Assembly (NCBI GenBank): GCA_048940925.1
Contig: JBHLOC010000044.1
Location: 1 to 38,138, forward strand
Origin: Promethearchaeota archaeon
GTDB lineage: Archaea > Asgardarchaeota > Lokiarchaeia > Sigyniarchaeales > SOKP01
Reading direction: 5' to 3'
Length of the DNA stretch: 38,138 nucleotides
Positions within the stretch are counted from its first letter, which is position 1. The number at the start of each line of letters is the position of its first letter. This document shows positions 1-38,138 of the stretch, one piece after another. The translations under genes and the position numbers were made by a program. The notes under the pieces were generated by a model. The model searched no databases, was not told the DNA's origin, and worked only from the letters and a program-made list of their open reading frames with translations.

Positions 1-54
1 ATATCAGACAAAAAAGAAGATTCTTATGTAGATATTTCCATAGAGTTTAAATGA
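1..54 (+). CDS. 3' end of an unidentified gene running in from the left edge
   Basis: Frame 1 is open from base 1 (ISDKKEDSYVDISIEFK) to TGA at 52-54. Too short to identify. Confidence 0.35.
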   Translation: MSDKKEDSYVDISIEFK

Positions 55-113
55 TTAATTTCTTATTTAGATTTTAAGAGTTGTAATCTAAAAATAATCT
101 TATTCATAATTTC

Positions 114-296
114 TTATAAGTTTTCTTCATAAAAAGGAGCTATTCCATTATTAATTATTTCAGCTTTTTTTTTGTTGTGAGTAGATGCTAACACCTTAAT
201 ATCATTATCAGCAAAGCAAGCTGCTGAACACAATCCAATAAATCCGGTTCCTAATATAGAGACACTATATTTATATATCTTAAACACCTTGTTCAT
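114..296 (-). pseudogene. N-terminal remnant of a UDP-glucose/GDP-mannose dehydrogenase family gene
   Basis: Rossmann motif ILGTGFIGL..AACFA and INNGIAPFYEENL are typical of the family N-terminus. TAA follows at 114-116, then EIMNK, after which similarity is lost and more stops appear. Confidence 0.7.
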
Positions 297-638
297 TTCT
301 ATTTCTAAATTGCAAAATCATCTACTTTTTTATAAGTTTAGGGCAAGTTAGAATTTAATTTTTAATATATTGAATCTTGTATTAAATTTATGATATTCTC
401 TATTATATTTTGAACTCATAGGAAAATTTTGGGTAGATGCTAAAAACACAAGAGTAAAAAACGTAATGTGGTCTGGTTTAATCAGAAAATTAGAAAAAAA
501 TAATTCTTTCTAATGATATAAATAACTAATTCCTCATATTTTAGGAGTTATCATTCCAGATGTAACGTTCGGGTATTAAAATCTTGGAATAGAAAAATAT
601 AAAAAGAGTTATTTTAGAAATTAAGTTGAAATTATAAT

Positions 639-3068
639 TTATAACTCATTGAAAACAGTTCGGGCGATGATATCATTCTGAAGACTTCTGCCAACTTCTA
701 TGAAACGGGCGGAATAACCTGTAACCTTAACTGACAAATCAGGATAATTTTCTGGATGAGCTTGGGCATCCCTTAATGTTTCTGAACTTATTGGATTAAT
801 TTGAAGCTCTCTTCCTCCTAATTCTAAATAAGCTTCAGCAATTGAAGTTAGTTTATCTACACCCTCATCTGTTTCTATTAAACTGGGATTGATTCTTATA
901 TTCATTGTTGCTCCATCGGTTAGAAGAGCATCTTTTGTTGCATAAGCTATTGAGCGGAGTGTCATAGTAAGCCCATTTTTCTCTGTTCCGTTCGCGGGAG
1001 ATATACCATTAGATACAGCTTCACCAGATAATCTTCCATCAGGAGTTGCACCTAACATTCTACCTTCAAGAATATTAAGTCCAGAAGATACAAGGCATGG
1101 GCGATATATACCGGCACCACCTCTAGCAGGATGTTTTCTCACAATATCACATAAAGTATTCGCCACCCATTTTGCTAGTTCGTCTACCTTTTCATCACCG
1201 TTACCATATTTGGGAGCCTTGTTTCTTAATAGTTCCTTAAGTTTATCAGCTCCCTTGAAATTATTATGGAGATGTGTAGCTAATTCTCCCATTGTCAATA
1301 ATTTTTCTTCGAATACTGCCCAGCGAATTGCTGCTAGTGAATTAGTTACAGTTGCTAATGCTTGACAACCTATCGGATTATTATTATAGTGTGCTCCATT
1401 TCGAGTTACATCTTTTCCACTCTCTAAACATCCCTCTATTGTAGATGAAAGTAATGGGGAAGGAAAATAATCTGCAAATGCTTTATCTTTTAGCTCTGCC
1501 TTTTTCACAACTAAGTCTACTCCAAAAGAAAGCTGATCTACAAAAGCCTGCTTCACATCTTCAAAAGTTTTAAAAGTACTTGGGTGAGGTGTTTTTGCAC
1601 CAAATTGACGGTTTTCTGCTACGAGAATTCGTCCTTCATTTAAAGCTAGATGTAAAACAATTGATAACCGAACACCATTGCCTGCCGTATAGGAAAAATC
1701 ATTACCAGTACCATGGGGTTCAACACACCCTACAAGTGAATAGTCACGGGCATCTTCTAATGAATATCCATCATTTTGAAGTTGGGGTACTAATATTTCA
1801 TCATTATGAATCCCCATTCCTGCGGTAAAGCGATATGTTTCAATTACTCTTTTTAAAAAATCTCGCGGCGTTTTGGAAGAGATTCGTATCGATAACGTAT
1901 TCAACAGGCTTTTTACATTTGCAATAGCCTCGAGAAACATATATGACACATCGTTCGTAGCATCATTTCCATCTTTATCTAATCCCCCAATAGTTATGTT
2001 ATTTTGTCCTGCGATAACAACAGAAGCAAGTTTAACTAAATACTCTTCAATGGCTTCTAAGGCTTCTTCATATGTAATACGTCCTTCTTTTAAATCTGCA
2101 ATATAATAAGGATAAAGATATTGATCTACTCGTCCTTGAGAAAATATATTTCCTTCACCATAGCTCATTTCCATAACGACATTGGTCATCCATACCGATT
2201 GCATTGCTTCCATGAAGGTTCTTGGTGGGAGGGCTGGTACTCGCCTTGCTCGTTCAGCAATGTCTAAAAGTTCCGCTTTTCTATGTTCTGATGCGTTTTC
2301 TGCCATTTTCATTGCTAGATCTGCGTAACGAATAGAATAATCACAGACAGCTCTTGCACAAACCTGAACTGCTTCATAAAAGATCTTGCGATTTTCGTAA
2401 TCTTCATCAATATTTTTAAGTTTCTCAAGTTCTTCTGCAGCTCTCTTTTCTATCCCCTTAAATCCCATTTTAAGAACTCGTCTATAACCCGGAATGGTAT
2501 GACCTTGCATTTCCGCATAAAATGGATTGATCCATCTCAAAGCTCTTTCTAAAAATCCCTTTTTCTCCTTAAATAAGCCTGCTTCTTTCCAGAGTTCTTC
2601 TTTTCGATCAGCTAATGTCTTTCCCTTCCATACGGGGATAATATCATTTTTCAGCTCGTTAAGCTCTTGTTCTGAAAAAGGGACATAACGCCTAAGGATT
2701 GGATTATGTCTACGGAAATATTCTTTAGTTTTTTCGTCTATTGAATCATCTAAGAGAAAATCATAAGTTCGAACATGTCTCCCAAGCTCTATTTCAAAAG
2801 GATCAGCTCTTATTTTACTGGATTTTACTCCTACAAGAAGCTCATCACTATCAATCCTTATAGGAAGGCAGCGTAAGAATTCTTCTAATGCTCTGGCTTT
2901 TTTCATATAGGGATGAGAATTTTCCATTTGTTTCCAAATTCTTGAATAGCATCGTGCTCGTTCGAGGTCATATTCGAAGGGTTGAGACAACATTTTGTCC
3001 CTAATTTTACGAACTCTCTCTGTAGGAATCCCTTGGAGAGGAGTCATTTTAACACTTTGAATTACCAT
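639..3068 (-). CDS. Glycyl radical enzyme (pyruvate formate-lyase-like/PFL2 family), substrate unknown
   Basis: 809 aa. Contains GRVDQYLYPYY, Cys loop VGCVEP, GATPDGR and C-terminal glycyl loop YPDLSVKVTGYSARF. Confidence 0.9.
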   Translation of the reverse strand: MVIQSVKMTPLQGIPTERVRKIRDKMLSQPFEYDLERARCYSRIWKQMENSHPYMKKARALEEFLRCLPIRIDSDELLVGVKSSKIRADPFEIELGRHVRTYDFLLDDSIDEKTKEYFRRHNPILRRYVPFSEQELNELKNDIIPVWKGKTLADRKEELWKEAGLFKEKKGFLERALRWINPFYAEMQGHTIPGYRRVLKMGFKGIEKRAAEELEKLKNIDEDYENRKIFYEAVQVCARAVCDYSIRYADLAMKMAENASEHRKAELLDIAERARRVPALPPRTFMEAMQSVWMTNVVMEMSYGEGNIFSQGRVDQYLYPYYIADLKEGRITYEEALEAIEEYLVKLASVVIAGQNNITIGGLDKDGNDATNDVSYMFLEAIANVKSLLNTLSIRISSKTPRDFLKRVIETYRFTAGMGIHNDEILVPQLQNDGYSLEDARDYSLVGCVEPHGTGNDFSYTAGNGVRLSIVLHLALNEGRILVAENRQFGAKTPHPSTFKTFEDVKQAFVDQLSFGVDLVVKKAELKDKAFADYFPSPLLSSTIEGCLESGKDVTRNGAHYNNNPIGCQALATVTNSLAAIRWAVFEEKLLTMGELATHLHNNFKGADKLKELLRNKAPKYGNGDEKVDELAKWVANTLCDIVRKHPARGGAGIYRPCLVSSGLNILEGRMLGATPDGRLSGEAVSNGISPANGTEKNGLTMTLRSIAYATKDALLTDGATMNIRINPSLIETDEGVDKLTSIAEAYLELGGRELQINPISSETLRDAQAHPENYPDLSVKVTGYSARFIEVGRSLQNDIIARTVFNEL

Positions 3069-3242
3069 AATTCAATAATTGTTTTTTTTATTAATAAAAT
3101 TTAGTTGTCTTATCAACACCAACTTGTTTTTTAAAATTTTTCAATACTTTCAAATCAAAATATCTATAAATTATTCAAAGAAAAATTTATTATAATAAGA
3201 AAATAGATAAATCTATTAAAATCTAAATGAGGTTTTTGAAAA

Positions 3243-4529
3243 ATGACACAATTAAGAGAAAAGCTTAAAATAACAAATAAAACTGTAAATGTTATAAATA
3301 AGTTTCTTTCTGATGAGAACAATGACTTAATTAATAATTTATTCGAAATTATTGAGAAGTATGGTGGAGTTGATGAAATTAATAGATATGCCAACGAAGC
3401 ACGTCAATTAGATAGTTTATTAGATAAATTAAAAAAGAAAAAGCCAGATTATGTCCAAGATATTGAATGGTTAATAGAGCAAAGAGAAAATAAAGCATTC
3501 ATAACTCTTTCTGATTATAAAAGGAAAATACTTGGAGATAAATTTTCAGAAATTACATTTAATAAAGATTTTGCTGTTACATTGGAACTATCAGCTTGCC
3601 AATATTTTCCATTTTTTATCGACATTGCGAAAGCTGCAATTAAAGATCAAGAGCTAATGCCCGCAAGAATTATTCGAGTAAGGAAAATGAAAGAACAAGA
3701 AGATGATGGCGACTTATTAGCCATGGCTGCTGCTATGCAAGTTATCGGAGCAACATATGTAGAGACATTAGATACGAAAGGGACAGCTCCGGGTCCAGAT
3801 GGTTTACCAGTGAATATTCATCTTGGGGGACCTGATACTATAACTGGTTATTTTGGGGGAGTAGGTCAACCGAATGATTATGCATTAAAATGGCTTGATG
3901 AATATTTGTATTACTACACAAATTATGGTATTAAACAAGTTCTAAATGTAAATCCTGGTACTGTACTTTTGGGGTATTTCATACATAAACTTGGAATAGA
4001 CAATGAATTCAAAATCTCTGTATATATGGGAAATGATAATCCTTACTCTTGTTTATGGACACTTTTAACAGCTAAATTATTTTCTAGAGAAGATGGTACA
4101 AGTCCATTAATTGGTTTTAATCTTGCTAACTCAGTTAATAATGAGACAATTGAACTTTCTGCGTATATTCGAAAGACTTTCGATTTTGAAGATGTTGTAA
4201 GATTAGAACATCATGTGATTGAGACGCAAAAAAGTATTGTACGCCAACCATACGATAGAAGAGTCGAATTAATAGATGTTGCTAAGAAAGTGAAAAACAT
4301 CAGTGCTAAACATGAGGGTGGTGATGTGGAATTAGATAGTAGCAGAGAACATCCTTCAGATATTTTAGATTATTTTAGAGATAAACAAGAAATTATCGAT
4401 TCTGGTCACTGGGAATATATGCGTAGAAATCACCTTGATAGATATATTGCTGTTAATACCACAGCTAAAATATTAATTAAGAATGGTATTGATATAATTG
4501 CTGCCCAAAATCTTCATAAATATGAATAA
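3243..4529 (+). CDS. Conserved-looking hypothetical protein, 428 aa, probably co-transcribed with the DapA-Fae fusion
   Basis: Long ORF with enzyme-like Gly/Pro-rich segments (ETLDTKGT, NIHLGGPDTITGYFGGVGQPN, SAKHEGG). The gap to the next gene is 21 nt. Family not recognised. Confidence 0.8.
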   Translation: MTQLREKLKITNKTVNVINKFLSDENNDLINNLFEIIEKYGGVDEINRYANEARQLDSLLDKLKKKKPDYVQDIEWLIEQRENKAFITLSDYKRKILGDKFSEITFNKDFAVTLELSACQYFPFFIDIAKAAIKDQELMPARIIRVRKMKEQEDDGDLLAMAAAMQVIGATYVETLDTKGTAPGPDGLPVNIHLGGPDTITGYFGGVGQPNDYALKWLDEYLYYYTNYGIKQVLNVNPGTVLLGYFIHKLGIDNEFKISVYMGNDNPYSCLWTLLTAKLFSREDGTSPLIGFNLANSVNNETIELSAYIRKTFDFEDVVRLEHHVIETQKSIVRQPYDRRVELIDVAKKVKNISAKHEGGDVELDSSREHPSDILDYFRDKQEIIDSGHWEYMRRNHLDRYIAVNTTAKILIKNGIDIIAAQNLHKYE

Positions 4530-4550
4530 ATAGAATTGAGTTGAGATAAT

Positions 4551-6038
4551 ATGGGAAAATTTGATTTTAGACCTACAGGGGTTATGCCTGCCATGGTAAC
4601 TCCTTTCAATAAGGATGAATCAATAAATGAAGATAATCTAAGAAATCTAGTAAATTTTCTTATAGAACAAGGAGTTACAGGACTTGTACCAGTAGGAACT
4701 ACTGGAGAATTTGTTAACATGACATTTGATGAACGATTAAAAGTTATTGAAATCGTTGTAGATGAAACAAATGGTAGGGTTCCTGTAATTGCTGGAACAG
4801 GAGAAACAGGTACAAAACTAGTAATTGATGTTACTAATGCAGCAGCAGATATAGGTGCTGATGCAGTGTTAATAGTAACACCTTATTATCTAAAACCTAA
4901 AGCAAAAGGGCTATATGATCATTATTTTACTATCGCAGAAAAAACCGACATTCCTATAGTTTTATATAATATTCCTGCTTGCACAGGTGTGGAATTGCTT
5001 TGGACTGTAGTGGAAGATCTTGTGGATATTGATAATATCGTTGCTATTAAAGATTCAAGTGGAGACTATAAATATTTTTCAGCACTTTTAGAAAAAGTTA
5101 GTGATAAAATCTCCGTGCTTATTGGATGGGATGAGAATGTATTAGGTGCTCTGGCTGGTGGAGCAGCAGGCTGTATCTTAGGATCAGCAAATGTTTTTCC
5201 TAAGATATGGTTGGAGATATATGACCACGTAAAAAATAATCGATTAGAAGAAGCACAAAAACTTCAAAAAAAAGTCCAAAAAATAGCAAGATTATTAATT
5301 AATTCAGGTGCTCTAGGCGTTAAATCCTGCTTAAATATGATGAATATTCCAGTTGGTAAAACTCGGCAACCCATTGTATTAGGAGATACTTTATCTTATG
5401 AAATAAAAGATGAATTAAGAGTAGAACTTGAAAAATTAGGTTTAATTAAAAAAACTGAAATCCAATTTGAATTTGGAGACAAACCACTCACAAGTCGTTT
5501 TTATGCTGTAGGTATTACTCCCAAGAAGATTTCTGATTTCGAATTGAAAGTAGGTGAATCTCTAGTAGGTAACCGTGCAGAACTCGCTCATATTGACCTC
5601 CTAATAGGTAAAAAAAATGGTCCTGTAGGTAATGCCTATGCGAATGCTTTAACTAATCCAGAAGAAGGACGTGAAGGACTACAAGTTATCCTTGAACCTA
5701 ATATGCAAGTCAAACCACCCACAATTATGATTCCTACTATTCGTCCAACTTCTCTTCGTCATGCTAGTCTTACTTATGGACCCGCACAAGCAGCAATTGC
5801 TAAGGCAGTTATGCAATGTGTTGAGGATGGAATTCTTCCAAAAGAGTTAGTCGATGATATCGTTATAATTGTAAATGTTTTTGTCCATCCGAGTTCTAGT
5901 GCAAGAAAAAGAATATTTATCAATAATTATAAAGCAACACGCAATGCGATCCGAAAAGCGATGGAAGGCTTACCAACTGTTGATGATGGAATAGAGAATG
6001 CAGAAAATGCACGACATCCCTTTAGAAATGATCCATAG
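4551..6038 (+). CDS. Fusion of a DapA/NAL-family class I aldolase (N-terminal) and formaldehyde-activating enzyme Fae (C-terminal)
   Basis: N-terminus has MVTPF, GTTGEF, YNIP and the Schiff-base Lys in AIKDSSG. From about 5545 the C-terminus has VGESLVG..ELAHIDLLIG, GPAQAAIAKAV, VFVH, NYKATRNAI and terminal HPF, all Fae signatures. Confidence 0.9.
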   Translation: MGKFDFRPTGVMPAMVTPFNKDESINEDNLRNLVNFLIEQGVTGLVPVGTTGEFVNMTFDERLKVIEIVVDETNGRVPVIAGTGETGTKLVIDVTNAAADIGADAVLIVTPYYLKPKAKGLYDHYFTIAEKTDIPIVLYNIPACTGVELLWTVVEDLVDIDNIVAIKDSSGDYKYFSALLEKVSDKISVLIGWDENVLGALAGGAAGCILGSANVFPKIWLEIYDHVKNNRLEEAQKLQKKVQKIARLLINSGALGVKSCLNMMNIPVGKTRQPIVLGDTLSYEIKDELRVELEKLGLIKKTEIQFEFGDKPLTSRFYAVGITPKKISDFELKVGESLVGNRAELAHIDLLIGKKNGPVGNAYANALTNPEEGREGLQVILEPNMQVKPPTIMIPTIRPTSLRHASLTYGPAQAAIAKAVMQCVEDGILPKELVDDIVIIVNVFVHPSSSARKRIFINNYKATRNAIRKAMEGLPTVDDGIENAENARHPFRNDP

Positions 6039-6168
6039 ACAAACTTTTTTATCTTATCTTTTATTTTGATTCAAAAATTCAATGGAGAATCTTCAAATTA
6101 TATATTACATTATTTTATTTAACATTTTATATTAAAAATTCCATTTAAGAAAGAATGAGAATAAACTT

Positions 6169-6729
6169 ATGGATGTAATAGAAGTAATCCATACAAGAAG
6201 ATCATTTAGATCATTAGCCCCTGTTGAAATTACAGAAGAACTTATTAAGGATTTAGCAGAATGTGCAAGTTTAGCACCATCATGCAAAAACTCACAACCG
6301 TGGAGATTTGTCTTTGTGTTTGAAAAAAATCAGCTTCAAAAATTATTTACAACCTTAAGGGCTCCAAATGATAAATGGGTTGTAAATGCTTCTATGATAA
6401 TAGTCGTTTTCAGCAATGTTAAGTATGATTGCATTATCAATGAACGATTATATTATTTATTTGATACAGGATTAGCTACAGCTTTCATTATGTTACGAGC
6501 TACAGAATTAGGTCTAGTCGCTCACCCAATAGCCGGTTTTGAAGAGATACTGTTAAAAAAAATTCTTGAAATTCCAAATGATATGAGGGTAATTACTCTT
6601 ATAATTATTGGGAAAAAATCGTTAAAGATTGATCATAATTTAACAGATTTGATGAAAGCTACTGAATCTAACGCACCTCCTCGAAAAAAATTTAGAGAAT
6701 TTGCTTATATAAATAAATATAATCCTTGA
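6169..6729 (+). CDS. Nitroreductase family flavoprotein
   Basis: RRSFR, APSCKNSQPWRF, DTG and ATELGL motifs. Confidence 0.9.
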   Translation: MDVIEVIHTRRSFRSLAPVEITEELIKDLAECASLAPSCKNSQPWRFVFVFEKNQLQKLFTTLRAPNDKWVVNASMIIVVFSNVKYDCIINERLYYLFDTGLATAFIMLRATELGLVAHPIAGFEEILLKKILEIPNDMRVITLIIIGKKSLKIDHNLTDLMKATESNAPPRKKFREFAYINKYNP

Positions 6730-6869
6730 ACTAGTAATTGTAAGATTTTTTTTCATAAATGCAATTTATTTTTAACTCCTTTTGTATTAAATGTTCAATA
6801 TGAACGAGTTATATTATTAAATAAATAGGGTCTAATCATACTAAAAATAAAAGAAATAAAAAAAAGCTT

Positions 6870-7844
6870 TTATTTAGAAATACTTCCTAATTTCTGGATA
6901 ACTTCTTCTGCTTCTTTCATTATCCTATCTAATAATTCTTTCACTGTAGGAATATCTTTTACTAATCCTACACCTTGACCGCAGCTAACCATACCTGCAT
7001 CAGTATCTCCTTCTTTATACATTTTCAACGCATTTTGACCTGAAGCAGCTTGTACAATTTCTTGTAAGGAAGCTTTTTTTGATTCTAATTCAATTATCTT
7101 CTCTGCAGCTTTATTTCTCCATACTCTATGAGTATTACGAATAGAACGCATAACTAAAGAAGTATCGGTCTCGCTAGCTTGAACAAATGCTTGTTTTAAA
7201 TTATCATGGATAGGGCATTCTTTTGTAGCCATCATTCTTGTTCCCATAATTACACCAGCAGCACCAAGCGCTAATATAGCTGCGACACCTCGACCATCTG
7301 TGACACCCCCTCCTGCTATAACGGGAATATCTAAAGCATCAACCACACTTGGAGTCATCACAAGAGTTCCTATATCTAAAATTCCAGTCGCACCTCCATT
7401 TTCATAACCTACTACTGTTATCATGTTAGCTCCCAAAGAAGCTCCCTTTAGTGCATATCTAACACCTGCACATTTATGAATCCATAGTGCACCACCTTCT
7501 TTGAATTTAGGAACTAGATGTTCTGGTGCCTTATGACCGCTTGTTTCGATAATTTTTACACCTTCATCTAAGGTAGCCACAACATAATCTTCCAACTTAT
7601 CTTGTGGCATTAGAGCCGGAAATAAATTTATATTTACTGCAAAAGGTTGATTGGTTAAATCTTGTGTTTTTCTGATCGCTAATCGTAATTCTTCAGGAGT
7701 TTTATAGTTCGCGCTTGCTAACACAGCACAGGCACCAGCGTTACTACATGATGCTACAAATTCTGGTGTAGTAATATTTGCCATGGTCCCTACAATTATA
7801 GGATATTTACATCCTAACATTTCAGTTACTTTGGTCTTAATCAA
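6870..7844 (-). CDS. Nitronate monooxygenase / FabK-like FMN-dependent oxidoreductase
   Basis: YPII..MA, GYENGG, PVIAGGGVTDGRG and GVIMGTRM motifs. TTG start follows GAAGTGA. Confidence 0.85.
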   Translation of the reverse strand: MIKTKVTEMLGCKYPIIVGTMANITTPEFVASCSNAGACAVLASANYKTPEELRLAIRKTQDLTNQPFAVNINLFPALMPQDKLEDYVVATLDEGVKIIETSGHKAPEHLVPKFKEGGALWIHKCAGVRYALKGASLGANMITVVGYENGGATGILDIGTLVMTPSVVDALDIPVIAGGGVTDGRGVAAILALGAAGVIMGTRMMATKECPIHDNLKQAFVQASETDTSLVMRSIRNTHRVWRNKAAEKIIELESKKASLQEIVQAASGQNALKMYKEGDTDAGMVSCGQGVGLVKDIPTVKELLDRIMKEAEEVIQKLGSISK

Positions 7845-7938
7845 AATTATTCACTTCAATATTTTCAATTATAAACTAATATTTTTGCATTTCATTTATA
7901 TTTCATCAAAAAAGAAATTCTTATGATTAATTTGTTTA

Positions 7939-8412
7939 TTAATTTTTAATATTTTGATTTTGATTTTTAGATTTTAATAGTTTATGTTTCAAATCATCTG
8001 AAATATTTACTTTTTGTTTCTTTTCATAATTATACCAAACAATATGAGCTTCTCCCTCCGCTGCAATCCTATTTAATTTCTCACTTATAAGAATATGTTT
8101 AATAATGATTTTAGAGCCTTCTATATTTGTTATTTTTGCACCAACATAAATCGTGTCTGGGTAAATTAACGGTGCTTTATAATAACAGCTTTGATAAGAT
8201 AATATTGGACCTATGCGAGTTTTGGTAGGTTCTTCATAGATATTCAGAAAACTAAATAATGCTATCCTAGAACTTTCAAAAAATCGATAATATATTGTAT
8301 TATTCACATGTCCTCTAGCATCCATATCACCCCATCGAACTGACATCTTTTCTATTACTGTAAAATCCTTTAAAATCTCATTCATCTTATTCTTTTTCAT
8401 AGATATATTCAT
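7939..8412 (-). CDS. Acyl-CoA thioesterase (4HBT/YbgC hot-dog fold)
   Basis: VRWGDMDARGHVNNTIYYRFFESSR motif. Confidence 0.9.
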   Translation of the reverse strand: MNISMKKNKMNEILKDFTVIEKMSVRWGDMDARGHVNNTIYYRFFESSRIALFSFLNIYEEPTKTRIGPILSYQSCYYKAPLIYPDTIYVGAKITNIEGSKIIIKHILISEKLNRIAAEGEAHIVWYNYEKKQKVNISDDLKHKLLKSKNQNQNIKN

Positions 8413-8565
8413 TTTATAATTTATTAATCAAATTCCTTTTATATCTTAATTTTTTAAATTCTTTTTCTCTATATTTAATACTTCATAAAGCTAATATTGA
8501 TAATTTTAAGAATATATCTAAAATTAATAATAAATTCAAATCCAAAATAGTTTAAATCAATTGAG

Positions 8566-9063
8566 ATGAAGTATAAAATGACAGAACAAGCATTAGAATT
8601 AAAAGTTGGAGCACAAGCACCTCATTTTTGCCTTCCAGATAAAGATAATAAAGAAGTATGTTTAGAGGATTTTAAGAATAAATATATTGTTTTATATTTT
8701 TATCCTAAAGATAATACACCTGGTTGTACAACTGAAGCAATTGGTTTTACAGGAATTTTTTCTGATTTGCAAAAATTAGACGCATTAGTCGTAGGAATCA
8801 GTCCTGATAGCCCTGAATCTCATGCAAAATTTATTGAAAAGAAAAACTTGGAAGTTATACTCCTAAGCGATATTGATAATAAAATAATCAAGGAGTATGG
8901 CAAGTGGGGTAAAAAGAAATTTCGTGGAAAGGAATATATGGGTGTTATCCGAAGTACATTCTTAATAGATCCTGATGGAAAGATAGTACATATCTGGCCA
9001 AAAGTTAGTGTAAAGGGACACGCTGAAGATGTTAAACGAGTATTAGAAGAGTTAAAATCTTAA
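8566..9063 (+). CDS. bcp: Bcp/PrxQ-type peroxiredoxin
   Basis: VLYFYPKDNTPGCTTEA, GISPDS and RSTFLIDPDGKI motifs. The start may be the ATG at 8578. Confidence 0.9.
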   Translation: MKYKMTEQALELKVGAQAPHFCLPDKDNKEVCLEDFKNKYIVLYFYPKDNTPGCTTEAIGFTGIFSDLQKLDALVVGISPDSPESHAKFIEKKNLEVILLSDIDNKIIKEYGKWGKKKFRGKEYMGVIRSTFLIDPDGKIVHIWPKVSVKGHAEDVKRVLEELKS

Positions 9064-9116
9064 AATAATTTTTTCTTTATTATTGATACTTTTTTTAATT
9101 TGAAGAGGAAAATTTA

Positions 9117-9686
9117 ATGGATGTTAAAGAAACTATTGAAAAAAGAAGAGCATTCAGATCATTAGATAAAGTTGACATTTCAGATGAATTGGTAAAGGAT
9201 TTTGGACGAGTAGCCCAAATTACTCCTTCTTGTGCGAATAGACAACCCTGGCGATTTGTTTTTGTATATGAAGAGGAACAATTAAAAAAATTGTTTACAA
9301 CCTTATCAGAAGGGAATAAATGGGTTGAGAAAGCTTCTATGATTATAGCCGTGTTTAGTAAACCAGAAAATGATTGCATGATTGGAGAACGCCTTTATTA
9401 CTTATTTGATACAGGAATGGCGGTGGCATTCATTGTTTTAAGAGCTACGGAACTTGGACTAGTTGCTCATCCAATAGCGGGATTTAATGAAGAAAAAGCT
9501 AAAAATGTCCTTAATATACCAGACAAGATGAGATTAATAACACTAATAATAGTTGGAAAACATTCAAAGGAGGTAAATCCTGTTCTTTCAGAAGCAATGA
9601 AATTAGGAGAAAAGCAAAGACCTCCAAGAATTCCATTGGAAGAATTTATTTATATTAATGATTATAATACAAAATTAAATGAGTAA
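9117..9686 (+). CDS. Nitroreductase family flavoprotein (paralogue of 6169..6729)
   Basis: RRAFRSL, TPSCANRQPWRF and LRATELGLVAHPIAGF motifs. Confidence 0.9.
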   Translation: MDVKETIEKRRAFRSLDKVDISDELVKDFGRVAQITPSCANRQPWRFVFVYEEEQLKKLFTTLSEGNKWVEKASMIIAVFSKPENDCMIGERLYYLFDTGMAVAFIVLRATELGLVAHPIAGFNEEKAKNVLNIPDKMRLITLIIVGKHSKEVNPVLSEAMKLGEKQRPPRIPLEEFIYINDYNTKLNE

Positions 9687-9717
9687 TATAATAAAAATTA
9701 AGAAAAGGGATAAATAA

Positions 9718-10506
9718 ATGTTTTTAGTTATACTTTTCTCTGGTTTAGCACTATTAATTTTTATGCATATTGCTTTTTTAGTCGGTTTAGCTAAAAAAAA
9801 TAATGCAATAGTCGATAGTTTTTATGGTTTAGGATTTATTGTAGTAGTATGGACAGCTTTTTTACTTATGGGCTCTTATACTCCAATGCAGATAATTACA
9901 ACCTCATTAGTTACACTCTGGGGATTTAGATTATTCTTTTATGTTACCATTAGAAATTGGGGAAAACCAGAAGATTATAGATATCAAGCTATGAGGAAAA
10001 GATGGGGAGAAAAAGTAATACCTAAAAGTTATACCCAGATTTATTTGTTTCAAGGTCTAATTATCTTTCTAGTAGTTTTTCCCGCATTATTCATAAATGT
10101 GAGTGAAAATGTTGCTCTAAATTGGTTTTTTATAATTGGTCTCGTCATTTGGGCAATTGGTTTTTACTTTGAAACAATTGGAGATTATCAACTTTATAAA
10201 TTCAAGAAAAACCCTGATAATAAAGGAAAAATTTTAGATCAAGGATTATGGAAATATACACAGCATCCTAATTATTTTGGCGAAGTGACAATGTGGTGGG
10301 GAATTTTTATTATTGCTCTTTTCGTTCCATTCGGATATATAACTGTTTTTGGGCCTATATTGATTACATTCATGATTATTAAAGTCTCAGGAATTCGACT
10401 GCTTGATAAACATTTTGAAAAAGATGATAAATATGCTGATTACAAAAGAAGAACAAGTGTTTTTTTCCCTTGGTTTCCAAAAAAGACTAAATATTTAGAT
10501 GAATGA
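9718..10506 (+). CDS. DUF1295 / steroid 5-alpha-reductase-like membrane protein
   Basis: Multiple transmembrane segments plus EDYRY, ETIGDYQL, GLWKYTQHPNYFGE..MWWG and Y..YKRRTSVFFPW. Confidence 0.9.
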   Translation: MFLVILFSGLALLIFMHIAFLVGLAKKNNAIVDSFYGLGFIVVVWTAFLLMGSYTPMQIITTSLVTLWGFRLFFYVTIRNWGKPEDYRYQAMRKRWGEKVIPKSYTQIYLFQGLIIFLVVFPALFINVSENVALNWFFIIGLVIWAIGFYFETIGDYQLYKFKKNPDNKGKILDQGLWKYTQHPNYFGEVTMWWGIFIIALFVPFGYITVFGPILITFMIIKVSGIRLLDKHFEKDDKYADYKRRTSVFFPWFPKKTKYLDE

Positions 10507-10550
10507 AATAAATTTTTAATTAAAATTAATTAATCCTACTTTTTTTAAGA

Positions 10551-12182
10551 TTGATAGCTAACGATTTTGATAGTAATTTACAACAATATTTTTTCAAATA
10601 TTTTTCAGATATTGAGACTGTAGATTGGAAAAATTGGCTAAAAGTTAATTCTCGAGAAGAATATCAAGAATTAGCTTTAAAATTGTCTGGTTTAAAAGAA
10701 TTAGAAAATTTATATGGCAAGTTACAGCATGAAAAGACTAATTCAAGAGACTTCTCAATTCAGATTAATTCATTCATAAAAAATTATGAAGGAAATGATC
10801 CTTTAGTATTTTGCCATACATCAGGATCTACAAATAGTAATATAGCTGGGTTAAAATGGTTCTTCTTTTCAAAACCGTTAATTCAGCGACTATGGGCTCC
10901 AGGTATGCGAGCAATTTTTGAATCCAGCGGATTAACTACTAATAATTCTGCTATTATCTTTGTTCCTTCCAGAATGAGTACAGATGGCTTAAATCAAATA
11001 GCTGAAAGAAGATATATTTCTTTATATTCCTCTGAATTCTCTCAGAGAATCATGCTTTCTTTAATTAAACCTAAAAATTATCTTTTTTATGAATATAAAA
11101 ATTCAAGAAATATTGAAATAATTTCAAAAATATTAGATATGGATAATATATCTATTATCTCAGCCCCAGCACTCACAGTTTTAAACTGGGCTGATATAAA
11201 TAAATTTAAATATGGATTACAGAAATCCATCAGTTCAAATTCCAACAAAGAGGAATTAATGTCAAATACTACTTTTAAATTGATTAAAAGCAAAGGTCTT
11301 GATGCTGCAGCTAAAGCTATCCAAACAAGGCTTTCTAATAAACTATCTAATTCTACTCTTATATTTAGCATAACTTCATTATCGAAATCAAAATGGTCAT
11401 TATTAGCTAAATTTATGAACTGGAAAAAAGGAAAAGAAAAATTTACTAATCTTTATGTAGGTTCTGAAATTGGTCCTTTTGCCTCTAGTCTATCCTATGA
11501 TATCGCCCGTTCAAATCTAATGCATGTATTTCCCTTAACAATCCCCGTTATTGAATATAAGGGGAAAAGAAATTTAATCACTCAAACTACTGATAAAAGA
11601 GGCAATCTTTTGATATCTAGATTTGATAATGCCAAACCATTGCTTAATATTGATACAGGAGACATTATTTCAGTACAAATTAATGATAAAATCCCTTTAA
11701 TTAAAGGAGAAATATTAAGAAATAACTTTCAACTAAAATATCCTTTAAAAATATCTAAGAAAGTTAGAAAACCTTCTATATATGAAATTTTTGCAGGAGA
11801 TTTTTTTTCATTTAAAGAATTTGAGTTAGTCGATCCAAAGAATTTGTTAAGATGCTTGAAAAGTAAATGTGGGTTACAAAATGATTCTTTATTACTAATA
11901 AAATCGGAAAGTGAAAATAGAACTTGGAAGTTGATACTCCCCGCTAATATAAATACAATATGTAAGACAAAAGAAGATTATTTAACTCAATTTTTTAATT
12001 GTCCTCATGAAAAGAGTTTTCAACAAGCTATTAAAGAAAATAATATAGAATTAGAGTTAATAGATGACAGTCCTATTGATTTTTTAGCTTCCAGAGAAAA
12101 AATAGTTTCAAAAGTGCGACGAGGACAAATTCCTAAAGGAATTTTGAAAAAATGGCCAATTTATATTGTTGTTCCATCTTAA
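10551..12182 (+). CDS. Divergent ANL-superfamily adenylating enzyme (GH3/PaaK-like)
   Basis: P-loop-like CHTSGST, NLYVGSEIG (YxxxE) and IDTGDII motifs. TTG start. Confidence 0.6.
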   Translation: MIANDFDSNLQQYFFKYFSDIETVDWKNWLKVNSREEYQELALKLSGLKELENLYGKLQHEKTNSRDFSIQINSFIKNYEGNDPLVFCHTSGSTNSNIAGLKWFFFSKPLIQRLWAPGMRAIFESSGLTTNNSAIIFVPSRMSTDGLNQIAERRYISLYSSEFSQRIMLSLIKPKNYLFYEYKNSRNIEIISKILDMDNISIISAPALTVLNWADINKFKYGLQKSISSNSNKEELMSNTTFKLIKSKGLDAAAKAIQTRLSNKLSNSTLIFSITSLSKSKWSLLAKFMNWKKGKEKFTNLYVGSEIGPFASSLSYDIARSNLMHVFPLTIPVIEYKGKRNLITQTTDKRGNLLISRFDNAKPLLNIDTGDIISVQINDKIPLIKGEILRNNFQLKYPLKISKKVRKPSIYEIFAGDFFSFKEFELVDPKNLLRCLKSKCGLQNDSLLLIKSESENRTWKLILPANINTICKTKEDYLTQFFNCPHEKSFQQAIKENNIELELIDDSPIDFLASREKIVSKVRRGQIPKGILKKWPIYIVVPS

Positions 12183-12622
12183 ATTTTATTGAAATAGAAA
12201 TTATACTTATTTAAGTGAATAAACCAGAAATCCCTTTAATGTAATATTTAATTAAGATTTCTATATTGGAACCAACTCATTCATCCTTTTTATTTTTAAT
12301 CAATAAGTAGATTACAATTCTAATATAAACTTCAAATAATTTTGTTTTATAAGGCTCAATAAAAGATTGATTGATTTTGGATTATTTTAATAAAAGTTAA
12401 TATACTATAAACCATTTTTTGATATTCTATTTAACTCATTATTAATATATGATTGAATTAAACCAATATACAAGAATCTGAAATAAAAAATTATATTTTA
12501 TTAATTAATGATGCTAAATCCATATAATTAACAAAAAAGCTTATTTAATGCTTAATAGAACATAAAAGACAATTTGAAATTCTTTCTTATTTGTTAAATT
12601 AGTAACTTAGGGTGTTAAATAA

Positions 12623-14680
12623 ATGAATTCATTAAAAAAAGAAAAAAGCCCATATTTATTACAACATGCTGAAAATCCAGTAGAGTGGTTTCCCTGGGGA
12701 CAAAAAGCATTTAATAAAGCTAAAAATGAAAATAAACCGATCTTTTTGTCAATTGGTTATTCTACTTGCCATTGGTGTCATGTTATGGCCCATGAATCTT
12801 TCGAAGATCTTGAAGTAGCAGACCTAATGAATGAAGTATTTATTTCGATCAAAGTTGATAGAGAGGAACGTCCTGACATTGATAAAACTTATATGACAGT
12901 ATGTCAAATGATGACAGGTTCAGGAGGGTGGCCACTTACTATAATTATGACCCCAGAGAAAAAGCCATTTTTAGCGGGGACATATTTTCCAAAACACTCA
13001 AGATTCGGACGAATAGGGCTTATTCAATTAATTAAACAAGTAAGAGATCTATGGAATAATGAACGAGACAAAGTAATTAATTCTGCTGAACAAATCACAT
13101 TTAGTCTTCAGAATGTTGACCAAGAATCCCCAGGAGACCCATTTAATGAGAAAACTCTTAGAAAATCATATCAAGGACTATTAAGGCAATATGATGATGT
13201 CAATGGTGGTTTTGGTAATCGTCCAAAATTCCCAACTCCTCATAATTTAGTATTTTTACTTAGATATTGGAAACGAACGAGAGATGAAAAAGCTTTAGAA
13301 ATGGTTGAAAAAACCCTTCAAGCAATGAGGAAAGGTGGTATTTATGATCATATTGGATTAGGATTTCATAGATATTCAACTGATTCAAACTGGCTTGTTC
13401 CTCATTTTGAGAAAATGATTTATGACCAAGCATTAATAGCAATTGCCTATATTGAAGCTTATCAAGCAACTAAAAATATCAAATACAAAAAGATTGCTGA
13501 AGAAATTTTTACTTATGTTCTAAGGGACATGACTTCAACTGAGGGTGGCTTTTTTTCAGCTGAAGATGCTGATAGTGAAGGTGAAGAAGGAAAATTTTAT
13601 GTTTGGTCTGAAGAAGAATTAGAACAAATACTTAATAAAGAAGATTTCGATTTAGTCGTTAAATTCTTTAATATAGAAACCAATGGAAATTATCTGGAAG
13701 AAGCTACAGGGAAAAACACAGGTAAAAACATATTGCATCTTAAAGAATATCCAACAGAAGAAATATCAGATGATTTAGAAAACATAAGGAAAAAAATTTT
13801 TAAAATAAGGGAACAAAGAATATATCCACACAAAGATGACAAAATATTAACTGATTGGAATGGATTAATGATCGCTGCTTTAGCTAAAGCTGGAAGTGTC
13901 TTCAATAATACAGAATATTTAAAAGCAGCTAAAAAATCAGCTAGTTTTATATTAGAAAGGCTAATAAAATCAGATGGTAAACTATTGCACCGTTATCGTG
14001 AAGGTATTTCGGAAATCGAGGGATTCATAACAGATTATACGTTTCTTATTTGGGGATTAATTGAATTGTATGAGGCAACTTTTGATATCTATTATTTAAA
14101 AACAGCGTTGGATTTACATAATATACAGTTAGATCTTTTCTGGGATAATAATATTGGTGGATTCTACTTTACTGCTAATGATGGTGAGGAATTATTATAC
14201 AGACAAAAAGAGATCTATGATGGTGCTCTCCCCTCAGGAAATTCTGTTGCTATGTTAAACTTGCTTCGATTAAGTTATATTACAGGGAATCATCATTTAG
14301 AAGAAAAAGCGGACATCTTAAGTAGAATTTTTGCCGACAAGATAAAGGGCATGCCATTTGCTTATACTTATTTTATGATAGCTGTTGATTTTGCGATTGG
14401 ACCGACATACTCATTAGTGGTTGCTGGAGATACAGATTCAGAAGATACAAATGATTTAATACGTACTGTCTCAAATGAATATATACCCAATAAAGTTATA
14501 ATACTTAGAAAAACCGAACAAAAAGAACCAGATATTGATACTTACTCAAACTTTGTAGAATTTTTTATTAAACTTGAAAATCAAGCAACTGGTTATGTGT
14601 GCATAAATAAGACTTGTAAACCACCTACAGCCGATAAACAAAAAATTTTAACCTATTTAAATGCAGAATGGAAAAAATAA
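12623..14680 (+). CDS. Thioredoxin-domain protein YyaL/SSP411 (DUF255 + six-hairpin glycosidase-like)
   Basis: [44 protein letters not shown] and [13 protein letters not shown] motifs. Confidence 0.92.
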
Positions 14681-14693
14681 ATTAAGATTAGAC

Positions 14694-15170
14694 TTACCAA
14701 CTTTTTTTAAATTTTTTATTAGGTCCCAATTCTTTTATTATATTTGTAGCCTTTTTAACCAAAGTTGCAAAACGCTCTCCTTCGGCAGCAGAAGCCCACA
14801 TAAAATTAACTCTCCCGGGTTCAATCCCAAAGAATTCCAGAAGCTCTTTCAATATTGCAAAACGTCTTCGAGCTACTAGATTTCCACTAATATAGTGGCA
14901 GTCTCCAGGATGACATCCTGAGACAAGAACGCCATCCCATCCATCCGTCAGACTTTTTATAATAAAATAGGGATTAACTCTTCCAGAACAGGGAACTCTG
15001 ACAATTCTTATATTCGGTGGATATTGGATTCTACTAACTCCAGCTAAATCTGCTCCGGCATATGAACACCAATTACATAAGAAAGCAATGATTTTTGGTT
15101 CCCATTTTTCAGAAATTTCTTTTTGTTCTGTTTGGGTTAATAGTTTACTTATTTTTACAACCTCCCGCAT
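14694..15170 (-). CDS. mvhD: Hydrogenase iron-sulfur subunit MvhD
   Basis: FLCNWCSYAGADLAG, RVPCSGR, GCHPGDCHY and WASAAEG motifs. The start is uncertain (ATG overlapping hdrA, or a downstream ATA behind GGAGGT). Confidence 0.93.
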   Translation of the reverse strand: MREVVKISKLLTQTEQKEISEKWEPKIIAFLCNWCSYAGADLAGVSRIQYPPNIRIVRVPCSGRVNPYFIIKSLTDGWDGVLVSGCHPGDCHYISGNLVARRRFAILKELLEFFGIEPGRVNFMWASAAEGERFATLVKKATNIIKELGPNKKFKKSW

Positions 15171-17173
15171 ATGATAGAATAAATTTGCTCAGATGTAAAT
15201 CCCTTGATATCTATAGCGGAACATCTACAATTACCAGAACAAGCGCCGCAACCCTTGCATAAAGCTTCGTTAATTTGAGCTACTGTTCCAAATCTTCGAT
15301 CCTCAATAAGTTCAATTGCTCCATAAGCACAATTTTCAACACACATACCACACCCGATACATCTTTCAGGATTAACAACGCCAAAAAAGGGTTCTACTTC
15401 TACTTCTCCTTGTGACATTAATGCTGCTGCACCTGAAGCCGCTCCTTTTGCTTGTGATACTGAATCTGGAATATCTTTTGGTCCCTGGGCAACACCCGCG
15501 ATGAAAATACCATCTGTCAAAGTGTCTACAGGTCTTAATTTTGGATGTGCTTCTAAAAAGAATCCATCTGCTGACTTTTGAATCCTTAATAAGGAAGTAA
15601 TTGTATCAGCATCTGCTCGTGGTTCTAAACCACATGATAATACAAATAAATCGACCTTTAATTCAATAGGTTGTTGAAGTAAAGTATCTTCAGATCTAAT
15701 AATAATATTGTGATCTTTATCTTCACTAACTTCTGCAATTCTCCCTCTTACATAATTAATCCCATAATTTCGACCAGCAGATTCGTAAAATTCTTCATAT
15801 CCTTTTCCAAAAGCTCGAATATCCATGTAAAAAATATATACATCTGCATCAGGATGTTTTTCTTTATATTGTCTTGCTTGTTTGGTCGCATACATACAAC
15901 ATACTCTTGAACAATATTGATTTCCTCCTTCTCTAAAATTCCTGCTTCCTACACATTGAAGGAATGCAATACTATGTGGTGCCTTAAGATCTGAGGGTCT
16001 TATCGGTTTTCCTAAGACTGGACCAAAAGAGCTTAATAATCGTTCCATTTGAAGCCCCGTGATAACATTTGGATATCTTCCATACCCATATTGTTTTAGT
16101 TCAGTAGGATCGTATAAATCCCATCCTGTTGCGACTATAATTGTTCCTACTTTAATTTTAAGATATTCTGGTTCATCATCAAAATTTATAGCTTCAGGCT
16201 CGCATACATCAGTTCTTGCACAAATTCCACACTTAATACAATTATCCATATCGATTGTATATTGTCCTGGAATCGCTTGAGGGAAGGGAATATAAATTGC
16301 TTTTCGTGAGGCTAAGCCAAGTTCAAATTCATTTCCTACAACAACAGGACAATAATCAACGCATATGCCACAACCAGTGCATTTTTCTTGATCCACATAA
16401 TGTGGCTTTTTCAATATGGTGACTTCAAAGTTACCTATGTATCCTGATACATCTACTACCTCTGAATATGTTAAAAGTTCTATATTTTTTTCACGTGAGA
16501 TTTCTGACATTTTAGGTGTGAGAATACATGAGCTACAATCCATTGTGGGGAAAGTCTTGTCTAGTTGAGCCATATGACCACCTATTGTAGGAGTTTTTTC
16601 TACTAAATATACCTTATAACCCTCAGTTGCAAGATCTAACGCTGCATTCATTCCTGCTATACCCGCTCCTATAATTAAACACGAAGGTTCTACTTTTACC
16701 TTTTGTACTTCTAATGGTATTAATTGTCTTGATTTCGCGACAGCCATTCTAATATGATCTTTTGCGGTTTCAAATGCACCTTCTGGTTCTCTCATGTGTA
16801 CCCATGTGGAATGCTCTCTAATATTAGCCATCTCAAATAAAAATTGATTCAATCCAGCTTCTTTACATGTAATTCTAAAAGTTGGTTCATGCATTCTTGG
16901 AGAACATGCAGCAACTATTACTCTATTCACTAATCCTGCTTCAATATCTTCTTTAATCATTTTTTGTCCTACATCAGAACACATAAATTTGTATTCTCTA
17001 GCTATTTCAACATTAGGAAGCGTTTTCGCATATTCTACTAAATCTGGAACTGACACTACTCCGCCAATATTTATCCCGCAATGACATACATATACCCCAA
17101 TTCTAGGTCTTTCATTACCCGTAACTATAATTTCCTTTTTGGTTTCTTGAATTTCTTTTTTAGCTTCTGTCAT
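15155..17173 (-). CDS. hdrA: Heterodisulfide reductase subunit A
   Basis: GVYVCHCGINI, ACSPRMHE, IIGAGIAG, DKTFPTMDCSSCI, QCVGSR..YCSRVCC, GPKDIPD and several CxxCxxC ferredoxin motifs. Confidence 0.96.
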   Translation of the reverse strand: MTEAKKEIQETKKEIIVTGNERPRIGVYVCHCGINIGGVVSVPDLVEYAKTLPNVEIAREYKFMCSDVGQKMIKEDIEAGLVNRVIVAACSPRMHEPTFRITCKEAGLNQFLFEMANIREHSTWVHMREPEGAFETAKDHIRMAVAKSRQLIPLEVQKVKVEPSCLIIGAGIAGMNAALDLATEGYKVYLVEKTPTIGGHMAQLDKTFPTMDCSSCILTPKMSEISREKNIELLTYSEVVDVSGYIGNFEVTILKKPHYVDQEKCTGCGICVDYCPVVVGNEFELGLASRKAIYIPFPQAIPGQYTIDMDNCIKCGICARTDVCEPEAINFDDEPEYLKIKVGTIIVATGWDLYDPTELKQYGYGRYPNVITGLQMERLLSSFGPVLGKPIRPSDLKAPHSIAFLQCVGSRNFREGGNQYCSRVCCMYATKQARQYKEKHPDADVYIFYMDIRAFGKGYEEFYESAGRNYGINYVRGRIAEVSEDKDHNIIIRSEDTLLQQPIELKVDLFVLSCGLEPRADADTITSLLRIQKSADGFFLEAHPKLRPVDTLTDGIFIAGVAQGPKDIPDSVSQAKGAASGAAALMSQGEVEVEPFFGVVNPERCIGCGMCVENCAYGAIELIEDRRFGTVAQINEALCKGCGACSGNCRCSAIDIKGFTSEQIYSIICGRL

Positions 17174-17183
17174 TGGTTTACAC

Positions 17184-18149
17184 CTATATTAATTGTTCTT
17201 TCACAATATTTAAGAATGGATCAATGGAAATGAAAGGAGAAACACCTTGTAATTCATGATTTTTTATTAATCCTAATAGAGTAGGATCCATTCCAAAAGC
17301 TACTCCTAAAAGCTGAGTTATATATATTACAGGGATATGAAACGGTTCTCCAATTACGTCTCCATAAAAATTATTTACATCCATTTGGCCCAAGTCTAAC
17401 TGTAAATGACAGAAAGGGCAGCAATTTATAATAACATCTACTCCTGCATCTCTCATATTTACCAATTTTTCACGCGTAAAATCTGCCGCAACTTCTTTAA
17501 CAGCAGTTCTTACAGCTCCTCCAGCTCCGCAACACATATATTTATCTTTATAATCTATGCTTTTTGCTCCTGTAATTTCAACAATCTCATCAAGAAATCT
17601 AGGAGCTTCATATTCCCCATTCCAGGGACGCTTATCACTTGGTTTTACAATATGACAACCATAATGAACAGCTACCTTTAAATCTGAAAATTTAAGTTTT
17701 ATGAAATCCTTTAAATAATCTAATCCCATATCAAGATATAAAGCTTGAACAATATGCTTAGGTTCAAGATTTCCTGAATAAGTACGACCAACTTTAGCAA
17801 GATATTCATTAACTTCTTTCTTTTTTTCATAATCATGTTCCAGTTCATACCACGCATCTCTAAGAGTCCCGTAACAACCATTGCAACCGGTAATTGGACT
17901 TACTCCGAGTTCTTCTGCGATAGATATATTTCTAGCTGCAATAACGAGCCACGTTGGAATATGAAATGCTCTAAACACGCCTGGGGCTGGACAACATGAA
18001 GCACCAGGCAGATCTAACAGTTCTGCATCAAGATAATCAAAGACATTCCTTATTGAAACCTCGATCATAGGATAGCGATTAGGAATTACACATCCTAAAA
18101 AGAATCCATATCGCCATTTGTATTCTTTACTCTCACTCATTTTTCTCAT
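17184..18149 (-). CDS. hdrB: Heterodisulfide reductase subunit B
   Basis: FLGCVIPNRYP, SCCPAPG, CNGCYGTL, HYGCH, CCGAGG and CPFCHLQLD (two CCG domains). The start may be at 18140. Confidence 0.95.
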   Translation of the reverse strand: MRKMSESKEYKWRYGFFLGCVIPNRYPMIEVSIRNVFDYLDAELLDLPGASCCPAPGVFRAFHIPTWLVIAARNISIAEELGVSPITGCNGCYGTLRDAWYELEHDYEKKKEVNEYLAKVGRTYSGNLEPKHIVQALYLDMGLDYLKDFIKLKFSDLKVAVHYGCHIVKPSDKRPWNGEYEAPRFLDEIVEITGAKSIDYKDKYMCCGAGGAVRTAVKEVAADFTREKLVNMRDAGVDVIINCCPFCHLQLDLGQMDVNNFYGDVIGEPFHIPVIYITQLLGVAFGMDPTLLGLIKNHELQGVSPFISIDPFLNIVKEQLI

Positions 18150-18738
18150 TTTCCTCCTCTGCTTTTGCTCTCTCTTTTTTTACTTTTTCAGCATGATCTA
18201 ATAATTCTCTAAATCCAACAGCTTTCATCAAACTCTGGCATTCTTTTAAAGCCTCTGGGAAAGAGTGAACTGTTGGTGGTAAAGGAGGCAATCCGTAGGA
18301 TTCTCTTAAGGCTCTCCATTGTTTATTATTTTCACCAGTTGCGGGTACACCATGTCCAGTTGCATAAAAGATATTATTAGCTAATCCAAAATGATTATCT
18401 AAGATAAAGCCTTCTTCAACTGCGATATTTCTAAGTTTAATAATCATATCTGTAACAGGAATATTTCTTGGACATCTTTCATAGCAATAATAACAAGTTG
18501 AACATAACCAAATATCAATATCTTGCAAAACTGATTCATCCCCAGTTAATGCACGACGGATTGCAGACCGTGTTCTATATGCTGTGCGACGTCCACTTGG
18601 GCAACTACCAGTACAAGTTCCGCAGTTGATACATGCCCTGATTTTTTCTAAACCTGCATCAACGAATTTTTGAACAATCCGAGAGCTTGTAGATTTGTAG
18701 ACTTTTCTTTTAATATATTTTTCTACATTATCACTCAT
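18133..18738 (-). CDS. hdrC: Heterodisulfide reductase subunit C
   Basis: CINCGTCTGSCPSGRRT and WLCSTCYYCYERCPR motifs. Overlaps the hdrB start. Confidence 0.95.
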   Translation of the reverse strand: MSDNVEKYIKRKVYKSTSSRIVQKFVDAGLEKIRACINCGTCTGSCPSGRRTAYRTRSAIRRALTGDESVLQDIDIWLCSTCYYCYERCPRNIPVTDMIIKLRNIAVEEGFILDNHFGLANNIFYATGHGVPATGENNKQWRALRESYGLPPLPPTVHSFPEALKECQSLMKAVGFRELLDHAEKVKKERAKAEEENEKNE

Positions 18739-18765
18739 AATTCATTCGAATCTCATTTATAATTA

Positions 18766-18827
18766 GCAAATTGATTTGCAATTTTGTAAAAAAACAAGGT
18801 GTTTGCTTTTACGTGTTTGATCAAACA
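18766..18827. promoter_or_regulatory. Cluster of inverted repeats upstream of hdrC (candidate operators or leader structure)
   Basis: Perfect 14-bp palindrome TGTTTGATCAAACA (18814-18827), AAACA-AGG-TGTTT (18792-18804) and GCAAAT-TG-ATTTGC (18766-18779). Confidence 0.45.
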
Positions 18828-19009
18828 AATGATAATCTTAAATGAGAAAAAGTATATTTATTAAAAAAATTTGTTATCGATATTTAATAACCAAATTTGT
18901 TCTATTTATTATTACATATATTTTATTTATTTATAAGGAAGTAGAGCTGGGAAATTATATTCAATTGTATGCCAATTTTAAGCAACGTAATTTGATCATT
19001 ATAAAGGAT

Positions 19010-19258
19010 TTAGTTTTCTTCAACTTTGAGCCCATATTGCTTAAGCAACTCATTGATATATTTAGTCTGTTTATATTTTGGAAGAAAAGCCAATTCTTTT
19101 TTTATTTTTTTTTTCTTTTCTTTGGAAATATTTAAATTATCTAATTGTTCTCTAACTCTTTTAGATAAAACTGTATATATTCTTGAAAAATATTTCTTAA
19201 CTTCCGGTATTTCTTCCAATTTATTATCATTTAATTCATTTTTTATATTTATCACCAT
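19010..19258 (-). CDS. Small hypothetical helical protein, 82 aa
   Basis: ATG-started ORF with protein-like charged composition, in the same orientation as its neighbours. Confidence 0.6.
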   Translation of the reverse strand: MVINIKNELNDNKLEEIPEVKKYFSRIYTVLSKRVREQLDNLNISKEKKKKIKKELAFLPKYKQTKYINELLKQYGLKVEEN

Positions 19259-19536
19259 ACAATTTAAAAAAATCCAAAAATATTTCTTATAATTGGAATT
19301 TTTTTAAAATTACAATTCTTCTAAGAATTAAAAATAATAAAACCCTAATAAAAAATTAGGAGTCCAGTTCTTCTAGGTTATTTTAAGTTTATATTCATGA
19401 AATTAAAATTATATTTTTGTTTCTCATTTTTATTATGATGTGATATTAGATTAAGTGTATGTCCTTGATTATTCAAAAAGTAGAAATAATAAATTATAAA
19501 AAATTTGTATGTTAAAAGTCTAAATTTATGATGAAA

Positions 19537-20271
19537 TTATAATTGTCTCAATATATTCTCAAATTCCATCTCAGAGATAAATCCTTTATGTGCTAAGACT
19601 TCTCTAACCTCTTTTAATAATTTCGGGATATTAATGGCTTTTAGCATCTGGGCTCCTAATTCCAGATTTCTTGTCTTTAAATCTGAAATCATACTTTCAT
19701 TATCTTTTATTCTTTTTTCATACTCCTCTTTGATATTCACAATATCTGTCACTTCACTTTTCATTGATTCTATTTTTTTCTCTTTTTCAGTAATCATGGC
19801 CTCTTTCTCATTGATCTCGACTTCCAACTCATTTTTTATTGAATCTAATTCCTTCTCTTTCTCGGCAAGTTTCGTTTCTAAAGTATTTTTTATTGATTCA
19901 AATTGTTTTTCTTTAGCTTCTGTTTGATTTTTATAATTGTTATATTCGGTTATTTTAACCTCTTTATCTTTTATTATTTGTTCTAATTCTTTTACTTTTT
20001 CAGTGTGGATTTTCAAATCATTTTCTAATTTCCGGTTATATACTTTTAGTTCTTCAAAAACAGTTTTGGTAGAATTAAATTCTTCTTTTAAATTATCTAA
20101 TTCTTCATTTGATTTTTCTAAAGCATCATTTGCTTTTTGAGTATTCTCTCTATAACTAATAATACTCTTTTCTAAATCAGAATCTTTAGCACGCAGATTT
20201 AGAAGATATTTACCTTCAATTTTAAAAATTCTTTCGGGTTCTTCTTCAACTTTTGCCCAATCAATGCTGAT
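19537..20271 (-). CDS. Coiled-coil protein, about 244 aa, probably starting at ATC
   Basis: The frame is open well upstream of the track's TTG (20016), back to a TGA at 20280-20278. ATC at 20271 lies 6 nt after GAGGTGA and gives (M)SIDWAKVEEEPERIFKIEGKYLLNLR. The body is E/K-rich with heptad character. Confidence 0.75.
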   Translation of the reverse strand: MSIDWAKVEEEPERIFKIEGKYLLNLRAKDSDLEKSIISYRENTQKANDALEKSNEELDNLKEEFNSTKTVFEELKVYNRKLENDLKIHTEKVKELEQIIKDKEVKITEYNNYKNQTEAKEKQFESIKNTLETKLAEKEKELDSIKNELEVEINEKEAMITEKEKKIESMKSEVTDIVNIKEEYEKRIKDNESMISDLKTRNLELGAQMLKAINIPKLLKEVREVLAHKGFISEMEFENILRQL

Positions 20272-20715
20272 AGTATTTCACCTCTAAATTACTTTATTAA
20301 TTCAATATTTAAGAATTTTAATATTAAGATCTTCTCAGAATTTAAATAATTATATCTTTTTTTTCCAAGTTATTATTAGAATAATTAAACTAAATGAATA
20401 ATTATTAATTTATTTTCCTTGAAATTCATATTAAATACTGATATATCACATTAAATTTTCTAAATAATATTAAATATTATTGATTCAGGTATCTTGCTTT
20501 TTCTCACTTTAAAATAAATTGATTTAAGACAGATGATATTAATGTTAGAGTCAATAGTTATCAATTTTTTAAACTTTATGATCTCCTATCTAGAAGAAGA
20601 TAAAATTAAAATAATTAAAAAAAGATGTAATTAGTAAAGATTCACTGATTAAAAGTTTTAAATAATTATCTATAAAAAATTGTATTGATATTTAAATAAT
20701 CTTTGGGGGATTATT

Positions 20716-21108
20716 CTGGGAAAATTATTTGAAAATATTGCTGTTTTAGATAAAAAAAATAATATTGTATATGAACGGGTTAATGATCAAGAATTTTGTT
20801 CTGAATTTTTCGGACAAGTTTTAGTTGCTTTTGATGGGTTGACCAAGCACATTGGAGAAGGGGAGCTATCAAATATTGAATGGGGAGATAAATTAATCAC
20901 GATAAAAAAAAAGGAAAATATAATTTTTATAGCTTGCACTGATCCTGAGGTAAAAGAAAATAAAATAACTGAGGAATTAGATTTAATCTGTAATAAATTT
21001 TTTGATATCTATCCAATTATCTTAATAGAAGATTTTAATGGTGATAGAAGTATATTTTCTAACAGCGAACAACGTTTTTTTTCAGAAATAAAACACCTTA
21101 TTGATTAA
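20716..21108 (+). CDS. Longin/roadblock-like small protein, about 130 aa, probably starting at CTG
   Basis: The frame is open from after TGA 20686-20688. CTG at 20716 follows GGGGGA and gives (M)GKLFENIAVLDKKNNIVYERV..FFGQVLVAFDGLTKHIGEGELSNIEWGDKLITIKKKENIIFIAC, a longin-like beta/alpha pattern similar to 21608..22006. Confidence 0.65.
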   Translation: MGKLFENIAVLDKKNNIVYERVNDQEFCSEFFGQVLVAFDGLTKHIGEGELSNIEWGDKLITIKKKENIIFIACTDPEVKENKITEELDLICNKFFDIYPIILIEDFNGDRSIFSNSEQRFFSEIKHLID

Positions 21109-21236
21109 TAATAAATATCACGAACTCAGCCCATACAGTTATAAATTGGTTTAAGATAAAAGTTTTATATTTATAAAAACAAATAGAAAATAGTTAAAAT
21201 AAATTTACGAATTTTCAAATAATTTAGTGTATTACC

Positions 21237-21566
21237 ATGGCATTCGATTTGAACTTTTATTTTAGTTTGTTCTGTTCAATTGGAGGGATAATATTTTTCG
21301 TTATAAGTCTATTGATTATCAGTAAAGTTAAAGAGTTGTTTCCTGCAACAAAACTAATTAAAAAATGGGTTATAATACAGGTATTGATTTTATTGTTTTT
21401 ATGTGGATATGTATTTAATATCATTTTTTTAGCATTAGAATTAACCGCATTTACGAATATTATGGTTGCTATTGTATATATTTTCGGGGGATTTTTTGTA
21501 CTATTAGTGGTGAATCTAAGTTACAAGACTTATAAAGAAATTCTATTGGGTTCCTCTAAAAAATAA
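21237..21566 (+). CDS. Small three-TM membrane protein
   Basis: 109 aa with three hydrophobic segments. Confidence 0.75.
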   Translation: MAFDLNFYFSLFCSIGGIIFFVISLLIISKVKELFPATKLIKKWVIIQVLILLFLCGYVFNIIFLALELTAFTNIMVAIVYIFGGFFVLLVVNLSYKTYKEILLGSSKK

Positions 21567-21607
21567 AGAAATTAACAAACAATACAAAAAAGTGCGAACA
21601 ATTAATC

Positions 21608-22006
21608 ATGTCTCCATTGCTTGATGAATTATGGGTTTTTTCAAGATCAGGAGTTCCTATTGTGGACTTTTCAAAAGAAGAACATGTCGACAAAACCTTC
21701 TTAGGATTCTTTATATCTGCAATAAAAACATTCACTAAAAAGATTTCAGGGAGAGAATTAAAAGGGTTTAATATAGGTCATAATAAATATTCATGTGTTC
21801 ACTGTATGAAAGATGAGATTGTATTAGTTTGCAGATCACCTTTAGATGTAAATAAAAAAAAAATTCAAAAAGTCTGTTCAGTAATTGGGAAAATGTTTGA
21901 GAAAATGTTTTCTATCGAAGATCTTTCAAAATGGAATGGAGATCTTGATTTCTTTAATGAATTTCAGCATAAATTAGATTTATACTTTAGAATGAGTGAT
22001 ATGTAG
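21608..22006 (+). CDS. Longin/roadblock-like small protein
   Basis: LDELWVFSRSGVPI..LGFFISAIKTF..KISGRELKGF..IVLVCRS..KMFEKMF..WNGDL..F pattern typical of Asgard longin-like domains. Confidence 0.7.
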   Translation: MSPLLDELWVFSRSGVPIVDFSKEEHVDKTFLGFFISAIKTFTKKISGRELKGFNIGHNKYSCVHCMKDEIVLVCRSPLDVNKKKIQKVCSVIGKMFEKMFSIEDLSKWNGDLDFFNEFQHKLDLYFRMSDM

Positions 22007-22152
22007 AAAGTTAAAATTAATATTTAATTTCTTTTTTTCTCCAATATTTTTTTTATATAATACTAAAAATTCATATAAGTGTATTTTTTTAAGGTATATA
22101 TAAGAGTATATTATTAACACTTTTAATAAAAAACGATTTCTTTATTAATATA

Positions 22153-23493
22153 ATGGATTTTGGAAATTTCAATGATGTTCTGAAGACACTTGCGGATAGG
22201 ATTGAAGAAAAAGTTAATGATGTGTCAGTTCCAAAGCATGTAATATTAAATCGCATTGACTTAGATGGTTTTAAAGAAGTTGCGAGTGAATATTTAAAGG
22301 ATCGTGATCTATGTAAAAAAATTTTAGATGTAAAAGGAATATGGCGTTTAGATTTGGATTATGGACCACAATTCGAAACAAGGTTAAAAACTGAAAGAGC
22401 AGGAGAAATTACCGTACAAACAGATGAATTGACTATTTTTGGGGGTGGAGGTACAGCACTCCATCCAATATCTCTATGCATGGCAGGATTTTGCGGATGT
22501 TATTGCGCAGCATATGCAAAATGGGCAGCTATGGAAGGAATTGAATTAAAACAATTGATGATTAGAGTTATAGGTGATTTAGATTTTTCTTCAGTTTTGG
22601 GCATAGAGGAAAATATCCCAATAGTCGATCATTATCAAATTGAATTAATTATTGAAAGTGATGCTAGCTATGAAGAATTACATCATATTTCAGAGATTAC
22701 TAAAAGGCGTTGTTTTTGTTATTATTGCATATCAACCTCTACTATTCCTAAAATTACTGTAAAGAATGAGGGTACACCATTACTAATTCAAAATAATACA
22801 GAATCTAGGAGTCAAAAGATCCTCAATAGAATAAATATTGAAACGTATAATGATACTGTAGAGGTTTTCTCACAAAATCGATCATTATGTAAAAGAAGGA
22901 TTGAGGCAGAAGGGCGTTGGAGATTAAATGTACAATATGGTCCTCAGTTTGAAATAAAGTTACCAACAGAAAGGGCAGGAGATATAACAGTTCAAACAGA
23001 TGAAACAATCATATTAGGTGGTGGAGGAACCTCTTTCCATCCCGTAGCACTTTGTATTGCTGGTTTTTGTGGTGATTTTGCCGGTAATTTTGCTACCTTA
23101 GCTAGTTTAAATGGAATAGAGCTTAAAAAATTAGAAATTTATGCTAAAATGAATATAGATTTAACTACGGGATTTGGAATTGAAGATGGTATTCCTATGA
23201 TTGATGATTATGAAATTGAGTTGAAAATTGAGAGTAATACTCCAGATGAAGAACTCATAAAAATTCTTGAACTCACGAAAAAGAGAGCATTTTGTCATTA
23301 TTGTTATGCAACTCCAGTATTCCCAGATGTAATTGTTAGAAAAATTAAGACTGAGGAAGAAAAAAGATTATTCGAAGAACCAGCATATTTACTCGGTAGA
23401 AAAGAGGTTTTACCGAATAATTTAATACATATTGATGATCCGCATAATATAAAAGTAAAAATTAATCGAGACATAAAAATGAAGCAGCTATAA
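22153..23493 (+). CDS. Tandem two-domain OsmC/Ohr-family protein
   Basis: Two internal repeats (ILNRI..GPQFE..TERAG.ITVQTDE..GGGGT..HP..LC.AGFCG..GIELK.L..IES..RxFCxYC). Confidence 0.8.
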   Translation: MDFGNFNDVLKTLADRIEEKVNDVSVPKHVILNRIDLDGFKEVASEYLKDRDLCKKILDVKGIWRLDLDYGPQFETRLKTERAGEITVQTDELTIFGGGGTALHPISLCMAGFCGCYCAAYAKWAAMEGIELKQLMIRVIGDLDFSSVLGIEENIPIVDHYQIELIIESDASYEELHHISEITKRRCFCYYCISTSTIPKITVKNEGTPLLIQNNTESRSQKILNRINIETYNDTVEVFSQNRSLCKRRIEAEGRWRLNVQYGPQFEIKLPTERAGDITVQTDETIILGGGGTSFHPVALCIAGFCGDFAGNFATLASLNGIELKKLEIYAKMNIDLTTGFGIEDGIPMIDDYEIELKIESNTPDEELIKILELTKKRAFCHYCYATPVFPDVIVRKIKTEEEKRLFEEPAYLLGRKEVLPNNLIHIDDPHNIKVKINRDIKMKQL

Positions 23494-25617
23494 CTTGATT
23501 AGACTTTTGATATTAATTATTTTTTTTTCCAAAGTTATCGCTTTAATAGTTTTTCCCAGTCCTATTAATTTAAGTATTAATAATGATTCTTGAGCATATC
23601 TAAAGGATTCTTTATAATTTAATTGCATATAATAACATCCTGCAATATTATTAAGAAAATCTGCTTTAATAGATAGATCATTAAGCTTTTCTGCAATCTT
23701 TAACCCATTCCTATATGAATTTAATGCATTAGTGTATTCTCTTAAATAATAATAGGTTTTTCCAATCCAATTATAAAATTTCATTTCATCTCTAATTTCT
23801 TTTAGCTCTTTAGTAATTTCAATAGCATCTCTAAAATAATTCAATGCTTTCACATGATCATTTTGATCGAAATATACTTCTCCTATTTTACCTAAATGCC
23901 TAGCTTTTTCCTCTCTATTATTCAATTTTTCATCGTACTCTAATGCCTCTTCAAATTTATCTAATGCAATTGAAAAATCATTAAAATTTTGAAAAATAGC
24001 TCCGATATTATTTAAACATTTAGTTAAGTTTTCAATATCATTTAATCTTCGGAAAATTTTTTCAGATTGTTGGAAAAAATCTAAAGCTAAATTTAGATTA
24101 TTTTGTTTGAAATGAATTAATCCAATACTATTGAGGAGAATTGCTTTTTTCTTTAAATCGCCAAGTTTCTCTGAGATTTTAATTGCATCTTCTGAATATG
24201 ATAAAGCTTCGGAATAGTTTTGTAATTCTTCATATAATTCAATTACACTATTCGTTATTCTTAATTTTTCCATTAGATTCCCTGTATGTTCAGCAATTTC
24301 CATTGCTTCTTTATATTTTTGGATAGCTAAGGGAAAGTTCCTAATTCTCTCATTTATTTCTCCTAAATTGCTTAGATAAACTAATTCCTTATCCTTATAC
24401 CCTAATTCATGAGCAATTGTTACTGCTTCTTCAAAATGTTCAATTGCTTCAGAATAATTTCCCATTTTATAATATATCCATCCAATATTATTTAAGATTA
24501 ATTGCTTATGAGATTTATCACTAATTTCATCAATATTTTCAAGAGCTCTTATGCCACATCTAAAAGAATCGTCATATCTTTCAAAATTAAAATATATTAC
24601 ATGCGGAATCAGATATTTTATCATAAAAGTAGGGATATCAATATTTTTGAGCAACCAATCTTGAAATTTAACAGAAAAATTACTTATATCAACTTTAGGC
24701 TCTATATTCAGAAAATTTTTTAAGAGTCTTCTTACATTTGTATCAATTCTAAACAATTCTATATTCGGATTTTGATTTTTAATATCTTTTAGTAATTTAT
24801 CTAAGCTGTCTAAATCTTTTGTTATTTCTTCTCGATTTTTAAAAATTTGAACAATTTTTTCTTTATCACCATCATTTTCAATATGATTAATCCAAATTAT
24901 TCTTTTCATTTTATGATATCTCTTCAAGATGGGTACAATATCAAAATCATTTTCCCCTGAATACCCAATTAAAATTATGGTACTTTTATTAAACAACTTA
25001 TTAAATAGAACTCCCTTATACGGTTCAACAAAGAACAAATTAAATTCTGATTTATACGAACCTATTTTTTTGATTAAAGTAAGAAAATAATCTTTTGTAT
25101 CCCGATCAGCCAATAAATCTTTAGTTGCTCCATGAATTTTAAATAAAAACTTTTTTCCTGAATTTTTATATTCAATTATATTTTCAAAACGTCTATAATC
25201 ATTTTCAGTTATAACTGAAATAATAGAATCGTTAATCTTATTTGACTGAATAATCGCATGCTCAATTAGGAAGTCAAAATTAGTTGTAATAACATTATAG
25301 CCCCGAAGTATCATTTCAGCTAAAAAAAAATGAATGTTATTAGGTTTATCACATTCTTCCAAATATTCTAATATTTTTAATTCATTATCTAATAGACTTC
25401 TAATAATTTCTAATAATATTTCAAAACGTAATCCTTCAATTTTTAAGATATTTTCTATTTCTGATTTTGCGCAGGTAAAATTAATGATCTCTTCCATCAT
25501 CTTATTAGATGTGGGTAAATTAGAAGGTTCACCTACAGAACATCCTGCTCCAGCAATTATATTAAAATTCTGTCCTTCCTCTAATAATTCTTTTAAAGTT
25601 AAATTATTTTCAACCAT
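23488..25617 (-). CDS. SIR2-like (SIR2_2) domain + TPR repeat protein
   Basis: N-terminus has IIAGAGCS..P..LP, ITTNFD, KIHG and IGYSGENDFDI. About nine TPRs follow (LNNIGWIYY, LSNLGEI, LNSIGLIH, LNNIGAIF, LGKIGEVY, LNNIAGCY). Confidence 0.88.
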   Translation of the reverse strand: MVENNLTLKELLEEGQNFNIIAGAGCSVGEPSNLPTSNKMMEEIINFTCAKSEIENILKIEGLRFEILLEIIRSLLDNELKILEYLEECDKPNNIHFFLAEMILRGYNVITTNFDFLIEHAIIQSNKINDSIISVITENDYRRFENIIEYKNSGKKFLFKIHGATKDLLADRDTKDYFLTLIKKIGSYKSEFNLFFVEPYKGVLFNKLFNKSTIILIGYSGENDFDIVPILKRYHKMKRIIWINHIENDGDKEKIVQIFKNREEITKDLDSLDKLLKDIKNQNPNIELFRIDTNVRRLLKNFLNIEPKVDISNFSVKFQDWLLKNIDIPTFMIKYLIPHVIYFNFERYDDSFRCGIRALENIDEISDKSHKQLILNNIGWIYYKMGNYSEAIEHFEEAVTIAHELGYKDKELVYLSNLGEINERIRNFPLAIQKYKEAMEIAEHTGNLMEKLRITNSVIELYEELQNYSEALSYSEDAIKISEKLGDLKKKAILLNSIGLIHFKQNNLNLALDFFQQSEKIFRRLNDIENLTKCLNNIGAIFQNFNDFSIALDKFEEALEYDEKLNNREEKARHLGKIGEVYFDQNDHVKALNYFRDAIEITKELKEIRDEMKFYNWIGKTYYYLREYTNALNSYRNGLKIAEKLNDLSIKADFLNNIAGCYYMQLNYKESFRYAQESLLILKLIGLGKTIKAITLEKKIINIKSLIKL

Positions 25618-25634
25618 AATAATAAATTCTTATT

Positions 25635-28600
25635 TTAATTACTTGGAATCGAAAAGTAGAATGTACTACCTTTATTCCTACCTTTAGATTCTAACCAAAT
25701 TTTCCCTCCATGCAATTCTATTAACTTTTTTGTTATGTATAATCCAAGTCCAGATCCTTCAGTAGATATATCCCATCCCTGACCATATCTTTCAATTTTA
25801 CCAAATTGTTTAAAAATTTGATTTCTTTCTTCTTTTGTAAAACCGATTCCGTTATCTTGGATAGAAATGACATAATTACTATTTTTAATTTCAGATTTTA
25901 TTTGAATATATCCACCTGGAGGAGTGTATTTAATAGCATTCACGACTAAATTCGATATTACTTCATAAATCCTTTCTTTATCAAATCTGGTTCGTAAAAT
26001 CGGATGTAAATCTAATGATATTGTTTGATCTCTTAACTTAGCTAAGCCTCTTAATTCCTTAACGCAAAATTTTATTAAAAATGTTAAATCTTCTTCCGAA
26101 GGGTTTAATTCTAATTGTCCTGCTTCTAATTTGGTACTTTCTAAAAGTAAATTAATTATCTTCTCTAATCTTTTACTGCCTTCTTCAATTTCCTCTAATA
26201 TCGAAATAATTTCTGGATCAAATTTATTATAATGAAGTGTTAATAATAGCTCAGTAAATCCTTTAATCGAAATCAATGGAGTCTTTAATTCATGTGACGT
26301 TCTAGAGAATAATTCAGTCTTTAATTTATTTATCTTATTTAAAGTAATATTTTGCTCTTCCAAATCTCGTTGTACTTGCCAGCGTCGTTGTTCAATTTCA
26401 ATAGCATCACAAATTAGAAACATAACTAATTTTTCTTGACCAGTAATTACTGGATTTTCTTTATAAAAAACGCATACAACACTTCTAAAATCATTATGTG
26501 ATTTTATTACTTTTCCAAAACATCCTTTTATATCATTCTCCATAATAAAGGGATCTGTTTTTGCGTATTTTTGCTTGTTTATATTAAAAAATGTTTGAGG
26601 AAAGTCATGTCCTTCATTAAAAAGCTCATTGAAAAAGAGATATTCAGAAAATTCTTTTTCATCAAACATAAAGATTTTATTATCAGAACTTATTACTTGA
26701 TAACTTACATTCTTATTAGATTTAATTTCATGGGCGTATAAGATTAGATTACCTTTTAATAACTGAAGACCAGTATTAAGCAATAATTCAATATTATTTC
26801 GAATATCTGCCGTAAAATTTAGAAAATTAATATTTAACTCATAAATAAGAGTTTCATACATCTTTTTTTCTGTAATATCGTCTAACCAAACTCTAATGCT
26901 ATCTATATCTCCATTTTCATTATAATGAGGAATCTTTTTACCTGATAACCATTTTTCTTTTCCTTGTTTATCAATGATCCGAAATTCCAATTCAGATTCC
27001 TCATTAGTCCTTAATAATTTGGGTAAATCTTTTGGATGCACAATTTTATGACGAACCACATCTTCAGTGATCTCTTCTTTCTTAAAACCAACCATGTCTA
27101 ACAATTTTGGATTAGCATATTGTAATTTTTTATTAATAACATCAAGTTCCATTATTCCCACCGAAGATGTTTCCAGAATATTGCGGAATTTTTCTTCACT
27201 TCTCTTTAATGCCTCTTCAGCCTGTTTTTGAGAAGTAATATCATGAATAACAGTAAGAATAAATTTTTGATCTTTCAAATCAATTAAAGTTGAATTAGCT
27301 TGAACCCAACTTATTTTATTATCCTTACGTTTAATTGGAAATTCTACATATTCTAGATTGTTTTTACGGAATAAGTCTTTATATCCTTCTAATAATATAT
27401 CTAAAGCATTTTGTTGATAGAACTCTAACTCTAAAAAATTTTTTCCTATGAAATCCTCTATACAATAACCAGAAATGACTTCTATAGCTGAATTACACTC
27501 TAATATATTACCTTTTATATCTGTTAGGATGACACCATCTGGGGATGTTTCAAATAACTCATGATATTTTGATTCGGATTCTTTTAATCTTTGTTCTGCT
27601 TTTTTTTGTTCTGATACATCTTGGATATATTTTATAATCCCTTTCGCTTTCCCCGTTTCTTGATCATATAAAGCAAAACTGAAGATATCAAAAATTTGAT
27701 GAAATTCCCCATTTCTTTCTTTATATAATTGATTAAGACAGAAATTTTCTTTCATGTTTAAAATTTCATTACATTTACAATTTTCACATTTCTCTTCTCT
27801 GTCACGTAAAACCTGAAAGCACTTTTTACCTAAAATTGGTTTGGAAGATGAGAACCATTCTTCAATTTTCGGATTTATACTTATAATATTAAAATCCGCA
27901 TCAAGAACACAAATTCCGTTTTGAATACTGTTAAATATATTTGAGAGGAATTTTTCTGCTTCCTTCAATTCTTGTTCTGCTTTTTTCTTTTCGTCTATTA
28001 ATTGTATTATTAATTGTATTACTTTTTCAGTTTCATAATCTAAAAGTGATGCTTGGTACGAGATCCATAATAAATTACCATTTTTATTAAACAATTGAAT
28101 TTCTCGGGGATCAAGGGATTTTCCTTTAAGTAATACCTTTAAATCTTCTAATACTACTGGAATATATTTTTCTGGTATAAATGATGTATCCAGAACATTT
28201 TTTCCAATTAATTGATTTCTTGTAAACCCAGAAAGCTTTTTGGAAACTAAATTACAATCTAAAATATCTCCTTTCATACTAATAAGCAGAATAGCGCTAG
28301 GAGAATTTTCATATAAATTACGATATTTTTCTTCTGAGGCTTTCAAATTATGTTCTGCCAGCTTACGATCAGTAATGTCTATTGTAGTGATTAAATCGGC
28401 AAACTTACTATTAAATGTAATTGTTTTTGAATAATTTTGAACATACATAAGGTCTCCATTCTTTTTAAAACATCTACATTCATATCCTGAATCTTCAGTA
28501 TCAGTACCTAACTGTCGTTTCTTCGCTTGTTCCAAAACTTTATCTCTATCTTCAGGATGCACAGTATTAAGAAATTCTCGTGGTCCCCAACCTTTCAATT

Positions 28601-30734
28601 CATCAACAGTTCTACCACCTATTTTAGCAAATGTATGATTAACGTACTTGAATTTATCATCTTGTAATATTGCAATTCCTAATAATGATTGTTCTGCAAT
28701 ATTTCTGAATTTTTCTTCAGACTCTCTTAATTTTTCCTCTGTCTTCTTTCTTTCACTAATATCTCTTGCGACTAATAAAATTTTCGTGTCTCCATTTTTA
28801 TCTTTAAAAGTCTTACCTTTTACTTCAAACCAATTATAGTGTCCATCTTTATTTCTAAACCTAATTTCTTTTAATTCTGTTCCCGAATTCAGACATGAAT
28901 TAAAAGCTCTTATAGCTTTATCTAAATCATTAGGATGAACGAAATCTGCTGGCTTTAGATTAATAATATCATCCATAGAATAACCTAAAGAAAAGTATGC
29001 ATCATTAACGTAAAAATATTGAAAAGTAGAATCGATTATAGCGATTAAATCATATGTATTTTCATTAATTAATCTAAATTTTTCTTCTGATTCCTTTAAT
29101 TTATGTCCTGCTTTGATACTGTCCGTGATATCAATAGACATTATTAAATCTGCAGGTCTTTCCTTGTAATTAATAGTTTTTGAGAAATTTTCAATCCAAC
29201 GAATTTCTCCGTCTTTCCTTATCAATCTATATTTGTACTGATTAACTACATTTTTTTCTCCTGATTCCTTTTTTTTAGCTTGATCTATTACAAATTCTTT
29301 ATCCTCTGGATGAATTAGTTTAGCAAACTCATAAGGTTTCCAATTTTTAATTTCTTCAGAAGAATAACCATTTAATTTTCTTGCTTGTTCATTGAAATAT
29401 TTAAAAATGCCATCTTGTAATATAATTATACCCATAAATGATTGCTCTGTTATTGTCCTGAATTTTTCTTCAGATTCTATTATGTTGTGTTCTACTATTT
29501 TACGATCAGTAATGTCTCTCCCAATAGTAAGAATCTTATTATTACCAGCATTATCAATGAAATTTCTTGCAGATATTTCTAACCATTTATAAGAACCATT
29601 TTTATGTTTGAAACGTGTTTGATATGAACCTTTTCCTTTCCTAAGAATTTTACTTAAGTTATTAACCGTAAGTTTCCGATCTTCTGGATGTAAAAATGAT
29701 AGTGGATTCTTTGTTAATAAATCCTCTTTCGAATATCCTAGAATTTGTTTATGAATGTTTTCATTAAGATCTTCATATTCAAATTTATCATTAAGCACCT
29801 TAATAAGATCATTCGCATTTTCATAGATCAATCGATATTTATTTTCAGATTCTTGGAGTTTTTGTTCGGTAAATTTAAGATCTGTTAAATCGATGTTAAC
29901 TCCTAAAATATATTCAATTTTATCATCTATATAAACTGGTGTAATTATATTATAAAAATAACATACTTTACCCTTTATTTTAAAAGATACTTCACCAGTG
30001 ACTGTTTCTCCAGAAAAAGCTCTTTCATTATTCTCTTTCCACACTGCTAAAGTATCATTGTCACTAGCTACATCCTCAGGGCGCTTTCCTAGTGTGTCTC
30101 CCCAATTCTCCTTACAAATCGTATTTTGTACCACATAATAGCCACTTTTATTTACCATGAAAAAATCAAATGGTAAACTTTCTATAGCAGTATGAAAGAT
30201 TGCTTCACTCTGTCTTAGCATTTCATATGATCTAAGTAAGACATCATCACTTGTTTTTGTAGTTATTTTATCCCAAAAACGGTTCCTTGGAACTAAATTT
30301 GTGGCCTTTTTTAACCTGTTCTCGGACTTTTTTAATTTTAACTCTAAATCTTTTAATTTTGAAATATCTCTTAAGATAATGAATAATTTTTGCTGATTTC
30401 TGTTGTTTTTAAAGGTTTTTATTATAAACTCAAACCATTTATAATTATTATTTTTAGTTACCACTCTTATTTCTCTTATTTGGTCATCAAAAGCATATTT
30501 ATTATGTAGATCTCTATACTGTATCAAATCGTTTGAGTGGATAAATTTCAAAAATGATTGTCCAATTAAATCTTCAATATTATATCCTAATTTCTGCTTA
30601 AAAGAATCTTCATTAATATATTCTATTTTAAAATCTTCCATTGGCTCAGCAACAATAATTAAATCATGAAAGTTTTCCCAAATTAGGCGATCTCTTTCTA
30701 CAAACTCATACATAGCTTTATCCTTCGACATCAT
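25635..30734 (-). CDS. Cytoplasmic multi-PAS sensor histidine kinase (about 10 PAS/PAC + GAF-like + HisKA + HATPase)
   Basis: Repeated ESEEKF/Y...DITxxK PAS linkers. H-box SHELKTPL, N-box NLVVNAIKY, and DNGIG and GSGLGL boxes. No transmembrane segments. Confidence 0.93.
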   Translation of the reverse strand: MMSKDKAMYEFVERDRLIWENFHDLIIVAEPMEDFKIEYINEDSFKQKLGYNIEDLIGQSFLKFIHSNDLIQYRDLHNKYAFDDQIREIRVVTKNNNYKWFEFIIKTFKNNRNQQKLFIILRDISKLKDLELKLKKSENRLKKATNLVPRNRFWDKITTKTSDDVLLRSYEMLRQSEAIFHTAIESLPFDFFMVNKSGYYVVQNTICKENWGDTLGKRPEDVASDNDTLAVWKENNERAFSGETVTGEVSFKIKGKVCYFYNIITPVYIDDKIEYILGVNIDLTDLKFTEQKLQESENKYRLIYENANDLIKVLNDKFEYEDLNENIHKQILGYSKEDLLTKNPLSFLHPEDRKLTVNNLSKILRKGKGSYQTRFKHKNGSYKWLEISARNFIDNAGNNKILTIGRDITDRKIVEHNIIESEEKFRTITEQSFMGIIILQDGIFKYFNEQARKLNGYSSEEIKNWKPYEFAKLIHPEDKEFVIDQAKKKESGEKNVVNQYKYRLIRKDGEIRWIENFSKTINYKERPADLIMSIDITDSIKAGHKLKESEEKFRLINENTYDLIAIIDSTFQYFYVNDAYFSLGYSMDDIINLKPADFVHPNDLDKAIRAFNSCLNSGTELKEIRFRNKDGHYNWFEVKGKTFKDKNGDTKILLVARDISERKKTEEKLRESEEKFRNIAEQSLLGIAILQDDKFKYVNHTFAKIGGRTVDELKGWGPREFLNTVHPEDRDKVLEQAKKRQLGTDTEDSGYECRCFKKNGDLMYVQNYSKTITFNSKFADLITTIDITDRKLAEHNLKASEEKYRNLYENSPSAILLISMKGDILDCNLVSKKLSGFTRNQLIGKNVLDTSFIPEKYIPVVLEDLKVLLKGKSLDPREIQLFNKNGNLLWISYQASLLDYETEKVIQLIIQLIDEKKKAEQELKEAEKFLSNIFNSIQNGICVLDADFNIISINPKIEEWFSSSKPILGKKCFQVLRDREEKCENCKCNEILNMKENFCLNQLYKERNGEFHQIFDIFSFALYDQETGKAKGIIKYIQDVSEQKKAEQRLKESESKYHELFETSPDGVILTDIKGNILECNSAIEVISGYCIEDFIGKNFLELEFYQQNALDILLEGYKDLFRKNNLEYVEFPIKRKDNKISWVQANSTLIDLKDQKFILTVIHDITSQKQAEEALKRSEEKFRNILETSSVGIMELDVINKKLQYANPKLLDMVGFKKEEITEDVVRHKIVHPKDLPKLLRTNEESELEFRIIDKQGKEKWLSGKKIPHYNENGDIDSIRVWLDDITEKKMYETLIYELNINFLNFTADIRNNIELLLNTGLQLLKGNLILYAHEIKSNKNVSYQVISSDNKIFMFDEKEFSEYLFFNELFNEGHDFPQTFFNINKQKYAKTDPFIMENDIKGCFGKVIKSHNDFRSVVCVFYKENPVITGQEKLVMFLICDAIEIEQRRWQVQRDLEEQNITLNKINKLKTELFSRTSHELKTPLISIKGFTELLLTLHYNKFDPEIISILEEIEEGSKRLEKIINLLLESTKLEAGQLELNPSEEDLTFLIKFCVKELRGLAKLRDQTISLDLHPILRTRFDKERIYEVISNLVVNAIKYTPPGGYIQIKSEIKNSNYVISIQDNGIGFTKEERNQIFKQFGKIERYGQGWDISTEGSGLGLYITKKLIELHGGKIWLESKGRNKGSTFYFSIPSN

Positions 30735-30821
30735 GGTAAGTATTTCCCCTATTTCTACATTCTTTCGGTTATTATAGAATAGATATTATATTAGAAAAAG
30801 ATTTTTTATATATTCTTATCG

Positions 30822-30839
30822 TCTAACATTTATGTTAGA
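30822..30839. promoter_or_regulatory. Inverted repeat upstream of the PAS kinase
   Basis: TCTAACAT-TT-ATGTTAGA (8-2-8) about 90 nt upstream of the kinase ATG. Confidence 0.4.
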
Positions 30840-30925
30840 GCTAATGGTCCAATCAAACTATGAATGAATGGATTTAACCAAATCCTTAAATAATTTTAAA
30901 TAACAAAAAATTTTCTTTATGTTAT

Positions 30926-31954
30926 TCACAATATATACATTTTAATAATATCTTTAGGTGCTTTTTTGACTGTTATCGTGTGATTAAATTCATTATAATT
31001 TTTTCCATAATTAACATCCCCAACAAGACCGCTATAATCTGAATATCTTAATGTAAGCATTGCAGCATAATTTATAACCTCATCATCAGTTGGTCCTTGA
31101 ATAATAGTAATTGGTCCAACATCGTCTTTTGCTTCCATTATTAAATCAGCAGGTTTTTTTAAGTTGAGGAGCATTTTGTTTTCTGATTCATTCCTCCCAA
31201 TAATTATTTTTGATTGTTTATATCGGAAATGCCTACCATATTTTAAGATATCAATACTACTTATTTCTAAAGGGTCATTAAATCTAAGATAATCTTGCAT
31301 CCGACTAACAAAATGTATATCTGTTAATAAACACCCTCCACTTGCATAATATTCTTGTAGTAAATCATATTTTTTGGCTAATTCTAATTGTTTTTTTCGG
31401 CTTCTTCCTTTTATTCCTAATAAATTTGATCTGTTAATTAATCCCTTTTTTTCATATATCGTTGGTTTTAAATGCAATGCTGATAAAGGTCTTAGAAGTT
31501 TTCCTTCTAGACCAGATTCTTTTTCGACAACATTTAATGCGTTTAAATGTTGAGATTTTGGTCTCTGGTTAAGAACTTCCCCAGTAAATATAAAATCTGC
31601 TCCTTCTTTTTCTTGAAATTTTTTTGCTTGTTTTAAGAAATATATTCTACAGTCAATACAGGGATTAAGATTTTTACCGTAACCGTACTTTGGATTACGA
31701 ATAATACTCAAATAATCATCTTTAATATATAAAGTGTGGATGTCAATCCCTAGCTTTTTTTTGAAAAGATCTAAGCTAATTGCATAAGCATTACTAATAT
31801 TTTCAGACGTACAAAATGGTGATTTAAAATGTACTCCTATTACTTTTATTCCTTGAAGTTTAATTAGTAGACATGCTATTAAACTATCTAATCCTCCCGA
31901 TACCAATCCTATTCCAATTATGTTGTTTTTTCGTTCTATACTATTTTTTATCAT
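30926..31954 (-). CDS. ThiI/MnmA-like PP-loop tRNA sulfurtransferase family protein
   Basis: SGGLDS PP-loop, NPCIDCR, TGEVLNQRPKSQ, LLRPLSA, GGCLLTD and GRHFR motifs. Confidence 0.82.
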   Translation of the reverse strand: MIKNSIERKNNIIGIGLVSGGLDSLIACLLIKLQGIKVIGVHFKSPFCTSENISNAYAISLDLFKKKLGIDIHTLYIKDDYLSIIRNPKYGYGKNLNPCIDCRIYFLKQAKKFQEKEGADFIFTGEVLNQRPKSQHLNALNVVEKESGLEGKLLRPLSALHLKPTIYEKKGLINRSNLLGIKGRSRKKQLELAKKYDLLQEYYASGGCLLTDIHFVSRMQDYLRFNDPLEISSIDILKYGRHFRYKQSKIIIGRNESENKMLLNLKKPADLIMEAKDDVGPITIIQGPTDDEVINYAAMLTLRYSDYSGLVGDVNYGKNYNEFNHTITVKKAPKDIIKMYIL

Positions 31955-32171
31955 AATCTTCTGATTTTGCGTAGGATTCTATAATTACAAAAAACAATTT
32001 TAAAATTTATTCTTTTTCTTAATTCTTTATAACTCCTTAAGAGGATTTAGATAATTTATAATAGAAAAGCTAAAAAAAAAATAAGAATAATAAATATATA
32101 TTGCAAGTGAATTTTAATAATAAGACCTATTGTATGCCAGTGTTGCCGAGTCGTAAGGCGATGGCCTGCAG

Positions 32172-32193
32172 AGACTCAGGATAGTGCGTAGTT
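32172..32193 (+). other. tRNA intron 1 (22 nt, canonical 37/38 position)
   Basis: Central helix CUGC/GUAG with bulges AG|A and UU|A. The anticodon stem serves as the outer helix. Confidence 0.85.
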
Positions 32194-32201
32194 AGCCATT
32201 T

Positions 32202-32231
32202 ATCATGGATATGCACTAGCCATGAGTGGAT
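32202..32231 (+). other. tRNA intron 2 (30 nt, non-canonical 45/46 position)
   Basis: Central helix CCAU/GUGG with bulges UU|A and AU|A, and inner helix UCAUGG/CCAUGA. Removal leaves a 5-nt variable loop. Confidence 0.8.
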
Positions 32232-32415
32232 ATCATGGGTTCAAATCCCATCACTGGCTCCACTTTTTATACTTTCTTAATGATAATAAACAACTAAATT
32301 GTGATGAATTGAACCTAATTTTTTTGGATAAATTAGTAATTACCAAGATAATCAATAATAATTTTACAAAAATATAGAAAATCGAAACACATACTATTAT
32401 TCTGAAATATTTGAG

Positions 32416-32432
32416 TTAACCTAACAGGTTAA
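32416..32432. promoter_or_regulatory. Inverted repeat upstream of the ABC transporter operon (candidate operator)
   Basis: TTAACCT-AAC-AGGTTAA about 65 nt upstream of the ATG. Confidence 0.45.
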
Positions 32433-32495
32433 AATAAGTAAAAGAATTTTTACAATTGTATTCTTTAATTTTAATAAGAATTTATAAATTAATTA

Positions 32496-33209
32496 ATGAT
32501 TAAAATGATAGAACAATCCTTGATATTAAATAATGTCAGCAAAATATATTATATGGGTGAGACTAAAGTTACTGCTTTGGATAATGTAAATTTACAAATT
32601 AATTCGGGAGAATTAGTTACGCTTCTCGGTCCTTCAGGCGCGGGGAAAACAACTCTTTTAAATTTACTGGGCGGAATAGATTCTCCAACTTCTGGCGAAA
32701 TTAAGGTTTTTAATAAACTTATCAGCGAGTTATCTCCCAATCAACTTACAGAATATAGAAAAAAAAAGGTAGGTTTTGTTTTCCAATTTTTCAATTTATT
32801 ACCTTCATTAACCGCTTTGGAAAATGTGGAAATCGCAATTGAGACATTCGGAAACAAAAAGAGAATCCGCGAAATAGCTATAAAATATTTAGAAGCGGTC
32901 GGATTAGGGGATCGGTTGGATCATCTCCCTTTTGAACTTAGTGGAGGTGAACAGCAGAGAGTCACCATCGCCCGAGCGTTAGTGAAGGAAGAATTTACAA
33001 AGGGGAATCTCCTCATTCTTATGGACGAACCTACGGGTAATGTCGATGAAGAAACGGGCGACCAAATCCTCAAATTAGTCAAAAAAATTGCGGTTGATTA
33101 TAAAGCGACTTTTATAGTGGTTACTCATAATCCTCTAATCACACAAAAATTACAATCACGGGAAATTCACATAAGAAATGGAAAAATTATAAACAATATG
33201 CATAATTAA
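32496..33209 (+). CDS. ABC transporter ATP-binding protein (LolD/MacB-like)
   Basis: Walker [18 protein letters not shown], signature LSGGEQQR, Walker B LMDEPTG and VTH. Confidence 0.93.
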
Positions 33210-33234
33210 GTGGACAAATAAGGAGGATACTAAA

Positions 33235-35691
33235 TTGAAATTATTAACAAAAAAACCTTGGATGGATTTGCGAAGATTAGGAAAGCGTAGATGGATCCTA
33301 ATAATTATATTATCCCTTTGTATTGGTTTTTCTGTTGGGATTTTTCAAGTCTTTACTTCTATTAAGCCTCTTTTTGCAAATCTCTATAAAGATGCTAATC
33401 GGGCGGATTTTGAATATATAACTTATGGATTTAATTCGACAACAGTACCCGAGATCAAAAAAATACCTGGGGTGAAAGATGTAGTTCCCCGTCTTGTGTT
33501 TCAGTTCCCGATTAAAATAAAAGATGATCCGCAGACATATCAGATACGATTGATAGGAATTAATGTAACATCATCATTTTCAGATACATCTAATTTACCT
33601 ATATATAAATATGATTTAAGTACTGGAATGAATCTGCAACCTGGTGAATATCACAAGATGTTAATATCAAAAGAATTTTATAAAGCCCAAAATCTGCAAA
33701 TTTCAGAGAATCTTACGATTGAATCCTTGGGAAATGCCAACTTTACAATCAAAGGAGATTTCTGGAGCATTGAATTTACTATGACTAATGCAGCACCTGA
33801 AGTATTGTTCCCTATAAAAGGATCAATGGGTATCGGGTTTGTGGATGTAGATGATTTAATACAAACGGTCTTAGATTCGAATCCGCTATTGTTTTTCCCA
33901 TATAAATCATATCAATTTAACCAATTACAAGTTTTGTTTGAAGAGAATGCTAATCAAGATGAAATAAATAGATTAGTAGAAGAAAAATTTGGAAATCTTG
34001 GTATTCAATTAGTTTCAAGTACTCCTTTTAAAGAGAGTTATACGTGGCATTATTTAATGAGTGATCTCGAAGGAAGTACACAAGTTTTTTATATAATTCT
34101 AATTCTTGCTGTGATAATGGCCTTAACGTCGAATATGTCGATTTATAAACAATTTATTTCTTCCCAACAAAAACAAATCGGCATTTTAGGGTGTCTGGGT
34201 TTCTCTAAAAAAAAAATATCAAAATCATATATAGTATTATTATTTGAAATTTCCCTGATATCGACGGTAGTCAGTACCGTTTTTGCATATGCATTCCTTG
34301 AGGAAATGGCGATAGAAATGGGCACGGGGATTTTGGGAATAAATATTCTGTTTCCGTTTTCATTTGCGCTCATTATTGAGGCTTTCTTATTAAGCCTAGG
34401 AATCGGATTTTTATCTATGATTCCTCCTGTTTATAAGATGATGAAGAAGAATATGGTCGATTTAGTATATAAACAACCGGGCTCTGAAGGTTTAACACAT
34501 CACAAAAAGAAGAGAAAATTAAAAAGAAGTAATGAGACAAGTATGCGACCCTCAAACAAATTATTCTGGAGGAATTTTATTAGGAATCCACGTAATACTT
34601 CTTTAATGATGATCGGAATAACCTTTTCTATCCTAATTATGAGTTCAATGTTTGTTATGTGGGACAGTGTACAATATACGACTAATAATGCAATAAAATT
34701 AACGGAAAAATGGGACACAAGTGTCTCATTTTCAATTGGAGTAAATGATATGGGTCCTGAGATGCAAGATATCAATTCATTACCTGATATTGCCAAAAAT
34801 GAATCAGCACTCAAACTTACTCTATTATTTGAAAATCCTCAAATCAATGTTGATAATGAAACAGGCTTTTTACTGGGCTTAAAATCGAATCAGTCACTGC
34901 ATCATTTTAATTTTATTGATAAGAATGGAAAATCCAGCCGTCATTATCAAAATAACGACGAAATCGTAATTTCTAATCATATTTCACTGAAATTGAAGCT
35001 AAATATTGGAGACAATATCACGATATATAACCCCTCAGGAAACAAAAAACAATTTACAATTGTTGGGATTACTAAAGAGATTATGACAACATGTTATATT
35101 TTGTTGGATTCCGCTCAATCTTTTTCAAACCAGCTTGGAAAAATAAATATTCTCTTTTTAACATATTCCGATACACCTCCAGATGAATCAAAACTCATCA
35201 ATGAAATATATGATGTATCCGAAGAGATTTCAGTAGTTCAACCGATGGGAAATTTAATAAAACAAATAAAGATTTACGGAGATCTCCTAATCCCATTTAT
35301 CGGCGTTGTCGTTGGATTTGCAGGAATAGTTGAATTTTTCATATTAGTTAATTCTACACTTATGAAGATTACAGAACATGAAAATGAATATGGAGTGCTG
35401 AGAAGTCTTGGTTTCAAGAAAAAGAAAATCTACCGACAAATTATTTTAGAAAATCTAATCTGGACAGCAATCGCTATCATAATTGCACTTTTATCAATCC
35501 CGATAGTAACCCGTTATATGGTACAGGCATATCAAAGTGAGTTTGCAATCTTTGCGCATTTCACGATGCTCACTTATCTCGGCACGATTCTCATACCTAT
35601 CTTAATAATATTTATAGCAGCTCGATCGGGAATAAAAATTGTGTATAAGAAAAACCTCTACGAGCAAGTGCAAACACAATTTATTGGATAA
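33235..35691 (+). CDS. ABC transporter permease with two FtsX/MacB-type modules
   Basis: Two repeats of TM + large soluble loop + IGIL..LGF / YGVLRSLGF motifs. TTG start follows GGAGG. Confidence 0.88.
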   Translation: MKLLTKKPWMDLRRLGKRRWILIIILSLCIGFSVGIFQVFTSIKPLFANLYKDANRADFEYITYGFNSTTVPEIKKIPGVKDVVPRLVFQFPIKIKDDPQTYQIRLIGINVTSSFSDTSNLPIYKYDLSTGMNLQPGEYHKMLISKEFYKAQNLQISENLTIESLGNANFTIKGDFWSIEFTMTNAAPEVLFPIKGSMGIGFVDVDDLIQTVLDSNPLLFFPYKSYQFNQLQVLFEENANQDEINRLVEEKFGNLGIQLVSSTPFKESYTWHYLMSDLEGSTQVFYIILILAVIMALTSNMSIYKQFISSQQKQIGILGCLGFSKKKISKSYIVLLFEISLISTVVSTVFAYAFLEEMAIEMGTGILGINILFPFSFALIIEAFLLSLGIGFLSMIPPVYKMMKKNMVDLVYKQPGSEGLTHHKKKRKLKRSNETSMRPSNKLFWRNFIRNPRNTSLMMIGITFSILIMSSMFVMWDSVQYTTNNAIKLTEKWDTSVSFSIGVNDMGPEMQDINSLPDIAKNESALKLTLLFENPQINVDNETGFLLGLKSNQSLHHFNFIDKNGKSSRHYQNNDEIVISNHISLKLKLNIGDNITIYNPSGNKKQFTIVGITKEIMTTCYILLDSAQSFSNQLGKINILFLTYSDTPPDESKLINEIYDVSEEISVVQPMGNLIKQIKIYGDLLIPFIGVVVGFAGIVEFFILVNSTLMKITEHENEYGVLRSLGFKKKKIYRQIILENLIWTAIAIIIALLSIPIVTRYMVQAYQSEFAIFAHFTMLTYLGTILIPILIIFIAARSGIKIVYKKNLYEQVQTQFIG

Positions 35692-35736
35692 ATATTTTTG
35701 TAAAAAAAAATAAAGATTGAAAGAAACAGCAAGAAT

Positions 35737-35999
35737 TTATGTTGCATTCATAATTTTCATTTTTGGCGCATAAGCTTCTTGAACCGCGTAATTATTGAAA
35801 TTTATACTGTAATGATTGCGCCAGTGTGTCTTTACATCCTCGAGCATCGCGTCCATCACAATCTGCTTCACTTTGGCCTTCGCGCAGAGGGTTGTGCCCA
35901 TTGGAACAGCTGTAATTTCGCCATCTTTTACTACGATTTGCCCGTCCTTAATAGTATATGCCGCCAGGGTAAATGCCTTTTCGATGTCTATGCCGGTGT
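35737..35999 (-). pseudogene. Start-less duplicate of the 3' end of fwdA (about 87 codons)
   Basis: Colinear without indels to 37134-37396. Translates TGIDIEKAFTLAAYTIKDGQIVVKDGEITAVPMG...APKMKIMNAT-stop. 35741-35832 is identical to 37138-37229, and the rest differs mostly at third codon positions. Confidence 0.9.
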
Positions 36000-36003
36000 G
36001 CTT

Positions 36004-36831
36004 TTAAAAATCATATCTGAGCAGACGAATCATATTCTTAAACTTTGAATTAACCGACATTCCCCGATAAACTAAGCGATACTTGAAAGGAAGTTTATTT
36101 ATATATTTTGATTGCCAAATTGTCATGTTTGATATTCTTTTCAATTTGGGATTAAGGGTATCAACCTCGTGGAGGTCTTCGACAGCCCATTTATGTTCAG
36201 CACTCATCTTTTTTTTGAGGTCAGATTTGGCCGATTCAATGGCAAATGAATTTATTGCATCAAACATTATTTGACCATGAGAAAAATGATTAGTGATTTG
36301 ATTAAGGAGGATTTGAACATCCCCTTTAGTTAAATATTCAAAAACACCATCTGCAATAACTAGTACATCTCCTTCAGAGGGAAAGTTATTGATTAATTTA
36401 GAATCTATAATTGAAGCAGCTATCATATGATATCCCTCCTTGTCAGAAAAAAAGTGTTTCCGTAATTGGATAACCTCCGGATAATCAACATCGTACCAGT
36501 TAACATTTGGAGAGGGATTGATTCGCTCTATTCTTGTATCAAGCCCGCAACCTAAGTTAAGTACTATAACATTGGAGTGATTTTCAAGAAATTCCTTTAC
36601 CCAGTCATCAAATTGTTTTGCTCTAACAACAATAATATTACCATTTCCAAATTTACTCATGTCCGTGAAATCATAATCAATAGTCTCAATAATTTCATTT
36701 GCCTTGGTGTCCTTTAAAATAGAATTTTTAGATTGACTATCAAATGCTTTTGCATAAAGCGTGATGAGAAGAGTTAGTTTTTCTTCTGTTAAATGTACCT
36801 TTTGAATTTTATCAATGTTCATTTTTATCAA
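36004..36831 (-). CDS. Class I SAM-dependent methyltransferase (LCM/TcmP-like)
   Basis: TLLITLYAKA, RAKQFD, VLNLGCGLDTR, WYDVDYPEVI..RK and IADGVFEYL motifs. The start may be the ATG at 36822. Confidence 0.88.
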   Translation of the reverse strand: MIKMNIDKIQKVHLTEEKLTLLITLYAKAFDSQSKNSILKDTKANEIIETIDYDFTDMSKFGNGNIIVVRAKQFDDWVKEFLENHSNVIVLNLGCGLDTRIERINPSPNVNWYDVDYPEVIQLRKHFFSDKEGYHMIAASIIDSKLINNFPSEGDVLVIADGVFEYLTKGDVQILLNQITNHFSHGQIMFDAINSFAIESAKSDLKKKMSAEHKWAVEDLHEVDTLNPKLKRISNMTIWQSKYINKLPFKYRLVYRGMSVNSKFKNMIRLLRYDF

Positions 36832-37108
36832 TACACCTACAAATTAAATAAATCGACTTGTATTTAAATCGATTGTTTTAAAAATATAGAATTAATCCAA
36901 GAATCAATTATACGAAAAACTTTTTTTATAATCAATTTGGAATATAGAGATTGTTAAAATTTTATCAATTCAAGTTTTATTTTATCAAGATTTTCTAAAA
37001 TATGGATATATAATACTTTACTTCGAATATTTTTATATTTTTTTAAGAAAATCTATTTAAGTTGAAGGTTATCTTTTTTTTTTAATAAATAATTCGGTAT
37101 ATTCTTAT

Positions 37109-37131
37109 AAAAAAATTAAAAAAAAAAAAAA
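37109..37131 (-). terminator. U-rich archaeal terminator candidate after fwdA
   Basis: A long A-run on the + strand (U-run in the mRNA) lies immediately after the fwdA stop codon. Confidence 0.5.
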
Positions 37132-37133
37132 TT

Positions 37134-38138
37134 TTAAGTTGCATTCATAATTTTCATTTTTGGCGCATAAGCTTCTTGAACCGCGTAATTATTGAAATTT
37201 ATACTGTAATGATTGCGCCAGTGTGTCTTCACGTCTTCGAGCATCGCGTCCATCACACTCTGCTTCACCTCACCCTTTGCACAGAGGGTTGTGCCCATTG
37301 GAGTTGCCACGATTTCACCATCTTTTACGACAATCTGTCCATCTTTTATTGTATAGGTTGCTAAGGTAAATGCTCTTTCGATTTCTGCACCCGTGTTATC
37401 TTCTGGTTTAAGTTTGTAGATTGCCACGTCTCCTATAGCGCCCACACCGAGGTGACCACGATCGGTCATTCCAAGACATTTTGCTGTGCCAGCTCTTGTC
37501 GCAATACAAATTTCATTTAGTGTCAGTTCACGAGAGATATCTTTCAATTGGGTTTTCTCAGGAGCCCTCTTAGAGCATTGATTTAATAGTACATCATCTC
37601 GCGATTTCTTGTCCATTAGCCATCTGACAATTTGCGGATATGATGTGAACGGTCCACCGTTAGGATGATCGGTTGTCATGAAAATCTGCCACGGATTTTT
37701 CGTTAACAACATAAGCTCTAAGCCGATGGCCCATTGGACTGCATTAACTGCGACTTTGGGTTTAAAGAAATAGGGCACGATCCCTGACCCAGACTCTCCT
37801 TCTACTTGCCCATTGATCCATTTCACACCTGGACGATTTCCCCATGCCGATGTTCCACCGATATGATGCAGAGCGAACTGTCTTGCTCATGCGAGATAAT
37901 CGCATTCGACCCAAGGTCCGTCCGCAGTCATAGTCGTAGTGGGTGCTTTACCAAAAATAACTTGTCCCGCATCAACGGTTATATGATCATTTGAATTTAA
38001 ATATTCTGCAACATCTGGTGCACCTGATTCAAAATCATTCCAGTTAGTACCTCCATATGCATTAAATTGACAATGAGTAAGGTGTATCGTAGATTTACGC
38101 CCTTCTTTTGGCTGGATTTTTTTTAATGCTTCAAATGT
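37134..38138 (-). CDS. fwdA: Formylmethanofuran dehydrogenase subunit A (5' part outside window), interrupted by a 30-nt intron-like insert; exons 38138-37910 and 37879-37134
   Basis: One frame from the window edge reads IHLTHCQFNAYGG..VDAGQVIFG..TTMTADGPW-[insert with TGA]-FALHH..KWINGQVEGESGSGIVPY..QWAIGLEL..TTDHPNGGPF..ATRAGTAKCLG..RGHLGVGAIGDVAIY..YTIKDGQIVVKDGE, all FwdA/FmdA signatures. Confidence 0.93.
37880..37909 (-). other. Putative BHB-type mRNA intron in fwdA (30 nt: UCGAAUGCGAUUAUCUCGCAUGAGCAAGAC)
   Basis: Outer helix CGGAC/GUUCG, central 4-bp helix CUUG/CAAG, 3-nt bulges GG|U and AC|A, and inner stem C-G + GA/GA + AUGCGA/UCGCAU. Contains an in-frame UGA (37889-37887). Splicing gives GGA CCU UGG G|AG UUC = GPWEF. 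Confidence 0.85.

Follow-up and report, generated by a model that had tools for sequence, protein, structure and literature searches.

The analysed stretch of DNA, hereafter the window, comprises 38,138 nucleotides of a contig from a Promethearchaeota archaeon, and positions 4551 to 6038 of its forward strand carry a single intact open reading frame of 495 amino acids without internal stops (P0001). Residues 8 to 293 of the product matched the dihydrodipicolinate synthase (DHDPS) family (Pfam PF00701; E = 6.2e-78), and residues 334 to 491 matched the formaldehyde-activating enzyme, Fae (PF08714; E = 2e-55; 187.6 bits against a cut-off of 27). The protein passed the cut-offs of both the NCBIfam dapA equivalog TIGR00674 (248.6 versus 206.15 bits) and one_C_fae TIGR03126 (188.6 versus 118.05 bits), while the Fae-Hps model NF009833 gave 153.5 bits, below its cut-off of 274, with the match limited to the Fae part. 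The same architecture occurred in more than 120 protein clusters from independent assemblies at 83 to 94% identity, which excludes an assembly artefact; the DHDPS-Fae fusion is the true architecture of the gene, and it appears to be under strong selection. The length of the interdomain linker was kept across the fusion family. Directly upstream lies a second gene, here called c1, which is preceded by a GAGG ribosome-binding site in front of its ATG at 3243 and is probably cotranscribed with the fusion. The AT-rich region before c1 is a probable (putative) operon promoter, and the T-rich stretch after the fusion is terminator-like, resembling archaeal terminators. The coordinates of all features are collected in the table.

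Table. Features of the c1-fusion locus, in window positions
Feature	Position	Strand	Basis
AT-rich intergenic region upstream of c1	3069..3242	+	sequence reading
TATA-like stretch within this region	about 3184-3200	+	sequence reading
Partner gene c1, 428 aa, directly upstream of the fusion	3243..4529	+	
Spacer of 21 nt, c1 stop codon to fusion start codon	4530..4550	+	
Aldolase-Fae fusion gene, 495 aa	4551..6038	+	ORF, Pfam, NCBIfam
DHDPS/NAL-family class I pyruvate aldolase barrel, residues 8-293	4572..5429	+	PF00701
YNIPACTG: catalytic Tyr139, and Cys144 at the DHDPS Arg138 position	4965..4988	+	alignment
Lys167 codon, Schiff-base lysine (E. coli DapA Lys161)	5049..5051	+	alignment
GWDE in place of DHDPS GDD	5124..5135	+	alignment
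Interdomain linker, about 40 residues (294-333)	5430..5549	+	
Fae domain, residues 334-491	5550..6023	+	PF08714
His347 codon (Fae His22)	5589..5591	+	alignment
Thr396 codon (Fae Lys71 position)	5736..5738	+	alignment
T-rich stretch right after the fusion stop codon	6039..6075	+	sequence reading

An earlier, sequence-only reading of this DNA had described an intact class I aldolase joined to a complete Fae domain with its catalytic His, and both halves were confirmed: GTTGE(F) was located at residues 49 to 54, YNIP at 139 to 142, and IKDSSG with Lys167 at 166 to 171, and the Fae motif AHIDL with His347 at 346 to 350. The closest solved relative of the aldolase half was the Methanocaldococcus jannaschii DHDPS 2yxg (E = 3e-56), all of the nearest solved structures were DHDPS enzymes, and identity to its paralogue, the genome's own DapA, was 35%. 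For the active-site motifs, 24 fusion proteins were aligned with Escherichia coli DapA, NanA, YagE, and YjhH and with the genome's own DapA. Lys167, Tyr139, and GTTGE aligned with E. coli DapA and NanA, and the Schiff-base Lys was present in all 24 fusions. Since the Thr-Thr of GTTGE, Tyr139, and Lys167 are retained, the pyruvate Schiff-base chemistry of this half is predicted to be intact. However, Arg138 (E. coli DapA numbering), which in DHDPS binds the carboxylate of aspartate semialdehyde (ASA), was absent from 24 of 24 fusions and is Cys144 in the window copy, whereas E. coli DapA and the genome's own DapA both have SRTG at this site. Similarly, Gly186-Asp187-Asp188 of DHDPS was replaced by G[WHFY]DE across the fusion family; the GWDE found here corresponds to GYDE in NanA and GYDD in YagE and YjhH. 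The YNxPxxTG, GxD[ED], and G(T/S)xGEF motifs of the fusions matched those of E. coli NanA, YagE, and YjhH, all lyases of 4-hydroxy-2-oxo acids.

The genome was also searched for dapB and other diaminopimelate genes, as had been suggested, and a canonical dapA (YNVPSRTG, GDD) was found next to dapB and lysA on a separate contig (C50), while dapB was never found next to the fusion among the loci examined. The proposal that the protein is not a canonical DHDPS and serves a role other than lysine synthesis was thus strengthened, since Arg138, GDD, and linkage to dapB and lysA are all absent and a separate dapA-dapB-lysA cluster exists. Judged by sequence, the fusion is not the lysine-pathway DapA, and its aldolase half most likely descended from an archaeal DapA and was converted into a predicted NanA/YagE-type lyase. 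The Asp-Glu pair of GxDE, which we take to bind sugar hydroxyls in NanA from N-acetylneuraminate lyase (NAL) structures, may indicate an aldehyde substrate larger than formaldehyde, and its conservation counts against the interpretation that we favor below.

The Fae half aligned without gaps to Methylobacterium extorquens Fae (1y5y; E = 2e-32) and was 42% identical to its paralogue, the genome's own canonical Fae-Hps (Fae plus OMPdecase; G000:C26, L001 1468-2781). Fae is a pentamer that condenses formaldehyde with tetrahydromethanopterin (H4MPT) to methylene-H4MPT, and to our knowledge its only known chemistry involves formaldehyde. Of 38 positions conserved to 80% or more among non-fused Fae, the fused domain kept 36. 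The equivalent of His22, reportedly the proposed acid catalyst, was kept as His347 in 18 of 18 full-type fusions, and that of Gln88, which is said to lie in the H4MPT site, as Gln413 in 16 of 18. The Lys that the sequence-only reading reported as replaced in the (P/N)KVT motif is indeed gone: the motif reads IPTIRPT at residues 394 to 400, and position 71, Lys in 90% of 50 non-fused representatives, was Thr in 17 of 18 full-type fusions (Thr396 here). No other conserved Fae position is altered across the whole clade of fusions. This substitution may alter the handling of H4MPT or formaldehyde and also counts against the favored interpretation. Some fusions occur in tandem pairs in which the type-B copies have lost His22, and the gene is still maintained.

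Full-length fusions were present in more than 100 genomes of the Asgard phylum, representing at least 10 families with 42 to 95% identity, often as a tandem pair, and they were conserved in most H4MPT-bearing Asgard lineages; the fusion appears to be old and widespread in these archaea. A phylogeny, previously suggested for both domains and built here for Fae, placed the fused domains on one side of a branch (SH-aLRT, 98%) against 49 non-fused Fae representatives, and this separation is consistent with one ancient fusion. With Mch and Mtd both encoded in the genome, the organism has the means to process methylene-H4MPT. At the family level, the sampled genomes contained the fusion only in families also carrying Mch, and it was absent from all 70 sampled genomes of 9 Mch-less families. 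In the Mch-less genus g9, c1 adjoined a DHDPS-like aldolase without Fae instead of the fusion. Within Lokiarchaeia-type genomes, c1 and the fusion were both 75 to 94% conserved. In the window's own family, the two genes were co-present or co-absent, and the cassette was missing from about 30% of near-complete genomes and is therefore accessory.

The c1 protein gave no family match in Pfam (at E <= 10) or NCBIfam, and its best ESM Atlas feature score, 0.83 (YkzU), was below the trust level. It has an N-terminal helical region, many invariant His, Glu, and Asp residues, and one invariant Cys, and Asgard and Chloroflexota copies were at least 62% identical. An AF2 model of low confidence (pLDDT 61, pTM 0.65) had an alternating strand/helix pattern. 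Structure searches with Foldseek against the PDB returned nothing below E = 1e-3, those against the Atlas gave TM scores of 0.45 or less, and a wide VIA comparison gave Z scores of 9.5 or less with a tie among many TIM barrels, namely, HydG/ThiH, DUF849/Kce, the pyruvate carboxylase CT domain, the MetH folate domain, and MTHFR. The only safe statement from modeling is that c1 is predicted to be TIM-barrel-like. By the family searches, it represents a large and highly conserved family outside known families.

We compared 88 c1 loci, many of them from related genomes, so that all counts overstate independent support. The fusion adjoined c1 in 43 of the 88. An aminotransferase lay beside c1 in 21 loci, of which 14 also had an equivalog-scoring homoserine dehydrogenase and 12 also AOR; these were Heimdall-type Asgards. 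Beside c1 in 7 Chloroflexota loci was an equivalog-scoring PanB, accompanied in 5 of the 7 by FolD and FTHFS. A UDP-glucose/GDP-mannose dehydrogenase family gene was divergent from c1 in 29 loci, UxaC was downstream in two, and in one locus tandem fusions were next to a GHMP kinase, a family that includes homoserine kinase and archaeal pantoate kinase. In family f8, c1 was not adjacent to the fusion, and in families f13, f14, f10, f22, and f19, a different protein, c8, took the place of c1. The two gave a BLASTP E value of 1.6 and an hhalign E value of 0.013 at 3% probability, with negative cross-HMM searches. The c8 protein had no match in Pfam or NCBIfam; its Atlas features matched at 0.98 to clusters in which 17 to 23% of members carry Peptidase_U32, and its fold was that of a generic TIM barrel (Z of about 14, many ties).

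Our preferred interpretation, to which we assign a probability of about 50%, is that the fusion catalyzes the reversible reaction 4-hydroxy-2-oxobutanoate (HOB) + H4MPT <-> pyruvate + methylene-H4MPT + H2O. The N-terminal half would act as a pyruvate-dependent class I (Schiff-base) aldolase and the C-terminal half as an H4MPT-dependent formaldehyde-activating domain, with formaldehyde handed from one active site to the other and kept from the rest of the cell. The c1 protein would probably make or use the same 4-hydroxy-2-oxo acid, and flux could be catabolic, feeding C1 units into the H4MPT pathway, or anabolic, combining pyruvate with a C1 unit into a precursor of homoserine. The identity of the substrate (HOB) and of the aldehyde (formaldehyde), the channelling, and the direction of flux are inferred, and it is gene context that suggests the candidate HOB aldolase activity (pyruvate + formaldehyde <-> HOB). 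PanB converts methylene-THF and a 2-oxo acid to a 4-hydroxy-2-oxo acid; HOB is the demethyl analogue of its product and also the keto acid of which homoserine is the amino acid. HOB chemistry is favored over lysine synthesis because the DHDPS residues are lost, the Fae His is kept, the fusion is restricted to Mch-bearing families in the sample, and in other lineages c1 pairs with PanB or with an aminotransferase and homoserine dehydrogenase. This context evidence runs via c1, and the PanB beside c1, whose score is that of an ordinary PanB, may simply be the housekeeping gene. On a more tentative level, Asgard archaea and some other H4MPT-using archaea might have a natural route from H4MPT/Wood-Ljungdahl C1 units and pyruvate through HOB to homoserine, a natural equivalent of a step in the synthetic homoserine cycle. 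The route would depend on an aldolase-Fae enzyme that channels its intermediate, perhaps as a decamer of Fae pentamers and aldolase dimers, together with the new TIM-barrel family c1. Run in reverse, such a module would allow fermenters to oxidize the C4 carbon of homoserine-type compounds via H4MPT.

Other explanations were weighed against the same data. The YNIPxxTG, GxDE, and GTTGEF pattern is that of the NanA/YagE/YjhH sugar-acid lyases and favors a scheme with a bulkier substrate for the aldolase, either a 2-keto-3-deoxy sugar acid or a related 4-hydroxy-2-oxo acid. The aldehyde set free would then not be formaldehyde but, for instance, glycolaldehyde, glyceraldehyde, glyoxylate, or acetaldehyde, and Fae would condense it with a pterin or serve mainly as an oligomerization scaffold. 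The Lys71-to-Thr change, fixed among the fusions, could make the Fae site larger or change it in another way, and the sugar dehydrogenase family gene (29 loci) and UxaC (two loci) are nearby. However, these neighbors are limited to close relatives, the strict limit to Mch-bearing lineages points to H4MPT chemistry, and we know of Fae chemistry only with formaldehyde; we regard this scheme as possible but rather unlikely. Its scaffold version gains from the type-B paralogues maintained without His22, which suggest a noncatalytic role for some Fae domains, but full-type Fae keeps the catalytic His and almost all conserved positions.

A role in cofactor or specialized-metabolite biosynthesis, rather than in central C1/C4 flux, seems to us improbable. 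For example, the Fae-like domain could hold a pterin intermediate during side-chain construction or trimming by the aldolase, or c1 and the fusion could make a pantoate- or homoserine-like block. The very high conservation of both proteins in Lokiarchaeia-type genomes is typical of core biosynthetic enzymes, and c1 adjoins PanB in Chloroflexota and tandem fusions adjoin the GHMP kinase in one locus; however, about 30% of near-complete genomes in the window's family lack the cassette, a separate PanB is encoded elsewhere in this genome, and we know of no cofactor pathway that needs aldolase-Fae chemistry. Least probable of all, and in our view highly unlikely, is a genuine 4-hydroxy-tetrahydrodipicolinate synthase of the lysine/diaminopimelate pathway with an accessory Fae domain: the TIGR00674 score and the DHDPS identity of all the closest solved structures speak for it, but Arg138 is replaced in every aligned fusion, GDD has become GxDE, the canonical dapA-dapB-lysA cluster lies on another contig, and in the loci examined, the fusion was never beside dapB.

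The fusion resembles several known systems in part. Like the Fae-Hps of methanogens (NF009833), it joins Fae to a C-C lyase able to release formaldehyde; the two Fae domains are homologues that share 42% identity and retain His22 and Gln88, both proteins occur in H4MPT-containing archaea, and the passage of formaldehyde between sites would follow the same logic. However, the partner in Fae-Hps is a hexulose-phosphate synthase of the OMP-decarboxylase family, whereas that in the fusion is a class I DHDPS-family aldolase; the domain order is opposite, with Fae C-terminal in the fusion, which also differs by Thr at the Lys71 position, a Fae clade of its own, and a predicted C3/C4 keto-acid substrate. 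DapA (TIGR00674; E. coli b2478; 2yxg) has the same fold, is the closest sequence family, and shares the Schiff-base Lys, the Tyr, GTTGE, and the PYY motif, but the fusion lacks Arg138 and GDD, carries Fae, and has no linkage to dapB or lysA. NanA, YagE, and YjhH (b3225, b0268, b4298) share YNxP(A/D)L(S/T)G without the Arg, GY(D)(E/D), and G(S/T)xGE(F/A), and their retro-aldol reaction, which splits a 4-hydroxy-2-oxo acid into pyruvate plus aldehyde, is of the type predicted for the fusion. Over the whole sequence, however, the fusion resembles DapA more than NanA (NCBIfam, 248.6 versus 192.6 bits), and these lyases have no Fae domain and release ManNAc or glycolaldehyde rather than formaldehyde. 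PanB (PF02548; 3-methyl-2-oxobutanoate hydroxymethyltransferase) has the same net chemistry as proposed here (methylene-pterin + 2-oxo acid <-> 4-hydroxy-2-oxo acid + pterin) and takes the place of the fusion beside c1 in Chloroflexota, although fold and mechanism are unrelated: PanB is metal dependent, forms no Schiff base, has a single domain, and uses THF and 2-oxoisovalerate. The fusion would be the H4MPT counterpart of its hydroxymethyl transfer. Finally, the HOB aldolase of the synthetic homoserine cycle is RhmA/YfaU, which joins pyruvate and formaldehyde to HOB reversibly before transamination to homoserine, and HOB is described in a review as a non-native metabolite in E. coli (PMC8879981). 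RhmA is a class II aldolase with promiscuous activity and no coupling to a C1 carrier, in contrast to the class I aldolase plus Fae of the fusion.

Full-text literature searches found no description of an aldolase-Fae fusion, and the proposed keto-acid/C1 route has probably not been described before. No known prokaryotes are closer relatives of eukaryotes than the Asgard archaea, whose carbon and energy metabolism has been reconstructed almost entirely from annotation. As a consequence of the TIGR00674 score above the equivalog cut-off, the fusion is named DapA in every database checked, and current reconstructions therefore miss its role. If the preferred interpretation is correct, the fusion would be a new point at which C1 carriers naturally join central C3/C4 metabolism. 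It would also provide a class I HOB aldolase of natural origin that handles formaldehyde itself, a property of direct interest for synthetic methylotrophy, where the HOB aldolase has so far been a promiscuous side activity (PMC8879981). The varied neighborhoods of c1 make the function of this protein testable as well.

Other genes of the window and genome were considered as partners or substitutes. The glycyl-radical enzyme upstream (639-3068) was rejected as a conserved partner, being absent from all other loci examined, and the idea that the fusion replaces PanB was rejected because a full PanB (352 bits) is encoded elsewhere in the genome. The sequence-only reading had also drawn a link to the H4MPT pathway from fwdA and hdrABC-mvhD in the window, and this argument from neighborhood was not upheld, since neither is a conserved neighbor of the fusion in other loci. 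As to their presence, fwdA exists in the window only as fragments, namely, a C-terminal piece at the contig end (37158-38138, reverse strand; 363 bits, below the cut-off of 393, with one in-frame TGA) and a second, short one at 35761-35994. The hdr/mvhD set is present as described, with MvhD, HdrA-like, HdrB-like (CCG), and 2x[4Fe-4S] HdrC-like reading frames at 14694-18738.

The aldolase-Fae fusion is a single reading frame with two Pfam domains: residues 8-293 match the DHDPS-family barrel (E 6e-78), and residues 334-491 form a complete Fae domain (E 2e-55). Every motif listed for it in the sequence-only reading was found there. Both halves also passed NCBIfam cut-offs, the N-terminal one that of the dapA equivalog and the C-terminal one that of Fae. 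The same two domains at the same length recurred in more than 120 protein clusters with 83-94% identity, drawn from NCBI, JGI, ENA, and Logan assemblies, which excludes an assembly accident as the source of this architecture. Nearly all of the named clusters were called 4-hydroxy-tetrahydrodipicolinate synthase and derived from Promethearchaeota or other Asgard MAGs; the source genome itself is 4.8 Mb with ~30% G+C, and the window is the whole of its 38-kb contig C35. Full-text literature searching found no paper on an aldolase-Fae fusion, which is a new domain combination built from known parts. Judging from the sequences, this is a real, ancient, and widely conserved bifunctional enzyme of predicted function that is universally misannotated.

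Features of the window and of related loci, with their positions
Feature	Location	Strand	Details
Glycyl-radical enzyme, PFL2/dehydratase subfamily	639-3068	-	809 aa; divergent from c1
c1, partner gene	3243-4529	+	428 aa; ends 21 nt upstream of fusion
Aldolase-Fae fusion ORF	4551-6038	+	495 aa, uninterrupted
Second short FwdA-like fragment	35761-35994	-	~1.2 kb from the other fragment
FwdA C-terminal fragment	37158-38138	-	Cut by contig end; one in-frame TGA
c8	Loci L015, L016, L019, L020, L021; e.g., L016 9026-10015	- (L016)	
348-aa DHDPS-like aldolase	L033 6778-7824; also L100	+ (L033)	Directly upstream of c1; GSTGDG, YQLPQIT, MKDSSG
Tandem fusion pairs	L012-L014, L019, L020, L025, L120-L122; e.g., L013 7706-9106 and 9097-10587		
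694-aa DHDPS-phosphotransferase fusion	Contig C40 of the same genome, L006 328-2412	-	

The dapB and other DAP-pathway genes whose presence had been in question were found on contig C50 of the same genome, where dapB comes immediately after a canonical dapA and a lysA-type decarboxylase gene lies alongside; a canonical Fae-Hps lies on contig C26. The two halves of the fusion were 35% and 42% identical to the genome's own DapA and Fae-Hps, respectively. We compared, in one alignment, 24 fusion proteins sampled across the phylum with this DapA and with the DapA, NanA, YagE, and YjhH sequences in the annotated record of Escherichia coli K-12. The aldolase half has kept its Schiff-base Lys and catalytic Tyr as well as GTTGE and PYY. 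The Arg of YNVPSRTG (E. coli Arg138), which from established DHDPS enzymology we take to be the aspartate-semialdehyde ligand, was present in none of the 24; the residues just before TG were AC, QV, QC, VC, and similar, where DapA has SR, and G[WHFY]DE stood in place of GDD. As a lysine-pathway DapA the fusion thus fails on Arg138, on GDD, and on pathway linkage, in agreement with the earlier view that it does not serve lysine synthesis. The E. coli lyases carry YNIPALSG and GYDE (NanA) or YNFPxLTG, GYDD, and GxGGEF (YagE and YjhH), and they share with the fusion the missing Arg, a GxDE/GYDD-type motif, and a GTTGEF-like motif. DapA is therefore the closest sequence family to the N-terminal half, while NanA, YagE, and YjhH are closest in motif pattern. 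Together, the losses and the lyase-type motifs make this half look like a DapA descendant converted to a pyruvate lyase for some 4-hydroxy-2-oxo acid.

The Fae half aligned without gaps with Methylobacterium extorquens Fae (1y5y), and a search with it of 1.84 billion representatives returned 967 Fae-family clusters, with DapA-fused proteins making up 17 of the best 150. When 18 full-type fusions were compared with 50 nonfused representatives, the fusions kept 36 of the 38 positions that are at least 80% conserved in ordinary Fae, including His22 (His347 of the fusion) and Gln88 (Gln413), and by this comparison the Fae half looks functional. The sole consistent exception was Lys71, replaced by Thr in 17 of the 18; the PTIR remarked on in the sequence-only reading is hence a signature of the whole clade, and it may signal a change in Fae chemistry. 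Maximum-likelihood analysis placed the fused Fae domains on one side of a branch with an SH-aLRT value of 98, apart from all 49 nonfused domains, which fits one ancient fusion event; the lone "nonfused" sequence within the fused clade is a 157-aa fragment. Eight other Fae representatives of 259-319 aa (P0247, P0249, P0260, P0261, P0264, P0267, P0282, and P0309) begin with 100-150 additional residues that do not match the DapA domain and may be another undescribed Fae architecture.

In a sample of 250 genomes spread evenly over the phylum, full-length fusions occurred in at least 10 families with 42-95% identity. Mch, a marker of the H4MPT pathway, was encoded in every fusion-bearing family (f1, 54/54 genomes; f8, 57/59; f13, 18/19; f14, 3/3; f28, 5/5; and others), and the fusion was absent from all nine Mch-less families (70 genomes, including f6 with Mch in 0/26, f23 in 0/16, and f15 in 0/10), an association that is a pattern rather than a statistic, since the genomes are related and hence not independent. 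The few fusion-positive genomes without an Mch match were 74-90% complete. Some cluster members were labelled Korarchaeota/Thermoproteota, Bathyarchaeia, or Anaerolineae, which for short contigs may reflect misbinning. Several lineages carry the gene as a tandem pair, in which AHIDL/His22 and the Fae C-terminal tail are missing from copy 1 (type B, 429-484 aa), while copy 2 keeps His22 and has lost the LEPN loop and the GPAQ motif. The paralogues are possibly complementary subunits of a hetero-oligomer.

In the window's own family, f2, and f28, c1 is the gene that immediately precedes the fusion, and it matches the fusion in degree of conservation. Genomes of the window's own family had either both genes or neither (15 genomes, most of them at least 95% complete), and this joint pattern identifies them as an accessory cassette of two genes. 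On sequence inspection, an AT-rich stretch appears to be its promoter region, with what look like a short spacer between the genes and a T-rich terminator after them. c1 had no Pfam or NCBIfam match, and its AF2 model was poor (pLDDT 61) with a visible strand/helix alternation; every fold match was a TIM barrel, with no clear winner. The c1 family, seen here in the window and at loci L026-L114, is large (more than 8000 database matches scored, with at least 569 genome stretches encoding a relative), and copies with 62-67% identity were found in MAGs of Chloroflexota, Bathyarchaeia, and Thermoplasmatota as well as in cultured Lokiarchaeum ossiferum. It occurred without the fusion in f6 (19/26 genomes) and f23 (15/16) and unlinked from it in f8. 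In f13, f14, f10, f22, and f19 the neighbor of the fusion was not c1 but c8, an unassigned TIM-barrel-like protein of ~320 aa that looks U32-like by language-model features, the nearest clusters carrying Peptidase_U32 in 17-23% of members.

Among 88 c1 neighborhoods, the fusion adjoined c1 in 43 and a class I/II aminotransferase was nearby in 21. Of these 21, 14 also had a homoserine dehydrogenase (425 bits against an equivalog cut-off of 373) and 12 an AOR-family aldehyde:ferredoxin oxidoreductase; some had a PatB-type C-S lyase. Transamination interconverts homoserine and 4-hydroxy-2-oxobutanoate (HOB). PanB, which transfers the C1 unit of methylene-THF to a 2-oxo acid to give a 4-hydroxy-2-oxo acid, scored above its equivalog cut-off in seven Chloroflexota loci, five of which encode FolD and formate-THF ligase on the opposite strand and CoA-transferase subunits downstream, although it may there be an ordinary pantothenate gene. 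Two loci had a Fae-less, divergent DHDPS-like aldolase, again without the Arg; one came from genus g9, with no Mch found there, and the other had the same gene order. By guilt by association, the simplest reading common to these neighborhoods has c1 acting on a 4-hydroxy-2-oxo acid. This acid would be supplied or removed by aldolase-Fae in H4MPT organisms, by a PanB-type enzyme in THF organisms, and, in Asgards without the H4MPT pathway, by transamination or oxidation through homoserine and aspartate semialdehyde. The argument is independent of that from domain content and, passing through a c1 of no assigned family, converges with it on the substrate proposed in the sequence-only reading.

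From motifs and context, we predict with a probability of about 0.5 that the fusion is an aldolase for HOB or a closely related 4-hydroxy-2-oxo acid, coupled to H4MPT through its Fae domain. Lys167 would form a Schiff base with the 2-oxo group of HOB, retro-aldol cleavage would release formaldehyde and leave a pyruvate enamine, and the Fae domain, with His347 as acid catalyst, would condense formaldehyde with N5/N10 of H4MPT. The methylene-H4MPT would be oxidized by Mtd and Mch, both encoded in this genome, and the Fwd pathway or, in reverse, be supplied by them for the synthesis of HOB from pyruvate. As with PanB and serine hydroxymethyltransferase, the net reaction should by analogy run easily both ways, and the direction of flux is therefore not readable from sequence. 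Fae-Hps is the known system closest in logic, and PanB is closest in proposed net chemistry. A review of formaldehyde metabolism treats HOB as a metabolite not native to E. coli and describes HOB aldolase as a promiscuous activity of RhmA that was exploited in a synthetic homoserine cycle (PMC8879981).

The main rival, which we consider rather unlikely, is a lyase for larger sugar acids with a repurposed Fae domain. The Asp-Glu of GxDE, which in NanA contacts sugar hydroxyls, is conserved in the fusion and may indicate an aldehyde larger than formaldehyde; the near-complete set of Fae residues and the company of Mch sit more easily with the HOB aldolase. DHDPS-family enzymes are assembled from tight dimers in which PYY provides a Tyr across the interface, and Fae forms pentamers whose sites lie where subunits meet; given these and the conserved PYY, a D5 decamer is a reasonable, if speculative, guess. 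Complementary half-sites across a hetero-interface are conceivable, equally speculatively, in the tandem lineages.

The fwdA and hdrABC-mvhD context cited earlier is present in the window, fwdA as a fragment, but these genes are not conserved neighbors of the fusion. The in-frame TGA could reflect selenocysteine, a pseudogene, or an assembly problem, and the two FwdA fragments have a leucine carboxyl methyltransferase-like gene between them. Nor is the glycyl-radical enzyme a conserved neighbor at other loci; it did not reach any of the specific equivalog cut-offs (HypD, sulfopropanediol dehydratase, and CutC), and no activase for it was present among the annotated ORFs of the window. A redox/stress set at 6169-14680 (two nitroreductases, AhpC/peroxiredoxin, a DUF255 thioredoxin-domain protein, an NMO/FMN oxidoreductase, and a thioesterase) accompanies the cassette in several relatives, and a 543-aa ORF at 10551-12182 had no Pfam match. 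At 23488-30734 (minus strand), a 709-aa SIR2-like and TPR protein adjoins a 1699-aa multi-PAS histidine kinase. Elsewhere in the genome, part of a DHDPS pseudogene, interrupted by five stop codons, lies on contig C18, and a second odd DHDPS-family fusion joins a weak DHDPS barrel (79 bits) to an APH/fructosamine-kinase-like phosphotransferase domain.

What the first reader, a model, noticed from the sequence alone, without database searches (positions are those of the whole stretch)
37874..37920. Probable bulge-helix-bulge intron inside a protein-coding gene (fwdA)
Seen in sequence: the fwdA frame reads ...TTMTADGPW-VECDYLA*AR-QFALHH..., a 30-nt insert with an in-frame UGA in a conserved region. 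On the mRNA (minus) strand the junctions form a strict hBHBh' fold. The exon-exon helix is CGGAC(37920-37916)/GUUCG(37878-37874) and the central 4-bp helix is CUUG(37915-37912)/CAAG(37885-37882). The two 3-nt bulges are GG|U and AC|A, and an intron hairpin AUGCGA-UUAUC-UCGCAU closes the structure. Cutting after the second nucleotide of each bulge (the archaeal EndA rule) removes exactly 37909-37880, deletes the stop, keeps the frame and creates a GAG codon, giving ADGPWEFALH. That restores the Glu of the ADGPxE motif I recall from FwdA/FmdA proteins. Established: EndA and RtcB splice BHB introns in archaeal tRNA and rRNA, and the well-documented mRNA case is crenarchaeal cbf5. Inference: a central C1-metabolism gene of a probable Asgard archaeon depends on tRNA-type splicing for expression. 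That would imply an overlooked class of mRNA introns, likely mis-annotated as split genes, and a possible prokaryotic parallel of IRE1/RtcB-type non-spliceosomal splicing.
Basis: partly seen in the sequence, partly recalled or inferred. Interest (0 to 1): 0.95.

Follow-up and report, generated by a model that had tools for sequence, protein, structure and literature searches.

The report
tRNA-type mini-intron splits Asgard fwdA
The only fwdA gene (a step of CO2/C1 metabolism) of this Asgard archaeon is interrupted by a 30-base insert shaped like an archaeal tRNA intron, so its messenger RNA very probably has to be cut and rejoined by the tRNA-splicing enzymes, which the papers I could search confirm experimentally inside the coding part of only one archaeal gene (cbf5).

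Summary
fwdA (minus strand) carries an in-frame TGA (37889-37887) inside a 30-nt insert (37909-37880).

Comparison supports the interpretation strongly.
- About 40 intron-less orthologues read ADGPWEF, exactly the product of cutting after the second base of each bulge.
- Eleven other sequences (5 species genomes in two genera, 6 metagenome contigs) carry a 30-nt insert at the same site. Their stops are TAA or TGA and lie at different codons.
- Hairpin sequences differ, but pairing is kept: 91% of cells paired against 25-45% in slid controls, and 11 pairs have double changes.
- After excision the genes are open (576-595 aa) and under strong purifying selection (pN 0.05-0.13, pS 0.69-0.80). This excludes Sec, a pseudogene and an assembly error.

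The genome encodes a catalytic and a non-catalytic EndA subunit, RtcB, and many intron-bearing tRNAs. My own scan found two more 30-nt introns of this kind in the genome.

No RNA evidence could be obtained, so splicing itself is inferred. This scan has already reported many such introns on other DNA, including other fwdA genes. I found no paper describing them in Asgard archaea.

The parts
37910..38138 (-). fwdA exon 1, the part lying in the window (76 codons plus the first base of the Glu codon). The first 274 codons are on contig C48 of the same assembly, with a 77-nt overlap.
   Evidence: The HxH, Lys and His metal-ligand motifs are seen in the C48 part. Assigning them as ligands rests on knowledge of the FwdA amidohydrolase fold.
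37880..37909 (-). 30-nt BHB intron. It contains the in-frame TGA (37889-37887) and the inner hairpin h' (37908-37886; loop 37899-37895).
   Evidence: Same-site 30-nt inserts occur in 11 other distinct sequences. All 9 h' pairs show compensatory changes.
37134..37879 (-). fwdA exon 2 (AG of the Glu codon through the stop codon at 37136-37134). It includes the TTDHPNG segment with the metal-site Asp.
37912..37926 (-). 5' strand of the exon part of the BHB: helix extension 37926-37921, outer helix h 37920-37916, central helix H 37915-37912. The first 3-nt bulge follows at 37911-37909, with the cut after 37910.
   Evidence: Synonymous sites here are fixed to pairing-competent codons in intron-bearing genes and vary freely in intron-less ones.
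37867..37885 (-). 3' strand of the BHB: central helix H 37885-37882 (intron), second bulge 37881-37879 (cut after 37880), outer helix h 37878-37874, bulged C 37873, helix extension 37872-37867.
   Evidence: Pair 18:49 covaries U:A / A:U, and the exon-exon pair 8:63 covaries C:G / G:C.

Best explanation
The 30 nt at 37909-37880 are an archaeal bulge-helix-bulge (BHB) intron inside the coding sequence of fwdA.

Proposed mechanism:
1. In the pre-mRNA the two exon flanks pair with each other (5 + 6 bp). The last four exon-1 bases before the first bulge pair with the 3' end of the intron, forming the 4-bp central helix. The rest of the intron forms a hairpin.
2. This presents two 3-nt bulges to the splicing endonuclease, here an (alpha-beta)2-type EndA.
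3. EndA cuts after the second base of each bulge.
4. RtcB joins the exons, giving ...UGG G|AG UUC..., and probably circularises the intron.
5. Only the spliced mRNA encodes full-length FwdA (about 573 aa). The unspliced mRNA stops 8 codons into the intron and lacks the Asp-bearing C-terminal part of the metal site.

Shown here: the structure, its conservation by covariation, exact colinearity of the predicted product with intron-less orthologues, purifying selection on intron-bearing genes, and the presence of the enzyme genes.

Inferred: cleavage and ligation in vivo.
For: - Structure as described, and it is the minimum-free-energy fold.
- PDB FwdA aligns with a gap of exactly the insert.
- 38 distinct intron-less orthologous sites read GPWE(F/Y), the predicted junction.
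- The same site and the same 30-nt length occur in G016, G101 (same genus), in G133, G134, G109 (another genus) and in 6 metagenome contigs. The stops are TAA or TGA.
- On 12 distinct sequences, 91.3% of cells are paired against 25-45% with slid partners. 11 of 24 pairs have double changes, and 0 of 500 shuffles reach the covariation score. All 9 inner-helix pairs covary. One central-helix pair covaries between an exon Pro third position and the intron.
- After excision the frames are open for 576-595 aa. pN is 0.05-0.13 against pS 0.69-0.80, and dN/dS is 0.03-0.05 where dS could be estimated.
- Nucleotide identity is raised only from -20 to +48 around the intron, which is the BHB itself.
- Exon synonymous sites are restricted to pairing-competent codons only in intron-bearing genes: Glu GAG 11/11 against GAG 16 / GAA 22, and Gly GGA/GGG only against four codons.
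- There is no second fwdA in the genome; the only other hit is a 25%-identity paralogue.
- fwdB and fwdC are present.
- The EndA alpha subunit keeps Tyr/His/Lys and best matches the Aeropyrum pernix subunit 3p1z_B. The second EndA has lost Tyr and His. RtcB scores 556 bits.
- PMC5829648 reports (alpha-beta)2 EndA with the broad-specificity L1 loop in Asgard archaea.
- The rule of cutting between the second and third bulge residues is stated in PMC2738675.
- ARAGORN with intron search predicts introns in 22 of 34 tRNAs, one of them in this window.
Against:
- The fold z-score on its own is modest (-2.46).
- In this window's copy the inner helix next to the bulge is one C:G pair followed by a tandem G.A mismatch, not continuous Watson-Crick pairs.
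- One metagenome variant has a U.U mismatch in the central helix.
- The 12 sequences are related, so shuffle statistics overstate significance. The slid-partner control and the double changes are the sounder measures.
- The gene is split over two contigs, so the full-length frame in this genome is a join of C48 and C35.
Confidence: 0.86

Rival explanations
1. Translational recoding. The insert stays in the mRNA and the ribosome either reads the UGA as selenocysteine (or reads through it), giving a 10-residue insertion, or hops over the 30 nt as in T4 gene 60.
For: The insert is a multiple of three and keeps the frame. UGA is a Sec codon in some archaea. The stop lies in a hairpin.
Against: - 8 of 12 distinct inserts carry TAA instead of TGA, and the stop lies at different codons.
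- The insert peptides are unrelated between hairpin types, while base pairs are kept by double changes.
- There is no Rfam match (SECIS or other) at E<=1 in 37600-38138.
- There are no matched take-off and landing codons. The codon before the gap is UGG, but the bases before the resumption point are AAGAC. The stop is 8 codons into the gap, not directly after a take-off codon.
- No FwdA in the PDB or among about 100 family genomes has extra residues here without a stop.
Confidence: 0.03
2. Dead or dying gene. A small hairpin insertion has inactivated fwdA, and its BHB-like shape is coincidence.
For: There is an in-frame stop in a conserved region. The locus shows rearrangement, with an orphan copy of the fwdA 3' end and an inserted methyltransferase. 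Partial fwdA copies exist in relatives.
Against: - Intron-bearing genes in six species have no other lesion and are open for 576-595 aa once the 30 nt are removed. Synonymous sites are saturated while pN is only 0.05-0.13.
- The insert has persisted at one site across two genera with compensatory evolution.
- It is the only fwdA in the genome, although fwdB and fwdC are kept.
Confidence: 0.03
3. Split gene. Translation ends at the stop in the insert and restarts downstream (for example at GTG 37826), giving two polypeptides that assemble.
For: the ORF listing shows a 230-aa ORF from GTG 37826. Split enzymes are common in archaea.
Against: - The 18 codons between the insert and that GTG (FALHHIGGTSAWGNRPG...) are conserved in frame with intron-less orthologues, so they are translated.
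- No start codon follows the stop in any variant.
- This reading does not explain the BHB geometry, the constraint on exon synonymous sites, or why the junction codon is exactly restored.
Confidence: 0.03
4. Assembly or sequencing artefact, for example a chimeric join near a contig end.
For: The site is 229 nt from the contig end, and the bin has 8.4% estimated contamination.
Against: Eleven independent assemblies (5 species genomes and 6 metagenome contigs from other projects) hold a 30-nt insert at the same position. No intron-less junction sequence exists anywhere in this assembly.
Confidence: 0.01

Closest known systems
BHB intron in the cbf5 (pseudouridine synthase) pre-mRNA of Crenarchaeota (Desulfurococcales, Sulfolobales; Watanabe 2002, Yoshinari 2006, Yokobori 2009 = PMC2738675)
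   Same: - The intron lies inside a protein-coding sequence.
- It is recognised through a BHB formed by exon and intron.
- It is cut between the second and third bulge residues by a hetero-oligomeric (alpha-beta)2 EndA.
- Its distribution among relatives is patchy, with inferred gain and loss.
   Different: - A different gene (fwdA) and a different phylum (Asgard / Promethearchaeota).
- Here the motif is nearly canonical hBHBh', whereas most cbf5 introns are reported to have unconventional (relaxed) BHBs.
- The length is a uniform 30 nt in all 12 variants.
- cbf5 splicing was shown experimentally; here it is inferred.
Archaeal tRNA and rRNA BHB introns (EndA / RtcB pathway)
   Same: The same motif geometry (3-nt bulges, 4-bp helix), the same predicted cut rule and the same enzymes. 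The genome is rich in predicted tRNA introns, and one intron-bearing tRNA-Cys lies in this window.
   Different: The host is an mRNA. The central helix and outer helix are built from codons, so protein coding and RNA pairing constrain the same bases.
BHB intron in the 5' UTR of Haloferax volcanii HVO_1309 (PMC7714728)
   Same: An mRNA substrate of the archaeal splicing endonuclease, confirmed there by circRNA-seq and in vitro cleavage.
   Different: It lies in the untranslated leader (46 nt) and does not interrupt a reading frame.
IRE1/RtcB cytoplasmic splicing of HAC1 / XBP1 mRNA in eukaryotes
   Same: Works alike in outline: a small intron (26 nt in XBP1, from general knowledge) is removed from an mRNA by a protein endonuclease that reads RNA shape, and the exons are joined by an RtcB-type ligase in animals. 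Translation of the active protein depends on splicing.
   Different: The IRE1 nuclease is unrelated to EndA and recognises paired stem-loops, not a BHB. The eukaryotic case is a stress-regulated frame switch. No regulation is shown here. This is an analogy, not family membership.

Membership tests
Archaeal BHB (EndA-type) intron | Two 3-nt bulges on opposite strands, separated by a 4-bp helix | tested here: met
   Window: bulges 37911-37909 and 37881-37879, helix 37915-37912 with 37885-37882. All 12 variants have 3-nt bulges. 11 of 12 have all 4 central pairs and one has a U.U mismatch.
Archaeal BHB (EndA-type) intron | Flanking helices h (exon-exon) and h' (within the intron) | tested here: met
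   h is 5 bp plus a 6-bp extension, 93.9% of cells paired. h' is 9 positions, 85.2% paired, and all 9 pairs have double changes. In the window's copy, h' has a tandem G.A mismatch after its first pair.
Archaeal BHB (EndA-type) intron | Excision at the canonical sites (after the second bulge base) restores a functional product | tested here: met
   The canonical register gives GPW-E-F, as in 38 distinct intron-less sites. Neighbouring registers give Q, V or a stop. The cut rule is taken from PMC2738675.
Archaeal BHB (EndA-type) intron | The host encodes the splicing endonuclease and an RtcB ligase | tested here: met
   EndA alpha is on C58 (102 bits to PF01974; Tyr/His/Lys kept; best PDB match 3p1z_B). 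EndA beta is on C18 (70 bits; Tyr changed to Phe, His changed to Thr). RtcB is on C40 (556 bits).
Archaeal BHB (EndA-type) intron | Spliced RNA and excised (circular) intron observed, or cleavage by EndA in vitro | not testable with these tools
Selenocysteine recoding site | UGA conserved at the site, with a SECIS element | tested here: not met
   TAA in 8 of 12 variants. No Rfam hit at E<=1.
Programmed translational bypass (T4 gene 60 type) | Matched take-off and landing codons flanking the gap, with a stop directly after the take-off codon | tested here: not met
   There is no matching codon pair at the borders, and the stop is 8-10 codons into the gap.
FwdA / FmdA (formylmethanofuran dehydrogenase subunit A, TIGR03121) | Full-length match to the family model and to solved FwdA, with the metal-ligand motifs | tested here: inconclusive
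   The C-terminal 334 residues score 364.9 bits against a whole-protein cut-off of 392.75, because only part of the protein was scanned. PDB 5t5i gives E 6.6e-84. HxH, Lys, His and TTDHPNG motifs are visible. The joined full-length protein was not scored.

The most novel reading that the evidence does not exclude
This fwdA intron is one instance of a genome-wide set of about 30-nt BHB mini-introns in Asgard protein-coding genes. Routine pre-mRNA splicing by the tRNA-splicing machinery would then be a normal part of gene expression in the closest archaeal relatives of eukaryotes. The introns would also be mobile.

Observations that bear on mobility:
- On the FwdA tree the intron needs at least 5 gains or losses.
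- One metagenome gene of the second clade carries the hairpin type of the first genus.
- In 3 of 6 intron-bearing genomes a large ORF with two LAGLIDADG-like motifs ends 15-20 nt from the fwdA stop. It was seen in none of about 45 intron-less loci.

This hints at spread with the help of a free-standing homing endonuclease.
Probability: 0.4. Interest if true: 0.9.

Novelty: new member of a known kind. Interest (0 to 1): 0.8.

Why it matters
Endonuclease-mediated (BHB) splicing of a coding sequence is confirmed in the papers I could search for a single archaeal gene, cbf5; PMC2738675 adds that introns in other protein genes had only been predicted. The other confirmed mRNA case is one 5' UTR. 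A 2026 review of non-canonical splicing does not mention archaeal mRNAs.

A conserved, selected BHB intron in a core C1-metabolism gene of an Asgard archaeon extends this mechanism to the lineage closest to eukaryotes. At least two further cases in the same genome suggest it is not a one-off.

Practical consequences:
- Such genes are mis-called as split genes or pseudogenes, which distorts metabolic reconstructions from Asgard MAGs. Here fwdA, and so the Wood-Ljungdahl methyl branch, would be scored as broken.
- It gives a testable archaeal counterpart of RtcB-dependent mRNA splicing.
- It offers a system in which coding and RNA-structure constraints act on the same bases.

Tried and rejected

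2. Genome-wide BHB scan with an ORF-restoration filter and shifted-cut-site controls.
- With loose pairing rules there was no excess over controls: 15 against 10-13 for L 29-34, and 125 against 118-147 overall. The genome is AT-rich, and junctions between adjacent genes mimic the signal.
- With a stricter hairpin (at least 7 of 8 inner pairs) there were 12 hits against 4-6 in controls.
- The filter is weak. Its strictest form even misses the window's own intron, because of the G.A mismatches.
- It yielded only two further convincing cases, so it gives no estimate of the total number.

3. LAGLIDADG lead taken from earlier notes.
- The downstream ORF is homologous between G101 and G134 and shows two LAGLIDADG-like motifs.
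- Pfam support is weak (E 2.7e-4, below the cut-off), and a profile search of the PDB found nothing.
- It is absent next to fwdA in this window, G016, G109 and contig L085.
- Its four homologues elsewhere in G000 showed no clear neighbouring intron in a relaxed scan.

4. Gain versus loss. Even the closest relative (G099, 94% aa identity) has only 58% third-position identity, so the direction cannot be inferred.

5. Repeat-element check. No other copy of the intron core exists in the genome at up to 5 mismatches, so it is not a repeated element.

6. Sec, bypass, split-gene, pseudogene and artefact readings were rejected, as set out under the rival explanations.

Full report
**1. What is in the sequence**

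The window is a whole contig (C35) of a 4.8-Mb, 90-contig assembly. On the minus strand, from 38138 to 37134, lies the C-terminal 334 codons of a formylmethanofuran dehydrogenase subunit A gene. It matches TIGR03121 at E 5.4e-109 and PDB 5t5i FwdA at E 6.6e-84. The first 274 codons are at the end of contig C48, which overlaps C35 by 77 nt.

The frame is open except for one TGA at 37889-37887. RNAfold gives the proposed bulge-helix-bulge as the minimum-free-energy structure and adds a 6-bp extension of the exon-exon helix. The energy is -23.6 kcal/mol, z = -2.46.

**2. The insert is absent from solved and related FwdA, and the predicted junction is exact**

HMMER aligns Methanothermobacter FwdA (5t5i) with a gap of exactly the ten inserted codons: ADGPM-EYDLH against ADGPW[10]-FALHH.

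Among 135 genomes of the same family, 108 have fwdA. In the loci fetched, 38 distinct intron-less sites read ADGPWE(F/Y).

Cutting after the second base of each bulge is the rule stated for cbf5 in PMC2738675. It joins UGG G to AG UUC, which gives W-E-F. Shifting a 30-nt deletion by one or two bases would give Q, V or a stop (read). The structure therefore predicts the protein junction independently.

**3. The same intron elsewhere, with covariation**

Five other species genomes have a 30-nt insert with an in-frame stop at the same site. They are G016 and G101 (same genus) and G133, G134 and G109 (a second genus). A pattern scan of metagenome contigs added six more.

The 12 distinct sequences fall into three or four hairpin types with unrelated inner-helix sequences. 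The stop is TAA in 8 and TGA in 4, at codon 8 or 10 of the insert.

On the 70-column, gap-free alignment A1:
- The BHB structure is paired in 91.3% of cells, against 25-45% when partners are slid by 1-3 columns.
- 11 of 24 pairs have changes on both sides.
- All 9 inner-helix pairs covary.
- One central-helix pair switches U:A to A:U between the third position of the Pro codon and the intron.
- An exon-exon pair switches C:G to G:C between an Ala/Gly codon and a Leu third position.

Between the window and G016, the 7 differences within the intron are two compensatory pairs plus one loop, one internal-loop and one bulge position. None breaks a pair.

**4. The genes are alive**

With the 30 nt removed, the complete loci have open frames of 576-595 aa. 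Pairwise pN is 0.05-0.13 while pS is 0.69-0.80, which is saturated. Where dS could be estimated, dN/dS is 0.03-0.05.

Nucleotide identity between intron-bearing species is raised only from about -20 to +48 around the intron, which is the BHB itself. It falls to background outside.

In the exon flanks, intron-bearing genes use only codons that allow pairing: Glu GAG 11/11, Gly GGA or GGG, Leu CUN. Intron-less genes use GAA 22 / GAG 16, four Gly codons and six Leu codons.

The genome has no second fwdA. The only other hit is a 25%-identity paralogue on C41. It keeps fwdB and fwdC on C70.

**5. The machinery**

The genome has two EndA-family genes.
- The C58 protein best matches the catalytic subunit of the Aeropyrum pernix heterotetramer (3p1z_B, E 4e-33) and keeps the Tyr, His and Lys positions.
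- The C18 protein aligns to M. jannaschii EndA with the Tyr replaced by Phe and the His replaced by Thr, so it is a structural subunit.

This matches the (alpha-beta)2 type with the L1 loop reported for Asgard archaea in PMC5829648.

RtcB is present at 556 bits. ARAGORN with intron search finds 34 tRNAs, 22 of them with predicted introns. Rfam finds a 124-nt tRNA in this very window, 32136-32259, an intron-bearing tRNA-Cys.

**6. Rivals**

- Selenocysteine or read-through is excluded by the TAA variants, the shifting stop position and the unconserved insert peptides. Rfam finds nothing at the site.
- A gene 60-type bypass lacks matched take-off and landing codons.
- A pseudogene is excluded by the selection analysis.
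- A split gene with re-initiation does not fit, because the codons between the insert and the next start are conserved in frame.
- An assembly artefact is excluded by eleven independent assemblies with the same insert. There is also no intron-less junction in this assembly.

**7. Distribution**

On a maximum-likelihood tree of 53 FwdA C-terminal regions, intron presence needs 7 changes, of which at least 5 are forced by well-supported branches. The window's gene is sister to an intron-less one (SH-aLRT 97).

Metagenome contig L085 groups with the second-genus clade but carries the hairpin core of the first genus. This argues for repeated loss, lateral spread, or both. Synonymous saturation prevents deciding between them.

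In G101 and G134, a homologous large ORF with two LAGLIDADG-like motifs converges on fwdA and ends 15-20 nt from its stop. G133 has a remnant. None of about 45 intron-less loci, nor this window, has it. Its family assignment is weak (Pfam E 2.7e-4; no PDB hit). I treat it as a lead only.

**8. Is it a class?**

My BHB-plus-ORF-restoration scan has low power in this AT-rich genome. It did recover the fwdA intron and two further 30-nt inserts:
- C32:27895-27924 (minus strand), in an EF-2 family gene.
- C30:66095-66124 (plus strand), in an AIR-synthase-like gene.

In both, relatives lacking the insert are about 30 nt shorter and read exactly the predicted junctions, MTDSD|DEEQERGITIF and CGFHV|TRAALRDLY. 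The EF-2 insert recurs in three relatives, and the two whose sequences I read show compensatory changes.

Earlier notes of this scan list many more such introns in this and other Asgard genomes, including other fwdA genes. One case on other DNA is reported with environmental RNA support. Those are unchecked AI notes, apart from the items I re-derived here.

**9. Literature**

Full-text searches found cbf5 of Crenarchaeota as the only confirmed coding-sequence case, and a Haloferax 5' UTR intron as the only other mRNA case. I found no paper on BHB introns in Asgard mRNAs. PMC2738675 notes that introns in other protein genes had been predicted but not confirmed.

**10. Verdict**

The feature is a new member (new gene, new phylum) of the known kind 'BHB intron in an archaeal pre-mRNA'. 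Splicing itself remains inferred.

Noticed in passing
window 35737-36831 (minus strand): There is an orphan copy of the last 88 codons of fwdA at 35737-36003. It is 85% nt-identical to 37134-37396, and 27 of the 39 differences are at third codon positions. It lies directly downstream of an LCM-type methyltransferase ORF at 36004-36831 (PF04072, E 6e-14). The methyltransferase is therefore bracketed by two diverged fwdA 3' ends. No such methyltransferase is present in about 60 fetched fwdA loci of relatives. This looks like a cassette that recombined into the fwdA 3' end.
   Followed up: partly
window 32136-32259 (+): An intron-bearing tRNA-Cys: the Rfam tRNA match (45.7 bits) spans 124 nt for a 71-position model, and ARAGORN -i predicts a 46-nt intron. 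The default tRNA tool reports no tRNA in the window.
   Followed up: partly
L080:3-3380 (G101), L054:2518-3993 (G134), remnant in L055 (G133): Homologous large ORFs (33% identity over 450 aa) with two LAGLIDADG-like motifs (LGFLMADGS, GYYDGDG) converge on intron-bearing fwdA genes and end 15-20 nt from the fwdA stop. They are not seen next to intron-less fwdA loci. Four homologues exist elsewhere in G000 (C26, C57, C70, C17).
   Followed up: partly
G000 C32:27895-27924 (-) = L096; G000 C30:66095-66124 (+) = L097: Two further 30-nt BHB inserts with in-frame stops, one in an EF-2 family gene and one in an AIR-synthase-like gene. Intron-less relatives read the exact predicted junctions. The EF-2 insert is shared with G001, G013 and G007.
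   Followed up: yes
window 38062-38138 and G000 C48:108617-108693: fwdA is cut by a contig break 229 nt upstream of the intron. The two contig ends overlap by 77 nt (probably the assembler's k-mer). The cause of the break is unknown.
   Followed up: no
G006 C1:1491207-1491437 and 322052-322234; G101 C2:12681-13358; G083 C15:3817-4461; G135, G041: Partial copies of the fwdA 3' half are scattered in several relatives. The fwdA 3' region seems to be a recurrent site of duplication or recombination in this family.
   Followed up: no
G000 C41:214705-218033: A 25%-identity FwdA-like amidohydrolase paralogue lies next to a second FwdB-like gene (361 bits to TIGR03129). It may be a second Fwd/Fmd-like module.
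   Followed up: no
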